Positions 1 through 48,254 of a stretch of 48,254 nucleotides of DNA are shown in pieces. The notes beneath the pieces were generated by a model. The model ran no database searches. It was given only the letters and a program-made list of their open reading frames with translations, and had not been told where the DNA came from. Where the stretch lies: NCBI GenBank assembly GCA_937870865.1, contig CALMZY010000386.1:1-48254 (forward strand). Reading direction: 5' to 3'. Made by a program: the position numbers and the translations under genes. Source of the stretch: an uncultured Lentisphaerota bacterium. Its GTDB lineage: Bacteria > Verrucomicrobiota > Kiritimatiellia > CAIQIC01 > JAGNIJ01. Within the stretch, counting starts at the first letter, position 1; each line of letters starts with the position of its first letter.

Positions 1-502
1 CCATCACGCCCATGAAAAGGTTTCCGTGCACTGCCTTGAGGCGGGAAACGCGGTGTCCCTGCTGGTGGACGGCAAGCCCATCGGGGTCATGGGGCTCCTG
101 AAGAGCGAGATTCGCAGGGAGTGGCGGATGGTCGGACCCGTCGCCGTCCTGGAAGTCCAGTTGGCGCCGATCCTGGCTCATGTTTTTGCGGGAAGGTTGT
201 TTGCGCCGATGGCGGCGTATCCCTCCATTTCGCGGGATGCCGCTTTCGTGGTGGACCAGGGGGTCCGGCACGCCGACGTCCTGAAAATTGTCGGAAAAGT
301 CGCGCCAAAAGATTTGGAAAAGGTCGAGCTATTTGATATATTCGCCGGTGAGGGGATAAGCGCAGGAAAGAAAAGTATGGCTTACTCCTTCACGTATCGA
401 TCTTTGGAGCGTACATTGACTGACGAGGATGCCAATCGGTATCACGAGGCGGTCAAGAACGCCTTGAAGAAAGAGTTGGGAGTGGAAGTTCGGGAAGGCT
501 GA
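1..502 (+). CDS. pheT: Phenylalanine--tRNA ligase beta subunit, C-terminal fragment (5' end upstream of window)
   Basis: The frame is open to the window edge. The tail ...SRDAAFVVDQGVRHADVLKIV...FDIFAGEGISAGKKSMAYSFTYRSLERTLTDEDANRYHEAV matches the C-terminal FDX-ACB-type domain of PheT as I know it. Confidence 0.8.
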   Translation, partial: HHAHEKVSVHCLEAGNAVSLLVDGKPIGVMGLLKSEIRREWRMVGPVAVLEVQLAPILAHVFAGRLFAPMAAYPSISRDAAFVVDQGVRHADVLKIVGKVAPKDLEKVELFDIFAGEGISAGKKSMAYSFTYRSLERTLTDEDANRYHEAVKNALKKELGVEVREG

Positions 503-799
503 AAAAAGAATAAGGCAGCGGTTGAACCCCATGATTCTGTCATGGTTTGAAAATCTGATCCTATTGATCGCCGGTGTCCTGGGATGTCCGGCGCTTGAAA
601 CCTTGGGCGCGTTTTCCTTCAAGCCGGTCCGTGTGGCGGCTGAAGAAACGTTGATTGTTCGTACATCGCGGGGCGTCAGGGGGGCGATGACGATTCCGGC
701 AAGACGACCGTCAAGGGTGTCGGCCGGACAATAGGCAGATCGTGTTCTTTGCCATTCGGGGTTCCGATTTTTCCCGACCCCTTCGAGGGTCGGGACGAA

Positions 800-1000
800 G
801 AAAAATACCCTGCCTTGTTCGTGACTGGGCCAATATCTCTGACCCAACATTAAGTTGAACAGGGAGCTCGGCGTTCGGATGAATACTTCGTATCTCCTCT
901 TTAACCGGGGGAGAAGCAAGGTTCGTCCGGCAGAGCACCCACCTTGGTAATCAAGGTACAGAGATAGTGCCCTAACGACTCGTGGTGGGGTATTTTTTTT
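800..1000 (+). ncRNA. Candidate structured small RNA (rod-like, 6S-RNA-like fold) ending in a T8 tract
   Basis: There is no credible ORF in the 516-nt pheT-rarA gap. Nested co-linear pairings: 806-814:984-992 (TACCCTGCC/GGTGGGGTA, two G.U), 819-822:975-978 (TCGT/ACGA), 827-830:969-972 (GGGC/GCCC), 834-841:959-966 (TATCTCTG/CAGAGATA). Local hairpins lie inside, and T8 follows at 993-1000. Confidence 0.3.
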
Positions 1001-1018
1001 GCGCTCGCGGAGCCCTGT

Positions 1019-2371
1019 ATGGACCTGTTCGAGCAAGACGAGATCAGTGCCGGCGACGTCGCGAAGCAGCCGCTCGCGGCGCGGATGCGCCCCCGGACCC
1101 TGGAAGAAATCGTGGGTCAGGATCAGATTCTCGGCCCCGGCAAGCTTCTCCGGCGCGCGATCGAGGCGGACCGCCTCGGCAGCGTCATCCTGTACGGACC
1201 CCCCGGCTGCGGAAAGACCACGCTCGCGGAAGTCATTGCGCGGGCGACCCGCCGCCGCTTCGAGCGAACGAGCGGCGTGTTGGCCAACGTCGCGATCCTG
1301 CGGACGCATCTCGAGTCCGCCAAGAACCGCCGCAAGACCAGCGGCGCGGAGACAATCCTGTTCATCGACGAAATCCACCGGTTCAACAAGGCGCAGCAGG
1401 ACGTCCTTCTGCCGTACGTCGAGGATGGTTCCATCACGCTGATCGGCGCGACAACGCACAACCCGTTCTTCTTCATCAACAGTCCGCTGACCTCGCGCTC
1501 GCAGATTTTCCAGTTGGAGCCCCTGAAGGAGGCTTCGGTCCTCGTCCTTCTCCGGCGCGCGCTCGAGCGCGACGAGAGCCTGAAGGCGATGGCGATTCAG
1601 GCGGATGACGACGCGCTGGAGCACCTGGCGAAGGTGTGCGAAGGCGACGGCCGCCGCGCGCTCGGCGCGCTGGAGATCGCCGCGCTCACGACCGCGCGCG
1701 CCGACGACGGCATCGTCCATATCACGCGCGCCGCCGCCGAGGAGTCCATCCAGAAGAAGGCCGTGGTGTACGATCACGACGAGGACGGGCATTACGACAC
1801 CATCTCGGCGTTCATCAAGAGCGTGCGCGGTTCGGATCCGAATGCCGCGCTGTACTGGCTGGCCAAGATGCTCTACGCCGGCGAGGATCCGCGGTTCGTC
1901 GCGCGCCGGCTGGTGATCCTGGCCTCCGAGGACATCGGCAACGCGGATCCGCGCGGCCTCACGCTCGCGACCTCCGCGATGGAAGCGGTGGAGTTCGTCG
2001 GAATGCCGGAGGCGCGCATCATTCTCGCCCAGGCGACGACCTACCTGGCGACCGCGCCGAAGAGCAACGCGTCGTACACGGGGATCGAGGCCGCGACCGA
2101 CGACATTAAGAACGGCCGGACGCTTCCCGTACCGCGTCCGCTCCGCAGCACGGGCTCCAAGCGCGCCGCGAAGGAATTCGGCCACAAGGGCTACCAGTAC
2201 GCTCACGACTTCGAGGGTCATTTCGTGGACCAGGAGTACGTGCCGACGTCGAAGAAGTACTACCAGCCGACCGCTCAGGGCTACGAGGACACGATCCGGA
2301 AGAGAATCGAGCACTGGGACGGGCTGCGGAAGAAGTCGAAAGCCGCTCAGGAAGAAACGGAGGGGAAATGA
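1019..2371 (+). CDS. rarA: Replication-associated recombination protein A (AAA+ ATPase, MgsA/RarA family)
   Basis: 450 aa starting at an ATG. Walker A is ILYGPPGCGKTTLAEVIA and Walker B is ILFIDEIHRFNKAQQD. The C-terminal MgsA-type region reads ...FGHKGYQYAHDFEGHF. Confidence 0.95.
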   Translation: MDLFEQDEISAGDVAKQPLAARMRPRTLEEIVGQDQILGPGKLLRRAIEADRLGSVILYGPPGCGKTTLAEVIARATRRRFERTSGVLANVAILRTHLESAKNRRKTSGAETILFIDEIHRFNKAQQDVLLPYVEDGSITLIGATTHNPFFFINSPLTSRSQIFQLEPLKEASVLVLLRRALERDESLKAMAIQADDDALEHLAKVCEGDGRRALGALEIAALTTARADDGIVHITRAAAEESIQKKAVVYDHDEDGHYDTISAFIKSVRGSDPNAALYWLAKMLYAGEDPRFVARRLVILASEDIGNADPRGLTLATSAMEAVEFVGMPEARIILAQATTYLATAPKSNASYTGIEAATDDIKNGRTLPVPRPLRSTGSKRAAKEFGHKGYQYAHDFEGHFVDQEYVPTSKKYYQPTAQGYEDTIRKRIEHWDGLRKKSKAAQEETEGK

Positions 2372-2955
2372 CCCTGCCGGCCGGCAACAAAGGAGCGATC
2401 CGCGAACGAATCCGGTCCTTGCGACGCGGGTTCGACATGGCGTGGGTCGAACAGGCCAGCCCGTTGATCCTGGAAAAAGTCGTGGCGCTTCCCCAGTTCA
2501 GCGCGGCGCGCGTGGTGAGCTGCTACATGGCGCTTCCCCACGAGGTGCAGACGGAGGAGTTGATCGAGATGTGCTGGCAGCTCGGCAAGCGCGTTTGCGT
2601 TCCCGCCCTGCTGAAGGGAAGCCATGAGTACGAGCTGTCCTGGCTGGAGCCGGGCGATGCCACCGTGCAGGGGCCGGTGAAGATTCCGCAACCGCGGGAT
2701 ATCCGCCGCGTCCAGCCCAAGGATGTGAACCTGATGATCGTGCCCGCCATGGCGTTCGACCGCCGAGGGAACCGCCTCGGGCATGGCTGCGGGCACTACG
2801 ACCGGCTCATGGCCAAGTGTCCCGGCTACAAGGTCGGGCTGGTTTTCGAGGTGCAGATGGTGGACGAGGTGCCGGTGGAGGCGCTTGACGTCGCCGTCGA
2901 CATCGTTGTGACCGAGCAGAACATATACCCTCCCGCGAGCGTTCGCGGGGGGTGA
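2368..2955 (+). CDS. ygfA: 5-formyltetrahydrofolate cyclo-ligase
   Basis: 195 aa. Family signature ...LMIVPAMAFDRRGNRLGHGCGHYDR.... The start overlaps the rarA stop (ATGA). Confidence 0.85.
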   Translation: MTLPAGNKGAIRERIRSLRRGFDMAWVEQASPLILEKVVALPQFSAARVVSCYMALPHEVQTEELIEMCWQLGKRVCVPALLKGSHEYELSWLEPGDATVQGPVKIPQPRDIRRVQPKDVNLMIVPAMAFDRRGNRLGHGCGHYDRLMAKCPGYKVGLVFEVQMVDEVPVEALDVAVDIVVTEQNIYPPASVRGG

Positions 2956-3018
2956 AATTGAAACAGTACAAGACGCGCGGACGGGGTTTCAGAGCGCCCG
3001 GTCCGGCGGGAGGTGAAC

Positions 3019-4575
<1,557 letters not shown>

Positions 4576-4582
4576 TCGAAAG

Positions 4583-4645
4583 CCCAATGTCCAAAGTCGA
4601 AAGTCGGCGTTCGCCACCTTGGACATTGGACCTTAGACTTTGGAC
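4583..4645. repeat. Intergenic interleaved inverted repeats (word-like hairpin element) between rny and ymdB
   Basis: CCAATGTCCAA 4584-4594 pairs with TTGGACATTGG 4619-4629. GTCCAAAGTC 4589-4598 pairs with GACTTTGGAC 4636-4645. The left arms overlap, so the two structures are alternatives. Confidence 0.7.
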
Positions 4646-4675
4646 TCCTTTCGTGTCCTGGGCTATGATGCGCCT

Positions 4676-5464
4676 ATGAAAATACTCATCGTCGGTGACA
4701 TCGTCGGTTCCCCCGGGCGCATGGCCTTCGCGAGGATCGTCGGCCGGATGCGGACGGCGGGAGAAGTCGATTTCGTGATCGCCAATGCGGAGAACGCGGC
4801 GGGCGGCCGCGGGATCACGCCGGCGCTGGCCGAGGATTTGTTCCGGGCCGGCGCGGATGTGCTGACCACGGGGGATCATGTCTGGGATCAGAAGGAACTG
4901 GCCAAGAACATCGACAAGGAGCCGCGCATCCTGCGTCCGGCCAACTACGCGCCGGCCTGTCCCGGCAAGGGCCAAATCACGGTGGATACGCCGGCGGGGC
5001 GGGTGACGGTGATCGACCTGGTGGGCCGGGTGTTCTTGGGGCCGGCCGATTGCCCGTTCCGCGCCGCGGATCAAATCCTGAACACCGGCGGGCCCGGCAA
5101 GATCGTCATCGTCGATCTCCATGCCGAGGCGACGTCGGAAAAGATCGCGATGGGCCGGTACCTCGACGGCCGCGTGTCCGCTGTGGTCGGAAGCCATACG
5201 CACGTCCAGACCTCGGACGAAACGATCCTGCCGAAAGGGACGGCGTACATCACCGACCTCGGCATGACGGGTCCCAAGGACTCCGTGCTGGGCCGCGAGG
5301 TCGAGTCGATCCTGCACAAGTTCCTGACCGGCATGCCGGCGCCGTTCGAGGTGGCGACGAAGGACGTCAACCTGGAGGGCGTGCTGATTACGGTGGACGA
5401 AAAGACGGGCCGGGCCACGAAGATCAAGCGGGTCCGCGAGAAGATTCCAGACGCGAGCGCGTGA
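4676..5464 (+). CDS. ymdB: YmdB-family metallophosphoesterase (2',3'-cyclic-nucleotide phosphodiesterase-like)
   Basis: MKILIVGDIVGSPGR..., ENAAGGRGIT, VDLHAEATSEK and GSHTHVQTSDE motifs. rny-ymdB synteny is known from Bacillus. I prefer ATG 4676 over the track start 4640. Confidence 0.85.
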   Translation: MKILIVGDIVGSPGRMAFARIVGRMRTAGEVDFVIANAENAAGGRGITPALAEDLFRAGADVLTTGDHVWDQKELAKNIDKEPRILRPANYAPACPGKGQITVDTPAGRVTVIDLVGRVFLGPADCPFRAADQILNTGGPGKIVIVDLHAEATSEKIAMGRYLDGRVSAVVGSHTHVQTSDETILPKGTAYITDLGMTGPKDSVLGREVESILHKFLTGMPAPFEVATKDVNLEGVLITVDEKTGRATKIKRVREKIPDASA

Positions 5465-6774
5465 TGCCGGGCTCTGAACAGGATGGCCGGAAAATATACC
5501 GCGTGGGCGAGATCACGAGGCTGATCCGCGTTGCCCTCGAGAACGAATTCGGCAGCGTGTGGATCGAAGGGGAGATTTCCAACCTGCGGCGACCGTCGTC
5601 GGGCCACCTCTACTTCACGCTGAAGGACGAGAGCGCGCAGATCGCGGCGGTTTTCTTCAAGGGCGCCCAGCGGGGGCTGGCCTTCGCGCTCAAGGACGGC
5701 GTGAAGGTCAGGATGTTCGGCGAGATTTCCGTGTACGAAGCCTCGGGCCAGTACCAGGTCATCGTGCGCAAGGTGGAGGAGGCCGGCAAGGGGAGCCTGC
5801 AGGAGGCGTTCGAAGCGCTCAAGAAGAAGCTCGCGGCGGAAGGACTGTTCGATGCGTCAAGAAAGAAGCCCCTGCCGGTCCTGCCGCGCCATGTCGGAAT
5901 CGTGACGTCGCCCACCGGCGCCGCGATTCACGACATCCTCAGCGTCCTGTCCCGCCGGTTTCCGAACCTTCACATTGTGATCGCGCCGGTCAAGGTGCAG
6001 GGCGGGGAAGCGGCGGGGGAGATCGCGGCGGCGATCGACCTGTTCAACGAGCGGGGCGGAATCGACGTGATGATCATCGGCCGCGGCGGCGGCAGCCTGG
6101 AGGATCTCTGGTGTTTCAACGAGGAAGTCGTCGCTCGGGCGATTGCCCGATCGCGGATCCCGGTCATCTCGGCGGTCGGTCACGAGATCGATTTCACGAT
6201 CAGCGATTTCGTCGCCGACCTGCGTGCGCCGACTCCTTCGGCCGCGGCGGAGCTGATGGTCGGCCGGAAGGCTGCGTTCGAGGAACAGCTGCAGCAGGTG
6301 GGCGCGCGCCTCGTCCGGTGCTTGCGCGAGCGCGCGCTTGAACTCAGGAACCGCGTGACCGCGGCGGGCCGTAGTTACGTGTTCCGCGAACCGCGCAACC
6401 TCGTGCGGCAGTTCGTCCAGCACATCGATGCGTTGCGCGCATCGCTTCTGACCGGGCTGGAGGGCGCTGCGCGCGAACGGCGCGTGCGCCTCGACAGTCT
6501 CGGCCTCCGCCTGGCGCACGGGGTTGAACTCAAGACGGGCGCCCTGCGGCAGGACGTGCGCCGGATCGCCTCGCAGCTCAGGGCGCTGAGTCCGCTGGCC
6601 GTGCTGGATCGAGGGTTCAGCATCACAAGACTGAAGGGCGGCGCGATTATCCGGGACGCGGCGGACGTGGGTGCGGGTGCGGTCCTGCAGACGCAGGTCG
6701 CGCGCGGGGTCCTGGAATCCAAGGTTATTTCAAAGGAATCGGGAGGCAAACATGGCAGAGAAGAAAAACGATAA
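5464..6774 (+). CDS. xseA: Exodeoxyribonuclease VII large subunit
   Basis: OB-fold N-terminus (VWIEGEISNLRRPSSGHLYFTLKD), GIVTSPTGAAIHDIL and IIGRGGGSLEDLWCFNEE. ATG 5464 overlaps the ymdB stop (TGATG). The upstream 138 codons of the track ORF overlap ymdB out of frame. Confidence 0.9.
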   Translation: MPGSEQDGRKIYRVGEITRLIRVALENEFGSVWIEGEISNLRRPSSGHLYFTLKDESAQIAAVFFKGAQRGLAFALKDGVKVRMFGEISVYEASGQYQVIVRKVEEAGKGSLQEAFEALKKKLAAEGLFDASRKKPLPVLPRHVGIVTSPTGAAIHDILSVLSRRFPNLHIVIAPVKVQGGEAAGEIAAAIDLFNERGGIDVMIIGRGGGSLEDLWCFNEEVVARAIARSRIPVISAVGHEIDFTISDFVADLRAPTPSAAAELMVGRKAAFEEQLQQVGARLVRCLRERALELRNRVTAAGRSYVFREPRNLVRQFVQHIDALRASLLTGLEGAARERRVRLDSLGLRLAHGVELKTGALRQDVRRIASQLRALSPLAVLDRGFSITRLKGGAIIRDAADVGAGAVLQTQVARGVLESKVISKESGGKHGREEKR

Positions 6775-7003
6775 GGCCCAGAATTTCGAGAAGGCGCTGG
6801 AACGGCTGGAAACCCTTGTGGGCGAGATGGAGAGCGGAACGCTGAGCCTTGAGAAGATGATGGCCTGCTTTGAAGAGGGGACGGAGCTGGTCAAGTTCTG
6901 CAACCAGAAGCTCAACGAGGTGGAAAAGAAGATCGAGATTCTCGCGAAAAAGGGCGAGGAGATCACGACCGAGCCGTTTGAGCCGGGAGGAGACCCGTCC
7001 TGA
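6752..7003 (+). CDS. xseB: Exodeoxyribonuclease VII small subunit
   Basis: 83 aa from ATG 6752. FEKALERLETLVGEMESGTLSLEKMMACFEEG is typical of XseB. It lies directly after, and overlaps, xseA. Confidence 0.85.
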   Translation: MAEKKNDKAQNFEKALERLETLVGEMESGTLSLEKMMACFEEGTELVKFCNQKLNEVEKKIEILAKKGEEITTEPFEPGGDPS

Positions 7004-7048
7004 TGTTGAACATTTGCGCTGCGGTGTTGTCTGAACAGGCTGTAACGC

Positions 7049-8110
7049 ATGAAACGTCTTTGCGTCAGTCTGATCGCCGGTCTGTTCCTGCTTCCGGTGG
7101 TCTTTGAGGCCGCCGGCGCCCCTCCGAATTACGCCCGCGAGCTGGGCAACTCCTTTGCGGATGCCGTCGAGCGGGTCATGCCCTCCGTGGTCGTTATTCG
7201 TACGGAGTCGACCGTCTACCATGCGGCGCGGGACATCTACTTCGGCGGGGTGTACGGCATTCCGGAACGCCTCGCGGGTCAGGGGTCGGGCGTCATCATT
7301 TCGAAGGACGGATTCGTTCTCACCAGCAACCATGTCATCCGCAACGCCGAGGAGATCGAGGTCGCTCTCCAGGACGGGACGAAATATCCGGCGCGGCGGG
7401 TCGGTGTTGATCCGATGACCGACCTGGCCGTGCTGAAAATACAGGCGCCGGAAGGAACTGTGCTCACGCCGGTGGAGCCTGGGGATTCGGACAAGGTCCG
7501 CGTGGGCGAATTCGCGATCGCGATCGGGTCCCCCTTCAGCCTGAACAGCAGCGTGACCGTCGGAATCGTGAGCCAGAAAGGCCGGAGCGTCGGCCTTCTG
7601 CCGTACGAGGATTTCATCCAGACGGACGCCTCGATCAACCCGGGCAACAGCGGGGGTCCGCTGGTGGATGCCGACGGGCGCATGATCGGCATCAATGCGG
7701 TCATTCAGACGGGGGGACCCCTGTCGCAGGGCAACATCGGGATCGGCTTCGCCGTGCCCGTGAACATGGCGATGAGAGTGGCGGAGTCGTTGATCCGGTC
7801 CGGCCAGGTCGATCGGCCGTGGCTCGGGATGCAGTTGATGTCGTCGGACAAGGTGAACCCGGGGGATCCCGGCGTGCTGGTGGGCGGGGTGTATGGTGGG
7901 ACTCCGGCGGCACGGTGCGGGATTCTGGAGGGCGATATCGTTGTCAAAGTGGATGGCAGCCCGGTGTACGAGGCGCGGGACATCCAGCGAATCGTCTTCC
8001 GGCATCGCGTCGGAGAAACGGTGAAACTGGAAGTCCGGCGGAACGGATCGCCGATCCACTTCGAGATCGTCGCCGATCGAATGCCCGTTTTCGACAAGGG
8101 CAGGCCCTGA
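7049..8110 (+). CDS. HtrA/DegP-family periplasmic serine protease with one PDZ domain
   Basis: Signal peptide present. Catalytic-triad contexts are TSNHVI, DLAVLKI and GNSGGPLVD. The C-terminal region is PDZ-like (GVLVGGVYGGTPAARCGILEGDIVVKVDG). Confidence 0.85.
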   Translation: MKRLCVSLIAGLFLLPVVFEAAGAPPNYARELGNSFADAVERVMPSVVVIRTESTVYHAARDIYFGGVYGIPERLAGQGSGVIISKDGFVLTSNHVIRNAEEIEVALQDGTKYPARRVGVDPMTDLAVLKIQAPEGTVLTPVEPGDSDKVRVGEFAIAIGSPFSLNSSVTVGIVSQKGRSVGLLPYEDFIQTDASINPGNSGGPLVDADGRMIGINAVIQTGGPLSQGNIGIGFAVPVNMAMRVAESLIRSGQVDRPWLGMQLMSSDKVNPGDPGVLVGGVYGGTPAARCGILEGDIVVKVDGSPVYEARDIQRIVFRHRVGETVKLEVRRNGSPIHFEIVADRMPVFDKGRP

Positions 8111-8167
8111 AGCTTCTCTGCGGTTTATTGACTTTGTCTTTCCTCCCTTTTGAGCAACACTGAAGCC

Positions 8168-8908
8168 ATGGAACGCGTGCGGCTCGATCAGCGTGTGGTG
8201 GAAATGGGGCTTGTTGAAAGCCGTGAGAAGGCACAGAGGCTGATCCTGGCGGGCTGTGTGAAAGTCGATGGGCGCGTCGAGACGAAATCCAGCCATCAGA
8301 TCTCCAAGGAGGCTCTCGTCGCGCTGGTCGAACAGGAGAGGTTTGTCAGTCGCGGGGGCGAGAAACTCGAAGAAGCCTTTCTCCGGTTCGAACTGGATGT
8401 GCAGGGCCGGGTCTGCATGGACGTGGGCGCCTCGACCGGCGGATTCACCGACTGCCTGCTTCAGCACGGTGCGGCGCGCGTGTATGCGATCGACGTGGGC
8501 CGCGGGCAGATTCATTCGACGCTTCGCTCCGATCCGCGCGTGGTCGTCATGGACGGCGTGAACGCGCGATATCTCGTGCCGGGCGACCTTCCCGCCGTTC
8601 CGGAGTTCGCGACGATCGACGCGTCGTTCATCTCCTTGACTAAGATTCTGCCCGCTGTTACACAGGTCCTCGCGAACGGCGGGCGCATCGTTTCGCTGAT
8701 CAAGCCGCAATTCGAGGCGGGCCGCGAGCAGGTGGGCAAGGGCGGTGTGGTGCGAAGCGAGGCGGTCCGGGACGAGGTGGTTGAGCGTGTGCGCCGGTTC
8801 GGCACGGACGAATTGGGTTTGAAGTGGCTGGGGGTGTGTCCGTCGCCGATCAAAGGGCCGGCGGGCAATGTGGAGTTCCTGGCATGTTGGGAAAAGGTCA
8901 GGTCATAA
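8168..8908 (+). CDS. tlyA: TlyA-family rRNA (cytidine-2'-O)-methyltransferase
   Basis: S4-like N-terminus (RLDQRVVEMGLVESREKAQRLILAGCVKVDG) followed by an FtsJ-type SAM motif (MDVGASTGGFTDCLL). ATG at 8168; the track start 8150 is TTG. Confidence 0.85.
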   Translation: MERVRLDQRVVEMGLVESREKAQRLILAGCVKVDGRVETKSSHQISKEALVALVEQERFVSRGGEKLEEAFLRFELDVQGRVCMDVGASTGGFTDCLLQHGAARVYAIDVGRGQIHSTLRSDPRVVVMDGVNARYLVPGDLPAVPEFATIDASFISLTKILPAVTQVLANGGRIVSLIKPQFEAGREQVGKGGVVRSEAVRDEVVERVRRFGTDELGLKWLGVCPSPIKGPAGNVEFLACWEKVRS

Positions 8909-9765
8909 GAAAAGTCGGCGTGCTGGTCAATTGCCGGAAGCCCGACGCGCGTGCCGCCCTGGGTCAGCTGGGGAGGAAGGCCTCGGCGCTGGGCATGAAG
9001 CTGTACACCTGCGACGCTGTCGGTGGTCTGCTTCCGGGCGCTCAACGCGTCTCGCAGGCGGATCTGGCGCGTCGCGTGGACGCGCTGATGGCGTTGGGCG
9101 GGGACGGCACGGTATTGCGCGCCGTCCGCCTTCTTGGCGGGAGCAACAAGCCGGTCCTCGGCGTCAACCTGGGCAGCCTGGGATTTCTGACGAGCGTCAC
9201 AGAGGGGGACCTTGACCGGGTTCTCGAAGTGCTTCGCAAAGGCAGTTTCACCACTTCAATGCGATCCGTCGCCGAGTGCCGCCTGTTCCGGCGCGGAAAA
9301 CAGATTGCGGGTTATCGCGGACTCAATGATGTGGTGGTCGGCTGGGGAGTTTCCTCGCGCGTGAACACGCTGTCGGTTTCCGTGGACGGCGAGCCGGTGA
9401 CCGCGTACGTGTGCGACGGCCTGATCGTCTCGACGCCGACGGGCAGTACGGGTCATTCGCTGTCGGCCGGGGGGCCGATTCTGCATCCCGAGAGTCCCTG
9501 TTTTGTCATCAACGCGATCTGTCCCCACACGTTGAGCAACCGGCCGCTGGTGGTATCCGACAGGAGCCGGATCACGGTGCAGGTGGTCAAAGCGCTCAAG
9601 AAGCTTCTGCTTTCGGTCGACGGGCAGGAGGGCTGCGTCGTTCAACAGGGGGATCGCCTGGAGATCAGGCGTTTCACGAAGCCCGCCTGTTTCATTCACC
9701 TGCCGGGCTATAGCTACTTCTCGCTTCTGCGCAAGAAGCTCAACTGGCGCGGATCAAGCATTTAG
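8884..9765 (+). CDS. nadK: NAD kinase
   Basis: GGDGTVLRA, NLGSLGFLT and DGLIVSTPTGSTGHSLSAGGPI motifs. ATG 8884 overlaps the tlyA 3' end; the exact start is uncertain. Confidence 0.85.
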   Translation: MLGKGQVIRKVGVLVNCRKPDARAALGQLGRKASALGMKLYTCDAVGGLLPGAQRVSQADLARRVDALMALGGDGTVLRAVRLLGGSNKPVLGVNLGSLGFLTSVTEGDLDRVLEVLRKGSFTTSMRSVAECRLFRRGKQIAGYRGLNDVVVGWGVSSRVNTLSVSVDGEPVTAYVCDGLIVSTPTGSTGHSLSAGGPILHPESPCFVINAICPHTLSNRPLVVSDRSRITVQVVKALKKLLLSVDGQEGCVVQQGDRLEIRRFTKPACFIHLPGYSYFSLLRKKLNWRGSSI

Positions 9766-11501
9766 CGTTGGACGGGCTTGCTGTAATCCAAGGGATCGAC
9801 ATCCGGCTTTGACGTTTCCGCCGGCTTCTCCGCGAGGCGGATTTCCACCGATGCTTCGCCCGCCGATTTCTGGAGCGCCACTTTCTGCCGCACCTCGGAA
9901 CCGGTTTCCGGCTTCACGGTGACGTTCAAATCGCCGAAGAACGCGCGGCATGAAAAAAGTCCCTCGGCCGAGGTCTGCCCCTCCGCGCGGGTCCACCAGT
10001 TGCTGAAGACAAGCTGTTCGTACATTTCGCCGGACGGCTTCCTGGAAAAGTCCGCGCGCAGGATCGCCGCCTCGGGCTTCCAGTGCCGCTTCTCCCAGAA
10101 GCCCCACATCAGGATGCCGTCGACGGCCTCGTGGGCGAACGCGATCCGGTACACGTCTTCCAGCGTTCGCGCCTGGACGGCCTCGTCGGCCGCCACGCAG
10201 TCGAATTCGGTGATCTTCACCGGGAGGTTGAATTTCGCAAGCGAGTCGAGCGATCTCTGAATATGTCCCGGGTCCGCCGCGCCGCTGAAGTGGGCCTGCA
10301 CGCCGATTCCGCCGACGGGCGCGCCCATTTCGAGGAGATGACGGATCTGGTCTTCGTACCGGCCCAGTTCGTCACCCTCGAGGATTCCGTAATCGTTCAC
10401 GTACAGCACCGCGTCGGGATTGGCGCCGGACGCCTCCGCGCACATCTGGCGGAAAATGGAGTCGCCCAAACGCTGGTTGAGATTGGTGCAGTGCAGCATT
10501 TCATTGCTCACATCGAATTCATTGATGAGTCCGCGGTAATGTCCCACGACATTACGCGCGCGCCGCATGATCGCGAACCGGAGATCCACGTCCGACAGAG
10601 CGTTGGCCCACTCCGGCATGAAGCAGCTCCAGAACAGGCAGTGTCCGCGCAGGGAGATCCCGTTCGCCCGGCACCAGCCGGCCATGGCATCCACGACCTC
10701 GTAGTGAACCTCGTCCTTCTTCGGTTCCATGTCGGGCCACTTCAGCGCGTTCTCGGTCACGGCATGGTTGAAGTACTTCTTTACCTGGGCCCGGTAGGCA
10801 ATGGCCTCCGGGTGGTTGGCCCCGGGCGTGAACAGGTCCGAAACGAGCGCGGTGCCGAACGGGAACTCGTGGCGCGCCTGGGTGACGGTCACGCGGGCGT
10901 TCGATACCGGGTGGCCTTGCGAATCGAGCACCTTGACGGCCAGGTTGCCTTTTCGAATCGCTTCGATCCGCTCTTCGGTCTCGCGGATCAGCGCCCCGTG
11001 CCGGTCATCGAGGAAAGCCTGGTACTCGTCGGCTGTAAGAAGAGCGGGATCATCGGCCCGCGCCGCCGGGAGGATCGTCAGGCCCGAGAAGAACAGGTTG
11101 CGGTCCTCGCCGTCCGTCAGACAATCGTTTTCAAAACAGACGCTGACGGTGTGCGTGCCGGTGGCGACTGCGGACACGAAGGTATACGTGGCCCAGTCGG
11201 CAGAAGCGATTCGCGTCTTGAAGAGCTCCTCTCCATCGAAACGGACCTTGAGCTCCGGCCAGGCGCCGCAGCCCCGATCGCCGCGCGCGACGACGATGAA
11301 GGTGCAGGGCTTTTCGTCGAAGAATCTGAGCGCGCAGGTCGCGGAGCCGTTCTCGAAAAACGCGCACGCATCGTTGAGGACGGTTCCTTTCGAGATCTCG
11401 CAGAAGTTGGACACGGCCACCGTCAGTGGATTCGCGGCGGACGGAAGGATCGAAAAAGCGGACAAGCCCAATGCAAGGATCAGTGGTCGTATTCTCTGCA
11501 T
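9762..11501 (-). CDS. Secreted glycoside hydrolase family 10 (endo-beta-1,4-xylanase-like) with an N-terminal beta-rich module
   Basis: Signal peptide MQRIRPLILALGLSAFSILPSAA from ATG 11501. GH10-like contexts are HAVTENALKW, EFDVSNEM (acid/base Glu) and KITEFD (nucleophile Glu). The 51 codons upstream in the track ORF are discarded. Confidence 0.8.
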   Translation of the reverse strand: MQRIRPLILALGLSAFSILPSAANPLTVAVSNFCEISKGTVLNDACAFFENGSATCALRFFDEKPCTFIVVARGDRGCGAWPELKVRFDGEELFKTRIASADWATYTFVSAVATGTHTVSVCFENDCLTDGEDRNLFFSGLTILPAARADDPALLTADEYQAFLDDRHGALIRETEERIEAIRKGNLAVKVLDSQGHPVSNARVTVTQARHEFPFGTALVSDLFTPGANHPEAIAYRAQVKKYFNHAVTENALKWPDMEPKKDEVHYEVVDAMAGWCRANGISLRGHCLFWSCFMPEWANALSDVDLRFAIMRRARNVVGHYRGLINEFDVSNEMLHCTNLNQRLGDSIFRQMCAEASGANPDAVLYVNDYGILEGDELGRYEDQIRHLLEMGAPVGGIGVQAHFSGAADPGHIQRSLDSLAKFNLPVKITEFDCVAADEAVQARTLEDVYRIAFAHEAVDGILMWGFWEKRHWKPEAAILRADFSRKPSGEMYEQLVFSNWWTRAEGQTSAEGLFSCRAFFGDLNVTVKPETGSEVRQKVALQKSAGEASVEIRLAEKPAETSKPDVDPLDYSKPVQR

Positions 11502-11524
11502 GAAAATCTCCTGGTGCGGTCCGG

Positions 11525-12703
11525 TCAGCGGCGCAAGGGCGCCGCCGCCTCCGCTGCGGCTTCGTAAACGGCCCGGACCGGCGCGTTGTGTTCCCCGGCT
11601 CTCCGGATGCAATCCTCCATCTCCGGCGCAAACGTTACATCCTGGCCTTTCCACCGGCCGATCTTGATGCGGATCGCCCCGTAGCGTGTGGTGACTTCCA
11701 CCGTGCGCCGGGCGAGCATGGTGCGGTGCGTGACATGCTCCCGGATGCCGAACGTCGTGCTCTCCCTGAAAATCAGATCCACAAGCGCGTCCCGCGTCCC
11801 CGACTCGCAGAGAACGGTCAACAGGGTTCCGGGGCGCTGTTTTTTCATCTGGACGGCCGTGGTGAACGCGTCAAGCGCGCCGGCGTCCATGAGTTGCCGG
11901 GTCAGCGAGCCCAGCAGTTCCGGCGTCGTGTCATCGACGTTGCATTCGATCACCAGGCAGGTCCCGGAGTGGGCGTCCGATTCCGTTTCCATCAGGACGG
12001 CACGAAGAAGATTTGGCCGTTGCTCCAGCGTCTGGTGTCCGAAACTGTAGGCGGTGTTCAGGATCCGGCTGCCGTCCGGAGCGCGCTCGCGATTCCGCCA
12101 CGTGGTCAGGAGCGCCGCGCCCGTCGGGGTCACCAGTTCCTTCGTTTCATCCGTCTGAACGATCGGGAACCCCTGCAACAACTCCACCGTCGCGGGCGCG
12201 GGATTCGGGAATGTGCCGTGCGCGCATTCGATGGTCCCGCGGCCGGCCGGAAAGGGCCCGACCGCCACGTCGTCCACGCCCAGCAGGTGCAGACCAAGGC
12301 AGGAGCCGACGATGTCGATGATGGAATCGAGAGCCCCGACCTCGTGGAAATGGACCTGGTCGATGGTCGTCCCGTGCACCTTGGCCTCGGCCGCTCCGAG
12401 CCGGCGGAAGACCTTCAGGCTCGACTCCTTCACCGCCGGGGGGAGTTTGCTGTCCGTGACAATATTTTCGATGTCCCGGAGATGCCGAGCGTGATGATGC
12501 GTGTGTTCATGCAGGCGGACGGCGACCTGCAGGCCGTGGATCTTGCCGCCCTGAAGCGGCGCGGCCTCGATATCGAACGGCTCGACGGGAAGGCTGGAGA
12601 GTTCCTGGACGAGGCGCTTCGGATCCACGCCCAGCCCGATCAGGGCGCCGAGGATCATGTCGCCGCTCGCGCCGCCGGTCATCTCGAATTGAAGGAGTTT
12701 CAT
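11525..12703 (-). CDS. larC: LarC-family nickel insertion protein (DUF111)
   Basis: The N-terminus MKLLQFEMTGGASGDMILGALIGLGVD is typical of LarC. ATG at 12703. The track extension up to 12829 is a translated intergenic repeat. Confidence 0.85.
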   Translation of the reverse strand: MKLLQFEMTGGASGDMILGALIGLGVDPKRLVQELSSLPVEPFDIEAAPLQGGKIHGLQVAVRLHEHTHHHARHLRDIENIVTDSKLPPAVKESSLKVFRRLGAAEAKVHGTTIDQVHFHEVGALDSIIDIVGSCLGLHLLGVDDVAVGPFPAGRGTIECAHGTFPNPAPATVELLQGFPIVQTDETKELVTPTGAALLTTWRNRERAPDGSRILNTAYSFGHQTLEQRPNLLRAVLMETESDAHSGTCLVIECNVDDTTPELLGSLTRQLMDAGALDAFTTAVQMKKQRPGTLLTVLCESGTRDALVDLIFRESTTFGIREHVTHRTMLARRTVEVTTRYGAIRIKIGRWKGQDVTFAPEMEDCIRRAGEHNAPVRAVYEAAAEAAAPLRR

Positions 12704-12720
12704 GCCCGAAGATATTCCTT

Positions 12721-12825
12721 GGAGTGGTGGAGTGATGAAGTACTGGAGTACTGGAAGGTGGAAAACGCGAGCTGCGCGCCTTTTCTCCTCCACCCATGAC
12801 TCCAGCACTCCATTACTCCATCTCC
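12721..12825. repeat. Long imperfect inverted repeat built from GGAGTGATG/GGAGTACTGG words (same family as 18183-18211)
   Basis: The left arm is ggagtggtggagtgatgaagtactggagtactggaaggtgg. The reverse complement of the right arm is ggagatggagtaatggagtgctggagtcatgggtgg. The element lies between the larB stop and the larC start. Confidence 0.65.
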
Positions 12826-13574
12826 CCAATTCTGTTGATCAGCGCGGCCATGACACCGGCGCCGAAGCCGTTGTCGATATTGACCACGGAAATGCCCGGC
12901 ACGCACGTGTTGAGCATTGCCAGCAGGGCGGCCACGCCCTGCATGCTCGTTCCGTAGCCCACGCTGGTGGGAACCGCCACGATCGGGCGGTCGATCAGCC
13001 CGCCGACGACGGACGGCAGGGCGCCCTCCATGCCCGCGACGACGACGACCGCGCGCGACGAGCGCAGCGTCTCCAGGTGATTCATCAGCCGGTGCAGCCC
13101 TGCCACGCCGACGTCGGTGATTCGTTCGACGCGCGCGCCCATCCACTCGGCTGTCAACGCGGCCTCCTCGGCCACGGGAATGTCCGAGGTGCCGGCGCAG
13201 ACCACGGACACGCGGCCCGCCGCCTTCGGCCGTGCGACCACGTCCAGCGAGATCATTCGCGCCGCCTCGTGGAAGACCGCGCGCGGGTGCGCTTTCCGGA
13301 CCGCACTGTACATCTCGCGCGTGGCGCGCGTGCAAAGCACGTTCTGGCGTGCTTTCTTGAACGCGGCGATGATCCGGACGATCTGCTGCGGCGTTTTTCC
13401 CGCCGAGTAAATGACTTCCGGGATGCCCTTCCTTCGGTGCCGGTCGAGGTCCAGGCGGGCGAATCCAAGGTTGTTCTCCGTTGGGGGATTGAGCAGACGG
13501 AGCGCCGCCTTCACCGACAATTTGCCGGCGGCCACTTTGTTCAGAACGGATTCCCTCTCGGATTTCATCGGCAT
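12813..13574 (-). CDS. larB: LarB (nickel-pincer cofactor biosynthesis; PurE/AIR-carboxylase-like)
   Basis: 253 aa. The core reads VSVVCAGTSDIPVAEEAALTAEWMG...VVVVAGMEGALPSVVGGL. It sits directly upstream of larC. Confidence 0.85.
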   Translation of the reverse strand: MPMKSERESVLNKVAAGKLSVKAALRLLNPPTENNLGFARLDLDRHRRKGIPEVIYSAGKTPQQIVRIIAAFKKARQNVLCTRATREMYSAVRKAHPRAVFHEAARMISLDVVARPKAAGRVSVVCAGTSDIPVAEEAALTAEWMGARVERITDVGVAGLHRLMNHLETLRSSRAVVVVAGMEGALPSVVGGLIDRPIVAVPTSVGYGTSMQGVAALLAMLNTCVPGISVVNIDNGFGAGVMAALINRIGEME

Positions 13575-13575
13575 T

Positions 13576-14658
13576 CTAGCTTCCGGGTGCGGAGGGGGCG
13601 TTGGGCGAGAGACTTTCCACCAGTTTCTTGAAGTCCGGATAGTCCCGCATGGGTTTGAAATCGCTGTCGGACAGAAAACGTTGGCAGGTCATGGGCGAGC
13701 AAAGCTGGGCGCCCCGCCGGATCCAGTTCATGGCCTCCGGGTAATTGTTCTCGAGTACGTAGGTGATGGCCAGGTTGAAATACCAGTTCGGCACCTTCGG
13801 ATTCAGGTCGATCAGGAACAGCAGGTGTTTCCGGGCGTCGTCATAGCGCCCGATGCGCATCAGGGAGACCGCGAGGTTGTTGCGCGGGGACGGATCGTTG
13901 GGCGTCTGCTCGATCGCGCGTTCCAGGTAATCCGCCGCCGCGTCGTACCGGCCGCGCGCGAGGTTCAGGAGCCCGAGATTGAGAAACGCGATGTAGTAGT
14001 CCGGGGTGATCTGCAGGGAGGTGTTCAGCAGTTCCTCGGCCTTGTCCATCTGTCCCTTCTGCATGTAGGCCGTGGCGAGGTTGTTGTAGGTCTCTGCGCT
14101 GAACGGGTCCTTCTTCAGGACTTTTTCAAGCTCGAGGATGGCCTGGTCGAATTGTCCGCGCTGGGTGTGTATCGCGCCGAGCATCCGCATCGCGGCGTTC
14201 ATGTTCGGCCAGATCTCCAGCGCCTTCCGCGCGTGCGCCTCCGCCTTCTCCAGGTCCCGCGCCATGAGATAGTCGTTCGCGATGCGCGTTTCGCCCATGG
14301 CGCTGGCCATCCGCTCCGGATCGACGTCCGCCGCCTCTTCCTCGGAGAGCCCTTCCGTGGTCCGGGGGGCGGACAAACGCGCCGGCGTCAGGTTGCTCAT
14401 GATCAACGGGGTCGACATGGTCAGCATCGGAAGCTTGGCGGGGGGTTCCTCCGGGACGGGCACCTTGCTCTTCTTGTCCTGGAGGGAGATGATCCATGTG
14501 GCCACGCCGAGCAGCACGAGCATGACCGCCGAGAAGACGACGGTGTTGCGCACGGATCGCGCACGGAATTCCGCGGGCGTCGTGTCGTGACGCGGCAGAT
14601 CGCCTTCCTTCTTCGGTTCCGGTTCGGGCGTTTGATAGATGTCCCGGCGTTCGTCCAT
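13576..14658 (-). CDS. Membrane-anchored tetratricopeptide-repeat protein
   Basis: N-terminal TM helix (VVFSAVMLVLLGVATWIISL) followed by several 34-aa TPR-like units, e.g. AETYNNLATAYMQKGQMDKAEELL and YIAFLNLGLLNLARGRYDAAADYL. Confidence 0.75.
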   Translation of the reverse strand: MDERRDIYQTPEPEPKKEGDLPRHDTTPAEFRARSVRNTVVFSAVMLVLLGVATWIISLQDKKSKVPVPEEPPAKLPMLTMSTPLIMSNLTPARLSAPRTTEGLSEEEAADVDPERMASAMGETRIANDYLMARDLEKAEAHARKALEIWPNMNAAMRMLGAIHTQRGQFDQAILELEKVLKKDPFSAETYNNLATAYMQKGQMDKAEELLNTSLQITPDYYIAFLNLGLLNLARGRYDAAADYLERAIEQTPNDPSPRNNLAVSLMRIGRYDDARKHLLFLIDLNPKVPNWYFNLAITYVLENNYPEAMNWIRRGAQLCSPMTCQRFLSDSDFKPMRDYPDFKKLVESLSPNAPSAPGS

Positions 14659-14722
14659 GATTCTTCCGGAAAATACGGCATCCGCACCGGGGTTACAAGT
14701 GCAGTAAACAGCGGGCCGGCGG

Positions 14723-15286
14723 TTACAGGCCCAGGAAGTTCACAAGGATTTGCCTGCCGTTCTGCGTCAGGATCGATTCCGGGTGAAACTGCACGCCGTA
14801 GACCGGGTGCTTCTTGTGCCGCAGCCCCATGATCTCGCCCTCTTCCGTGTCCGCCGTGATCTCCAGGTCGGCCGGCAGGGATGCGCGTTCGACCAGCAGG
14901 GAATGGTAGCGGATGGCCTCGAAGGGATTCGGCATGTTCTTGAGCACGCCCTGGCCGTTGTGCCGGATCGGGGAGGTCTTTCCATGCATCAGCCGGCCGG
15001 CGCGGACCACCTTTCCGCCGTAGACCTGGCCGATCGCCTGGTGGCCGAGGCAGACGCCCAGCGTCGGGATGACCGGCCCGAAGCGCGCGATGGCCGCGCA
15101 GGAGATGCCCGCCTCCGACGGGGTGCACGGCCCCGGGCTGACCAGCAGCTTCGCGGGCTTGAGGGCCGCGAGATCGTCCACGGAGGCTTCGTCATTGCGG
15201 ACCACGCGGACCTCGGCGCCCAGTTCGCCGAGATATTGCACCAGGTTGTAGGTGAACGAGTCGTAGTTATCGATGACCAGAATCAT
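14723..15286 (-). CDS. trpG: Anthranilate synthase component II (glutamine amidotransferase)
   Basis: 187 aa starting [19 protein letters not shown]. Catalytic Cys context is LGVCLGHQ, and the C-terminal region has GVQFHPES. The rest of the 674-aa track ORF is a trpE out-of-frame artefact. Confidence 0.9.
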
Positions 15287-16812
15287 TTCCTGCCTGCCTT
15301 TCGGGCCGCCGCGAAATGACGCGCGAGCGCCAGCGCCTTGAACATCCCCCGGGCCTTGTTTCGCGTTTCCTCGTACTCGGTGTTCGGGTCCGAATCCGCC
15401 ACGATGCCCGCGCCCGCCTGCACGTAGGCCTTGCCGAGGTCCAGGATGATTGTCCGGATCGTGATGCACGAGTCGAGGTTTCCGCCGAAGCTGAAGTAAC
15501 CCACGGCGCCGGCGTACGGCCCGCGTTTTGCCTTCTCGAGTTCCGCGATGATCTCCATCGCGCGGATCTTCGGGGCGCCGCTGACCGTGCCGGCCGGGAA
15601 AGTCGCGCGCATCAGCTCGTAGACATCCGTGTCCGGCCGCAGTTCGCCGGTGACGTCGGAGACGATGTGCATCACGTGGCTGTAACGCTCGATGACCATC
15701 AGCTCCGGCACCTTGACCGTGCCGAACTGGCAGACACGGCCCAGGTCGTTGCGCGCGAGGTCCACCAGCATGATGTGCTCCGCGCGCTCCTTCGGATCCG
15801 CGAGCAGTTCTTCCGCGAGCTTCGCGTCCTTCGCGGGATCGTCCGACCGCGGCCGTGTCCCGGCGATGGGACGGAGTTCGGCGTGGCCGTCCTCGCTGCG
15901 CACGTGGACCTCCGGCGACGAACCCACCATCGCGCTGTCGCCGAGATCGAGACAGAACATGTAGGGCGAGGGATTGATCGACCGGAGCGCGCGGTACACG
16001 TCCAGCGAATCCGCCGAGCACTCCGTCTCGAACCGCTGGGACAGGACGGCCTGGATGATGTCGCCGGCGCGGATGTACTCCTTCGTCTTTTCGACGGTGG
16101 CCACGAATTCCTCGCGGCTCGTGTTGGATTCCGGGACGATCTCGCCGAGGTACGCGCCGCTGTCGATCATCGAACTGGATTTCGGCGAGCGGAGCGCCGC
16201 GCAGAGGGAATCGATCGTGTTGACCGCGCTGTCGTACGCCTTGCCCGCGTCGCCGTCGATGAACGCATTGGCGATGATCCTCACGCTGTGCCGGACGCGG
16301 TCGAAGATGATCAGCGCGTCGGTGACCATGAACACCATGTCCGGCGCGCGCAGGGCGTTGTCGGAACGGGTCGGCACCTTCTTCTCGAAGAACGAGACGC
16401 AGTCGTACCCGAGGAATCCGACGGCGCCGCCGGTGAAACGGGGCAGGTGCCGGTCGATCACCGGCTTGAAACGCGCCATGTAGCGCTTGAGCTCGTTCAG
16501 CGGGTCGCCGTCTTCCGTCAGCGTCTTCTCGGCTTGGCCGGGTTCCTGGATCGTGACCCGCCGTCCGTACGCGCGGAGAATGGCCCGGGGCGCGCCGCCG
16601 ATGAACGAGTAGCGGCCGACGCTTTCGCCGCCCTCCACGCTTTCCAGCAGGAACGTGTGCGAGGCGTGGTCTTTCTTCCGTAGGTGCTCGCGCACCTTGT
16701 CGTAGGCCGATACCGGCGAGTCCATGTCCGCCAACAGCTCGCGCCACACGGGGACGAGGTTGCCGTGTTCAGCTTTTTCGAGGAAGGTTTTCTTGTCGGG
16801 GGTATACGACAT
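15283..16812 (-). CDS. trpE: Anthranilate synthase component I
   Basis: Starts at ATG 16812 ([10 protein letters not shown]...). Chorismate-binding core has ...[15 protein letters not shown]-like, [15 protein letters not shown] and [11 protein letters not shown] 4-nt overlap with trpG. Confidence 0.9.
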
Positions 16813-16825
16813 ATTTCGTTGTCCT

Positions 16826-16876
16826 TGGTCAGTTGTCCGTGGTCCGTTGCCAGACAACTGACAACGGACTACTGAC
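16826..16876. repeat. Intergenic interleaved inverted repeats between hisI and trpE
   Basis: GTCAGTTGTC 16828-16837 pairs with GACAACTGAC 16853-16862. GTCCGTTG 16842-16849 pairs with CAACGGAC 16862-16869. The arrangement is crossing or mutually exclusive. Confidence 0.7.
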
Positions 16877-16885
16877 AAATGACGT

Positions 16886-17296
16886 TTACGGATCCGTGTT
16901 CTCCAGTTTTCCGCCAGCCAAATCCAGCTTTCGGTAATAGCAATTCCTCGGCTCGCCCTTCCGGTTCTTCGTGTGGCAGATGCCGCCGCGGCGCGGGCGA
17001 ACGCGGTAGAGCAGGGAGTTCTGTTCGCAGTTTACGCGGACCTCGATCAGATCGAACGTCTCGCCGGACGTTTTGCCTTTTTCCCACAGCTCGTTGCGCG
17101 ACGTGCTCCAGAGAACCAGCGAACGCGTTTCCAGTGATTTCCGGAACGCGAGTTCGTTCGTGTATGCGACGAGGATCACCTCGCTCGTGTCCGCGTTCTG
17201 GACCGCCACCGGCACGATGCCCGGGCTGGACGCGACGGCCTTCTCCAGCTTCGCCCAGTCGAGTTTCAGTTCCGAGCTTTCTTCAAGATTGTTCAT
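16886..17296 (-). CDS. hisI: Phosphoribosyl-AMP cyclohydrolase
   Basis: 136 aa. ...GIVPVAVQNADTSEVILVAYTNELAFRKSLETR...LWEKGKTSGETFDLIEVRVNCEQNSLLY...GGICHT matches HisI. Confidence 0.85.
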   Translation of the reverse strand: MNNLEESSELKLDWAKLEKAVASSPGIVPVAVQNADTSEVILVAYTNELAFRKSLETRSLVLWSTSRNELWEKGKTSGETFDLIEVRVNCEQNSLLYRVRPRRGGICHTKNRKGEPRNCYYRKLDLAGGKLENTDP

Positions 17297-17313
17297 GTTC
17301 TTCCTCAGTCGTT

Positions 17314-17375
17314 AACCACGAATGGACACCAATTCACACGGATGCATTTGTGTTCATTCGTGTCGATTCGTGGTT
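17314..17375. repeat. Intercistronic hairpin element between hisF and hisI
   Basis: AACCACGAAT 17314-17323 pairs perfectly with ATTCGTGGTT 17366-17375. The interior is built from cacgaat/attcgtg-like words. Confidence 0.7.
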
Positions 17376-18145
17376 CACAGCCTCACTTCCACACCTCTGT
17401 CCCTCAGGTACTGTTTCACCTGCGGGATCGTGAACTCGCCGAAATGAAAAATCGATGCGGCGAGAACGGCGTCCGCCTTGCCCTCCACAATCCCGTCGTA
17501 CATGTGCTCCAGCGTGCCGACGCCGCCCGAGGCGATGACCGGGACCGAGACGGCTTCGGAAATGGCCCGCGTCAACTCCAGGTCGTAGCCCGCCTTCGTG
17601 CCGTCGCGGTCCATGCTGGTCAGCAGGATTTCGCCCGCCCCTCGCTGAACGCCTTCCTTCGCCCACTCCACGGCATCGCGCTTCGTCGGGTTCCGCCCGC
17701 CGTGCGTGAACACCGTCCAACCTGGGCGATCCGTGTTTTTCCGCGCGTCGATGGCCAGCACGATGCACTGGCTCCCGAACATCTCGGACGTTTCGTTGAG
17801 GATATCCGGGTTCTTCAGCGCGGCGGTGTTCAGGGAAACCTTGTCGGCGCCGGCCTGGAGCATCTTGCGGATGTCGGCGGATGTGCGCACGCCGCCGCCG
17901 ACGGTCAGGGGCATGAAAACCTGTTTCGCCACGGCCCGCACAACATCCACGATCGTGTCGCGGGCTTCGTGCGACGCGGTGATGTCGAGAAAGGTCAGTT
18001 CGTCGGCGCCCTGCGCCTCGTAGGCGCGGGCGCACTCCACGGGGTCGCCGGCGTCGCGCAATTGCACGAACTTCACGCCTTTGACAACGCGGCCGCCCGT
18101 GATATCGAGGCACGGTATGATTCGTTTTGCCAGCATAGCAGTCAA
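17375..18145 (-). CDS. hisF: Imidazole glycerol phosphate synthase cyclase subunit
   Basis: 256 aa. [41 protein letters not shown] and ASGGVG are canonical HisF motifs. Confidence 0.95.
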
Positions 18146-18182
18146 TTCCAGGGAGTACTGGCGGAAGCCGCATCAGCCTCCT

Positions 18183-18211
18183 CTTCCATCACTCCAGTAC
18201 TCCATCACTCC
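18183..18211. repeat. Dispersed word repeat (reverse complement GGAGTGATGGAGTACTGGAGTGATGG), same family as 12721-12825
   Basis: By hand alignment, the reverse complement of ccatcactccagtactccatcactcc matches 12727-12752 (GGAGTGATGAAGTACTGGAGTACTGG) at 23 of 26 positions. Confidence 0.65.
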
Positions 18212-18243
18212 AAAAAAAAAGCCCCGGTTGTTTCACCGGGGTC
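18212..18243 (-). terminator. Rho-independent terminator
   Basis: The minus strand reads GACCCCGG-TGAAACAA-CCGGGGC followed by T9. The stem is 7 bp plus a G.U pair, directly followed by nine U. Confidence 0.8.
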
Positions 18244-18327
18244 CGCAAAGCAGTCGGAAGGCGTCAGTCCCGACAAGGGACCCCGTCGCGCCAACCAACA
18301 TGCCAGTTTCCGTTCATAACTGGGGAC

Positions 18328-18355
18328 AGATTACATTCCCTGAAAATGCGTGCAA
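18328..18355 (-). promoter_or_regulatory. Candidate sigma70-like promoter for a ~110-nt transcript ending at the 18212 terminator
   Basis: The minus strand has TTGCAC (18355-18350), a 16-nt spacer, then TAATCT (18333-18328). It lies downstream of the receiver gene stop and upstream of the strong terminator. Confidence 0.3.
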
Positions 18356-18401
18356 GCCTAATTAAGAAAAGCTGTGGCGCCTCCGTGCCGGGAGGGTTGA
18401 A

Positions 18402-18773
18402 CTACGGGTTTGCCGGGGTGAGCGCCTTGCGGGCCGCTTCCAGAACTTCCTCGGTCTTGAAAGGCTTCTTCACGTACGCGCAACAACCGAGGGAAATGGC
18501 TTGGCGGACCGTTTTTTCGGAACAATAGGCCGAGATCACGACGATCGGCATGGCCGGGCGCAACTCGTGAGCCATCTTGATGACCTGCATGCCGTCGACC
18601 GGTTCCATGCGGATGTCGGCAAGGAGAAGATCGAACTGCTCCTCCGACTTGATCATGTCGATGGCCTTCTGGCCCTCGCGAATGGGAACCACTTCGTGCC
18701 CTTCGCTGCGGAACAGCATGCCCACGGTGCGAAGCACGGACTCTTCATCATCAACAAGAAGAATTCTCGCCAT
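18402..18773 (-). CDS. Stand-alone response-regulator receiver domain (CheY-like)
   Basis: MARILLVDDEESV..., phospho-acceptor context LLLADIRMEP, and conserved Lys context YVKKPF. No output domain. ATG at 18773. Confidence 0.8.
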   Translation of the reverse strand: MARILLVDDEESVLRTVGMLFRSEGHEVVPIREGQKAIDMIKSEEQFDLLLADIRMEPVDGMQVIKMAHELRPAMPIVVISAYCSEKTVRQAISLGCCAYVKKPFKTEEVLEAARKALTPANP

Positions 18774-18830
18774 AACTACAGTTACACTACCCAAAGAGCT
18801 TACAGAAGGAAAGTGGAATGTTCAAAAAGC

Positions 18831-19172
18831 TCAACTGGGGGATTGGGGCGGGGTCGCGGACGTCTCGAGCGCTTCGAGGGAGATCGGAGGCTCGCCTTCG
18901 GCGCGCGGGGGAAAATCAAAGTGAGTCTGGAACAGGTCAACCAGTTTCCTGCACACCGACTGCTCGTCCGGACCGGAAACACGAATCGTGAGATCAGTTC
19001 CCTGGTGCAGTCCGAGCGCCAACAAACTCATCACCGACCGCAGGTCGGACTCGCGCGAGTTCGCCGTCACGCGGATCGAGCCCGGGTAGTTCATCGCTTC
19101 CTTGATGATGACGGCCGATGGCCGGCAGTGAATGCCGGCGGAGTTACATACAATGGCCGGAAGTTCAACCAT
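18831..19172 (-). CDS. ptsH: HPr-family phosphocarrier protein
   Basis: NSAGIHCRPSAVIIKEA (active-site His context) and SVMSLLALGLHQGTDLTIRVSGPDE. ATG at 19172; the track start 19187 is TTG. Confidence 0.75.
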   Translation of the reverse strand: MVELPAIVCNSAGIHCRPSAVIIKEAMNYPGSIRVTANSRESDLRSVMSLLALGLHQGTDLTIRVSGPDEQSVCRKLVDLFQTHFDFPPRAEGEPPISLEALETSATPPQSPS

Positions 19173-19308
19173 GGCCGTAATTTTCAAGTTTCAAGACGGA
19201 TGTTTCAAGTTAAATCTTTGTGGCTCACGAGTTTATGATTAACTTCGTGACTGCGAGCGACTTGGATGGCCTCAAAAACGGCTTTTCCGGCGGCTCACAC
19301 CCGTGAGG

Positions 19309-19986
19309 TCACGCGTTCAATGAGTCGAATGCCGCCCGCGCCTCGGCGACGAAACGGCGAACCTTGTCTCGATCCTTGCGTCCGTCCGGCCCCTCGACGC
19401 CTGTGTGTGCATCCACGCCCGCGGGTCGGACCTGCTCGATGGCCTGCCTGACGTTGTCCGGGTTGAGACCTCCCGCGAGGAGGATCGGCCGCTGGGAACA
19501 CTCGACCAGTTTCCTGCTCACGTTCCAGTCGTGGGTTTTGCCCGTGGCGCCGCACGCGCCGGTCGCGGGATCAAACGTATCCGTGATGAACGCGTCCGCC
19601 CACGCGGCGTATTGGCGCCCGATGCCCTTCAAGGTCTCGAAGTTGCCCGAACGGATCACCAGGCTCTTGAGCATGTAAAGGTCCGGCGCGAGCGTCTTCA
19701 AACGCACCACTTCCGCGAGCGGGGTATCGCCGTGGAGTTGAACCGTCGTCACGCCGATTTTCCTGCATAACGCGAGAACCGCTTCCGCCGTCCGCAGGTA
19801 GGTGATGAGCACGGCGCGGTTCGGCAGGACAATGCCGCGGATGATTTCCGCCGCCTGCTCTTCGGAAAGATCCTCGCGGTGTACCGTCAGGCGCAACGGA
19901 AAGCCGATCCAGTCCACGCCCTCCGCAATGAGCATCTCCGCTTCCTCACGGTCGACGACTCCGGCAATCTGGATAATGCCGCGCAC
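19309..19986 (-). CDS. trpF: Phosphoribosylanthranilate isomerase
   Basis: IQIAGVVDREEA, TTVQLHGDTP, GATGKTHDW and LLAGGLNPDNV...VDAHTGVEGPDGRKD match the PRAI pattern. Confidence 0.8.
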   Translation of the reverse strand: MRGIIQIAGVVDREEAEMLIAEGVDWIGFPLRLTVHREDLSEEQAAEIIRGIVLPNRAVLITYLRTAEAVLALCRKIGVTTVQLHGDTPLAEVVRLKTLAPDLYMLKSLVIRSGNFETLKGIGRQYAAWADAFITDTFDPATGACGATGKTHDWNVSRKLVECSQRPILLAGGLNPDNVRQAIEQVRPAGVDAHTGVEGPDGRKDRDKVRRFVAEARAAFDSLNA

Positions 19987-20057
19987 GGGTGTACTCCATC
20001 ACATCAGCCAGGGAACTGAGGCGGCCGCCGACGGCCTCAATGGCCTGGCTCTCTTTT

Positions 20058-20315
20058 CTATTGCTTGTAGACGTCTTGGCGAGGACCAACGACGACGACA
20101 AGAATCCTGAGTTCCTTGTCGTTGATTTCGTAAATAACACGGTATGTGCCCACGCGAATACGCCAGGCATTGCGACCGCTGAGTTTCTTGGCTCCGGGTG
20201 GGCGAGGGTTCGCGGCGAGATTCTGAATGGCTTCGGTCAGCCGCTCTCGGTGAGGGGACGTGATTCGCGCGAGGCTCTTTGCTGCAGAGCGCTCGATCAG
20301 AATCTGATAGGTCAC
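20058..20315 (-). CDS. relE: Type II toxin, RelE/ParE superfamily
   Basis: 85 aa. ...KLSGRNAWRIRVGTYRVIYEINDKELRILVVVVGPRQDVY is a typical RelE/StbE-like C-terminus. It overlaps the upstream small antitoxin ORF by 4 nt. Confidence 0.8.
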   Translation of the reverse strand: MTYQILIERSAAKSLARITSPHRERLTEAIQNLAANPRPPGAKKLSGRNAWRIRVGTYRVIYEINDKELRILVVVVGPRQDVYKQ

Positions 20316-20518
20316 GGGGACTCTCCCCGTTCAATCCGTTTGACCACAGATTCAAAAGGAACAGGATCAGAGGGCTGGGACTTCGCCTCGTCTAAAGAGC
20401 GAATGTCCTCCAATTCCTCGAGTTCCTCCATGATCTGTTGCCATTCGGCAAACGGGAGCATGACGGCTTTCTTCTCGTTCTTTTCGCCTATGACGAATTC
20501 TGGATGTATCGCTACCAT
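20312..20518 (-). CDS. Cognate antitoxin (Phd/RelB-like small acidic protein)
   Basis: MVAIHPEFVIGEKNEKKAVMLPFAEWQQIMEELEELEDIRSLDEAK... It sits immediately upstream of, and overlaps, the toxin. An alternative ATG exists at 20548. Confidence 0.6.
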   Translation of the reverse strand: MVAIHPEFVIGEKNEKKAVMLPFAEWQQIMEELEELEDIRSLDEAKSQPSDPVPFESVVKRIERGESP

Positions 20519-20645
20519 GTTCCACCCCTGGTCGGAAGAGTACCCCATGCGTGCTTTTTTTCAATATCTCATCCTGGAGCGAACGATCCATTTGAGATTT
20601 GCGATTTCCGAGTGGCGGGCGTATTGAAGGCGGGAGCATCTCCTC

Positions 20646-21848
20646 ATGAAGAACGTCACGGTAACGTTGAAGCAGGGCCGCGAGCGGCCAGTCGCGCATG
20701 GGCATCCGTGGGTGTTCTCCGGGGCGATCGCCGGAGTGGAAGGCGCGGCCGAAGTCGGCGACGTGGCCGACGTTGTCACAAACCGCGGCGAATGGCTGGC
20801 CCGCGGTCTGATCCATCCGGATGCCGCCCTGTCGGTTCGTCTGTACACCCGGCAGCAGGATCAGGCTCTGGATGCGGTCTTCTTCGCGGCCCGCGCGGAG
20901 AACGCGCTGGCGTTCCGCGACCAGCTTTTTGGGGATGCCGAGACGCGGCAGAACACGAACTCGTACCGCCTGATCTACTCCGAGTCCGACGGCCTCTCCG
21001 GCTTGATCGTTGACCGCTACGCCGACGTTCTCTCTGTGCAGGTCAGCGCCAAGGCGCTTCTGCCTTTTCTCGACGGAATCCTGAAATGCGTCAAGGATCG
21101 GACGGGCATCGAGCGCGTTCATGTTGTCGCGGACGAGGATTCGGTGGAGCGCGAGAAACTCGATTCGACTGCCCTGCCGGGCGCCTTTCCGGAAAACGCG
21201 CCGCCGGTTCGAATCCGCGAGAACGGATTTCTGTTCGATGTGGACCTGGGGTCTGGCCAGAAGACCGGCTACTTCCTCGATCAGCGTGTGAACCGCGTGC
21301 GCGCGGCGTCGTACGCGCGCGGCCGCCGCGTGTTGAGCGCGTACTGCTACACCGGCGCGTTCGAAGTGCATGCCGCCGCGGCCGGCGCGGCGAAGATCCT
21401 CGGCGTGGACAGGTCCGAGGCCGCGCTGGCCCGCGCGCGCGAGAACGTGGCGCTGAACCGCTCGGCGGTCCCCGTGGAGTATCTCAAGGCGGATGTTCCG
21501 GATGCGTTGCGCCGATTCCGGGACACCGGCGAGACTTTCGACATGATCATCCTGGACCCGCCGCGCTTTGTCGCCAACCGCTCGCAGGTGGAGAAAGGGC
21601 TTCGGGCCTACAAGGACATCAACCTGCTCGCCATGAAACTGCTCACGCCCGGCGGCATCCTGGCCTCGTTCTCCTGCTCCGGCCAGGTATCCGCCGCGGA
21701 CTTCAAAACCATGATCGGCTGGTCGTCCGTCGACGCCGGGCGCAACGTGAAGATCATCGAGACCCTGAGCCAGCCGCCCGACCATCCCGTACTCGCCGTT
21801 TTTCCCGAAAGCGAGTACTTGAAGGGCGTCATCTGCCGGGTGGAGTGA
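20646..21848 (+). CDS. rlmI: 23S rRNA (cytosine-C5)-methyltransferase RlmI-like (PUA + class I SAM MTase)
   Basis: 400 aa. The N-terminus is ...LKQGRERPVAHGHPWVFSGAI. SAM-MTase core has VLSAYCYTGAF and FDMIILDPPRF. The C-terminus is ...FPESEYLKGVICRVE. Confidence 0.85.
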   Translation: MKNVTVTLKQGRERPVAHGHPWVFSGAIAGVEGAAEVGDVADVVTNRGEWLARGLIHPDAALSVRLYTRQQDQALDAVFFAARAENALAFRDQLFGDAETRQNTNSYRLIYSESDGLSGLIVDRYADVLSVQVSAKALLPFLDGILKCVKDRTGIERVHVVADEDSVEREKLDSTALPGAFPENAPPVRIRENGFLFDVDLGSGQKTGYFLDQRVNRVRAASYARGRRVLSAYCYTGAFEVHAAAAGAAKILGVDRSEAALARARENVALNRSAVPVEYLKADVPDALRRFRDTGETFDMIILDPPRFVANRSQVEKGLRAYKDINLLAMKLLTPGGILASFSCSGQVSAADFKTMIGWSSVDAGRNVKIIETLSQPPDHPVLAVFPESEYLKGVICRVE

Positions 21849-21911
21849 CAGAAGTAGGCGATGGCTTTTCCGTCGCCGCCGTGGTATTCTGACAGAAGAA
21901 GTGGAGGTCAC

Positions 21912-22133
21912 ATGACGAGACAATTAACCGCGATTATCGAGAGAGAGGGCGACGGGTACGTGGCTCTTTGCCCCGAGTTGGATATAGCCAGTCAAGGTGA
22001 CTCCATTGATGAGGCCAGGAAGAACCTTCAGGAAGCTCTTGAGTTGTTCTTCGAAGCCGCGTCCCCCGAGGAAATCAAGTCCCGCCTGCACGGAGAGGTC
22101 TACGTTACACAAGTCGAGGTGGCGGTTGGGTAA
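21912..22133 (+). CDS. hicB: HicB-family (UPF0150) antitoxin-like protein
   Basis: MTRQLTAIIEREGDGYVALCPELDIASQGDSIDEARKNLQEALELFFE is the classic HicB N-domain. GGAGG lies 5 nt upstream of ATG 21912. Confidence 0.7.
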   Translation: MTRQLTAIIEREGDGYVALCPELDIASQGDSIDEARKNLQEALELFFEAASPEEIKSRLHGEVYVTQVEVAVG

Positions 22134-22289
22134 ACTCCTGCCGCGCGTCGGGTTCTTCGTCTGGTGTCCCAGAGGTTTTCCGGCACTGTTTGGCAATGTA
22201 GACGCGGCTTCCAGCCGCGTCAGGAAGCTGCAGGGTGCCGCTTCTACGACACCGCCCTGTGCAAGATTGTTCTCGGGACACAACACTAG
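22126..22289 (+). pseudogene. Possible degraded HicA-like toxin remnant
   Basis: TTG-GGT-AAA... gives (M)GKLLPRV, which overlaps the hicB stop as in hicBA pairs. A second frame then reads RRVLRLVSQRFSG...RGF and resembles the HicA N-terminus only if a frameshift is allowed. The match is weak. Confidence 0.2.
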
Positions 22290-22528
22290 AGCTCCGCGTC
22301 ATCCATGACGACAGACGCTTTGCACTTCAAGGCTCTGGCGAGTCGGATCAGATTTTCAACGGAGATGTTCTGCTCCCCGCGCTCGACCAATCCGATGTAG
22401 TTACGATGGACATCGGCGATTTCCGCGAGCTTTTCCTGGGATAGAGAAAGAGAGCCTCGCCTCTTCCTGATTGCGAGGCCGAGGCGAATCAGGTCGACAG
22501 ATTTGCGCTTCGTCGCCTTGGATTTCAC
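22286..22528 (-). CDS. XRE-family helix-turn-helix transcriptional regulator
   Basis: 80 aa. LGLAIRKRRGSLSLSQEKLAEIADVHRNYIGLVERGEQNISVENLIRLARAL is a canonical HTH_3/XRE motif. Confidence 0.8.
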   Translation of the reverse strand: MKSKATKRKSVDLIRLGLAIRKRRGSLSLSQEKLAEIADVHRNYIGLVERGEQNISVENLIRLARALKCKASVVMDDAEL

Positions 22529-22610
22529 CGGCGGAAATCATGGAGGCTGTACATGGAACGGGCTACACACTATAGTAGTGCATCATTCGACAAGTAAGGA
22601 GGAGGGACAT

Positions 22611-23501
22611 ATGAAGTCTGGGATCCTTGTAGCGTCACTGATTGCGATCTTCCCGTTTGTAAGCCAGGCGGAACAAACCGGTGTAATATCCTCATTCGAC
22701 AACAGCGGCATGATGACCATCCTCGGGTTCCAAGCTGGGACAACCGCGACGATTGAGTGGGCATCCTCGCTATCCGATCCGATTCGCACGAACTGGTACA
22801 CGTTGGGTCAGGCCGTGGTGACCAACTTCTCCAGTTCGACCGAGTGGCCGATGTTCTTTCGAGCACGGGGAGCACCTGATACGAACCTTCTTAATGGGCT
22901 GATTGCCTAGTATCCCTTTAATGGGGATGCGAATGACCAGAGCGGAAATGGATTCAACGGAACGGTATCTGGAGCAGCACTCACAAGTGACCGTTTCGGC
23001 AGAGCGTCCTCTGCGTACTACTTCAATGGGAGCGCCAAGATTGCCATCCCAAATGGCATGTACACGCCAACTGTAGAAGGTCTGACGATCTCGGTGTGGG
23101 TAAAGTCGGATAATGCAAGTGCCGTGAAGAACGCGATATTCCTGGCGCCGGAAGACGGCGAGTGTGCCATACGCTGCACGTCAACCAATGTTGAATTCGC
23201 GGCTAAACTGAACGATGAAGCCTACTACTACCTGCGGGTGCCGTCTGACGCGAACGACACTCATATTGCCTGCGTGTATCGAAAGAATCAGTATCTGAAC
23301 CTGTACAGGAACGGCATTCTAGTTGCGACTACGAACATCACAAACACAGGTCTATGGAACACGGGGTTTGGATTCGGTTCCAGCATTGGGTCGTACTACA
23401 ATGTTTCGGACTATTTTGTTGGCACCATTGATGATGTTCGCATTTACGGACGCGCCCTGTCTTCAAATGAAGTTTGGAATCTGTCGCGATTGCCATACTA
23501 G
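22611..23501 (+). pseudogene. Secreted LamG/concanavalin-A-like lectin-domain protein interrupted by a single in-frame TAG at 22908-22910
   Basis: AAGGAGG RBS precedes ATG 22611, and the product has a signal peptide (MKSGILVASLIAIFPFVSQA). The frame continues through the TAG as ...LLNGLIA*YPFNGDANDQSGNGFNGTVSGAALTSDRFGRASSAYYFNG.... This is the usual start of Laminin_G_3-type domains (normally ..AYYPFNG..). Track ORF 23058-23501 is in the same frame. Confidence 0.6.
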
Positions 23502-23520
23502 CTAGTGCCAAAGGGGCGAC

Positions 23521-23748
23521 ATGGCCACGATTACCATACCGGCTGTTCATTCCGGACAAATTCAGGCGCTGGGACTTCGGAAGCCTCTCGCTAAACTGAG
23601 CATTAAGCGCGTAACGACAGCGGTTCGCAAGTATCTGAGAGTTCAGAAGTTCGCGGCAGTTGTTTCCTGCGATGCTGTATGGGTTAACGGATCATGGCAT
23701 GGAACATGTACGCTTGGAAACGTGTCGCATCCGTTTCAAGTAAGCTGA
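23521..23748 (+). CDS. Hypothetical small protein
   Basis: 75-aa ORF with AGGGG 4 nt upstream of the ATG. No recognisable motif. Confidence 0.3.
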   Translation: MATITIPAVHSGQIQALGLRKPLAKLSIKRVTTAVRKYLRVQKFAAVVSCDAVWVNGSWHGTCTLGNVSHPFQVS

Positions 23749-23802
23749 GTGACGGGCCGGTTCTATCACGCTATGCGCCTCGATCTCGCGGGTGATTTCA
23801 AG

Positions 23803-23938
23803 GATCGGCTGGTCATCCGTCGACGCCGGGCGCAACGTGAAGATCCTGGAGACCCTGAGCCAGCCGCCGGACCATCCTGTGCTGGCCGTCTTCCCTGAAA
23901 GCGAATACCTGAAAGGCGTCATCTGCCGAATCGAGTAA
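23803..23938 (+). pseudogene. Orphan duplicate of the rlmI 3' end (last ~45 codons)
   Basis: It aligns without gaps to 21713-21848. I count about 17 differences in 136 nt, almost all at third codon positions. It encodes IGWSSVDAGRNVKILETLSQPPDHPVLAVFPESEYLKGVICRIE*, against ...KIIETL...ICRVE* in the intact gene. Confidence 0.85.
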
Positions 23939-23942
23939 ACAC

Positions 23943-23962
23943 CACCACAATATATTGTGGTG
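23943..23962. repeat. Perfect 20-bp palindrome CACCACAATATATTGTGGTG
   Basis: Checked base by base. It lies 5 nt after the stop of the rlmI remnant. Confidence 0.8.
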
Positions 23963-24081
23963 ACACTGTCAGGCTTAATGCTGTATATAGATTTCAAGGG
24001 ACCGGTGCCTAATTTTCTGTTGATCGGTCACACGATGTTCCTTAGTTTTTTGTTAAATCTCGAGCAGAGGTGTGTTGCCGC

Positions 24082-24282
24082 ATGAGAAGTGACGATGTAA
24101 GGCCATCTCGCGAGTGTGGTGCCGACTGGGTCAAGACCACGCGGCTTGTCCGGCAGTGGGAGGACATGAAGCGTGAGATTTCGCTTCATAAGTACTACGA
24201 AAGCCAGAAGGCCGGCCATGACATCGGTTGGGAACGCGCCACGGTGGATTGGATGATCCGATTCGGCAGCAAGAAGTCGTAG
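24082..24282 (+). CDS. Hypothetical small protein
   Basis: ORF with the C-terminal motif KYYESQKAGHDIGWERATVDWMIRFG. The start is uncertain (GTG 24070, ATG 24082 or ATG 24166). I cannot name a family. Confidence 0.3.
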   Translation: MRSDDVRPSRECGADWVKTTRLVRQWEDMKREISLHKYYESQKAGHDIGWERATVDWMIRFGSKKS

Positions 24283-24507
24283 ACCCTCTATTCCTTATCC
24301 CAAGGAAGAACTACCGCGGAGACACAGAGAACAGACGGACTTTATCGCAAAAACCGTTTCCCTTTTTGCGCCTTTCGCGTATTTCGTAGTTTCCTCTTCC
24401 GCAGGCTCGTTTTCGGCCTACTTTCAACTCGCCTTGCATCTCTTCCCCCGGTAGCCTGATGTGTATAAGCCGTTGCGATGCTTCGATCAGTACATCAGGG
24501 GGAGGTT

Positions 24508-25131
24508 ATGAGGCGAAAGGCTTTTGTTGTCTTTGGGGTGCTGCTCCAAACCTCTTTCTTTACCGGCTGCGCTTCGCGCGGCCCCATCGTCTATCAACCT
24601 CCTCCGCTGACTGCCGCCGAACGGGAGGAGATCCAGACTCGCACGTTCGACACGAACTTCGACACCGCGTTCTCCGCCGTGATCGCCGTCCTCCAGGATA
24701 ACGCCTGGGACATTCAGGATGTTCAGAAGGACAGCGGCCTGATCATGGCGTACACGAAGAAACGTCCGGACACGATCGGGCCTTCGGAGGACTGGCGACG
24801 GGATCACGACGCGAAGAAGAGGGCGAAGCCCCGGAAGGAAGGCGACGAGTCGATCATCAACCAGTGGACGCGCTGGGAAAAGCTGACCGCGCACATCGAG
24901 CCCTGGGGCGGCGGCCGGTCGCGCGTCCGCATTTCCATCGTCAATTTCGGCGCGCTTCCCGCCGTGACCTACAGCTACCCGGTCAACTCCCTCTTCACCC
25001 GCAAGAACATCACGGTCAACGCGCAGGCCACGGAAGAGCAGGTGGTGGTCGAGGATCCTGTGCCGTACACACGGGAATTTTCGAAGATCGAAAAGGCGGT
25101 TGAGGACCGCCAGAAGAACGCATCCCAGTAA
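24508..25131 (+). CDS. Lipoprotein of unknown function (locus gene 1)
   Basis: GGGGGAGG RBS. The signal plus lipobox is MRRKAFVVFGVLLQTSFFTGC. The mature part has an alpha/beta pattern (FDTAFSAVIAVLQDNAWDIQDVQKDSGLIMA) seen in many small envelope lipoproteins. Confidence 0.7.
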   Translation: MRRKAFVVFGVLLQTSFFTGCASRGPIVYQPPPLTAAEREEIQTRTFDTNFDTAFSAVIAVLQDNAWDIQDVQKDSGLIMAYTKKRPDTIGPSEDWRRDHDAKKRAKPRKEGDESIINQWTRWEKLTAHIEPWGGGRSRVRISIVNFGALPAVTYSYPVNSLFTRKNITVNAQATEEQVVVEDPVPYTREFSKIEKAVEDRQKNASQ

Positions 25132-25145
25132 CAGGAGTGGCGCTT

Positions 25146-27599
25146 GTGAAAAACCTTACTGTCCGCATGGTTCTTCCGGTTTTGTTCGCGCTTGCGGCCG
25201 CATTCCTGCCGGGCGGGTGCGCGACGACGGACGAGGCCTACTTTCTGAACACCGAGTCCGAGGCCAACGTGTTCGTCGCGCCGGTGCCGTGCCCGATCTG
25301 GAAAGTGGCGGTCATGCCGTTCAAGGGGCCCACGGACCTGATCGGTTCGTCCGTGTCCGACATGTTCGTCACGGAAATGCTGCGCGCGGGCCGCTATGAA
25401 CTGGTCGAACGCAGCCAGATGTCCAAGGTCCTCAGCGAGTCCGAGCTCTCGCTGGCCGGCCTGTCCCTGTCCAAGGCGACGGAGGTGGGCAGCATGCTCG
25501 GCGCGGACGGCGTGATCATCGGAACGGTGGACGAATACAGCACGGTGGCCTACCGCGGCGCGGCGTTTCCCGTGGTCGGGATCACCGTCCGGCTGATCGA
25601 CTGCAAGAGCGGCAAGGTGATGTGGAGCGTGGACCTCGCCAAGCGGGCGGACAGCAAGAGCGCCACGCTTTCGGAACACGCACGCGATGTCGTTCATGAA
25701 ATGACCGCGGGGCTCTACAAGAAGTGGGGTGTCCAGCGGAAGGTTCCGCGGCCCGTCGAGACGGCCTCGTCGGCCCGCGAGGAATCCCCGGACGCCGTCG
25801 TCGGAATGACCGCGGAACCCGAGCAACCCCCGAAACCGCCGTGCGGCCTGAAACTTTCCGACATGGGCCTGCGCGAAGTCACGATCACGTGGACCGCTCC
25901 GTCCGACAACGCCAGCCAGTTCAAGATCGAGCGAGCGGACAAGGCCGACGGGCCCTTCACGCTTCTGGGCAAGACCTCGGCGGGCCGCGGGGAATACGTG
26001 GACGACGAGGGCCTGGAGGACAGCACCGTCTATTACTACCGCGTGACCGCGGTCTCCGCGAGCGGGCTGCAAAGCGCGCCGTCGGACGTGGTCGAAAGCA
26101 TGACCGCGCCGCCGCCGGAGCCGCCGGCGGACATCCAGGCCGTGCCGGACGGTTCGAGGGCCGTCAAGGTGACGTGGGGCGCGCCGCCGTCGGAAGGCGT
26201 GACCCGGTACATCGTCGAACGCAACGATCCCGACGCGCCGGACCGCTTTATTAAGAGGGGCGAGGTGAAAGGTCTCGTTTTCCGCGAGGGCGGGACGGCG
26301 CAGTCCGATCTGCGGGACGAAACGAAGTACCTCTACCGCGTCACGTCGGTCAACCGCGTCGGGTCCGTCGGCCAGCCGTCGCCGCCGGTCGAGGTCGTCA
26401 CCGAGCCGCCGCCCGCGCCGGTCGCGGACCTGCAGGCCGTCAGCAGCGAGGTGCGATGCGTGCCCCTTTCGTGGAGCCCGAATCCGGAACCGGATATCGT
26501 CCGCTACGACATCTACCGGAAGGACAACGAGGAGACGCCCACCGCCAAAATCGCCTCCGTCAAGGCGCGCGAGACGAAGTACCTCGACGGCGGGCGCGAT
26601 CCGGGCAACCTGGAGGACGATCACACTTACCAGTACGCCATTGTTGCGGTCGACGCCGTGACCGCCGAGAGCAAGAGCTGCTCCCCCGTGTCGGCGACCA
26701 CGCGCAAACCGCCGCCGGTGGTCGAAGGCGTTGCCGCCACGTTCGGGCGGCCGCGGGAGGTGCCCCTGGCGTGGACGGTTTCGCCCGACGAAAAAGTGAC
26801 CGGCTATGACGTCCTTCGCGCCGCGCCCGACGGCGGGGACTTCGCCGTGATTGCGACGGTGAACGGCCGCGAGACCGCCGGATATGTCGACAAGGGCGGC
26901 GCGAAACCGGCGGCCCTTGGCCGGCTTCTCGACGGCACGGAGTACCGGTACCGGCTGGTCGCGTTCAACACCGCGCGCGCCGTGTCCGAGCCCTCCGAAA
27001 TTGTTTCCGCCACGACGAAGTTTGCGCCGGTCGCGCCGATCGAACTGGGCGCGACGACCAACCGGCCCAAGTCGGTGGAGATTTCGTGGAGCCCGAACGC
27101 CGAGATGGACATCAAGGAATACGTGGTCGAATCGGCAGCCGCCGGCACGGCCCGTTTCCGGGAGATCGCGCGCGTGCCTGCGCCGGAAGACGGACAGCCT
27201 TCCGCGACGGAATCGAAACTGCCGGATGGCGCGGGCCGCCTCTACCGCGTCAAGGCGATCGACACGGACACGCTCGAAAGCCCGTGGACGGAGCCGGTTG
27301 AAGGCGCGACCAAGCCTCTTCCTCTCCCGCCGACGGACTTGAAAGCGGAGTTGAACGAGGGCGGCGCCCTGCTGACGTGGACCCCGCCGGATCAGCCGGA
27401 TATCCAGGAGTACAGGATCTGGAAGAAGGGGTTTGTCATGGCCGATCTCTTCACGACGACCGAAGCGTCGGAGTACACATTGTCGTCAGCGGACATTGGA
27501 AAGAAACTGGTGGTCATGGTCAGCGCGGTGGACCAGGACGGCCTGGAAAGCGGGCGCACGGCGCCCGTGGAAATCCGGCCGCCTGCCCCGGAAAAATAA
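25146..27599 (+). CDS. Lipoprotein with an N-terminal CsgG/HfaB/LpoB-like module and six FN3-like repeats (locus gene 2)
   Basis: Lipobox LPGGC. KVAVMPFKGPTDLIGSSVSDMFVTEMLRAGRYELVERSQMSKVLSESELSLAGL...VGSMLGADGVIIGTV fits the CsgG-family signature as I recall it. Six ~95-aa units follow, with W/Y..Y.Y.V.A patterns (e.g. VTITWTAPSDNASQFKIERAD...STVYYYRVTAVSASG). I prefer start GTG 25146, 8 nt after AGGAG; the track uses 25137. Confidence 0.75.
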   Translation: MKNLTVRMVLPVLFALAAAFLPGGCATTDEAYFLNTESEANVFVAPVPCPIWKVAVMPFKGPTDLIGSSVSDMFVTEMLRAGRYELVERSQMSKVLSESELSLAGLSLSKATEVGSMLGADGVIIGTVDEYSTVAYRGAAFPVVGITVRLIDCKSGKVMWSVDLAKRADSKSATLSEHARDVVHEMTAGLYKKWGVQRKVPRPVETASSAREESPDAVVGMTAEPEQPPKPPCGLKLSDMGLREVTITWTAPSDNASQFKIERADKADGPFTLLGKTSAGRGEYVDDEGLEDSTVYYYRVTAVSASGLQSAPSDVVESMTAPPPEPPADIQAVPDGSRAVKVTWGAPPSEGVTRYIVERNDPDAPDRFIKRGEVKGLVFREGGTAQSDLRDETKYLYRVTSVNRVGSVGQPSPPVEVVTEPPPAPVADLQAVSSEVRCVPLSWSPNPEPDIVRYDIYRKDNEETPTAKIASVKARETKYLDGGRDPGNLEDDHTYQYAIVAVDAVTAESKSCSPVSATTRKPPPVVEGVAATFGRPREVPLAWTVSPDEKVTGYDVLRAAPDGGDFAVIATVNGRETAGYVDKGGAKPAALGRLLDGTEYRYRLVAFNTARAVSEPSEIVSATTKFAPVAPIELGATTNRPKSVEISWSPNAEMDIKEYVVESAAAGTARFREIARVPAPEDGQPSATESKLPDGAGRLYRVKAIDTDTLESPWTEPVEGATKPLPLPPTDLKAELNEGGALLTWTPPDQPDIQEYRIWKKGFVMADLFTTTEASEYTLSSADIGKKLVVMVSAVDQDGLESGRTAPVEIRPPAPEK

Positions 27600-27603
27600 A
27601 AAG

Positions 27604-27649
27604 TTCCAACCCTTGGAAAATCCGCGGGAATTTTTTCCAAGGGTTGGAA
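27604..27649. repeat. 17-bp perfect-stem hairpin between locus genes 2 and 3
   Basis: TTCCAACCCTTGGAAAA 27604-27620 pairs with TTTTCCAAGGGTTGGAA 27633-27649. The loop contains the near-palindrome TCCGCGGGA. The AAGGAG RBS of the next gene follows. Confidence 0.85.
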
Positions 27650-27662
27650 AAAAGGAGTCCTC

Positions 27663-28235
27663 ATGAAGCTTCTTCGCGGCGTGTTTTGTCTCCTCTGGAT
27701 CCTGTTTCTTCTCCTGAACTCCAGCGCGTTCGGACAGAACCGGAGCCTGGCCGACGCGTTCGTCGGCGGGGCGTCGGCCGGCAAGCCGGCGCCCGCGAGC
27801 ACACCCGCCGGCCATCGCGCGGCGGTCGAACAGCTGTTCGAGCAGATCGACATGCCGGAGACGGTGAACCGCAGCGTCATGCAGATTTCGGCCGCGCTCA
27901 CGGGCGCCGCGGCGGAGGATGGCGCGTACAAGGATGCGGTGGACGCGTACGTGCGCAAGTACGTGAGCTGGGAGGCGCTGAAGGACGAGATCGTCGCGCT
28001 GTACATGAAGAAGTTCACGGAGAAGGAGGTCTTGGACCTCATCGCGTTCTACAACACGGCGACGGGGCGTAAGCTCCTGGCGGAAACGCCGGACATCGGC
28101 GCGACGATCTCCGTCACCGTGCACAATCGACTCGTCGATCACAGTCCCGAGCTCAAGCAGATGATGATGGAAACCGACTTCAAGGCGTTCAAGGATGCGC
28201 TCAGCGACGACACCCCGCCCGAGGATCAACGCTAG
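27663..28235 (+). CDS. Exported DUF2059-like protein (locus gene 3)
   Basis: Signal peptide MKLLRGVFCLLWILFLLLNSSAFG. LYMKKFTEKEVLDLIAFYNTATGRKLL fits the DUF2059 core motif (fT..El..li.FY.sp.GkK) from memory. Confidence 0.65.
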   Translation: MKLLRGVFCLLWILFLLLNSSAFGQNRSLADAFVGGASAGKPAPASTPAGHRAAVEQLFEQIDMPETVNRSVMQISAALTGAAAEDGAYKDAVDAYVRKYVSWEALKDEIVALYMKKFTEKEVLDLIAFYNTATGRKLLAETPDIGATISVTVHNRLVDHSPELKQMMMETDFKAFKDALSDDTPPEDQR

Positions 28236-28244
28236 GATTTCTCC

Positions 28245-31200
28245 ATGAAGCACATTTCTTCAAAGGGAACGGTGTGTTGCCGGGTGGGGTGGGCCGGACT
28301 GCTGATCGTCCTGCTCGGTGTCCTGTCCGCCGCGGGCGAGTGGAGCCAGGCCGTCAAGGACGCCGCCGCGCGGGTGGCCGCCGGGAACGCGTCGCCCGCG
28401 GACCTTCAAACCGTCTTCGAGTACAACCAGTCGATCAATCGAATGGGCGCGCGCGGCACGCAGAACGGCGGCATCAACAACCAGGCGTACCAAGGCAGCC
28501 AGAAAGCATTCACGGCGAAGAATAACTCCATCATCCAGGATTCCGCTACGGAGTGCGGGCTCGACGTGGAGATCAAGGAGCCGAAGAGCGATCCCCTGGC
28601 GGGCACGGACACCGACGTCAACGTGAAGACGAAGGACGGCAAGCCCCTGACTCACGAGCAGTGGAAGAGGCTGAACGACACATACAACCGCAAGGTCAAC
28701 GAGTACCTGAAGAAGCCGCCCGGCAGCAAGGTCAACACGGGCACCGACCTGATGCCCGACCCGAAGACCACGAACCCGCAGGAGTTCCAGAAGATCTGCA
28801 ACGACATCAACAACCAGGGCGGCACGACGTACAAGGATCCCGCCGCCGCGCGGGTCGAGGGGGCGATGGCCAAGGGCGAGCCGATCGTCATCAACGAAGT
28901 CGGCAGCTACGTCAAGGAATTGCAGGGCCAGGCGCAGTCGCATTTCGACGCAGCGGCGAAGACCACCGCCGAGGCGAACAACCTGGCCAAGGTCTACGGC
29001 GAAAACAGCCCGCAGGTGCAGGATTTGCGCGCGAAGGCCCAGATCGAAAATTCGCAGGGCGCGAAGTACATCGAGAAGATCGAGAACGTCGGCGCGAAGA
29101 TTCGCGGCGAGGCGGGCGTGGCGGCCGCGCCGGGAACGGAGTCGCCGTCCGGCAAGCTGACCGAGACGTTGAAGAACAATCGCGGCGCCGACACCATCGC
29201 GCAATCGGAGCAGATCGGCCCGCTGTCCAAGAACGCTCTTAACAACGCCACGCAGAGCACGATTGAGGACCTGGCGAGGGTGGCGAACGCGAACCCCAAG
29301 GCCGCACCGGCCTGCCAGCAGGCCATTGCCGACAGCCTGCGCGACCTGCCGATGAGCCAGAAGGGCCAGGCGATGGAGATGATCAAGACGAAGTACGGCA
29401 ATGATTTCGCGAAAGGCGTGGCGAAGGCCGCGCAGGGCCCAACGGGCGGCGCGACCGTCATGAAGGGATTTGAGAAGGTCATGAAAGTCCTCGGCCCCGG
29501 CCTGATGATTTACGACGGATATCATCGAATCACCGGCGCCTTGAACGCGCCGGACGAGGCGAAGACGTATGTCGCCGGCAAGGCCATCGGCGGTTTCGTC
29601 GGTGGCCTGGGGCTGGGCGCGGCGGTGGGGCTGGGCGTGGCGGGAATTCTGGGCGCGCCCGTGACGGCGGTCGGCGCGGCCGTGGTCATCGGTACAGGGA
29701 TCATCGCCGGCGGCCTCGGCTACGGGGTCGGCGATTACGCCGGCAGTTCGCTTGCCGGCTGGATGCTCGAGGGCGTGCGGCCGCGCGACCAGAGCGAGTA
29801 CGATGCGCTGGCGGCCAAGGGCCTGCTGGACGGCAGCAAGGACATCTACGGCCAACTCATCGCCGCCGGCGTGGATCCGGCCACCGCCGCCGCCGCCGCG
29901 GCCGCGTACAAGAACGGCGACGTGAAGACCTTCCGCGACATCCTCGCGAGCGTCCGCGACAAGCTGGTCAAGGGCGCGAAGAAGATGCCGCCGCGCCGGT
30001 TCAACGAACTGGCGACCAATGAAGTCGAGGTGCTGCTCGACTGTCTGTGCTCGAAGTCGCTGGGCGCCAATCCGTGGGTTGCGCAGGGCTATAACACGGA
30101 GATCCCCAAGGACGCCGATCCGAAGGCCCATTCCTGCGGGAGCCTGGCCAATGGTCCGTGCATGGCGTCGGGCTTCGTCTGCTGGCGCAGTTTCATCAAG
30201 TGGGGGAATCCGGGCATCTCGGATTGCCTCGCGTCGTTCAACCTTCCGACCAACTCCGGCTACGTGCGCGGGGAGATCGATGCGAAGTACCAGAAGCCCT
30301 ACGAGAAGCCCTTCAAGATCAAGGTGATCGCGGACCCGGTCGAGTTTTGCCCGAATGACAAGATCAACGTGAAGATCGTTTGCGAGGGCGGTCGCGGCGA
30401 CTACGAATACCGCTACTACGCCGGCTGGCCCCTGCAGCGTCCCGCGGATGGTCCGAAGGATGCGTGGACGTCCACGCGGTCGTCCAGCATGACGTTCACC
30501 GCGCCGGATCTCAGGCGCGGCTACTTCGACGGACAGTGGGTCTACACGCGGCCGGCCGAATACTATCCGACGTACGTCCAGGTGTGGGCCAGGAGCACCA
30601 CGTTCGATCAGGTCAGCGGCCAGGAGGTGCCGACGGAAATCTGCCAGTCCGTCGGCCTTCGCATGCGTTCGCATGCCGAATGCGAGAAGCTCCATCCGCC
30701 TCCGCCGCCGGAGACCAAGAAGAAGCCGCCGACGAAACCGGTGACCGTTTCGAAACCGACAACGGGGACGAAGACCTCCGCGCCGGAGAGCACGGGAACC
30801 GCTCCGCCGCCGACCACGCCCGGCAAGTATGTTCCTCCGGCGACCACGACACCCGGGGGAAAGAAGACAACTTCCGGCGGAAAGGGCGGACCCGCGAGCG
30901 GTTCAACTCCGCAGCCGCCCCCGGCGCCGCCTTCGCAACCTCCGCCGGCGGGAGGCTCGGGAGCGGGTGGTTCTCAAGGCCCGCAGGAGCCGGGAAGCTC
31001 TCCGAAGCCGCCGTCCTCGGGTGACTCGGATGCCGGCGGGAGCGCCGGAGATTCAACCGTCGACTGTTCCTTCGGCGGCGGTGCGACGGCCATGGACAAT
31101 GGTCCGTTGAATATGTGGGTTGAGGTGCCATCGAACCAGCGCGTGCGGGTGACGATCAAGGGATCGGATGGCTTCTCGCAGACGCTCGAAGGTGTCGGAC

Positions 31201-32309
31201 GGGTGGACATCACGCGTCCGCGTAATCCGAGCGGCACGGACACGATCACGATGGAGAACCTGGACCGGCCGGGCTGCATGGACCAGCAGGTCGCCCAGTA
31301 CGACACAAACGGAATTCCGGGCGGCATGCCGACCTCGGTCAACACGAATGCGCCGGGTTTGGAGGGCAGCGAGGCCGGAATCGGCGCGCTGCCGCCGGAC
31401 GGAACGATCCTTTCGGATCCCGAGGGCGCGCTCGGCGGGTTTATCGGGAACAAGACCGCGAAGGGCGGCGAGAGGACGGACCAGGGATTTGAAACCATCA
31501 AGGTCACCACGGACTCGCAGGCGAAAGAGACCTCCAGCGATCTGGACGTCGCCGCCGCGGGTCATGTGGTGGATGTCGCCGGCGCCGACGCGCAGGACAC
31601 GAAGGATGCGACGGCGAAAGGCACCGCGAAGAGCGATCAGGAAACGAGTTGGGGAAAGACGCTGGGCGATTCCATTCAGAAGGGATTCGAGGATGGAGTG
31701 TCGGCCGCGGCGACGGCGTTCGGTTCGGCCGCGGCGGACAAGGCCGCGGGATCGATTTTCGGCGGAACGAAAGACAAGTCCGATGGAGAAGAGGGGTCGT
31801 CTGCAGGCGAAGGCGAACAGGTCGCCGGCGGTACAACGTCGGCCGGCGGATCATCGTCCGGTGCTGCCGTTGGGGGAAGCAGTGGCGGCGGCGGAGGTGG
31901 CGGGGGGAGCGGCAGTGGCGGCGGCGCGCCTGTGACAACGAGCCTTCCGATTTCTCCCACGAATGTTGTGGGGGGTGGGCAGGGCGGAACGGTGACCTGC
32001 GAATTCTGCGGATACACGACCGTGGTGCCGCCCGGCGGTCAGCCGGCCCCGAATTGCCCGGTTTGCGGTTGCGGCAGAGACAAGGCCCTTGTGACTTGCT
32101 CCGTGTGCGGTTACCGATGGCTGGTGCCTGTGGCGGACGGACCGCCGACGGGCGGATGTCCGAAGTGCGGGAATGGCGGGCCGGTGACGCCGGACGAAAC
32201 GGGCGGCGCGGGCGCGATCGCTCCGCCGGCTGTCGGAGTGGGTACACCGGCAACGGGTGTGCCGATGACTCCCGTGACGCCCGGCGCGGGAGTGACACCC
32301 ATCCGGTAG
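28245..32309 (+). CDS. Giant exported low-complexity protein 1 (1354 aa; locus gene 4)
   Basis: ATG lies 9 nt after the previous stop. In order: an N-terminal hydrophobic signal or anchor; a charged A/K/E/Q-rich region; a glycine-zipper hydrophobic block (nt 29575-29760); a Cys-rich globular region (nt 30031-30695); a Pro/Thr/Gly linker; the conserved DSWG-type module (31647-31766); a Gly/Ser run; and two CxxC...CxxC motifs (31995-32175). Confidence 0.8.
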   Translation: MKHISSKGTVCCRVGWAGLLIVLLGVLSAAGEWSQAVKDAAARVAAGNASPADLQTVFEYNQSINRMGARGTQNGGINNQAYQGSQKAFTAKNNSIIQDSATECGLDVEIKEPKSDPLAGTDTDVNVKTKDGKPLTHEQWKRLNDTYNRKVNEYLKKPPGSKVNTGTDLMPDPKTTNPQEFQKICNDINNQGGTTYKDPAAARVEGAMAKGEPIVINEVGSYVKELQGQAQSHFDAAAKTTAEANNLAKVYGENSPQVQDLRAKAQIENSQGAKYIEKIENVGAKIRGEAGVAAAPGTESPSGKLTETLKNNRGADTIAQSEQIGPLSKNALNNATQSTIEDLARVANANPKAAPACQQAIADSLRDLPMSQKGQAMEMIKTKYGNDFAKGVAKAAQGPTGGATVMKGFEKVMKVLGPGLMIYDGYHRITGALNAPDEAKTYVAGKAIGGFVGGLGLGAAVGLGVAGILGAPVTAVGAAVVIGTGIIAGGLGYGVGDYAGSSLAGWMLEGVRPRDQSEYDALAAKGLLDGSKDIYGQLIAAGVDPATAAAAAAAYKNGDVKTFRDILASVRDKLVKGAKKMPPRRFNELATNEVEVLLDCLCSKSLGANPWVAQGYNTEIPKDADPKAHSCGSLANGPCMASGFVCWRSFIKWGNPGISDCLASFNLPTNSGYVRGEIDAKYQKPYEKPFKIKVIADPVEFCPNDKINVKIVCEGGRGDYEYRYYAGWPLQRPADGPKDAWTSTRSSSMTFTAPDLRRGYFDGQWVYTRPAEYYPTYVQVWARSTTFDQVSGQEVPTEICQSVGLRMRSHAECEKLHPPPPPETKKKPPTKPVTVSKPTTGTKTSAPESTGTAPPPTTPGKYVPPATTTPGGKKTTSGGKGGPASGSTPQPPPAPPSQPPPAGGSGAGGSQGPQEPGSSPKPPSSGDSDAGGSAGDSTVDCSFGGGATAMDNGPLNMWVEVPSNQRVRVTIKGSDGFSQTLEGVGRVDITRPRNPSGTDTITMENLDRPGCMDQQVAQYDTNGIPGGMPTSVNTNAPGLEGSEAGIGALPPDGTILSDPEGALGGFIGNKTAKGGERTDQGFETIKVTTDSQAKETSSDLDVAAAGHVVDVAGADAQDTKDATAKGTAKSDQETSWGKTLGDSIQKGFEDGVSAAATAFGSAAADKAAGSIFGGTKDKSDGEEGSSAGEGEQVAGGTTSAGGSSSGAAVGGSSGGGGGGGGSGSGGGAPVTTSLPISPTNVVGGGQGGTVTCEFCGYTTVVPPGGQPAPNCPVCGCGRDKALVTCSVCGYRWLVPVADGPPTGGCPKCGNGGPVTPDETGGAGAIAPPAVGVGTPATGVPMTPVTPGAGVTPIR

Positions 32310-32333
32310 GATGCGTGATTCGTGAGGTGACTT

Positions 32334-35300
32334 GTGAAGAGACTTCTTGTGTCTGTGTCTTTCGCGTTGTTCGTTTCTTCGGGTGCGTTCGCGCAGGGCA
32401 ACTTCGGCGACACTCGCATCCCGGAAGACCTTCCTCTCGAGGACTACGGCAAATACTGGGACCAGTACAACCAGGAGATCTCCAAGGCGCAGGCGGAGTA
32501 CAACAAGAGCGTCCAGGACATCAAGAACAGCACGAAGTCGGGCCCCGAACAGCAGGCCAAACTTCAGGAGGCCCAGGGCAAGTACCGCGCGCAGAGCCAG
32601 AAGCTCGCGCGCAACGTCCGTGACCCGATCCATCGCCGCCTGATCCAGGAGGTCAACACGGGCGCGACCGAGGGGGCTGGCGCGGCCAACTCGCAGGTGC
32701 GCCAGACCAGCGGGACCGACGTGAACAGCGACGGCTTTCGCGGGCACGAGGGCGACCTGGACGGCGGCGGCGGAGCCCGGACGGCCGACAAGGTGACGCA
32801 AACCCTCAAGAAGATGAAGATCAACGTGCCCGTGGAGACCTACGGCGGCACGATGGAAGTCAAGGGCGGGATGAACCTGACGATCAACAAGGAGGGCCCG
32901 CTCGGCAAGGTCGGGTCGGCGGCGCACCAGGCGCAGGTCGGCGTCGACGCCCGCAATCCCGAAACCTACGTGTCCGAATCCATGCAGAAGGGCCAGCCCG
33001 GCCGCGATGCGGTTCGCGTGCAGGATCACATCAAGAAGGGGCTGGACGGCAGTCCGGCGAAGGGCGCGCACAAGTGCGTGGCCGAGGGCTACGTCTCGGA
33101 CGCCCAGCTCCAGGAAATCATGAACAGGAACGGGATCACCGGCAAGACTCCGGACCAGTTCCGCGAGCAGCTTCAGAGTGCAAAGGAGGGCAGAGCGGGG
33201 GTATCCGATGCCGAGGCGGGCAAGTTCAACAAGGCCTGCGACGACATTATGAACACCGCCGAGGCCAACACGACCGCCAAGGCGAATGCGGAAATGGCCG
33301 GTGCGCAGAGGGAGCTGGACGGCTTGAAGGGGAAGACCGATCCGGCGTCCAAGGCCCGCGCGCAGGATCTTCGTAACCAGCTCGCCGATTCGCGCGCGAA
33401 GCTGGGCGAGACGAAGGCCGCCAACACCGAAGTGCGATCCGGACAAAGTTCGTACCACGAGAAGATCGGCAGTCGAACTGAAATGAGCGGCGAGCCGCGC
33501 GTGGCGGAGTCCGGCGGGCCTAAAGCGGCTGAAACGGCCGGTCCGAAGACAGCGGAAGCCGGCGGGCCGAAGATGGGCGAGTCCGGCAGTCCCCGCGTGA
33601 CGGAGTCCGGCGGACCCAAAGCGGTTGAGACAGCCGGCCCGAAGACCGTGGAGTCCGGCGGGCCGAAAGTCGGCGAGGCGGGCACCCCGAAAGCGGGCGG
33701 AACGGCTGCGCCGGAGGCTCCGGGACTGGGCGGCAAGGCGCTCAAGGCGGCCGGCGACGGCATGGAAGTCATTGCGGTGATCAACCAGGCCGGAAAGGTT
33801 CACGAGGGAATCAAGGAAGGCGACATCAACAAGGTGGCGGCGGGGATTGCCGGCGAGGATGCCGCGAAAACCGCGCAGGTGCAGGGCGGCAAGGATTACG
33901 CCGATGCCATGGGCCAGCTTCTCGATGCGAAGACTGCCGAGGCGCAGTCGGCCGCCGAGGGCAAGCTGAAGCGCATGGGCGCGACGCCGGACGAAATCCA
34001 GACGTATCACGACAACTATGACAAGGACCCGGCGGCGGCGCGCGCGGTCGTGCAGGCCGTGAAGGATCGCGGCGGAGTCGACACGAAGCCCCAGCAGGGG
34101 TTGGAAGGTGCCGGGCCGGAGGAGAGCAGTTGGAACGCGAAGGATCAGCTCGTGGACGGCGCAAAGCAGGCCGGCAGTTACGCTCACGCCGCCGGCGACA
34201 TGGTCTCGATGGGCGGGCTGAGCCACGTCGAGAATGCCGTGTCCGATGTTTACGACATTACCAAGAACGCCGATGCGGTGGACGATTCGACCAAGGCGGA
34301 ACAGCTCAGCAAGTTGTACACGGACCTGCGCATGCGCGGCGCCACTCCGGACGAGGCCAATCAGGCGCTTCAGGATTACTACAAAAATCCGAAACCGTTC
34401 CGCGATCTGGTCCAGGATCTGCGCGAGCGCGATCCGACCCAGTTCGACGAAGCGATCGGCCGGCACGCGAAGAATCTCGGGAATCGGGACAACGTCGATA
34501 TAAATCCCGACGACACCGCCGCCGACCGCGCGGCGGCATTGGGCAAACACCTGAAGCAGGGGCTGGTCGACGATCCGTCGAAAGCGGTGGGAGGCATCAT
34601 CGGCGACATCACGGGCGATAACCAGGAAACGCAGGGCATCCTCGATGCCGCGGGGAAACGCGACAAGGAAGGCGCCGCGATACGCGGCGGCATCTACAAG
34701 GATCTGATCGACCGGGGCGTCCCCGAATCGGAGGCCCGCGCGGCGGTCAACGACCTCGCTCGCGGCAATCCCGGCACCCTGCGCGGCGTGGTCAAGGACC
34801 TGCAGGCCAAGGACGCGCCCGCCAAAGACAAGCCGGAACCTGAAGCGGAAACGGCGGAGGCGAAGCCGGATGCCGAACCCGCCGCGGCGAAACCGGATAC
34901 GGAGGCCGTGACGGACACGGGCGAGCCGGCTCCGTGGGGCGCGCGCAACGACGACGGTGAGGCGGTCGATGCCGGGGCGTATGAGAACGGGGACCGGATC
35001 ATCAACAAGGACGGCGTCGAGTTTGTGAACCAGGATGGCCAGTGGGTCGAGACCGGCGACAACCGCGGCGCGTATGACGCCGACTCTGACAAGGGCGGTA
35101 TCGAGGCGGTTCCGACGCCTTCGATTCCCGACCTGGGCCTGGACGAGAACGGCAACGCGGCGGATCAGCAGACGGCCGGTGACGAGTCGGTGGCGGACGA
35201 CGAGGCCGGCGATGACGAAACGGCCGAAGAGGACGTGGCTGATGCGGACGAAGACTCCGGCGACGACGAGGCGGAAGACGGGGAGGTCTCGGACGCGGAT

Positions 35301-36367
35301 GGCGACGGCGAGGATGATTCCGAGTCGGATGATCTGGCCGAGGGCGAAGCGGATATGCCGGACATGGAAGAGGACGAAGAAGGGTCCGACGATGAGGGCG
35401 GTGTTCTCGACGGATACGCCGGTGATCGCGAGGAGGATGCGGGCCATCGCGGGAAGACCGGCTTAAACACGATGGGCAAGGTCATGCAGATCGCGAGAGC
35501 CTCCACGGCAGGAGATCAGGAGGTGGCTAACGCCAACCGGACCATCAGTAATGCGGGTGAAGATTTCAACACGACCCGGAATCAAGCTGCGTCCGATGCG
35601 GCCGCCGGCGATCGCGCGGACAGTTGGGGCACGAAAATGGGCGATTCCATTCAGCAGGGCTTGGAACAGGGTCTCGGGCAGGCCGCTACGGCGGTCGGCT
35701 CCGCCGCGGCCGACCAGGTGACCGGGCAGGTTTTCGACGGCGGAAAGAAGGATGAGCCGGAGAGCGGCGGATCGAGCGAGGGCAGTGGCGAGGGAGAAAG
35801 CGGCGGATCCACATCGGGCGCCACTATTTCCGGCGGGGGCGGTTCCGGGGGTGGAGGTGGATCGGGGGGGGGGGGGGGGGGGTGGGGGTGGGGGGGGGGG
35901 GGGGGGGGGGGGCGGTTCCGACGTCTATGCCGCCTCCGTCCGGTGGGGCTGGTGGAATTGGCGTAAGTGGAGAGAGTGGTGGCGGTCTCCCTGAAAGCGG
36001 CGGCGTTGGATCTTCGCCGCTTCCTTCGCCGACGTCCTCGCCGTCGGGTGGAAATGTCAAGCTGGTGTGTATGAAGTGCTCCTACGAGTTCATGCCGCCG
36101 GCCGATGGTTCAACAACGTGCCCGCAGTGCGGCGGCGCCACGATACCGCAGACGATCTGGGATCCGTCGCAGGCGCCCGGTGCCACAGCGACAACAACGC
36201 CGACTCCCGCGCCAACCCCTGCGCCGGCTCCGGCACCCGAGCCTCCGAAAGGCTGGAAATGCCCCGTGTGCGGGAGTTATGACACCGTCTTTTCCAACAC
36301 GCATCCCCTGTATGGAGATGTGTATCACTGCAACGGGTGCGGCGGCGCCGTGCATAATGTCTATTAA
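32334..36367 (+). CDS. Giant exported low-complexity protein 2 (locus gene 5), with the reading frame broken inside the poly-G tract (track ORFs 32334-35966 and 35882-36367)
   Basis: GTG start lies 6 nt after GAGG. Signal peptide MKRLLVSVSFALFVSSGAFA. It has the same C-terminal architecture as protein 1, but only if one G is added to (or two removed from) the tract at 35864-35912. That change would give about 1344 aa. Confidence 0.7.
33490..33700 (+). repeat. In-frame tandem repeat in giant gene 2 (two 32-aa units built from GGPK/AGPK 8-mers)
   Basis: PRVAESGGPKAAETAGPKTAEAGGPKMGESGS is followed by PRVTESGGPKAVETAGPKTVESGGPKVGEAGT. Confidence 0.8.
35864..35912 (+). repeat. Near-homopolymeric G tract (G19-T-G5-T-G23) inside giant gene 2
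   Basis: Counted directly: 35864-35882 are G, 35883 is T, 35884-35888 are G, 35889 is T, 35890-35912 are G. Confidence 0.95.
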
Positions 36368-36511
36368 GCACGGCTAAATCGTAGCCCATTCATTTATAAT
36401 GATTTATGAAGTGAACGCGAGTCCGGGCTCGGGCCGTTGTTATTGGCTGGACAGTTCAGCTTTTCGGAGTAGGAAGGGGTTTGGGGCGTGGCGGTAGCGG
36501 AGGGTTCAGCC

Positions 36512-39500
36512 ATGAAATTTCGGAATCCATTCTATTCGGTCCAAGCGCGGATGATGCTTCTTCTCGTCGCGCTTGCGTGGCCGGGCAACCAGGTTTTTTC
36601 TGCGGAAGAAGAATCCGCGAGATCGGTTGCCGAGTCGCGTGCGGCGCAGGCGCAGGAGCTGAGCAACCTTCGCGAGGAATACGCCGCAAAAGCCCGCCAG
36701 CCGGGCGCCGACCAGGCGAAGCTGTTGTCCGAGTACAAGGCCCGGTACGAAGCCATCCGGCAGAAGTTTCTCGCCGCGGATACGCGCGCGGCTGAAATCC
36801 AGGACATCAAGGATCGTTTCCGGGGCGAGATCGAGAATACCGGAAGCAATCCGAAGGACGTGCGGGCGGACGTTGATCTGGCGGCAAGGAATGAGCAAGC
36901 CGCGAGGACTTTGGCGGAAGAATGGCGCGCGAAGGGCGACGTTGTCGTGGAGACCCCCACGAAGTATGTGAACCAGACGCGCGATGCCACGCTCTGGCGG
37001 CCCGAAACGCCTGAAATCAAGCAGGCCAAGGTGGAGGACCTCGATGCTTTTTCCACCGAAGGGGGACAGGAGGGTACGGGCAACAAGTCCGCCGTTCGCG
37101 ACGAACTCGGCTGGCAGATCGACAACGAAAAGAAGCTCCTGCACGCCCAGAACGACGGCGATCTCAAGACGGGCGCCAAGAGCGTGGACAAAGCCGCCGA
37201 GGCCGCCGGCCGGAAGGCGCAGAATCCCGAATTCTACAGGAAGGCCGAAGTCCTGCGCCAGTACGGCGATGACGTCCAGGCCGGCATCACCGACCTCGCC
37301 GACACTCCCGAAGTCCGCAAGCAGAAGCTCGATGCCTGGAGGGAAGAAGCGCGCATTGAGATGGATAAGTCCCGCGCCGTGGCCGAACGCCGCAGCGCCC
37401 TGCGCGACGATGTCCGGGCGGATTTCCAGAGAGCGCTCGAGAATGCGACGCCCGCCGATCCCGCCAACCGTGACGCCAACTTCCGCGACAGCGCCGCCAT
37501 CGGCGACGAGCGCGTCCGCGTGCGCGAGTCGAATCTCGCCGCCGAACGCATGAACGAGACGCTGCGCGCGGAGAGCGGCGGAAAAACGACGATTGAGGCG
37601 GGCGGCAGAGGTTCGACGGTTCGCGAAGGAACGACGACGCGCATCGGAGAGCCAGCGCCAGATGTGGTCACCACCATCAAGCCGGGGGAGGCAGGTCCGA
37701 TCGCGCGCAACACGACGATCGGCCAGCCGTCGCCGCAGGCGGCGGAAAGCGTGGCGGGGTCCGTTCCGGATTCGTCCGGCGTCGGCGACGTGGTGCCCGT
37801 AGAACCGCCGGGCTCTCTTTCCTCTTCGGCCGGCTCATCCGGCGGACGGCCCAGCCTCGATCAGTTCACGCCGAAGATCGATCCGTCGCAGGTGCAGATG
37901 CCTGGGCGGATCGAGCGAACAACCCGTTACGTTTCGGGCGATCCTGCCTTGGCCGATCTCGCCGAGCCCGGCGTCAAGCACGTGCAGGCCCCTCCGCCGA
38001 ATCCGGAACTGGCGGAGCTTGTCCGGAACATTCCATCACAGCCCTCGAAGCCGGCGGCTCCCGTGGATGTTCAAATGCCGGGTCCCGTTGAGCGGCCGAC
38101 GCGCTACGTCTCGGGCGATCCGGCGCTGGCCGATCTCGCCGAGCCCGGCGTCAAGCACGTGCAGGCCCCTCCGCCGGACGCGGACCTCGCAGCGCTCGCG
38201 CGGGGCGACTACAAGCCGCCTGCCCGGTCAGGAGGCGCGAACGCGGGCGAGCAGACGGTTCTGAGTTCGGGAAGCCAGGGCCCCAATCTTGGCGAAGGCA
38301 CGCCGACCACGGTGAAGGGAACGGAAACGAGGCTCAGTTCCGGCAGCACGGGTCCGAACATGGGCGAAGGTACGCCGACGAAACTTCAGCCTGCTGACAC
38401 GAGACTCAGTGCGGGAAGCAGCGGTGCCAACCTGGGAGAGGGAAGTCAGACCCGGCTCAGCGGTGTGCAGCCGGAAGCGACTACGGCCATCGAGCCCGGC
38501 GGTTCGGGGCCGAGGGTGGCTGAAGGATTAACGACGCGCGCCGGAGGGCCAGCCGCCAACACCGCGATCGAACCGGGCGGCTCAGGCCCGCAAGTGCGTT
38601 CGGGCACGAAGACGGCTCTGGGCGAAGCGTCCGTTTCTTCCGCCGGCGGAGTCAACCGGCCCAGCCTTCAGGATTTCGCGCCGCAGATCGATCCCTCGCA
38701 GGTGCAGATGCCGGGGCGCGCGGAGCCGACAGTGAAATACGTGAAGGGGGATCCCGTTCTCGCGGATTTGGCCGAGCCGGGAGTGAGGCACTTGCAGGGC
38801 GGGCCGGCTCCGGGCGATCCGACACTGGCGGACCTGCTCAAGGGAGGCAGCAAGCCTCGCGGCGGTGGGGCGGGCGCTGCGGCAGACACGGTGATCGGCG
38901 GAGAAGGGTCCGGCGGCGCGCGTGCGGGCGAGGGAACCCCGACGAAAGTCGGGCAGGCGCAGACGACGATCAACCCTGAAGGTCCGGGCGGGCCGAACAG
39001 GGGCGAGGGGAGCACCACCAAGGTTCGCGAAGGCGCCGGGTCGACGGAAGCAGCCGGCCCCAAGGCGGAAGGTCCCAGGATTCGCAAGATTCTAAACGTG
39101 GCGAACGAAGTAGTCGGCGGCATGGCCGTCGCCGGCCAGCTTGGCGAAGCCGGCACGAAACAGGCCGGCGATGTAATTGACGAGAACAGGGATTTCACGG
39201 TGGGCGATGCGGGCGAGGCCCTGGTGGAAGGCGCCGGCATTCCGAGCATGTACCAGATGGGCCGCGACATCTCGGCCGAAGAGCAGATCCGGGTGCAGCA
39301 GGGGCAGCAGGGGCAAGCCGCCGCGCTGGGCCGCACGTACGTGCGGATGGCTGACAAAATGGCCCATGAAATGATCAACGATCCGGTTGACCGTGCCATC
39401 GCCGAGGAGGAAGCGCGCGCGGCGGCGGCCGGCGAGGAGCCCGACTACACGCGCAGCACATACAATGCCGCAACGGACGTCGGCGGCAAGTTCACGGGGC

Positions 39501-42500
39501 TTGGAGCGCTCGCGAACGCGGTCGAGGAAACGACGACGTGGGACGAGCGCGCCGACTACGCGGCCCAGCGCGGCGCGATGGACCAGTTTGTGGACGAGAA
39601 CGTGGGCCGCAGTTCCACCCGCATCCGCAACCTGCAGGGCGAGATCGAACAGCTGAGCCTCACCGGCGACATGAACGATCCCGACACTGCCGCGCAGATC
39701 GAGCAGCGCATCGCGCAGATGGACGCCGAGTACGACAAGCTGAACCGCGTCTCGGGCATGGCCCAGCGCACGCTCGGGCAGGAGTCGGCCCAATCCGTCG
39801 ACCAGCAGATCGCCAGCCTGCCGCGCCGGGATGATTTTACGGGTTACATCGACGAGAACGTCACTGCGCGGGGCGGGAAGATCGATTCGACCCGGCCCGC
39901 GGGCACGGAGCGCGCCACGGCGCCGGGTTCGGACACCGGAGCGCAGGCGGACCTCGATATCGCGCCCGCGGATGAGCAGAGACTGGTGAACTCGACAGCC
40001 TCCGCCGGGCTGACGACGGTCGGATCGCCGCAGCAGGCCGGCGCGCCTTCGCTGACGGACGCGCTTCGCGGCATCGGCGACCGGATCAAGAACGAGGCGG
40101 AGAACCAGGTCATCAAGGAGGTCACGAGCAATCCTCAGCCGTACGTGCGCGGCGCCCTGCAGGGGCTTAACGCGGAGAGCGACGACTCGCGGCGCATCCG
40201 GCAGATGTACAATTCCGCGCCCGAGGGCAGCGACGACCGCAGGCAGTTGAACGGACTCTTCGAACAGCTTCGTGACGCGCGGACACCGGAGCAGCGCGCC
40301 GCGGCCCAGGCGGAAATCGAACGCTGGTCCGACAAGTACCCGCCCCCGGCGACAGCGCCGGCGACGGTGCCCGTCCTGCCGACCAAGGACGATCTCCTGA
40401 CCGATCGCAACCAGAGCGCCGACAGGGTCCGGCAGCACAACGAATATATCAACCAGCTCCAGCAGAACGGCGGCAGCAAAGAGGATATTGAGTCGGCTCA
40501 GTGGATCCGCGACCAGGAGCAGCAGCGTCTGGAGGGGTATGACCGGAGCTTGAGCAGCGGCGAATTCCAGCAACCTGCCGCGCCCGCGGAATCGTCCGCG
40601 CCGCCTTCGCCCGCGACGACTGCGTCCACACTCGCGCCGGCCGGCGCGGCGCCCGAAGAGGTGCCGGCCGAACCGGAGGAGCCGAGGTCGGCGAGCGGCT
40701 ACACCGCGGGCCAGCTGCAGAACGACAACTACAACATGCAGAACCTCGCGGACGATGCGCAGAACCGGATCAACAACCTGCAGCAACAAATGGCCGACAG
40801 CCACAACAGCACTGAACGGCGCGATCTCCAGGAACAGATCGACAAGGAGCGCGCGGAGCTGAACAGCCTCCAGGAGCGCATTGACGGGAACAATGCCGAG
40901 CTGACGGAGATGGGCGCCGAAACGGGAGACGGCGTCAAGCCGCCGCCGTCGCCGTGGACCGAGGAGCAGTTGCAGAACGACAACTGGAATATGCAGAACC
41001 TGGCCGAGGGCACCCAGAACCGGATCGACAACCTCGAGCAGCAACTTGCGGCGAGCCGTGACGGCTCCGAGCGCAGGGATCTTCAGGAGCAGATCGACAA
41101 GGAGCGCGCGGAACTGAACAACCTCCAGGAGCGCATGGATGGGAACGACGCCGCCCTGACCGCGATGGGCGCGGAGCCGGGCACCGGCGAGCAGGTCGAG
41201 ATCGGGCCATGGTCGCAGGAGCAATTGGAGAACGACAACTGGAACATGCAGAACCTTGCGGAGCGCACGCAAGGACGGATCGACGATCTTGAGCAGAGGA
41301 TCAGGGACAGCCGCGACGGTTCCGAGCGCCGGGATCTTCAGGAACAGCTGGATCGAGAGCGGGCAGAACTGGGCGGGCTTCAAGAGAGAATCGACGGGAA
41401 CAACGAGCAGTTGGGCGCGATGGCGGCCGCCGGCGGTGCCGGAGAGGAAGAGCAGGGGGACACCGAGGGGCAGGACGACAGCTCCGAGTCCGCCGCCGAA
41501 TCGGCCGGTTCGTCCGTGTTCGACGGCGCCGGCGCCGACTCTGCCGATGCCACAGATGAAATGTGGACAGAGGACGAGCCTGCCGGCGACGAAGAATCGG
41601 ATGTTGATGACGAGCCGGACGCCGATGGTGAGCAACTGGCCTCCGATGAACCCGAGTACGGCGAGGGCGACGACGGGTACGATTCCGGGGATGTGGATCC
41701 AAACACCGAAGGGGGCATCCAGCAATTTGCCGAAGCCACGGAGAGCCGTCTGGGCGCGGACGGGAGCGCCGAGATGAATATCATCAGGGTATCGTCGGAC
41801 GGGCGCATTGCCGAGACTCGCAGCGATGCCGAGGCAAACAACGCGGACAACATCCGGGATCAGGGCGGCGCGGAAGCCCAGCAGACCGTCAACGAAGCCG
41901 CGACGGAAGTCGCCGCCGGCGATCGCCAGGACAGTTGGGGCAATGTGATTGGGAATTCCGCGCAGACGGGCTTTGAACAAGGCGGCCAGGCGCTCGGTAC
42001 TGCGCTGGGAGGGTCCGGCGCGGATCATGTATCGGGCCAGGCCTTCGGGTCGAAACCGTCTTCCGGTTCGGATTCCGGCAGTGGTGAAGGCAATGAAAAC
42101 GGCGACGACGCGGGCCAGGGCGATGCCGTCGCAACGGGTTCGTCTCCCGCCGTCCCGCCGCCCGCGCCCCCTCCGGTCAGCATGCCCCCGCCGTCTTCTC
42201 CTTCGCCGGCGCCGGCCGCGCCTTCGACGCCTTCGTCCGGCTACGGTAATTGTCCCAGATGCAATATTCCTTTTATCCAGTGTTCGGATGGCGCCTGGCG
42301 ATGTCCGAATTCGGCATGGGTGAGGCAGAATCCCGGCGGGGCACGGCCACCCGCAGCGCCCGCTCCCGCTCCGACGCCGGTGGTGGTGCCGAGTCCGACC
42401 TATGGGCCGCTGTTGCAGCAGACGCAACCGAACCTGACGCCTGTCCAACTGAACGCGGCTGGCGAGCCGATGTTCGCGCCGGGGCAGAATTTCGGGAACA

Positions 42501-42535
42501 CGTACCCGGTTCCCTACGGAGGTCCCACCCGGTAA
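36512..42535 (+). CDS. Giant exported low-complexity protein 3 (2007 aa from ATG 36512; locus gene 6)
   Basis: GGAGGG RBS. Signal peptide MKFRNPFYSVQARMMLLLVALAWPGNQVFSA. Several internal repeat families and an acidic tract precede the conserved DSWG-type module (41930-42050), a Pro-rich linker and a CxxC...C...C motif (42247-42310). Confidence 0.8.
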   Translation: MKFRNPFYSVQARMMLLLVALAWPGNQVFSAEEESARSVAESRAAQAQELSNLREEYAAKARQPGADQAKLLSEYKARYEAIRQKFLAADTRAAEIQDIKDRFRGEIENTGSNPKDVRADVDLAARNEQAARTLAEEWRAKGDVVVETPTKYVNQTRDATLWRPETPEIKQAKVEDLDAFSTEGGQEGTGNKSAVRDELGWQIDNEKKLLHAQNDGDLKTGAKSVDKAAEAAGRKAQNPEFYRKAEVLRQYGDDVQAGITDLADTPEVRKQKLDAWREEARIEMDKSRAVAERRSALRDDVRADFQRALENATPADPANRDANFRDSAAIGDERVRVRESNLAAERMNETLRAESGGKTTIEAGGRGSTVREGTTTRIGEPAPDVVTTIKPGEAGPIARNTTIGQPSPQAAESVAGSVPDSSGVGDVVPVEPPGSLSSSAGSSGGRPSLDQFTPKIDPSQVQMPGRIERTTRYVSGDPALADLAEPGVKHVQAPPPNPELAELVRNIPSQPSKPAAPVDVQMPGPVERPTRYVSGDPALADLAEPGVKHVQAPPPDADLAALARGDYKPPARSGGANAGEQTVLSSGSQGPNLGEGTPTTVKGTETRLSSGSTGPNMGEGTPTKLQPADTRLSAGSSGANLGEGSQTRLSGVQPEATTAIEPGGSGPRVAEGLTTRAGGPAANTAIEPGGSGPQVRSGTKTALGEASVSSAGGVNRPSLQDFAPQIDPSQVQMPGRAEPTVKYVKGDPVLADLAEPGVRHLQGGPAPGDPTLADLLKGGSKPRGGGAGAAADTVIGGEGSGGARAGEGTPTKVGQAQTTINPEGPGGPNRGEGSTTKVREGAGSTEAAGPKAEGPRIRKILNVANEVVGGMAVAGQLGEAGTKQAGDVIDENRDFTVGDAGEALVEGAGIPSMYQMGRDISAEEQIRVQQGQQGQAAALGRTYVRMADKMAHEMINDPVDRAIAEEEARAAAAGEEPDYTRSTYNAATDVGGKFTGLGALANAVEETTTWDERADYAAQRGAMDQFVDENVGRSSTRIRNLQGEIEQLSLTGDMNDPDTAAQIEQRIAQMDAEYDKLNRVSGMAQRTLGQESAQSVDQQIASLPRRDDFTGYIDENVTARGGKIDSTRPAGTERATAPGSDTGAQADLDIAPADEQRLVNSTASAGLTTVGSPQQAGAPSLTDALRGIGDRIKNEAENQVIKEVTSNPQPYVRGALQGLNAESDDSRRIRQMYNSAPEGSDDRRQLNGLFEQLRDARTPEQRAAAQAEIERWSDKYPPPATAPATVPVLPTKDDLLTDRNQSADRVRQHNEYINQLQQNGGSKEDIESAQWIRDQEQQRLEGYDRSLSSGEFQQPAAPAESSAPPSPATTASTLAPAGAAPEEVPAEPEEPRSASGYTAGQLQNDNYNMQNLADDAQNRINNLQQQMADSHNSTERRDLQEQIDKERAELNSLQERIDGNNAELTEMGAETGDGVKPPPSPWTEEQLQNDNWNMQNLAEGTQNRIDNLEQQLAASRDGSERRDLQEQIDKERAELNNLQERMDGNDAALTAMGAEPGTGEQVEIGPWSQEQLENDNWNMQNLAERTQGRIDDLEQRIRDSRDGSERRDLQEQLDRERAELGGLQERIDGNNEQLGAMAAAGGAGEEEQGDTEGQDDSSESAAESAGSSVFDGAGADSADATDEMWTEDEPAGDEESDVDDEPDADGEQLASDEPEYGEGDDGYDSGDVDPNTEGGIQQFAEATESRLGADGSAEMNIIRVSSDGRIAETRSDAEANNADNIRDQGGAEAQQTVNEAATEVAAGDRQDSWGNVIGNSAQTGFEQGGQALGTALGGSGADHVSGQAFGSKPSSGSDSGSGEGNENGDDAGQGDAVATGSSPAVPPPAPPPVSMPPPSSPSPAPAAPSTPSSGYGNCPRCNIPFIQCSDGAWRCPNSAWVRQNPGGARPPAAPAPAPTPVVVPSPTYGPLLQQTQPNLTPVQLNAAGEPMFAPGQNFGNTYPVPYGGPTR
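37895..38176 (+). repeat. 177-nt-period direct repeat in giant gene 3, including a 49-nt perfect copy
   Basis: ggccgatctcgccgagcccggcgtcaagcacgtgcaggcccctccgccg occurs at 37951-37999 and again at 38128-38176. The units encode QMPG..ER.TRYVSGDPALADLAEPGVKHVQAPPP. A diverged third unit lies near 38690-38800. Confidence 0.9.
40712..41440 (+). repeat. About 2.9 tandem copies of a 255-nt (85-aa) unit in giant gene 3
   Basis: Unit starts are at 40712, 40967 and 41222. Consensus: QLQNDNWNMQNLA..TQNRIDNLEQQ...SRDGSERRDLQEQIDKERAELN.LQERIDGN...L..MGAE. Confidence 0.9.
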
Positions 42536-42618
42536 TCGGATGGCTTCGGCTCCTGCATGATTGTATTTGGCTATTCAGTTTGTTATCAACGCTTTCATAC
42601 GGAACGGAGGGAACGCGC

Positions 42619-43203
42619 ATGCGCGTATCATTGCGGACACTGGGTTCGATCATTGTCATTTCCATCCTGGCCGGTTGTGCATCAACCGACGAGAAGTACT
42701 TCCTCGAAACCGACTCCGACGCCAATGTGTACGTGGCGCCCTCCGGCTGTCGCAGCATTTCCAAGATCGCGATCATGCCGTTCAAGGGGCCGACGGAGTT
42801 GATCGGTCAGTCGGTGTCCGACATGTTCGTGACCGAGATCCTCCGGTCCCAGTACTACGAGCTGGTTGAGCGCAGCCAGATGGCCAACGTGCTGAACGAG
42901 TCCGAACTGGCGCTGTCGGGCCTTTCCGCGACCAAGGCCGCGGAAGTGGGCGGAATGATGGGCGCGGATGGCGTGATGATCGGCACGGTTTCGGAGTACG
43001 AAACCGTCGCGCACCGCGGGAAGCCCATCCCGGTGGTCGGCATTTCGGCCCGGCTGATCGACTGCAAATCCGGCAAGATCATATGGAGCGTGGATCTGGC
43101 AAAGCGGGCGTCGTCGGGCGGCATGACGCTGTCGGAACACGGCCGCGACGTGGTCCATGAAATGATGGCGGGCCTGTACAGGAAACTGCGAAGCGCGAGG
43201 TAA
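42619..43203 (+). CDS. CsgG/HfaB/LpoB-like lipoprotein, stand-alone paralogue of the N-terminal module of locus gene 2 (locus gene 7)
   Basis: ATG 42619 follows GGAGGG. Lipobox ILAGC. By hand alignment, 123 of 169 positions are identical to residues following the lipobox of the 25146 gene. The upstream part of the track ORF (42250-42618) overlaps the end of giant gene 3. Confidence 0.8.
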   Translation: MRVSLRTLGSIIVISILAGCASTDEKYFLETDSDANVYVAPSGCRSISKIAIMPFKGPTELIGQSVSDMFVTEILRSQYYELVERSQMANVLNESELALSGLSATKAAEVGGMMGADGVMIGTVSEYETVAHRGKPIPVVGISARLIDCKSGKIIWSVDLAKRASSGGMTLSEHGRDVVHEMMAGLYRKLRSAR

Positions 43204-43209
43204 ACGAAC

Positions 43210-44040
43210 ATGCATCATCCTCTTCGAACCGTCTTTGCCGCCGCGGCCGCCGCCTTGCTTTCCTTCAAGGTCCTGGCCGCATCCGCGCCGCACGTCATGC
43301 TCCTGATCGACGAGAAAAGCCTGGGCACCATCGCCACGTCCGAAATCGAAGCGATGGCCGTGCAGATGCTGCTGGACAACAACCTCCGGGTCGTGGACCA
43401 GGACATGGTCCGCGCGAATCTGAAGAAGGACCAGCAGATGCTGAAATCCGTCGGCGACAACCGCGGCGCGGCCGCGCTGGGCCTGCAGTACGGCGCGGAG
43501 ATCATCATCGTGGGCGAGGCGGTGGCCAAGCCGTCCGCGCGCCGCATCGCCGAGAGCAATCTCCGGACGTACCAGGCCGTGGTCACCCTTCGAGCGATCC
43601 GGACGGACAACTCGCAGACTCTCGGGTCGGCGTCCGAGACGGCATCCATCGTGGCGCTTGAAGATGTGGGCGGGAGTTCGCAGGCCCTGAAGGGGGCCGG
43701 GAAACCGGCGCTTGAGAAGCTGATTCCCGCGATGGTCGCGAAGTGGGAGGCCGTCGGCGGCTCGGAGGGCGGCAATTCGATCAACGTGACCATCGGCGGG
43801 ATCGACCAGGCGTGGAAGCTCAAGGCGGTCCGCGAGTGTCTGCGCGGCATGACCGACGTCATCGTGAACGTCGTCCAGCGCAGTTACACGGCGGGCATGG
43901 CGGTGTTCGAGGTCGAATCGGTGGTCCCCACCCAACAGTTGTCCGAGAAACTGGTCATGGCCGCGCCGTCGGGCCTGAAGTTCCAGGTGCTGGATGTGGG
44001 CGCGGCGAAAATTCAGATCCGGGCCGTGGCCGCCAAGTAG
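43210..44040 (+). CDS. Exported protein of unknown function (locus gene 8)
   Basis: Signal peptide MHHPLRTVFAAAAAALLSFKVLAAS. The N-terminal half (HVMLLIDEKSLG...AVQMLLDNNLRVVDQDMV...LGLQYGAEIIIVGEAV) follows the same strand-helix pattern as the CsgG/LpoB-like modules. The start lies 6 nt after the previous stop. Confidence 0.7.
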   Translation: MHHPLRTVFAAAAAALLSFKVLAASAPHVMLLIDEKSLGTIATSEIEAMAVQMLLDNNLRVVDQDMVRANLKKDQQMLKSVGDNRGAAALGLQYGAEIIIVGEAVAKPSARRIAESNLRTYQAVVTLRAIRTDNSQTLGSASETASIVALEDVGGSSQALKGAGKPALEKLIPAMVAKWEAVGGSEGGNSINVTIGGIDQAWKLKAVRECLRGMTDVIVNVVQRSYTAGMAVFEVESVVPTQQLSEKLVMAAPSGLKFQVLDVGAAKIQIRAVAAK

Positions 44041-44052
44041 GGAGGGTCAATC

Positions 44053-45060
44053 ATGTCATCCTTCTGCAAACAGGCGCTCGTCGCCGTTCTTTCAATCCTG
44101 GCTGTTTCCGCGTTCGCTTCGGTTGACGAAGCCTCTCTCGACGCCTCCGTGCTCGGGCAGTGCTATCTGAAATTCATGCTCTTCCAGCAGGTGGCCGCGC
44201 AGGCGGACACAGTCGCCGCCGCCGCGCCGCAGGCGGACCAGGATCAGATCAAGAAGGCGGCGGCCGATTGGTCGGCGGCGAAGACGCGCTCGGTCCGCAC
44301 GATGCTGACGGCACGCTTCCCGGACGACGCGCGGGCGAAGTTCGAGCAGTTTGTGGCGGATTACACCACGGCGGAGAAAGCCGGCGATCCGCAGTTTCTT
44401 GCCCGGATCAGCGAAGCGTTTGGTTTCTCGCCCGCGCCCGCCGACTACGCTTCCCTGCGCAAGTCGGCGATCGATTCCTTCCTCCAGCCGGACATGGCCG
44501 AAGGCTCTAAGTGGCTCGGTGAAATACAGACGTGGGTCGACGTCCGCGGCAAGACGCCCGGCACGCCCGACTTGGCCGTCTGGCTGACGCGCGACCAGCC
44601 GGCGGCGGCACCGGCGAAACCGGCGAAGAAGAAACCGGTCAAGAAACCGGACTCGCTGGAGGCGGCCGAGGCGGGCCTCGGCGAATTCACGGCCGGGGAG
44701 GAAGAGGTCTCCAACCCGCTGGACAGCTTCGACGAGATGCGCAAGAACCGCAGCGAGAGAAAACTTGAAGAGGCGCAGGCCGGGATGGAGCAGGTGGCGA
44801 GCGAGCGCGAGGCGGCCGAGCAGGAATACGCCGCCAAGAAGACCGCCGCGGCCCAGGCCGAAGCGGAGGCGATGAAGCGGCACGCCGACAAGCTGGCCGC
44901 CACGGAAAAGGACGCTTTGGAGCAGAGGAAGAACAGCTGGGTCAACCGGCTGAAATCCATCGTGGGCGCGACTGTCAGCGCGGCCACCGGGGCGTTCACG
45001 GGCGGCATCGGCACGCGCGCCGGACAGGAAGCCGCCAACGCCATTTTTGAATCCAATTAA
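44053..45060 (+). CDS. Exported protein sharing the C-terminal module of the giant proteins (locus gene 9)
   Basis: GGAGGG RBS. Signal peptide MSSFCKQALVAVLSILAVSAFA. A Lys/Pro linker and an E/A/K-rich helix precede the terminal NSWVNRLKSIVGATVSAATGAFTGGIGTRAGQEAANAIFESN, which aligns to the DSWG modules. Confidence 0.7.
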   Translation: MSSFCKQALVAVLSILAVSAFASVDEASLDASVLGQCYLKFMLFQQVAAQADTVAAAAPQADQDQIKKAAADWSAAKTRSVRTMLTARFPDDARAKFEQFVADYTTAEKAGDPQFLARISEAFGFSPAPADYASLRKSAIDSFLQPDMAEGSKWLGEIQTWVDVRGKTPGTPDLAVWLTRDQPAAAPAKPAKKKPVKKPDSLEAAEAGLGEFTAGEEEVSNPLDSFDEMRKNRSERKLEEAQAGMEQVASEREAAEQEYAAKKTAAAQAEAEAMKRHADKLAATEKDALEQRKNSWVNRLKSIVGATVSAATGAFTGGIGTRAGQEAANAIFESN

Positions 45061-45179
45061 GAGCCGGTTCGCAATCCCATGGAGGCCATGACGCGAGTTG
45101 TTGTGCGGAAGCAAGGAAGGACCTCTGCGGGCCTTTTCATTGTACAGCCGCCTTGTCCGGCGCACATCGATCAGCCATC

Positions 45180-48254: not shown

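Follow-up and report, generated by a model that had tools for sequence, protein, structure and literature searches.

The window analysed here, i.e., the whole stretch of 48,254 nt, carries on its forward strand a cluster of genes for exported proteins, among them three very large ones (P1, P2 and P3) and a smaller conserved one (P4) that have a domain in common, called the module below. The following features were located:

25137..27599, + strand: FN3 lipoprotein, first gene of the conserved cluster (Pfam CsgG 2e-13, fn3 2.6e-38)
27663..28235, + strand: DUF2059 exported protein, 190 aa (Pfam DUF2059 8.5e-13)
28245..32309, + strand: P1, 1354 aa, with an N-terminal hydrophobic (signal-like) segment and a P1-type N-terminal domain
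31425..31778, + strand: full module of P1, aa 1061-1178 (hmmsearch with the A2 HMM, i-Evalue 2.7e-50, profile 1-118)
31641-31766, + strand: 40-aa motif (last helix) of P1, from the translation
31998-32066 and 32097-32168, + strand: two CxxC..CxxC units of P1
32334..36367, + strand: P2, split by a frameshift in the poly-G tract 35864-35912
32334-35966, + strand: body of P2
35882-36367, + strand: Cys4 tail of P2, in the next frame
35400..35750, + strand: full module of P2, aa 1023-1139 (i-Evalue 7e-53)
35616-35741, + strand: 40-aa motif of P2, from the translation
36068-36130 and 36260-36340, + strand: two CxxC..CxxC units of P2, in the tail frame
36488..42535, + strand: P3, 2015 aa; the ATG at 36512 is a likely alternative start
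41711..42061, + strand: full module of P3, aa 1742-1858 (i-Evalue 5.6e-49)
41927-42052, + strand: 40-aa motif of P3, from the translation
42251-42304, + strand: one CxxC-x7-C-x6-C motif of P3
42619..43203, + strand: small lipoprotein, 194 aa, of GNA1162/PelC size, sharing 67% identity with the N-terminal domain of the FN3 lipoprotein
43210..44040, + strand: exported protein, 276 aa, of no known family, highly conserved across loci and a lipoprotein in some
44053..45060, + strand: P4, 335 aa, conserved cluster subunit
44716..45057, + strand: divergent module of P4, aa 222-335, extreme C-terminus (hhalign, shuffle control, A3 HMM match)
44929-45054, + strand: 40-aa motif of P4, from the translation

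The genes of P1, P2 and P3 lie in tandem, and the sequence around their modules is repetitive and of low complexity. Iterative searches assign the three proteins to three different N-terminal families. A weak N-terminal similarity of P2 and P3, tentatively proposed in an earlier note on this DNA, is thus not upheld (BLAST E 3.4-5.5). In P1, the module is preceded by a Gly-rich hydrophobic stretch (aa 447-496) and Pro/Thr linkers and followed by a Gly-rich run. P3 has a P3-type N-terminal domain; between this and the module lie internal repeats and an acidic run, and behind the module a Pro-rich linker leads to the Cys motif. The succession of a Gly/Ser/acidic run, a Pro-rich linker and Cys4 motifs, which had been described for all three proteins, is found in P1 and P3, and in P2 once the poly-G frameshift is bridged. 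The orthologue of P2 in locus L004 is intact and comprises 1387 aa. Zinc-ribbon-like CxxC knuckle pairs, 4-30 residues apart, occur twice in P1, twice in P2 and as one variant in P3, and across the wider family 1-4 such units are present in 87 of 131 complete tails. Pfam zinc-ribbon matches all stay under their cut-offs; the Cys4 tail is a candidate zinc ribbon by the spacing of its cysteines.

The earlier note had reported a 40-residue motif common to the four proteins. We find all four peptides encoded on the + strand, each starting 3-6 nt upstream of the position given there. It had also been taken for an island of conservation. For P1-P3, BLASTP confirms an island, with a single significant segment per pair (P1/P3, E 2e-14; P2/P3, E 1.5e-15; P1/P2, E 3e-6) that spans 150-190 aa and is centred on the motif, but its length amounts to ~115 aa rather than 40 aa. 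The motif corresponds to the C-terminal helix of the module, an all-helical domain of ~115 aa, of which it makes up the last third. This domain opens with a conserved L-D-x-F, proceeds through a long helix with regularly spaced Ala/Gly to an N-S-W-G kink, and closes with a 37-aa helix, in which Gly/small residues beside hydrophobic ones form a stripe of period 4 and which has I-F at its end. The turn reads S-W-G-x-x-[LIM]-G, with the G immediately after the W. Among 111 full-length copies, G91 and G100 (110/111 each) and F112 (102/111) are near-invariant, followed by A45 (100), G53 (98), G87 (94), S75 (93) and W76 (84). Gly/small residues predominate at columns 77, 81, 83, 87, 91, 96, 100 and 104, and their neighbours are hydrophobic.

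The small-xxx-small spacing had been likened to a glycine zipper, and this is borne out in the last helix: in the large-protein copies, hydrophobicity and conservation both show a period of 3.9-4.0. In P4, the respective periods are 3.9 and 4.6. The helix of the large proteins is amphipathic, with a mean hydropathy of 0.41 in the best 19-residue window and 13% charged positions, among them column 82 with a conserved Asp and columns 105-106 with Asp/Lys. An AF2 model of the module consists of two helices (2-73 and 76-112) with a break at S75-W76; its pTM of 0.32 leaves their relative placement undefined. A mean-field DCA of 141 domain sequences (Meff 133), run for an antiparallel hairpin, yielded scattered top pairs without an anti-diagonal signal.

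A module HMM built from four sequences was searched exhaustively with HMMER against 1.84 billion proteins. It had been cautioned that such a model might retrieve merely compositional noise; what it retrieved is a family of 162 cluster representatives at E<=1e-3 (103 at E<=1e-10), each <50% identical to the others, with E-values reaching 1e-45. Nearly all listed matches consist of one stretch that spans the greater part of the profile (as a rule, positions ~1-117); P0010 and P0142 were left out because of repetitive multi-stretch matches, and six others have two stretches. A word-index homologue search found nothing with a 46-sequence alignment and one protein with a 3-sequence alignment; apparently, an Ala/Gly-rich profile such as this one is not suited to the word index. 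Within the window, a six-frame HMM scan detects exactly four copies. The module does not map to an already described domain, an outcome that had been considered beforehand: Pfam, NCBIfam 20.0 and PDB are without a counterpart by sequence or, in case of PDB, by fold. The Pfam-A 2025 scan of 46 module members gave no family at E<=1, the search of PDB sequences with the module HMM nothing below E 0.1, and Foldseek of the module model against PDB zero matches.

Among the listed matches, the module is usually located 120-260 aa from the C-terminus of proteins of 600-2800 aa, and the tail behind it measures 92-294 aa (median 189) in the 131 members with complete tails. Whether matches always lie near the C-terminus of signal-peptide proteins had been put up for checking: they are C-proximal and mostly on proteins with signal-peptide-like N-termini, but they are not terminal in the large proteins. 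Most members are without a strongly hydrophobic internal segment. RHS/YD shells were found in two of ten other members scanned with Pfam (P0030 and P0053), where module and tail take the C-terminal position. P1-P3 have no RHS matches in Pfam and do not show the layout of an RHS/YD toxin, i.e., a repeat shell followed by a C-terminal toxin. The module is the one constant part of an exported protein family of the Kiritimatiellae (PVC bacteria) with unrelated N-termini. Between orthologues, it is 83-86% identical, compared to 55-71% over the whole protein. Copies in the same locus are more similar to each other (mean 0.50) than copies across loci (0.28 +/- 0.05, max 0.40), which is expected if co-resident copies have a common partner and equally expected from recent duplication or gene conversion. 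For large-protein versus P4 modules, the likeness is 0.20 both within a locus and between loci.

P4 is the divergent member. It comprises an N-terminal hydrophobic (signal-like) segment, a helical bundle (aa 26-178), a disordered linker, a long helix and the module end. BLAST against the other copies is not significant, and the 4-sequence HMM misses P4 even at E<=10. Profile-profile alignment with hhalign recovers 110 of 119 module columns (96% probability, E 4e-9; with deeper profiles 97.6%, E 4.1e-12). In a control of 200 column shuffles, scores were 10.5-10.9 +/- 2.3 with a maximum of 22.9, versus 52.2 for the real P4 alignment, and the 46-sequence HMM matches P4 as well as all five orthologues in the loci examined. 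Judged by these alignments, the P4 module is a genuine though divergent copy. In the AF2 model of P4 (pLDDT 87.2, pTM 0.71), a confident helical bundle is followed by the linker and the long helix, which is broken at GGIG and not at S-W. The last helix has 19 consecutive uncharged residues with a mean Kyte-Doolittle hydropathy of 1.22, where 1.6 was used as transmembrane cut-off. Homologues of P4 fall into 165 clusters, and the named ones are mostly 'Kiritimatiellae bacterium'. Foldseek of the P4 model returned insignificant helical-bundle matches only (E>=2.5).

The gene order of the window, that is, a CsgG-like lipoprotein with FN3 repeats, 1-4 module proteins, a small CsgG-like lipoprotein, a ~280-aa protein and a P4-type protein, was found around all seven large members whose context was examined, including the L003/L004 orthologues. 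The nearness of the module to CsgG-like genes, for which a check had been proposed, thus holds for each of the seven. In every locus scanned, all proteins encoded between both lipoprotein genes bear the module (three in the window, two in L007, two in L011, four in L012), and each locus has a single conserved P4-type protein that terminates in a homologous domain. The slot of the DUF2059 protein is variable: elsewhere, it holds an unrelated ~200-aa lipoprotein or is empty. Housekeeping genes surround the cluster, which is kept across a class.

The FN3 lipoprotein, syntenic in L003, L006, L007, L008, L011 and L012, combines an N-terminal domain of the CsgG/PelC/LpoB superfamily with five FN3 repeats. 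The lipobox Cys is present both here (...LPGGC-ATTDE) and in the small lipoprotein (...ILAGC-ASTDE). Their Pfam CsgG match is limited to profile positions 35-159 of 210. Compared with PDB, the small lipoprotein matches GNA1162 (4hrv, 167 aa) at 1.2e-3 and PelC (160-172 aa) at 0.03-0.15 (5t10/5t11 at 0.034, 9h80 at 0.15), while solved CsgG chains (262-285 aa) give E 0.8-1 over 42 residues. Since the mature lipoproteins have ~170 aa and their best structure matches are GNA1162/PelC rather than CsgG, a CsgG-type secretion pore is not established. No Pfam or NCBIfam matches to CsgE, CsgF or CsgA/B exist among the cluster proteins, and no outer-membrane barrel gene was seen in the cluster. In the literature on CsgG/PelC/GNA1162/LpoB in Verrucomicrobia or Kiritimatiellota, we found no paper on this cluster.

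The reading we prefer, with a probability of roughly 45%, is that the module acts as a helix-packing (glycine-zipper) domain for assembly or docking that links giant proteins of varying type to a conserved complex in the envelope. The modules of P4 and of the 1-4 variable proteins would pack against one another, and this bundling would tether the variable proteins to a complex presumably made up of the two PelC/GNA1162/CsgG-superfamily lipoproteins and the ~280-aa protein. Here, we infer the mutual binding of the module copies as well as the location and the job of the complex. In its favour are the specificity of the family, the constant position beside changing N-terminal parts, the shared gene order, the homologous end of P4, the period of the last helix, the greater likeness of co-resident copies and the predicted helices. 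Glycine-zipper spacing with a period near 4 drives helix oligomerisation (PMC5380434, citing Kim et al. 2005). The earlier note had suggested a sorting, anchoring or oligomerisation signal. Anchoring or oligomerisation fits, because the module sits on unrelated N-terminal families and on the conserved P4; the sorting part fits less well, as the large-protein module is not terminal, unlike terminal sorting domains. The long, often Cys4-bearing tail behind the module is a feature for which the docking model does not account. Other points against it are the undefined placement of the two helices in the module model, the break at GGIG in that of P4, the scattered DCA pairs, the equal likeness (0.20) of large-protein and P4 modules within and between loci, and a small number of short proteins that carry part of the module and are encoded outside any such cluster.

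More broadly, though we consider this doubtful, the cluster might represent a previously undescribed envelope apparatus of the Kiritimatiellae that displays or exports polymorphic giant proteins, including those with RHS shells, recruited via the glycine-zipper docking domain. Its parts would be the two PelC/CsgG-superfamily lipoproteins, one of them with an FN3 stalk, the ~280-aa partner and P4. If true, the cluster would in effect define a novel kind of protein display or secretion, in which the cargo bears a tag specific to the system.

Alternatively, the module may be an export or sorting signal, comparable to the C-terminal domains found on type IX substrates or to the segment that targets curli subunits, which the lipoprotein machinery recognises in order to move the giant proteins across the outer membrane. 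We hold this to be rather unlikely. The strict linkage to CsgG-family lipoprotein genes, the unrelated 'cargo' N-termini, RHS shells included, and the C-proximal position are in agreement with it, but with a median tail of 189 aa behind it, the module of the large proteins does not lie at the end, and P4, a conserved non-cargo protein, bears it too. Furthermore, lipoproteins of ~170 aa mature length that are nearest to GNA1162/PelC and poor matches to CsgG leave the pore-forming part not evident, and the cluster is without an outer-membrane barrel gene.

A membrane-inserting glycine-zipper element, either an anchor or a pore-forming (toxic) unit that holds the proteins in a membrane or attacks one, seems improbable to us. 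The 19 uncharged residues in a row in the last helix of P4 (mean hydropathy 1.22) would suit such a role, as would the Gly pattern of period 4 and the two members in which the module occupies the usual toxin position of RHS proteins; cell-surface glycine-zipper toxins are known from Caulobacter (Cdz; PMC5380434). The large-protein helix, however, is amphipathic (hydropathy 0.41, 13% charged) with its conserved Asp and Asp/Lys, most members lack a strongly hydrophobic internal segment, an immunity-like gene is not evident, and housekeeping surroundings together with class-wide conservation are unlike toxin islands. An inner-membrane stop-transfer anchor with a cytoplasmic Cys4 tail is unlikely for the large proteins in view of conserved Asp, Glu and Lys in the helix; in P4, an inner-membrane stop-transfer anchor is conceivable. 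Finally, the low-complexity, repetitive surroundings and the tandem genes P1-P3 could suggest a functionless resemblance, caused by Ala/Gly-rich composition or recent local duplication. This we regard as close to negligible given full-length matches down to E 1e-45 in 162 clusters <50% identical, near-invariant positions, column shuffles that do not reach the P4 alignment score, unrelated N-terminal families carrying the module, and orthologue identities of 83-86% in the module versus 55-71% over the whole protein.

Several known systems resemble the docking domain proposed here in single aspects. As in curli (type VIII) secretion, lipoproteins matching Pfam CsgG adjoin exported proteins with a common recognition-like element. 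However, these lipoproteins have ~170 aa in mature form versus 262 aa in CsgG, CsgE, CsgF and CsgA-like proteins were not found in the cluster, and the module is a C-proximal helical domain, whereas in curli, an amyloid repeat protein is targeted by a peptide at its N-terminus. PelC/GNA1162/LpoB lipoproteins agree with the small cluster lipoprotein in size and sequence similarity, and PelC assembles into a ring of 12 subunits beneath the outer membrane. Here, the cluster differs in that it has no PelB-like barrel or polysaccharide synthesis genes, that one paralogue carries five FN3 repeats, and that giant proteins take the place of a polysaccharide as partners. With type IX CTD, PEP-CTERM and LPXTG signals, the module has in common that a constant C-proximal element on unrelated exported proteins is linked to dedicated machinery. 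Those signals occupy the extreme C-terminus and are removed, and the type IX CTD is a beta-sandwich. The module, in contrast, is helical (two helices in the AF2 model, no Pfam match at E<=1), is followed by 92-294 aa in the large proteins (131 members), is terminal only in P4, and is also present in this conserved, machinery-like protein.

Repeated small-xxx-small helix spacing is likewise found in glycine-zipper proteins such as transmembrane glycine zippers (Kim et al. 2005, cited in PMC5380434) and CdzC/CdzD of Caulobacter, where the motif promotes oligomerisation and cell-surface association (PMC5380434). The Cdz proteins are of 84-86 aa, almost entirely hydrophobic and type I secreted (PMC5380434), whereas the large-protein zipper helix is amphipathic and is embedded in a more extended, polar helical domain; a sequence relationship between the module and Cdz proteins was not detected. 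WXG100/ESX pairs, flagellar axial proteins and SNARE/syntaxin, whose subunits co-assemble via terminal helices that they have in common, also have the same helical element in several proteins per system. A WXG100-like reading, prompted by the predicted helices and their S-W-G turn, was rejected: the motif spacing is wrong (S-W-G versus W-x-G), there was no model match, and none of 46 members gave a WXG100 match at E<=1. The succession of helical bundle, linker, long helix and hydrophobic end in P4 resembles syntaxin by analogy only, with insignificant Foldseek matches (E about 2.5, probability 0.09).

From a biological point of view, the Kiritimatiellae are abundant anaerobes that degrade sulfated polysaccharides, and to our knowledge their cell envelope is almost unstudied. 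The analysis defines a domain family that Pfam, NCBIfam and PDB do not list, a conserved gene cluster of six parts to which it belongs, and the rule that, in the loci scanned, genes placed between those of the two lipoproteins all code for module proteins. With a single tag, P4 as the conserved partner and lipoproteins of the ring type, there is a handle on the question of how giant proteins that evolve fast, RHS-type ones among them, are mounted by PVC bacteria on the envelope or beyond it. If the module is a docking tag, the cargo set could become predictable in any genome.

The motif DSWG...G.S.Q.G.E.G...A.TA.G...AD...G..F, which an earlier note had aligned by hand in four proteins of this locus, is the last helix of a longer domain, referred to as the module in the following. 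All four peptides are present as encoded sequence, with true starts 3-6 nt upstream of those first assigned, and belong to these genes:

P1, 28245-32309, large protein of 1354 aa
P2, 32334-35966, large protein of 1210 aa as read
P3, 36488-42535, large protein of 2015 aa
P4, 44053-45060, small protein of 335 aa

BLASTP among the locus proteins gave one significant segment of 150-190 residues for each pair of P1-P3, always spanning the motif (E = 2e-14 for P1/P3, 1.5e-15 for P2/P3, 3e-6 for P1/P2). The conserved island is thus real, and it is about 115 aa long, of which the 40 aa originally described are only the last third. The succession of module, Gly/Ser/acidic run, Pro-rich linker and Cys4 motifs holds for P1, P2 and P3 once a frameshift in P2 is corrected. 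Here, a near-homopolymeric G19-T-G5-T-G23 tract in the Gly-run (35864-35912) breaks the frame and parts the P2 body from its Cys4 tail, so that the linker and two Cys4 units lie in the next frame (35882-36367). In a related MAG (locus L004) the orthologue is intact, with 1387 aa, the same tail and a mixed, GGN-coded Gly/Ser run. The tract either reflects an error of assembly or is a slipped-strand (phase-variable) site.

A word-indexed search with three copies returned one protein, P0001. Exhaustive HMMER comparison of a four-sequence profile with 1.84 billion cluster representatives found 162 proteins at E<=1e-3, of which 103 reach E<=1e-10 and 4 reach E<=1e-30. Among the matches listed, the module forms a single stretch with few exceptions, most spanning profile positions ~1-117 and some beginning at column 10-50; the repetitive matches P0010 and P0142 were left out. 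Protein length is mostly 600-2800 aa, most N-termini are signal-peptide-like, and 92-294 aa (median 189) follow the module. Copies sharing a locus have a mean identity of 0.50, those of different loci 0.28 +/- 0.05. The module also turned up, by genome scan, in a MAG labelled 'Verrucomicrobiota', with 88% identity to P1, and in one of the Victivallales.

Across 111 full-length copies, the module starts with L-D-x-F, followed by a conserved Met at column 25. The first helix conserves A34, G38, D39, A45, A52-G53, D55-A56 and A68, columns 71-77 read D-R-x-N-S-W-G, and the last helix carries [LIM]80-G81-D82-A83-[VLI]84, G87-[VIL]88, G91, [FA]95-G96, [FL]99-G100, A102-A104 and [IV]111-F112, where G91 and G100 each occur in 110 copies. 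Pfam gave no match over the module in P1-P3, ten other members or 46 isolated domains at E<=1, NCBIfam gave none either, and a profile search of PDB sequences none below E 0.1. The two outcomes named beforehand as speaking against the motif, compositionally biased noise and an already described domain, did not occur.

P4, the fourth copy of the earlier note, does not reach significance in BLAST and escapes the four-sequence HMM. Its orthologues are well conserved and present in all fetched loci, and the C-terminal 114 aa of P4-type proteins, the extreme end, align with the module profile end to end, with L-D-x-F, Met, Q-R-x-N-S-W, the Gly at column 100 and the final I-F in register. Using hhalign, P4 and module match at 96% (E 4e-9, 110 columns), and at 97.6% (E 4.1e-12) with profiles of 111 and 56 sequences. 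The real score was 52.2, compared with 10.5-10.9 +/- 2.3 (maximum 22.9) in one hundred full column and one hundred within-helix shuffles. A 46-sequence HMM matches only P1-P3 and P4 in the window, as well as the P4-type proteins of the six other loci having that gene. The fourth copy was therefore identified correctly. At E<=1e-3 the P4 family comprises at least 165 clusters, of which few are named: 'Kiritimatiellae bacterium' and one 'Opitutae bacterium'.

The gene order of the window is kept around all seven large members looked up from other sources, including the orthologues in loci L003 and L004:

Slot 1, CsgG-like lipoprotein with FN3 repeats, 720-1420 aa
Slot 2, variable, ~200 aa
Slot 3, one to four module proteins
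Slot 4, small CsgG-like lipoprotein, ~190 aa
Slot 5, conserved protein, 280-318 aa (276 aa in the window)
Slot 6, P4-type protein, 324-351 aa

Across the scanned loci, all genes lying between the two lipoprotein genes code for module proteins. P1, P2 and P3 fall into three different conserved N-terminal families (11, about 9 and 14 of 150 representatives, respectively), and the large proteins are more than low-complexity sequence. Most lack a strongly hydrophobic internal segment.

Both lipoproteins match Pfam CsgG, limited to profile positions 35-159 of 210, and are 67% identical over about 189 aa. Compared with solved structures, the small one comes nearest to GNA1162 (1.2e-3), then PelC (0.034, 0.15), with CsgG structures at 0.8-1 across 42 residues; its ~170 mature residues correspond to PelC/GNA1162 in size, unlike CsgG. 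Because the match is partial and the size PelC/GNA1162-like, a CsgG-type pore remains a conjecture. No barrel protein is evident within the cluster.

An AF2 model from the 46-sequence alignment predicts helices at 2-73 and 76-112 with a two-residue break, S75-W76 (mean pLDDT 71.7); their mutual arrangement is undefined, given a pTM of 0.32. Foldseek found no PDB match for it, and DCA revealed no clear pattern of contacts. The dominant hydrophobicity period of the last helix is 3.9 in both module and P4, and the conservation period 4.0 and 4.6, respectively. Spacing of the small-xxx-small (glycine-zipper) type gives a period near 4, a left-handed coiled coil one of 3.5. The model of full-length P4 is confident (pLDDT 87.2, pTM 0.71) and shows a helical bundle (26-178), a disordered linker (180-223), a long helix (224-310) and a short final helix, with no significant PDB neighbour.

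In summary of the architecture, a constant C-proximal helical domain sits on unrelated exported N-terminal parts, is strictly linked to a conserved envelope gene set, and is common also to P4, the single conserved non-lipoprotein subunit. The most economical reading, with a probability of roughly 0.45, is a putative assembly or docking domain: its glycine-zipper helix would pack against like helices and so might connect P4 and the lipoprotein complex with the variable large proteins. A secretion signal is rather unlikely, as the module is non-terminal in the large proteins, P4 has it too, and a pore is not demonstrable. Somewhat less probable still is a membrane-inserting anchor or toxin element. 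The last helix of P4, with 19 uncharged residues (hydropathy 1.22), and the RHS cases described below would suit it, but the corresponding helix of the large proteins is amphipathic (best 19-residue window 0.41) with 13% charged positions. That the resemblance is an artefact is highly improbable.

The cluster borrows the known CsgG/PelC/GNA1162/LpoB lipoprotein superfamily and resembles systems where a common tag joins polymorphic proteins to dedicated machinery. The module, P4 and the 276-aa protein are without described relatives, and a literature search found no paper on the cluster. We rate as new the tag or assembly domain with its new partner set; that the whole cluster forms a display or secretion system of its own is a tentative suggestion.

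Several further observations concern the neighbouring genes. The 276-aa exported protein (43210-44040) is without a match in Pfam, NCBIfam or PDB and is strongly conserved across loci, with VAKPSARRIAESNLRTYQAVVTLRA as one common block; its type is a lipoprotein in four of seven loci compared, and by eye its first half resembles a CsgG/LpoB-type alpha/beta domain. The 312-aa protein after P4 (45153-46091) has only weak HExxH/peptidase-MA-like matches (Pfam E 2e-3, NCBIfam flagellinolysin E 8e-3), and its position is not kept elsewhere, two loci having a 70-aa ORF and a glycerate kinase gene instead. The window flanks are housekeeping genes (MgsA, RNase Y, YmdB, HtrA-like protease, NAD kinase, an aspartate/ornithine carbamoyltransferase-family gene). 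A decayed remnant of the cluster, spread over three reading frames, lies in the Victivallales MAG CAYRKB01 (L005 550-1284; also L001, L002). A CsgG-like protein survives there as its lipoprotein signal and ~40 N-terminal residues, and a P4-type module as its last helix; a large-protein-type module (P0001) is complete, and no other cluster genes are close by. P0135 (L013 5727-6182, L014 5897-6352) and P0134 are small, 144-151 aa long, and combine a signal peptide with a partial module (profile 2-104) without the final I-F. In its fetched context, P0135 adjoins an Asn/Asp-tRNA synthetase-type gene and has no CsgG-like neighbours; the module thus also occurs outside the cluster.

In P0030 (L008 2387-8311) and P0053, RHS repeats and a teneurin-type YD shell precede the module, which together with the tail occupies the usual toxin position of RHS proteins. 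A Gly-rich, strongly hydrophobic stretch in mid-P1 (aa 447-496, 29583-29732), whose mean hydropathy reaches 2.05, resembles one or two glycine-zipper membrane helices; it recurs at the same position in the other P1-type proteins that the scan flagged, P0004, P0121, P0137 and P0139, and is missing from P2 and P3. C-terminal CPxCG-type CxxC..CxxC units of zinc-ribbon pattern lie at 31998-32168, 36068-36340 and 42251-42304, and 87 of 131 complete family tails have 1-4 of them. The proteins bearing them start with signal peptides and, for the most part, lack internal membrane segments; extracytoplasmic zinc ribbons would be unusual. P3 contains 2.5 copies of a 255-bp repeat (40712-41347) encoding ~85-aa helical repeats (...QLQNDNWNMQNLAE...RRDLQEQIDKERAEL...). 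The first ~360 aa of P2 (32334-33410, against L004 357-1500) are 15-30% identical to the orthologue of the closely related MAG, compared with 55-92% for the remainder, and this part is apparently hypervariable or exchanged. Repeats of 48/96 bp in P2 (33498-33691) encode GGPKxxEx octapeptides; the L004 orthologue holds about 18 perfect GGPKVTET copies, so that close relatives differ in repeat number.

Follow-up and report, generated by a model that had tools for sequence, protein, structure and literature searches.

Cysteine knuckles downstream of signal-peptide-like starts belong to a conserved bipartite tail in an uncultured Lentisphaerota bacterium

Zinc ribbons are typically cytoplasmic modules, and the locus analysed here raises the question of what such motifs do at the far ends of large proteins that begin like secreted ones. 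The window, the whole stretch of DNA that was analysed, spans 48,254 nucleotides of contig CALMZY010000386.1 from an uncultured Lentisphaerota bacterium. A sequence-only reading of it had reported Cys4 ribbon-like motifs downstream of cleavable-looking signal peptides in three proteins, P1, P2 and P3; this is borne out for all three, and it is unusual. What that reading missed is that the knuckles are part of a conserved bipartite tail, that the tail defines a protein family and that the family sits in a conserved gene cluster. We propose, with about as much confidence as doubt, that P1–P3 are Sec-exported envelope proteins whose tail would be a docking end carrying metal-binding knobs that fold after export. 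The features of the three proteins are as follows.

28245..32309, plus strand: P1, 1354 residues, with orthologues P0002–P0004
28245..28337, plus strand: P1 signal-peptide-like start with basic n-region, 17-residue core and SAA|GE, called heuristically
29583..29732, plus strand: P1 Gly-rich internal hydrophobic block, residues 447–496, with a central Pro, kept in P0002–P0004
31572..31796, plus strand: P1 SWG module, 75 residues (alignment A1; profile score 96.7 bits)
31998..32168, plus strand: P1 two Cys4 ribbon units, eight Cys invariant in 10 tails (AF2 pLDDT 75–84)
32334..36367, plus strand: P2, one gene lying over two frames in the assembly (32334–35966 and 35882–36367), with an intact orthologue, P0005
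35547..35771, plus strand: P2 SWG module (94.7 bits)
35864..35912, plus strand: P2 G19-T-G5-T-G23 tract, coding a poly-Gly linker; site of the frameshift
36068..36340, plus strand: P2 two Cys4 ribbon units, CxxC-x13-CxxC and CxxC-x19-CxxC, weakly like rubredoxin and the Rpb9 C-ribbon
36488..42535, plus strand: P3, 2015 residues from GTG (2007 from the ATG at 36512), with orthologue P0006
41858..42082, plus strand: P3 SWG module (90.2 bits)
42251..42304, plus strand: P3 Cys4 knuckle, CxxC-x6-C-x6-C, holding the only Cys of the protein

All the cysteine motifs quoted earlier for P1, P2 and P3 are present at the positions given for them. The P1 cysteine codons lie at 31998, 32007, 32055, 32064, (32070), 32097, 32106, 32157 and 32166 and make up two CxxC-x15/16-CxxC units. 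Those of P2, whose tail is read in the frame of the ORF at 35882–36367, lie at 36068, 36077, 36119, 36128, 36260, 36269, 36329 and 36338, again as two units. P3 has codons at 42251, 42260, 42281 and 42302, a spacing found also in four tails of the wider family described below. The clustering of cysteine in these tails exceeds chance: P3 has four Cys in total among about 2007 residues, all inside 18 residues (rough chance probability 3e-6), and the in-frame body of P2 has two Cys in 1182 residues versus eight in the final 100. Conservation of the pattern in orthologues was a condition set by the sequence-only reading, and it held, with the eight ribbon Cys of P1 unchanged across 10 P1-type tails at 27–88% identity, the P2 pattern retained in P0005 and the P3 pattern in P0006.

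The three proteins share one tail plan, in which a 75-residue helical "SWG" module is followed by a disordered Gly/Ser/Pro linker and then by CxxC...CxxC knuckles. P1 runs from a signal peptide through an N-domain, the Gly-zipper hydrophobic block and a Cys-containing middle to its tail, which is ordered as SWG module, linker, two Cys4 ribbons and a Pro-rich end. P3 has a signal peptide, a repeat-rich coiled-coil body, the SWG module, a linker and a single Cys4 knuckle. AF2 placed helices at 5–24 and 27–63 of the P1 module (pLDDT 50–60), a predicted helix-turn-helix. An analogy between this helix-W-G-helix module and WXG100/type VII substrates was dropped, as those substrates have no signal peptides and there was no sequence match. 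In P2, the shifted frame of the tail is due to the G19-T-G5-T-G23 tract. The poly-G region is 41 letters long in contigs from three runs of three studies versus 73 in the window, and the 41-letter length puts both parts of P2 in one frame; the orthologue P0005 is a single intact ORF of 1542 residues. Run X14 did not bridge the tract, and the stretch occurred in 0 RNA runs.

We defined the SWG-tail family by the 75-residue module lying 110–290 residues from the C-terminus behind a signal-peptide-bearing body, as it does in P1–P3, and a profile search with the module found 141 protein clusters. A look for the same tail on other exported proteins had been suggested; of 98 N-complete members, 91 have a signal-peptide-like start. 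A related-locus search with the single P1 tail found one locus (L023). The family is nearly limited to one Verrucomicrobiota class (14 of 401 sampled genomes). Among 130 complete tails, 110 have at least three Cys, and Cys content is 3.75% in tails versus 0.35% in bodies; the CxxC...CxxC pattern occurs 159 times versus 1.3 in composition-preserving shuffles. Tails carry one to four knuckles of the CxxC...CxxC type, widely variable in number and type, including 22 three-Cys units with no obvious fourth ligand. Fewer than three Cys were found in 20 of the 130 tails (none at all in 11), so membership of the family does not require knuckles. Certain Cys-free tails end instead in a small beta-rich domain, a replacement that fits the role of a compact knob. 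Forty-seven of 48 members scanned against Pfam matched no family and one matched RHS repeats, so the bodies offer no functional lead. Our literature search returned no match on exported zinc ribbons or on the SWG-tail family. Within the organism's own genome, P1–P3 were the only signal-peptide proteins with C-terminal ribbons, so we dropped the view that this organism commonly exports ribbons.

The knuckles resemble zinc ribbons and rubredoxin-type knuckles (Zn_ribbon_8, DUF7129, the TFIIS/Rpb9 C-ribbon and the aRF1 insert 3ir9) in having two CxxC(G) knuckles 13–23 residues apart, predicted short beta-hairpins and, in part of the copies, His at ligand positions. P1 and P2 show the zinc-ribbon spacing of two CxxC about 10–25 residues apart, and P3 is a compact variant. 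Unlike zinc ribbons, however, the tail knuckles belong to giant low-complexity proteins with Sec-type signal peptides, lie at the very C-terminal end of these, fall under all curated cut-offs and commonly take a three-Cys form. The best Pfam match was DUF7129 (E 0.00088, 19.4 bits versus a cut-off of 30), Zn_ribbon_8 scored 10.5–13.6 bits versus a cut-off of 34.4, and the ribbons reached no Pfam or NCBIfam cut-off. What weak resemblance there was, in sequence or in fold, pointed to metal knuckles in every case: the aRF1 ribbon (E 0.006), rubredoxins, Rpb9, and the zinc modules of PolD and MCM. The structure prediction proposed for the tails gave a divided answer: AF2 modelled the ribbons as four short strands at pLDDT 75–84, while the tail model overall was poor (mean pLDDT 54), with the linker disordered. 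The top Foldseek rows for this model were zinc modules (best E 0.063, none at E ≤0.001); a wide structural search returned only long helices (Z 5.3–5.6), uninformative on the ribbons, and the ESM Atlas gave no usable match to the P1 tail.

The genes around P1–P3 form a cluster, whose other members in the window are the following.

25137..27599, plus strand: lipoprotein of 820 residues with a CsgG/PelC-like domain and fibronectin-III repeats, a conserved cluster member
27663..28235, plus strand: DUF2059 protein with a signal peptide, in two of seven related loci
42619..43203, plus strand: second CsgG/LpoB/PelC-like lipoprotein
43210..44040, plus strand: signal-peptide protein with a fold like CsgG/GNA1162/PelC/FlgT
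44053..45060, plus strand: accessory signal-peptide protein whose last 53 residues (44896–45054) are SWG-like, without knuckles (14.1 bits)
45153..46091, plus strand: envelope protein with an HExxH motif, a weak peptidase MA match

The conserved neighbours are all signal-peptide or lipoprotein genes, three of the cluster proteins have the CsgG/PelC/FlgT fold, and the order of the cluster is kept in five other species from three families. Among 41 relatives, 13 genomes carry the module, and 12 of these also have the 43210–44040 protein, which has 54–68% identity in 16 related species of other genera and 90% in a same-genus genome. The module-like end of the accessory protein is conserved in its homologues. 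A complex prediction lent weak support to an association of the tail with three cluster proteins, with a score of 0.32 versus 0.00 for the best control and 0.00 when the accessory protein was replaced. This was a four-chain run, unlike the calibration set. In that set, 116 of 157 solved complexes attained the mark for the score, as did 2 of 215 mismatches; at scores of 0.60 or below, only 18 of the 157 did so, along with both mismatches. At least 30% of contacts agreed between runs, partner pLDDT was 46–49, and the prediction names no interface.

We then considered the N-termini, where signal-peptide calls for P1–P3 and the family rest on our own heuristics. By these, P1–P3 all read as Sec signal peptides, with the basic n-region, the core of about 7–17 residues and the small-x-small motif typical of such signals, ending LSAA|GE in P1, GAFA|QG in P2 and VFSA|EE in P3. 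None of the three carries a twin-arginine motif of the RRxFL type, and only 8 of 98 family members show even a loose twin-arginine pattern, unlike Tat substrates. Across the family, a hydrophobic core lies within the first 60 residues in 91 of 98 N-complete members. The uncharged stretch of these 91 has a median length of 16 residues, and a small-x-small motif follows the core in 90. Net charge is positive before the core in 84; beyond the core, 60 are negative and 18 positive. Beyond the N-terminal core P2 and P3 have no further hydrophobic segment, and the tails of P1, P2 and P3 have none. The internal block of P1, which had been suggested as a means of reversing its topology, is about 50 residues long with a central Pro and would fit a two-helix hairpin that leaves the topology unreversed.

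An ordinary account of the locus would keep the tail, or the whole bulk of the protein, in the cytoplasm, either by folding of the knuckles before translocation ends or by an N-terminus that is an uncleaved anchor. It would agree with the usual place of zinc ribbons and with membrane proteins elsewhere in the genome, whose ribbons mostly precede the first membrane segment; in addition, a 19-residue window is hydrophobic enough for an anchor in 36 of the 91 family N-termini, on a crude scale. We nonetheless find it very improbable, and the earlier suggestion of signal anchors with cytoplasmic bulk is disfavoured with it. Positive charge before the core and negative charge after it orient the C-terminal part towards the outside, neither P2 nor P3 has a membrane segment able to hold the chain across the membrane, and the conserved-cluster partners are all exported proteins. 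A chain stuck in the Sec channel, moreover, would harm the cell. If the tails do reach the outside, their cysteines might be oxidised there into disulfide-stabilised mini-domains that bind no metal, the disulfide knots offered by the sequence-only reading. Exported Cys pairs are disulfide bonded in most bacteria, and an even-Cys bias is a known mark of disulfide-forming ones (PMC2823432); eight is the most frequent Cys count in the tails (28 of 130) and four occurs in 16, and the organism occurs in wastewater and sediment, where oxygen exposure is possible. Against this, the four Pfam models used found DsbA in none of six genomes (the organism's own, 76% complete, and relatives), and DsbB, VKOR and Thioredoxin_4 each in none of five, the four to five relatives surveyed being at least 94% complete. 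The lineage thus appears to lack periplasmic disulfide-forming enzymes, although an oxidase of another kind may exist. Nor do the 491 signal-peptide-like ORFs of the genome show an even-number bias, their Cys counts falling steadily from 94, 93, 66, 50 and 47 to 35 ORFs with 0 to 5 Cys; at 76% completeness, then, the genome shows neither the pathway nor the bias expected of disulfide-stabilised exported domains. The tails themselves have an odd Cys number in 51 of 130, and His takes the place of the first ligand Cys in 12 HxxC...CxxC units versus 0.5 expected, with repeated CxxH...CxxC units in related cluster proteins. Spacing and the CxxCG signature are likewise of the metal-knuckle type. 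Disulfide knots are disfavoured on these grounds, and we rate them as quite improbable.

Two other accounts accept export and concern the purpose of the tail. It could be a removable sorting or secretion signal that directs the protein to an outer-membrane route with the ring-type lipoproteins and is then cut off, for instance by the HExxH protein, to leave a mature protein without knuckles. The constant tail on variable, mostly dark bodies, the long disordered linker before the knuckles, which would be accessible to a protease, the HExxH envelope protein at 45153–46091 and the conserved gene cluster would all suit such a signal. However, the cluster revealed neither an outer-membrane channel nor an energy source, the HExxH gene had no match among related loci despite its inclusion in the query set, and no conserved processing site was seen; the wide variation of the knuckles is also easier to reconcile with a generic knob than with a specific signal. 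We regard this account as unlikely. The knuckles might otherwise be there to handle metal, sensing or buffering zinc or some other metal in the envelope while the giant body provides the scaffold. As metal ligands the Cys4 and Cys3His sites are plausible, but there are only one to four of them per 1000–2000 residues, certain family members swap them for the Cys-free beta-rich domain, and the window ORFs scanned include no metal transporter in the cluster; we give this purpose very little credence.

The docking-end reading would work as follows. The chains of P1–P3 would cross the inner membrane unfolded, and the knuckles would then fold outside the cytoplasm on binding metal, most likely zinc, which is chemically possible because the lineage appears to be without disulfide-forming enzymes. 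The tail comprises the predicted helix-turn-helix module, a long disordered Gly/Ser/Pro/acidic linker and a small compact end domain; in about 85% of members this domain consists of Cys4 knuckles of zinc-ribbon or rubredoxin type, or their Cys3 or Cys3His variants, in one to four copies. Most likely the tail serves as the end by which a long flexible protein is held in place. The SWG module would pair with the module-like end of the accessory protein near the ring-type CsgG/PelC/FlgT-fold proteins, and the knuckles may form a compact terminal knob acting as a second contact or a stopper. The retained handle or plug raised by the sequence-only reading is a candidate that would fit this anatomy.

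Like the C-terminal sorting and anchoring tags (the T9SS C-terminal domain, PEP-CTERM and LPXTG), the SWG tail is conserved at the C-termini of signal-peptide proteins whose bodies are unrelated, and it is confined to one lineage, where a dedicated gene cluster is linked with it. Unlike them, it lacks a T9SS-type beta-sandwich and does not end in a membrane helix with a basic tail; it combines a helical module with putative metal knuckles, no sortase-like enzyme was seen, and P1–P3 gave no Pfam or NCBIfam match to these or similar tags. Three cluster proteins have their fold or Pfam family in common with CsgG and PelC, the outer-membrane export lipoproteins of the curli and Pel systems, and with FlgT of the flagellar ring, but the cargo here would be giant acidic proteins rather than amyloid subunits or polysaccharide. 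No curlin repeats of the kind found in curli substrates matched in P1–P3, and the scanned ORFs of the window included no recognisable CsgE/F or PelB-like partner. The LapA-type plug of giant RTX adhesins is released by a periplasmic protease. By analogy only, the tail resembles this retention module in being a small folded end that would hold a giant threaded protein, with a protease gene nearby; there is no sequence likeness, and the LapA plug is N-terminal and belongs to type 1 secretion without a signal peptide.

A more specific arrangement, which we consider distinctly unlikely in this full form, is an as yet undescribed envelope apparatus in which giant disordered proteins would be threaded N-terminus first through or around CsgG/PelC/FlgT-fold rings and held by their tails, the SWG module bundled with the accessory protein and the zinc knuckles serving as a periplasmic stopper. 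Were it correct, retention would depend on metal and redox state, and slippage in the P2 poly-G tract could switch the stopper off while the module is kept. On the broader docking-end reading, a conserved family with zinc ribbons at the end of Sec-exported giant proteins, in a lineage without disulfide-forming enzymes, would demonstrate that metal knuckles can act as compact domains in the envelope of bacteria. The tail, the accessory protein and the rings would together provide a handle on a possibly new anchoring or export system. Through the shared tail, 141 otherwise unannotated protein clusters are linked with one another and with conserved, clustered genes for ring-type lipoproteins in Kiritimatiellia-like bacteria that occur in wastewater and sediments.

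Three tandem genes on the plus strand of the window encode the giant proteins P1, P2 and P3:

P1: 28245–32309, + strand, 1354 aa
P2: 32334–35966, then in another frame 35882–36367, + strand
P3: 36488–42535, + strand, 2015 aa, likely ATG start at 36512

Each N-terminus opens with a basic stretch, followed by a hydrophobic core of 10–17 residues and then a small-x-small site, with cleavage predicted between LSAA and GE in P1, GAFA and QG in P2, and VFSA and EE in P3. The C-terminal Cys motifs quoted for all three proteins in the sequence-only reading are present where it had placed them. P3 has four Cys in ~2007 residues, all inside 18 residues (rough chance 3e-6), and P2 has two in its 1182-residue in-frame body versus eight in its last 100 residues. 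These knuckles are one part of a conserved tail. A 75-residue module with an invariant S-W-G is common to P1–P3 (module alignment A1) and lies 170–200 residues ahead of the C-terminus, followed by a Gly/Ser/acidic and Pro-rich linker and then by the knuckles. For ten P1-type tails, AF2 predicted the module as two helices (5–24 and 27–63, pLDDT 50–60) and the linker as disordered; the ribbon pair was predicted as four short strands (pLDDT 75–84), with a whole-tail mean pLDDT of just 54. All eight ribbon Cys are invariant across ten P1-type tails sharing 27–88% identity.

The two P2 frames meet at a G19-T-G5-T-G23 tract (window 35864–35912) encoding a poly-Gly linker. The P2 orthologue P0005 (1542 aa) reads as one uninterrupted ORF and carries both P2 end motifs. 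In three runs, each from a different study, contigs span the tract with 41 letters versus 73 in the window, while a fourth run's contigs do not bridge it, all lengths being contig-level with the tract itself masked. The version shorter by 32 letters puts the P2 tail in frame with its body; P2 is therefore one gene, and its frameshift in the window reflects either misassembly or a variant produced by slippage. The tract length in the window breaks the frame after the module and just before the knuckles; slippage here would take away the knuckles only.

We searched the module profile against 1.84 billion representatives and obtained 141 clusters at E ≤0.001, 69 of these at ≤1e-10. Family statistics refer to 143 stored members (141 plus two found otherwise, leaving out the window's own P1), and tail counts to the 130 of these with at least 100 residues after the module. 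At least three tail Cys occur in 110 of the 130, none in 11 and an odd number in 51. Family-wide, Cys makes up 3.75% of tails versus 0.35% of bodies, and CxxC...CxxC was observed 159 times in tails versus 1.3 in shuffled tails. The commonest knuckle unit has four Cys (72 units), followed by a three-Cys form, C-x13-CxxC (22 units). No Pfam or NCBIfam model names the tail, and Pfam at 1e-5 found no family in 47 of 48 member bodies; the sole match was P0024 (1714 aa), with an RHS-repeat/YD-shell body before a module-plus-knuckle tail. P1–P3 are the only family copies in their own genome (a 2.95-Mb assembly of 388 contigs, 76% complete). The module is present in 14 of 401 sampled genomes of the phylum, of which 13 belong to the same class and one lies elsewhere; all genomes compared are uncultured assemblies. 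The stretch itself was found in 19 metagenome runs (nine studies, covering wastewater, sediment and bioreactors), with no RNA runs among those holding it.

A hydrophobic core lies within the first 60 residues in 91 of the 98 members with at least 400 residues before the module. In these 91 the median length of the uncharged stretch is 16 residues (IQR 14–18). Net charge ahead of the core is positive in 84; after it, 60 members are negative and 18 positive, and a small-x-small motif follows the core in 90. By the positive-inside rule, whatever follows such a core points outwards irrespective of cleavage, so positive charge before the core and mostly negative charge after it place the C-terminal part outward. 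Against this reading, 36 of the 91 N-termini contain a 19-residue window hydrophobic enough, on a crude scale, for an anchor. P2 and P3 have no further hydrophobic segments, and the Gly-zipper block of P1 (aa 447–496, ~50 residues with a central Pro, kept in its orthologues P0002–P0004) would fit a hairpin bringing the chain back to the same side. Only 8 of 98 members show a loose twin-arginine pattern, indicating that Tat export of a pre-folded, metal-loaded domain is not the rule.

A crude gene call on the own genome gave 2151 ORFs, 491 of them signal-peptide-like without further membrane segments. Only two of the 491 contain CxxC-x8-25-CxxC, in both cases N-terminal and before the anchor, and where other membrane proteins have a ribbon, it mostly precedes their first membrane segment; a C-terminal ribbon on an exported protein is thus special to this tail family. 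In this survey exported ribbons are not an organism-wide habit. The same genome encodes a 493-aa protein (G000 contig C219:3622–5103) that has a pair of ribbons at its N-terminus, a single membrane segment and, at its C-terminus, a DnaJ-like CxxCxGxG cluster; it may be a further case of Cys knuckles on both sides of a membrane.

Disulfide knots, one explanation offered by the sequence-only reading, fare less well than metal knuckles. DsbA was found in none of six genomes (the own, 76% complete, and relatives 94–97% complete), and DsbB, VKOR and Thioredoxin_4 each in none of five (the own and relatives 94–97% complete); these same searches do match in 3–9 of 14 control genomes. Passages of PMC2823432 describe a preference of disulfide-forming bacteria for even Cys numbers in exported proteins. 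Among the 491 signal-peptide-like ORFs, those with 0, 1, 2, 3, 4 and 5 Cys number 94, 93, 66, 50, 47 and 35, a steady fall with no such preference. His occupies the first ligand position in 12 tail units versus 0.5 expected, and small signal-peptide proteins of the related cluster in another species (L022:7864–9531 and L022:9581–10795, minus strand) contain up to four repeats of CxxH-x13/14-CxxC, putative Cys3His knuckles. Weak PDB sequence matches of the ribbons were the aRF1 zinc ribbon (E 0.006), rubredoxins (E ≥0.017) and the Rpb9 C-ribbon (E 0.098), and the best, non-significant Foldseek rows were zinc modules of PolD, MCM, ribosomal proteins and rubredoxin. Taken as a whole, these observations speak for metal knuckles rather than disulfide knots.

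The tail genes sit in a cluster with a gene order shared by five species from three families:

Position 1: small lipoprotein
Position 2: CsgG/PelC-like lipoprotein with fibronectin-III repeats
Position 3: DUF2059, sometimes present
Position 4: tail-bearing proteins, one to several
Position 5: second CsgG/PelC-like lipoprotein
Position 6: 43210–44040 protein
Position 7: 44053–45060 protein

Across 41 relatives, the module occurs in 13, the 43210–44040 protein in 19 and both in 12. The one relative with the module alone is 66% complete, and one of the seven with the protein alone (G003) has a diverged module, without Trp, and ribbons. The 43210–44040 protein shares 54–68% identity with its counterparts in 16 related species outside the genus and 90% in a same-genus genome. 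Its model (pLDDT 78, two alpha/beta domains) matches as a whole the CsgG, GNA1162, HpaA, PelC, FlgT, LptE and LpoB folds (E 1.7e-6 to 5e-4), making it the predicted third member of the cluster with a CsgG/GNA1162/PelC/FlgT fold. The end of the 44053–45060 protein (44896–45054, NSW...IF) aligns to module positions 13–65 (14.1 bits), without knuckles, and is conserved in the two other-species homologues that reach it, a third being cut short. A four-chain prediction of the tail with three cluster proteins, the 44053–45060 protein among them, scored 0.32 (best control 0.00). Of 157 solved complexes 116 attain the mark, as do 2 of 215 mismatches, with only 18 of the 157 and both mismatches at scores ≤0.60. 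The runs share at least 30% of contacts, partner pLDDT is 46–49, and the score drops to 0.00 on replacing the 44053–45060 protein; the models weakly hint that the tail meets this protein, with no interface named.

Overall, the tail resembles the fixed end of a long and flexible protein that is exported, with a conserved helical module that would serve for docking, followed by a small compact end domain. In the Cys-free tails of P0032, P0039, P0073, P0077, P0102 and P0104, and of P0036 and P0049, the end is one of two beta-rich domains of ~80–90 residues. This replacement of the knuckles suggests that what counts at the end is a compact knob rather than one specific fold; the knob may be a stopper, a second contact for binding, or part of a signal that is cut off. 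We give roughly an even chance to a docking tail that ends in exported metal knuckles, with sorting-signal, disulfide, cytoplasmic and metal-handling readings jointly taking most of the rest. The boldest version, in which the stopper depends on metal and belongs to a new apparatus for retention or export, falls partly inside the docking-tail reading and seems improbable. By look alone, one Cys-free end domain resembles a mid-protein stretch of P1 (~aa 940–1010).

Adjoining the cluster, window 45153–46091 encodes an HExxH envelope protein with a downstream NEGLAEY-like motif and a weak peptidase MA match (E 0.002), with no match in the related loci surveyed. Upstream of the cluster, a stretch of about 2.5 kb (window positions 21900–24450) has a G+C of 0.53 versus 0.60–0.68 elsewhere in the window, contains only ORFs of <150 aa and matched no Rfam family. 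A 6S RNA (RF00013, 66.3 bits) lies at window 804–995, between the end of pheT and an MgsA-type ATPase gene.

Follow-up and report, generated by a model that had tools for sequence, protein, structure and literature searches.

The 49-nt G-rich tract that splits gene 2 in the analysed stretch of DNA (48,254 nt at its full length, referred to as the window) is most likely not a real feature. Comparison with other assemblies of the same species makes it highly probable that the tract is a technical artefact of one contig and not a property of the organism. The organism's true site is most likely a 17-nt mixed-codon glycine linker, with gene 2 as one unbroken gene encoding about 1333 aa.

Direct reading of the window letters showed that the tract occupies positions 35864-35912 and contains 47 G and 2 T, arranged as G19 (35864-35882), T (35883), G5 (35884-35888), T (35889), and G23 (35890-35912). 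As the initial annotation had claimed, it splits gene 2 at the Gly linker. The upstream frame (32334..35966, + strand) is a 1210-aa ORF as it stands, and comprises a signal peptide, GGPK repeats, an acidic region, a conserved DSWG...QQGLEQG module, and the Gly/Ser linker. It reads ...SGGGGGGWGWGGGGGGG RFRRLCRLRPVGLVELA, and then terminates with TAA at 35964. The stop was correctly placed earlier; 17 codons plus the stop follow the tract, and positions 35913-35963 are read out of frame. The downstream frame (35882..36367, + strand) is a 161-aa ORF encoding ...AVPTSMPPPSGG...NVKLVCMKCSYEF...CPQCGG...WKCPVCGS...HCNGCGG. Translation confirmed that this offset ORF carries the Pro-rich linker and the double Cys4 tail, that is, two CxxC...CxxC zinc ribbons. 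The true coding sequence in this frame begins at about 35912 (AVPTSM...). A Pfam search of the downstream ORF yielded zinc-ribbon matches, all of them sub-threshold. Exact-protein look-ups found no database record for the 1210-aa ORF, the 161-aa ORF, or the paralogue P1.

The tract stands apart from the composition of its surroundings. At the 33.5% G content of the window, the expected number of 49-mers with at least 47 G is about 1e-15, and about 3e-5 G runs of 19 or longer are expected by chance. A whole-window scan found no G or C run longer than 6 elsewhere in the 48,254 nt, and no homopolymer longer than 9 besides the tract. In about 100 kb of related loci, there were no G/C runs longer than 8 and no 49-mers with more than 32 G. 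Among the Gly codons of the genes, GGG accounts for only 17% and GGC for 57%. Several long simple-repeat tracts in surface genes were looked for in the window and in the fetched related loci, and no such set was found.

Small neighbouring proteins, looked up by exact match, placed the species in many assemblies from wastewater and sewage. A protein search with the gene 2 tail returned an 87-aa fragment as the sole hit; the conspecific contigs were found via the neighbouring genes and not via this search. Four of them spanned the site, namely L015 (ERZ28614988, SAMEA7426311), L016 (ERZ28614311, SAMEA7428243), L022/L158 (ERZ28616201, SAMEA7428421), and L157 (ERZ28614850, SAMEA7428263). They came from four different sewage-metagenome samples, and all belong to one project and one pipeline. 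Their identity to the window was 99.4-99.96%. The left anchor GGTGGAGGTGGATC (35850..35863, + strand) and the right anchor CGGTTCCGACGTCTATGCC (35913..35931, + strand) were the same in the window and in all four contigs. The anchors enclosed 17 nt, GGGTGGAGGGGGTGGGG, in each of the four, as compared with 49 nt in the window. The excess in the window is 32 nt, which equals 2 modulo 3, and the frameshift is therefore explained. The comparison of orthologous loci that the initial annotation had proposed thus gave a 17-nt in-frame linker in four of four conspecifics and the tract in none. We judged the tract (35864..35912, + strand), which stands in place of this allele, to be a probable technical insertion.

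The conspecific gene was a single 1333-aa ORF in all four contigs, reading ...SGGGGGAVPTSM... / ...SGGGGGSGGGGGAVPTSMPPP.... In-silico repair of the window sequence gave 1343 aa when two G were deleted and 1344 aa when one G was added (stop excluded). The earlier prediction that either change restores about 1344 aa was sound as arithmetic and right in the kind of product; the true discrepancy is 32 nt, not +1 or −2, and the size found in the conspecifics is 1333 aa. Linker aside, the 1333-aa product differed from the repaired window protein by 2-3 substitutions. Both halves of gene 2 are open, with at least 99% protein identity to the intact conspecific product. The tract disrupts an otherwise conserved ORF without any other sign of gene decay. 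Its T-G5-T core, moreover, does not match the true T-GGAGGGGG-T.

The variation around the site was small. Pairs of the four conspecifics had as many as 10 SNPs between them in the 2.5 kb left of the site, with an identical linker. Between L016 and the window, 2 SNPs were counted over 2514 nt leftward and none over 2300 nt rightward. Over about 14 kb, the tract was the sole indel between L015 and the window. None of the four independent assemblies of the same sequence reproduced the tract. The possibility that a real poly-G had collapsed in the four other assemblies was ruled out by the A of the 17-nt allele, the intact frame, and the identity across samples. The assembly error that had been offered as an alternative is supported by the four conspecifics and by a relative of about 88% identity, all of which are intact with a short mixed-codon linker at the site. 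The error is not, however, a simple homopolymer miscount, given the 32 extra nucleotides and the mismatching core.

The known slippage of long homopolymers, and the frequent role of surface-protein genes as contingency loci, favour a genuine tract. It would represent a recent private expansion of the G-rich linker into a hypermutable double poly-G tract (G19 and G23) in this strain, which we regard as unlikely. About equally improbable is its functional consequence: either the tract inactivates the zinc-ribbon tail, leaving a pseudogene or an OFF state, or slipped-strand mispairing switches the tail on and off, with transcriptional slippage along the G19 and G23 runs perhaps providing a rescue. 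The collinear exact flanks speak for a genuine tract, as do its position precisely within the Gly linker, where extra Gly codons would be tolerable, its unique path at ordinary k-mer sizes, and the freedom of the window from other indels relative to L015. Against these points, the tract was absent from the four conspecific samples and from all relatives. The haplotype is nearly identical to that of L016 (2 SNPs in 4.8 kb), so that several unusual events would have to be very recent. The change needed is GGG-T-GGA-GGGGG-T-GGGG to G19-T-GGGGG-T-G23. No fewer than three events are required, namely growth of G3 to G19 (+16 G), deletion of GGA, and growth of G4 to G23 (+19 G). The spacing between the two T residues decreases from 9 to 6 nt, beyond what slippage explains. 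Replication slippage needs longer runs than the G3 to G5 present at the start, and known bacterial poly-G switches are usually roughly 8-17 nt long, which G19 and G23 exceed. The observed state is also out of frame, and the organism shows no tendency to long G tracts in the window or the related loci.

The four conspecifics, the orthologue in L005, and the distant homologues contained no homopolymer with length differences at the orthologous site. ON and OFF frames did not coexist among strains, the window alone being out of frame. The phase-variation reading failed on each feature tested and is not supported by the comparative sequence data. The phase-variation switch suggested by the initial annotation was thus not upheld: other strains have no homopolymer at the site, length polymorphism was not seen, and the 48-kb window holds no other long homopolymer. 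If the tract were real, which is unlikely, expansion of a G-quadruplex-prone linker would have produced a hypermutable switch or transcriptional-slippage site governing the zinc-ribbon tail of a giant protein secreted by a Kiritimatiellia-like bacterium, with G19 and G23 far longer than the known bacterial contingency tracts.

More distant sequences likewise lacked the tract. Among the matches listed in the GTDB related-locus scan, L005 was the only one confirmed. It is the GTDB MAG contig CAYQYB010000164.1 ('uncultured Verrucomicrobiota bacterium'), with about 88% DNA identity to the window. Its orthologue of gene 2 runs without interruption (ORF 158..4321, up to 1387 aa) and carries the linker tccggcggaagttccggtgggggcggagggagcggcagcggtggtggtggcggcagcggtggcggcagc, which has mixed Gly codons without a homopolymer. 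The 161-aa downstream ORF of the window was 95% identical to the C-terminus of this intact protein. A search of metagenome contigs with a 26-mer common to the window and L005 gave 0 exact matches, and a metagenome scan with the tail motif returned distant loci only, none of which contained a long G run. Searching with the repaired protein yielded 13 homologues from Kiritimatiellia/Verrucomicrobiota-type metagenome bins. In ten of these (P0001-P0010), a single ORF encodes the module, given by 'DSWG..GDS.QQG.EQG...AAD..G.IF' in the homologues, a Gly/Ser linker, and between one and four CxxC zinc ribbons. Ribbons are missing from P0012, which does contain the module, while P0011 and P0013 are without the module.

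These relatives also bear on programmed recoding, in which the ribosome would shift frame, or RNA polymerase slip, on the G run to yield both truncated and full-length products. Long homopolymers can cause transcriptional slippage, and the two frames do hold the two halves of one protein. Programmed sites are, however, conserved in orthologues, and here none has a slippery run. The arrangement in two frames was not found in P0001-P0010, L005, or the four conspecific genes, each of which uses a single frame. We excluded programmed recoding because the arrangement is not conserved, and consider it very improbable.

With the artefact as the preferred reading, the true linker would be TC-GGGTGGAGGGGGTGGGG-CG, read S-G-G-G-G-G-A. 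The intact gene 2 would then encode a signal peptide, repeats, an acidic region, the C-terminal module, the Gly/Ser linker, the Pro-rich linker, and two zinc ribbons, in this order. The 32 extra bases, essentially all G, probably entered at sequencing or assembly, and would have generated a false frameshift and a false split into the 1210-aa and 161-aa ORFs. A k larger than 23 makes the tract a unique path, which implies that it was present in some of the reads and counts against the artefact. In two-colour Illumina chemistry, a cycle without signal is called as G. Candidate routes include over-calling of G or the reading of stalled (dark) cycles without signal as G, loss of phase in GG-rich motifs, and an assembler path through erroneous G-rich k-mers. 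Whereas the absence of the tract and the intact ORFs elsewhere were observed directly, the particular technical mechanism is one that we infer. Two-colour Illumina chemistry has been described to produce excess T>G miscalls (PMC13218037). With a G4Hunter score of 2.24, the true site ranks first among the 25-mers of the 14-kb conspecific loci, and it is also the spot richest in G. Together with its surroundings (G5-N7-G5-N12-G3-N4-G5-N1-G4), it forms the strongest G4-type motif of the locus. Raised error rates at G4 motifs, insertions included, have been reported on the Illumina, HiFi, and ONT platforms (PMC10519405).

Some features of the tract depart from the typical form of an artefact. It does not lie at a contig end or at a chimeric junction, being internal with collinear flanks, and it adds length instead of substituting bases. 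A dark-cycle artefact acting by substitution only was ruled out, the tract being 32 nt longer than the true allele. The window strain also differs slightly from the conspecifics (0.04-0.6% divergence), which leaves a small probability for a private mutation. This, and the single project and pipeline behind all four comparison contigs, are points against the artefact. A literature search on poly-G misassembly found no relevant report.

Runs of G23 or longer were present in at least 120 unrelated contigs of IMG/VR. Among the 120 IMG/VR matches listed, 96 runs were located within 150 nt of the locus end, and 24 were internal. The exact G19-T-G5-T-G13 pattern gave 0 matches in IMG/VR. Eight unrelated IMG/VR viral contigs (L046, L084, L094, L113, L119, L130, L136, and L156) contained internal runs of G24 to G31. 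In L119 (tract at 3828-3881), the sequence is G26-TTGT-G24-CGGTGGTGGTGG... / CGGTGGTGGTGGATCGG, adjoining GGN Gly-codon repeats. In L094, a G31 run (13260-13290) lies inside (GGTGGC)n, a GGN repeat context like that of the window tract. Some internal IMG/VR runs directly abut poly-C and are evident misjoins.

This distribution raises the question of a chimeric join, in which the assembler fused two unrelated contig ends bearing poly-G tails. Most long poly-G runs in metagenome contigs are indeed at contig ends, and the poly-C-abutting internal runs are obvious joins. The window tract, in turn, has flanks that align collinearly over kilobases left and right with all four conspecific contigs, and also with the L005 orthologue, and both sides of the tract belong to one gene. 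This collinearity excludes a junction of unrelated sequences, so the chimeric artefact contemplated in the initial annotation was dropped; its probability is close to negligible.

Gene 2 is the middle member of a group of giant genes. The paralogue P1 (28245..32309, + strand, 1354 aa) contains the C-terminal module, a mixed-codon Gly run, and two zinc ribbons of its own. The Gly run uses GGC GGC GGC GGA GGT GGC GGG GGG, in line with the mixed codons noted earlier. P1 and gene 2 share 46% identity over 119 aa before the linker (E 2e-4). The tail of gene 2 had been described as that found in P1. This is true of the architecture; BLAST found no similarity between the zinc-ribbon tails of the two proteins. 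The paralogue gene 3 (36488..42535, + strand, 2015 aa) has the same C-terminal module, with 46% identity to that of gene 2 over 69 aa (E 3e-10). No significant Pfam, NCBIfam, or PDB sequence match was obtained for the giant proteins. Gene 2 contains tandem 'GGPK(A/T)xE(S/A/T)' repeats at 33498-33691, with periods of 24, 48, and 96 nt. The Pfam Cornifin match of the giant proteins was rejected as a spurious, low-complexity repeat match, which arises because of these tandem GGPK repeats.

The giant genes belong to a cluster kept across related bins, which runs from an ORF of about 210 aa through an 820-aa CsgG/fn3 protein, a 190-aa DUF2059 protein, P1, gene 2, and gene 3 to a 194-aa lipoprotein and ORFs of 276 and 335 aa. 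The conserved upstream neighbour (25137..27599, + strand, 820 aa) carries CsgG and four fn3 domains, and the conserved downstream neighbour is the CsgG/LpoB-like lipoprotein of 194 aa (42619..43203, + strand; coordinates as inferred from the L022 gene call). The cluster (24478-45060) is conserved in Kiritimatiellia/Verrucomicrobiota-type bins and was also seen in L001-L004, L015, L022, and L157. Its two or three giant signal-peptide proteins lie between two CsgG-domain lipoproteins, one of which is fused to four fn3 domains. The C-terminal 'DSWG..QQG.EQG' module is common to the giants and precedes Gly/Pro linkers and Cys4 zinc ribbons, of which there are one to four. The cluster could be an uncharacterised secretion or surface system. 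The window is chromosomal, with housekeeping genes and a 6S/SsrS RNA (804-995, + strand; Rfam RF00013, 66.3 bits against a gathering score of 46.4).

Further differences between strains were recorded in the giant genes. At 36800 (L015 position 12628), a C>T change in L015 replaces an early Gln codon of gene 3 by TAG. Gene 3 is called as 96-aa and 1970-aa ORFs in L015, while it is intact in the window and L016. P1 differs from L016 and L018 at 30896-30915, where changes of +1, +2, and −3 nt fall within 20 nt and cancel out, so that the frame is shifted only locally, in a Pro/Ser-rich low-complexity region. Gene 3 contains repeats at 37913-38176, 38675-38864, and 40712-41347, with 87-nt units (about 90% identical) and a 255-nt tandem in 2.5 copies. 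The discontinuity of L022 at 38675-38864 suggests repeat-number or sequence variation between strains. Upstream of the cluster, the region 22000-24478 has a GC content of 0.52-0.57, as compared with about 0.64 elsewhere, and no ORF of 150 aa or longer. In related contigs, this region holds small ORFs only, including a Laminin_G_3 fragment in L017 and L157.

The main value of these results is in quality control. Annotation pipelines would report a truncated 1210-aa protein and an orphan 161-aa zinc-ribbon ORF at this locus. The case also shows that internal poly-G runs in metagenome assemblies can originate at G-rich (GGN)n glycine linkers, and reading such runs as phase switches first needs read support or a comparison of strains. 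The giant-protein family is uncharacterised and may merit study, an interest that is independent of the tract.

Among known systems, phase-variable poly-G tracts occur in surface genes of Campylobacter jejuni, Neisseria, and Haemophilus. The window tract resembles these contingency loci in being a G homopolymer within sequence that codes for a secreted or surface protein, where a length change alters the frame. It differs in its absence from other strains, in the lack of length polymorphism and of such tracts nearby, in its much greater length, and in its location near the 3' end, where only the tail would be toggled.

Two-colour poly-G artefacts carry over into assemblies, and the remedy is poly-G trimming, e.g., with fastp. 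The window excess shares with them its G-specificity, its restriction to one strand, its absence from independent assemblies, and the occurrence of similar runs in many unrelated metagenome contigs. The classic form is a 3' read tail found at contig ends, whereas the window tract is internal with correct flanks, contains two T, and adds 32 nt. The likeness to errors at G4 and other non-B motifs (Weissensteiner et al. 2023, PMC10519405) lies in the true site being the strongest G4-type motif of the locus. Those errors were reported mostly as one or a few bases per read, in contrast to the 32-nt consensus insertion in the window. The real feature at the site corresponds to the Gly/Ser interdomain linkers, being a short S-G5-A within a longer Gly/Ser linker. 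It lies between the conserved module and the Pro-rich linker with the zinc ribbons, as it does in P1, gene 3, and all homologues. As a linker of this kind, the site is unremarkable, and its length and composition vary freely among the homologues.
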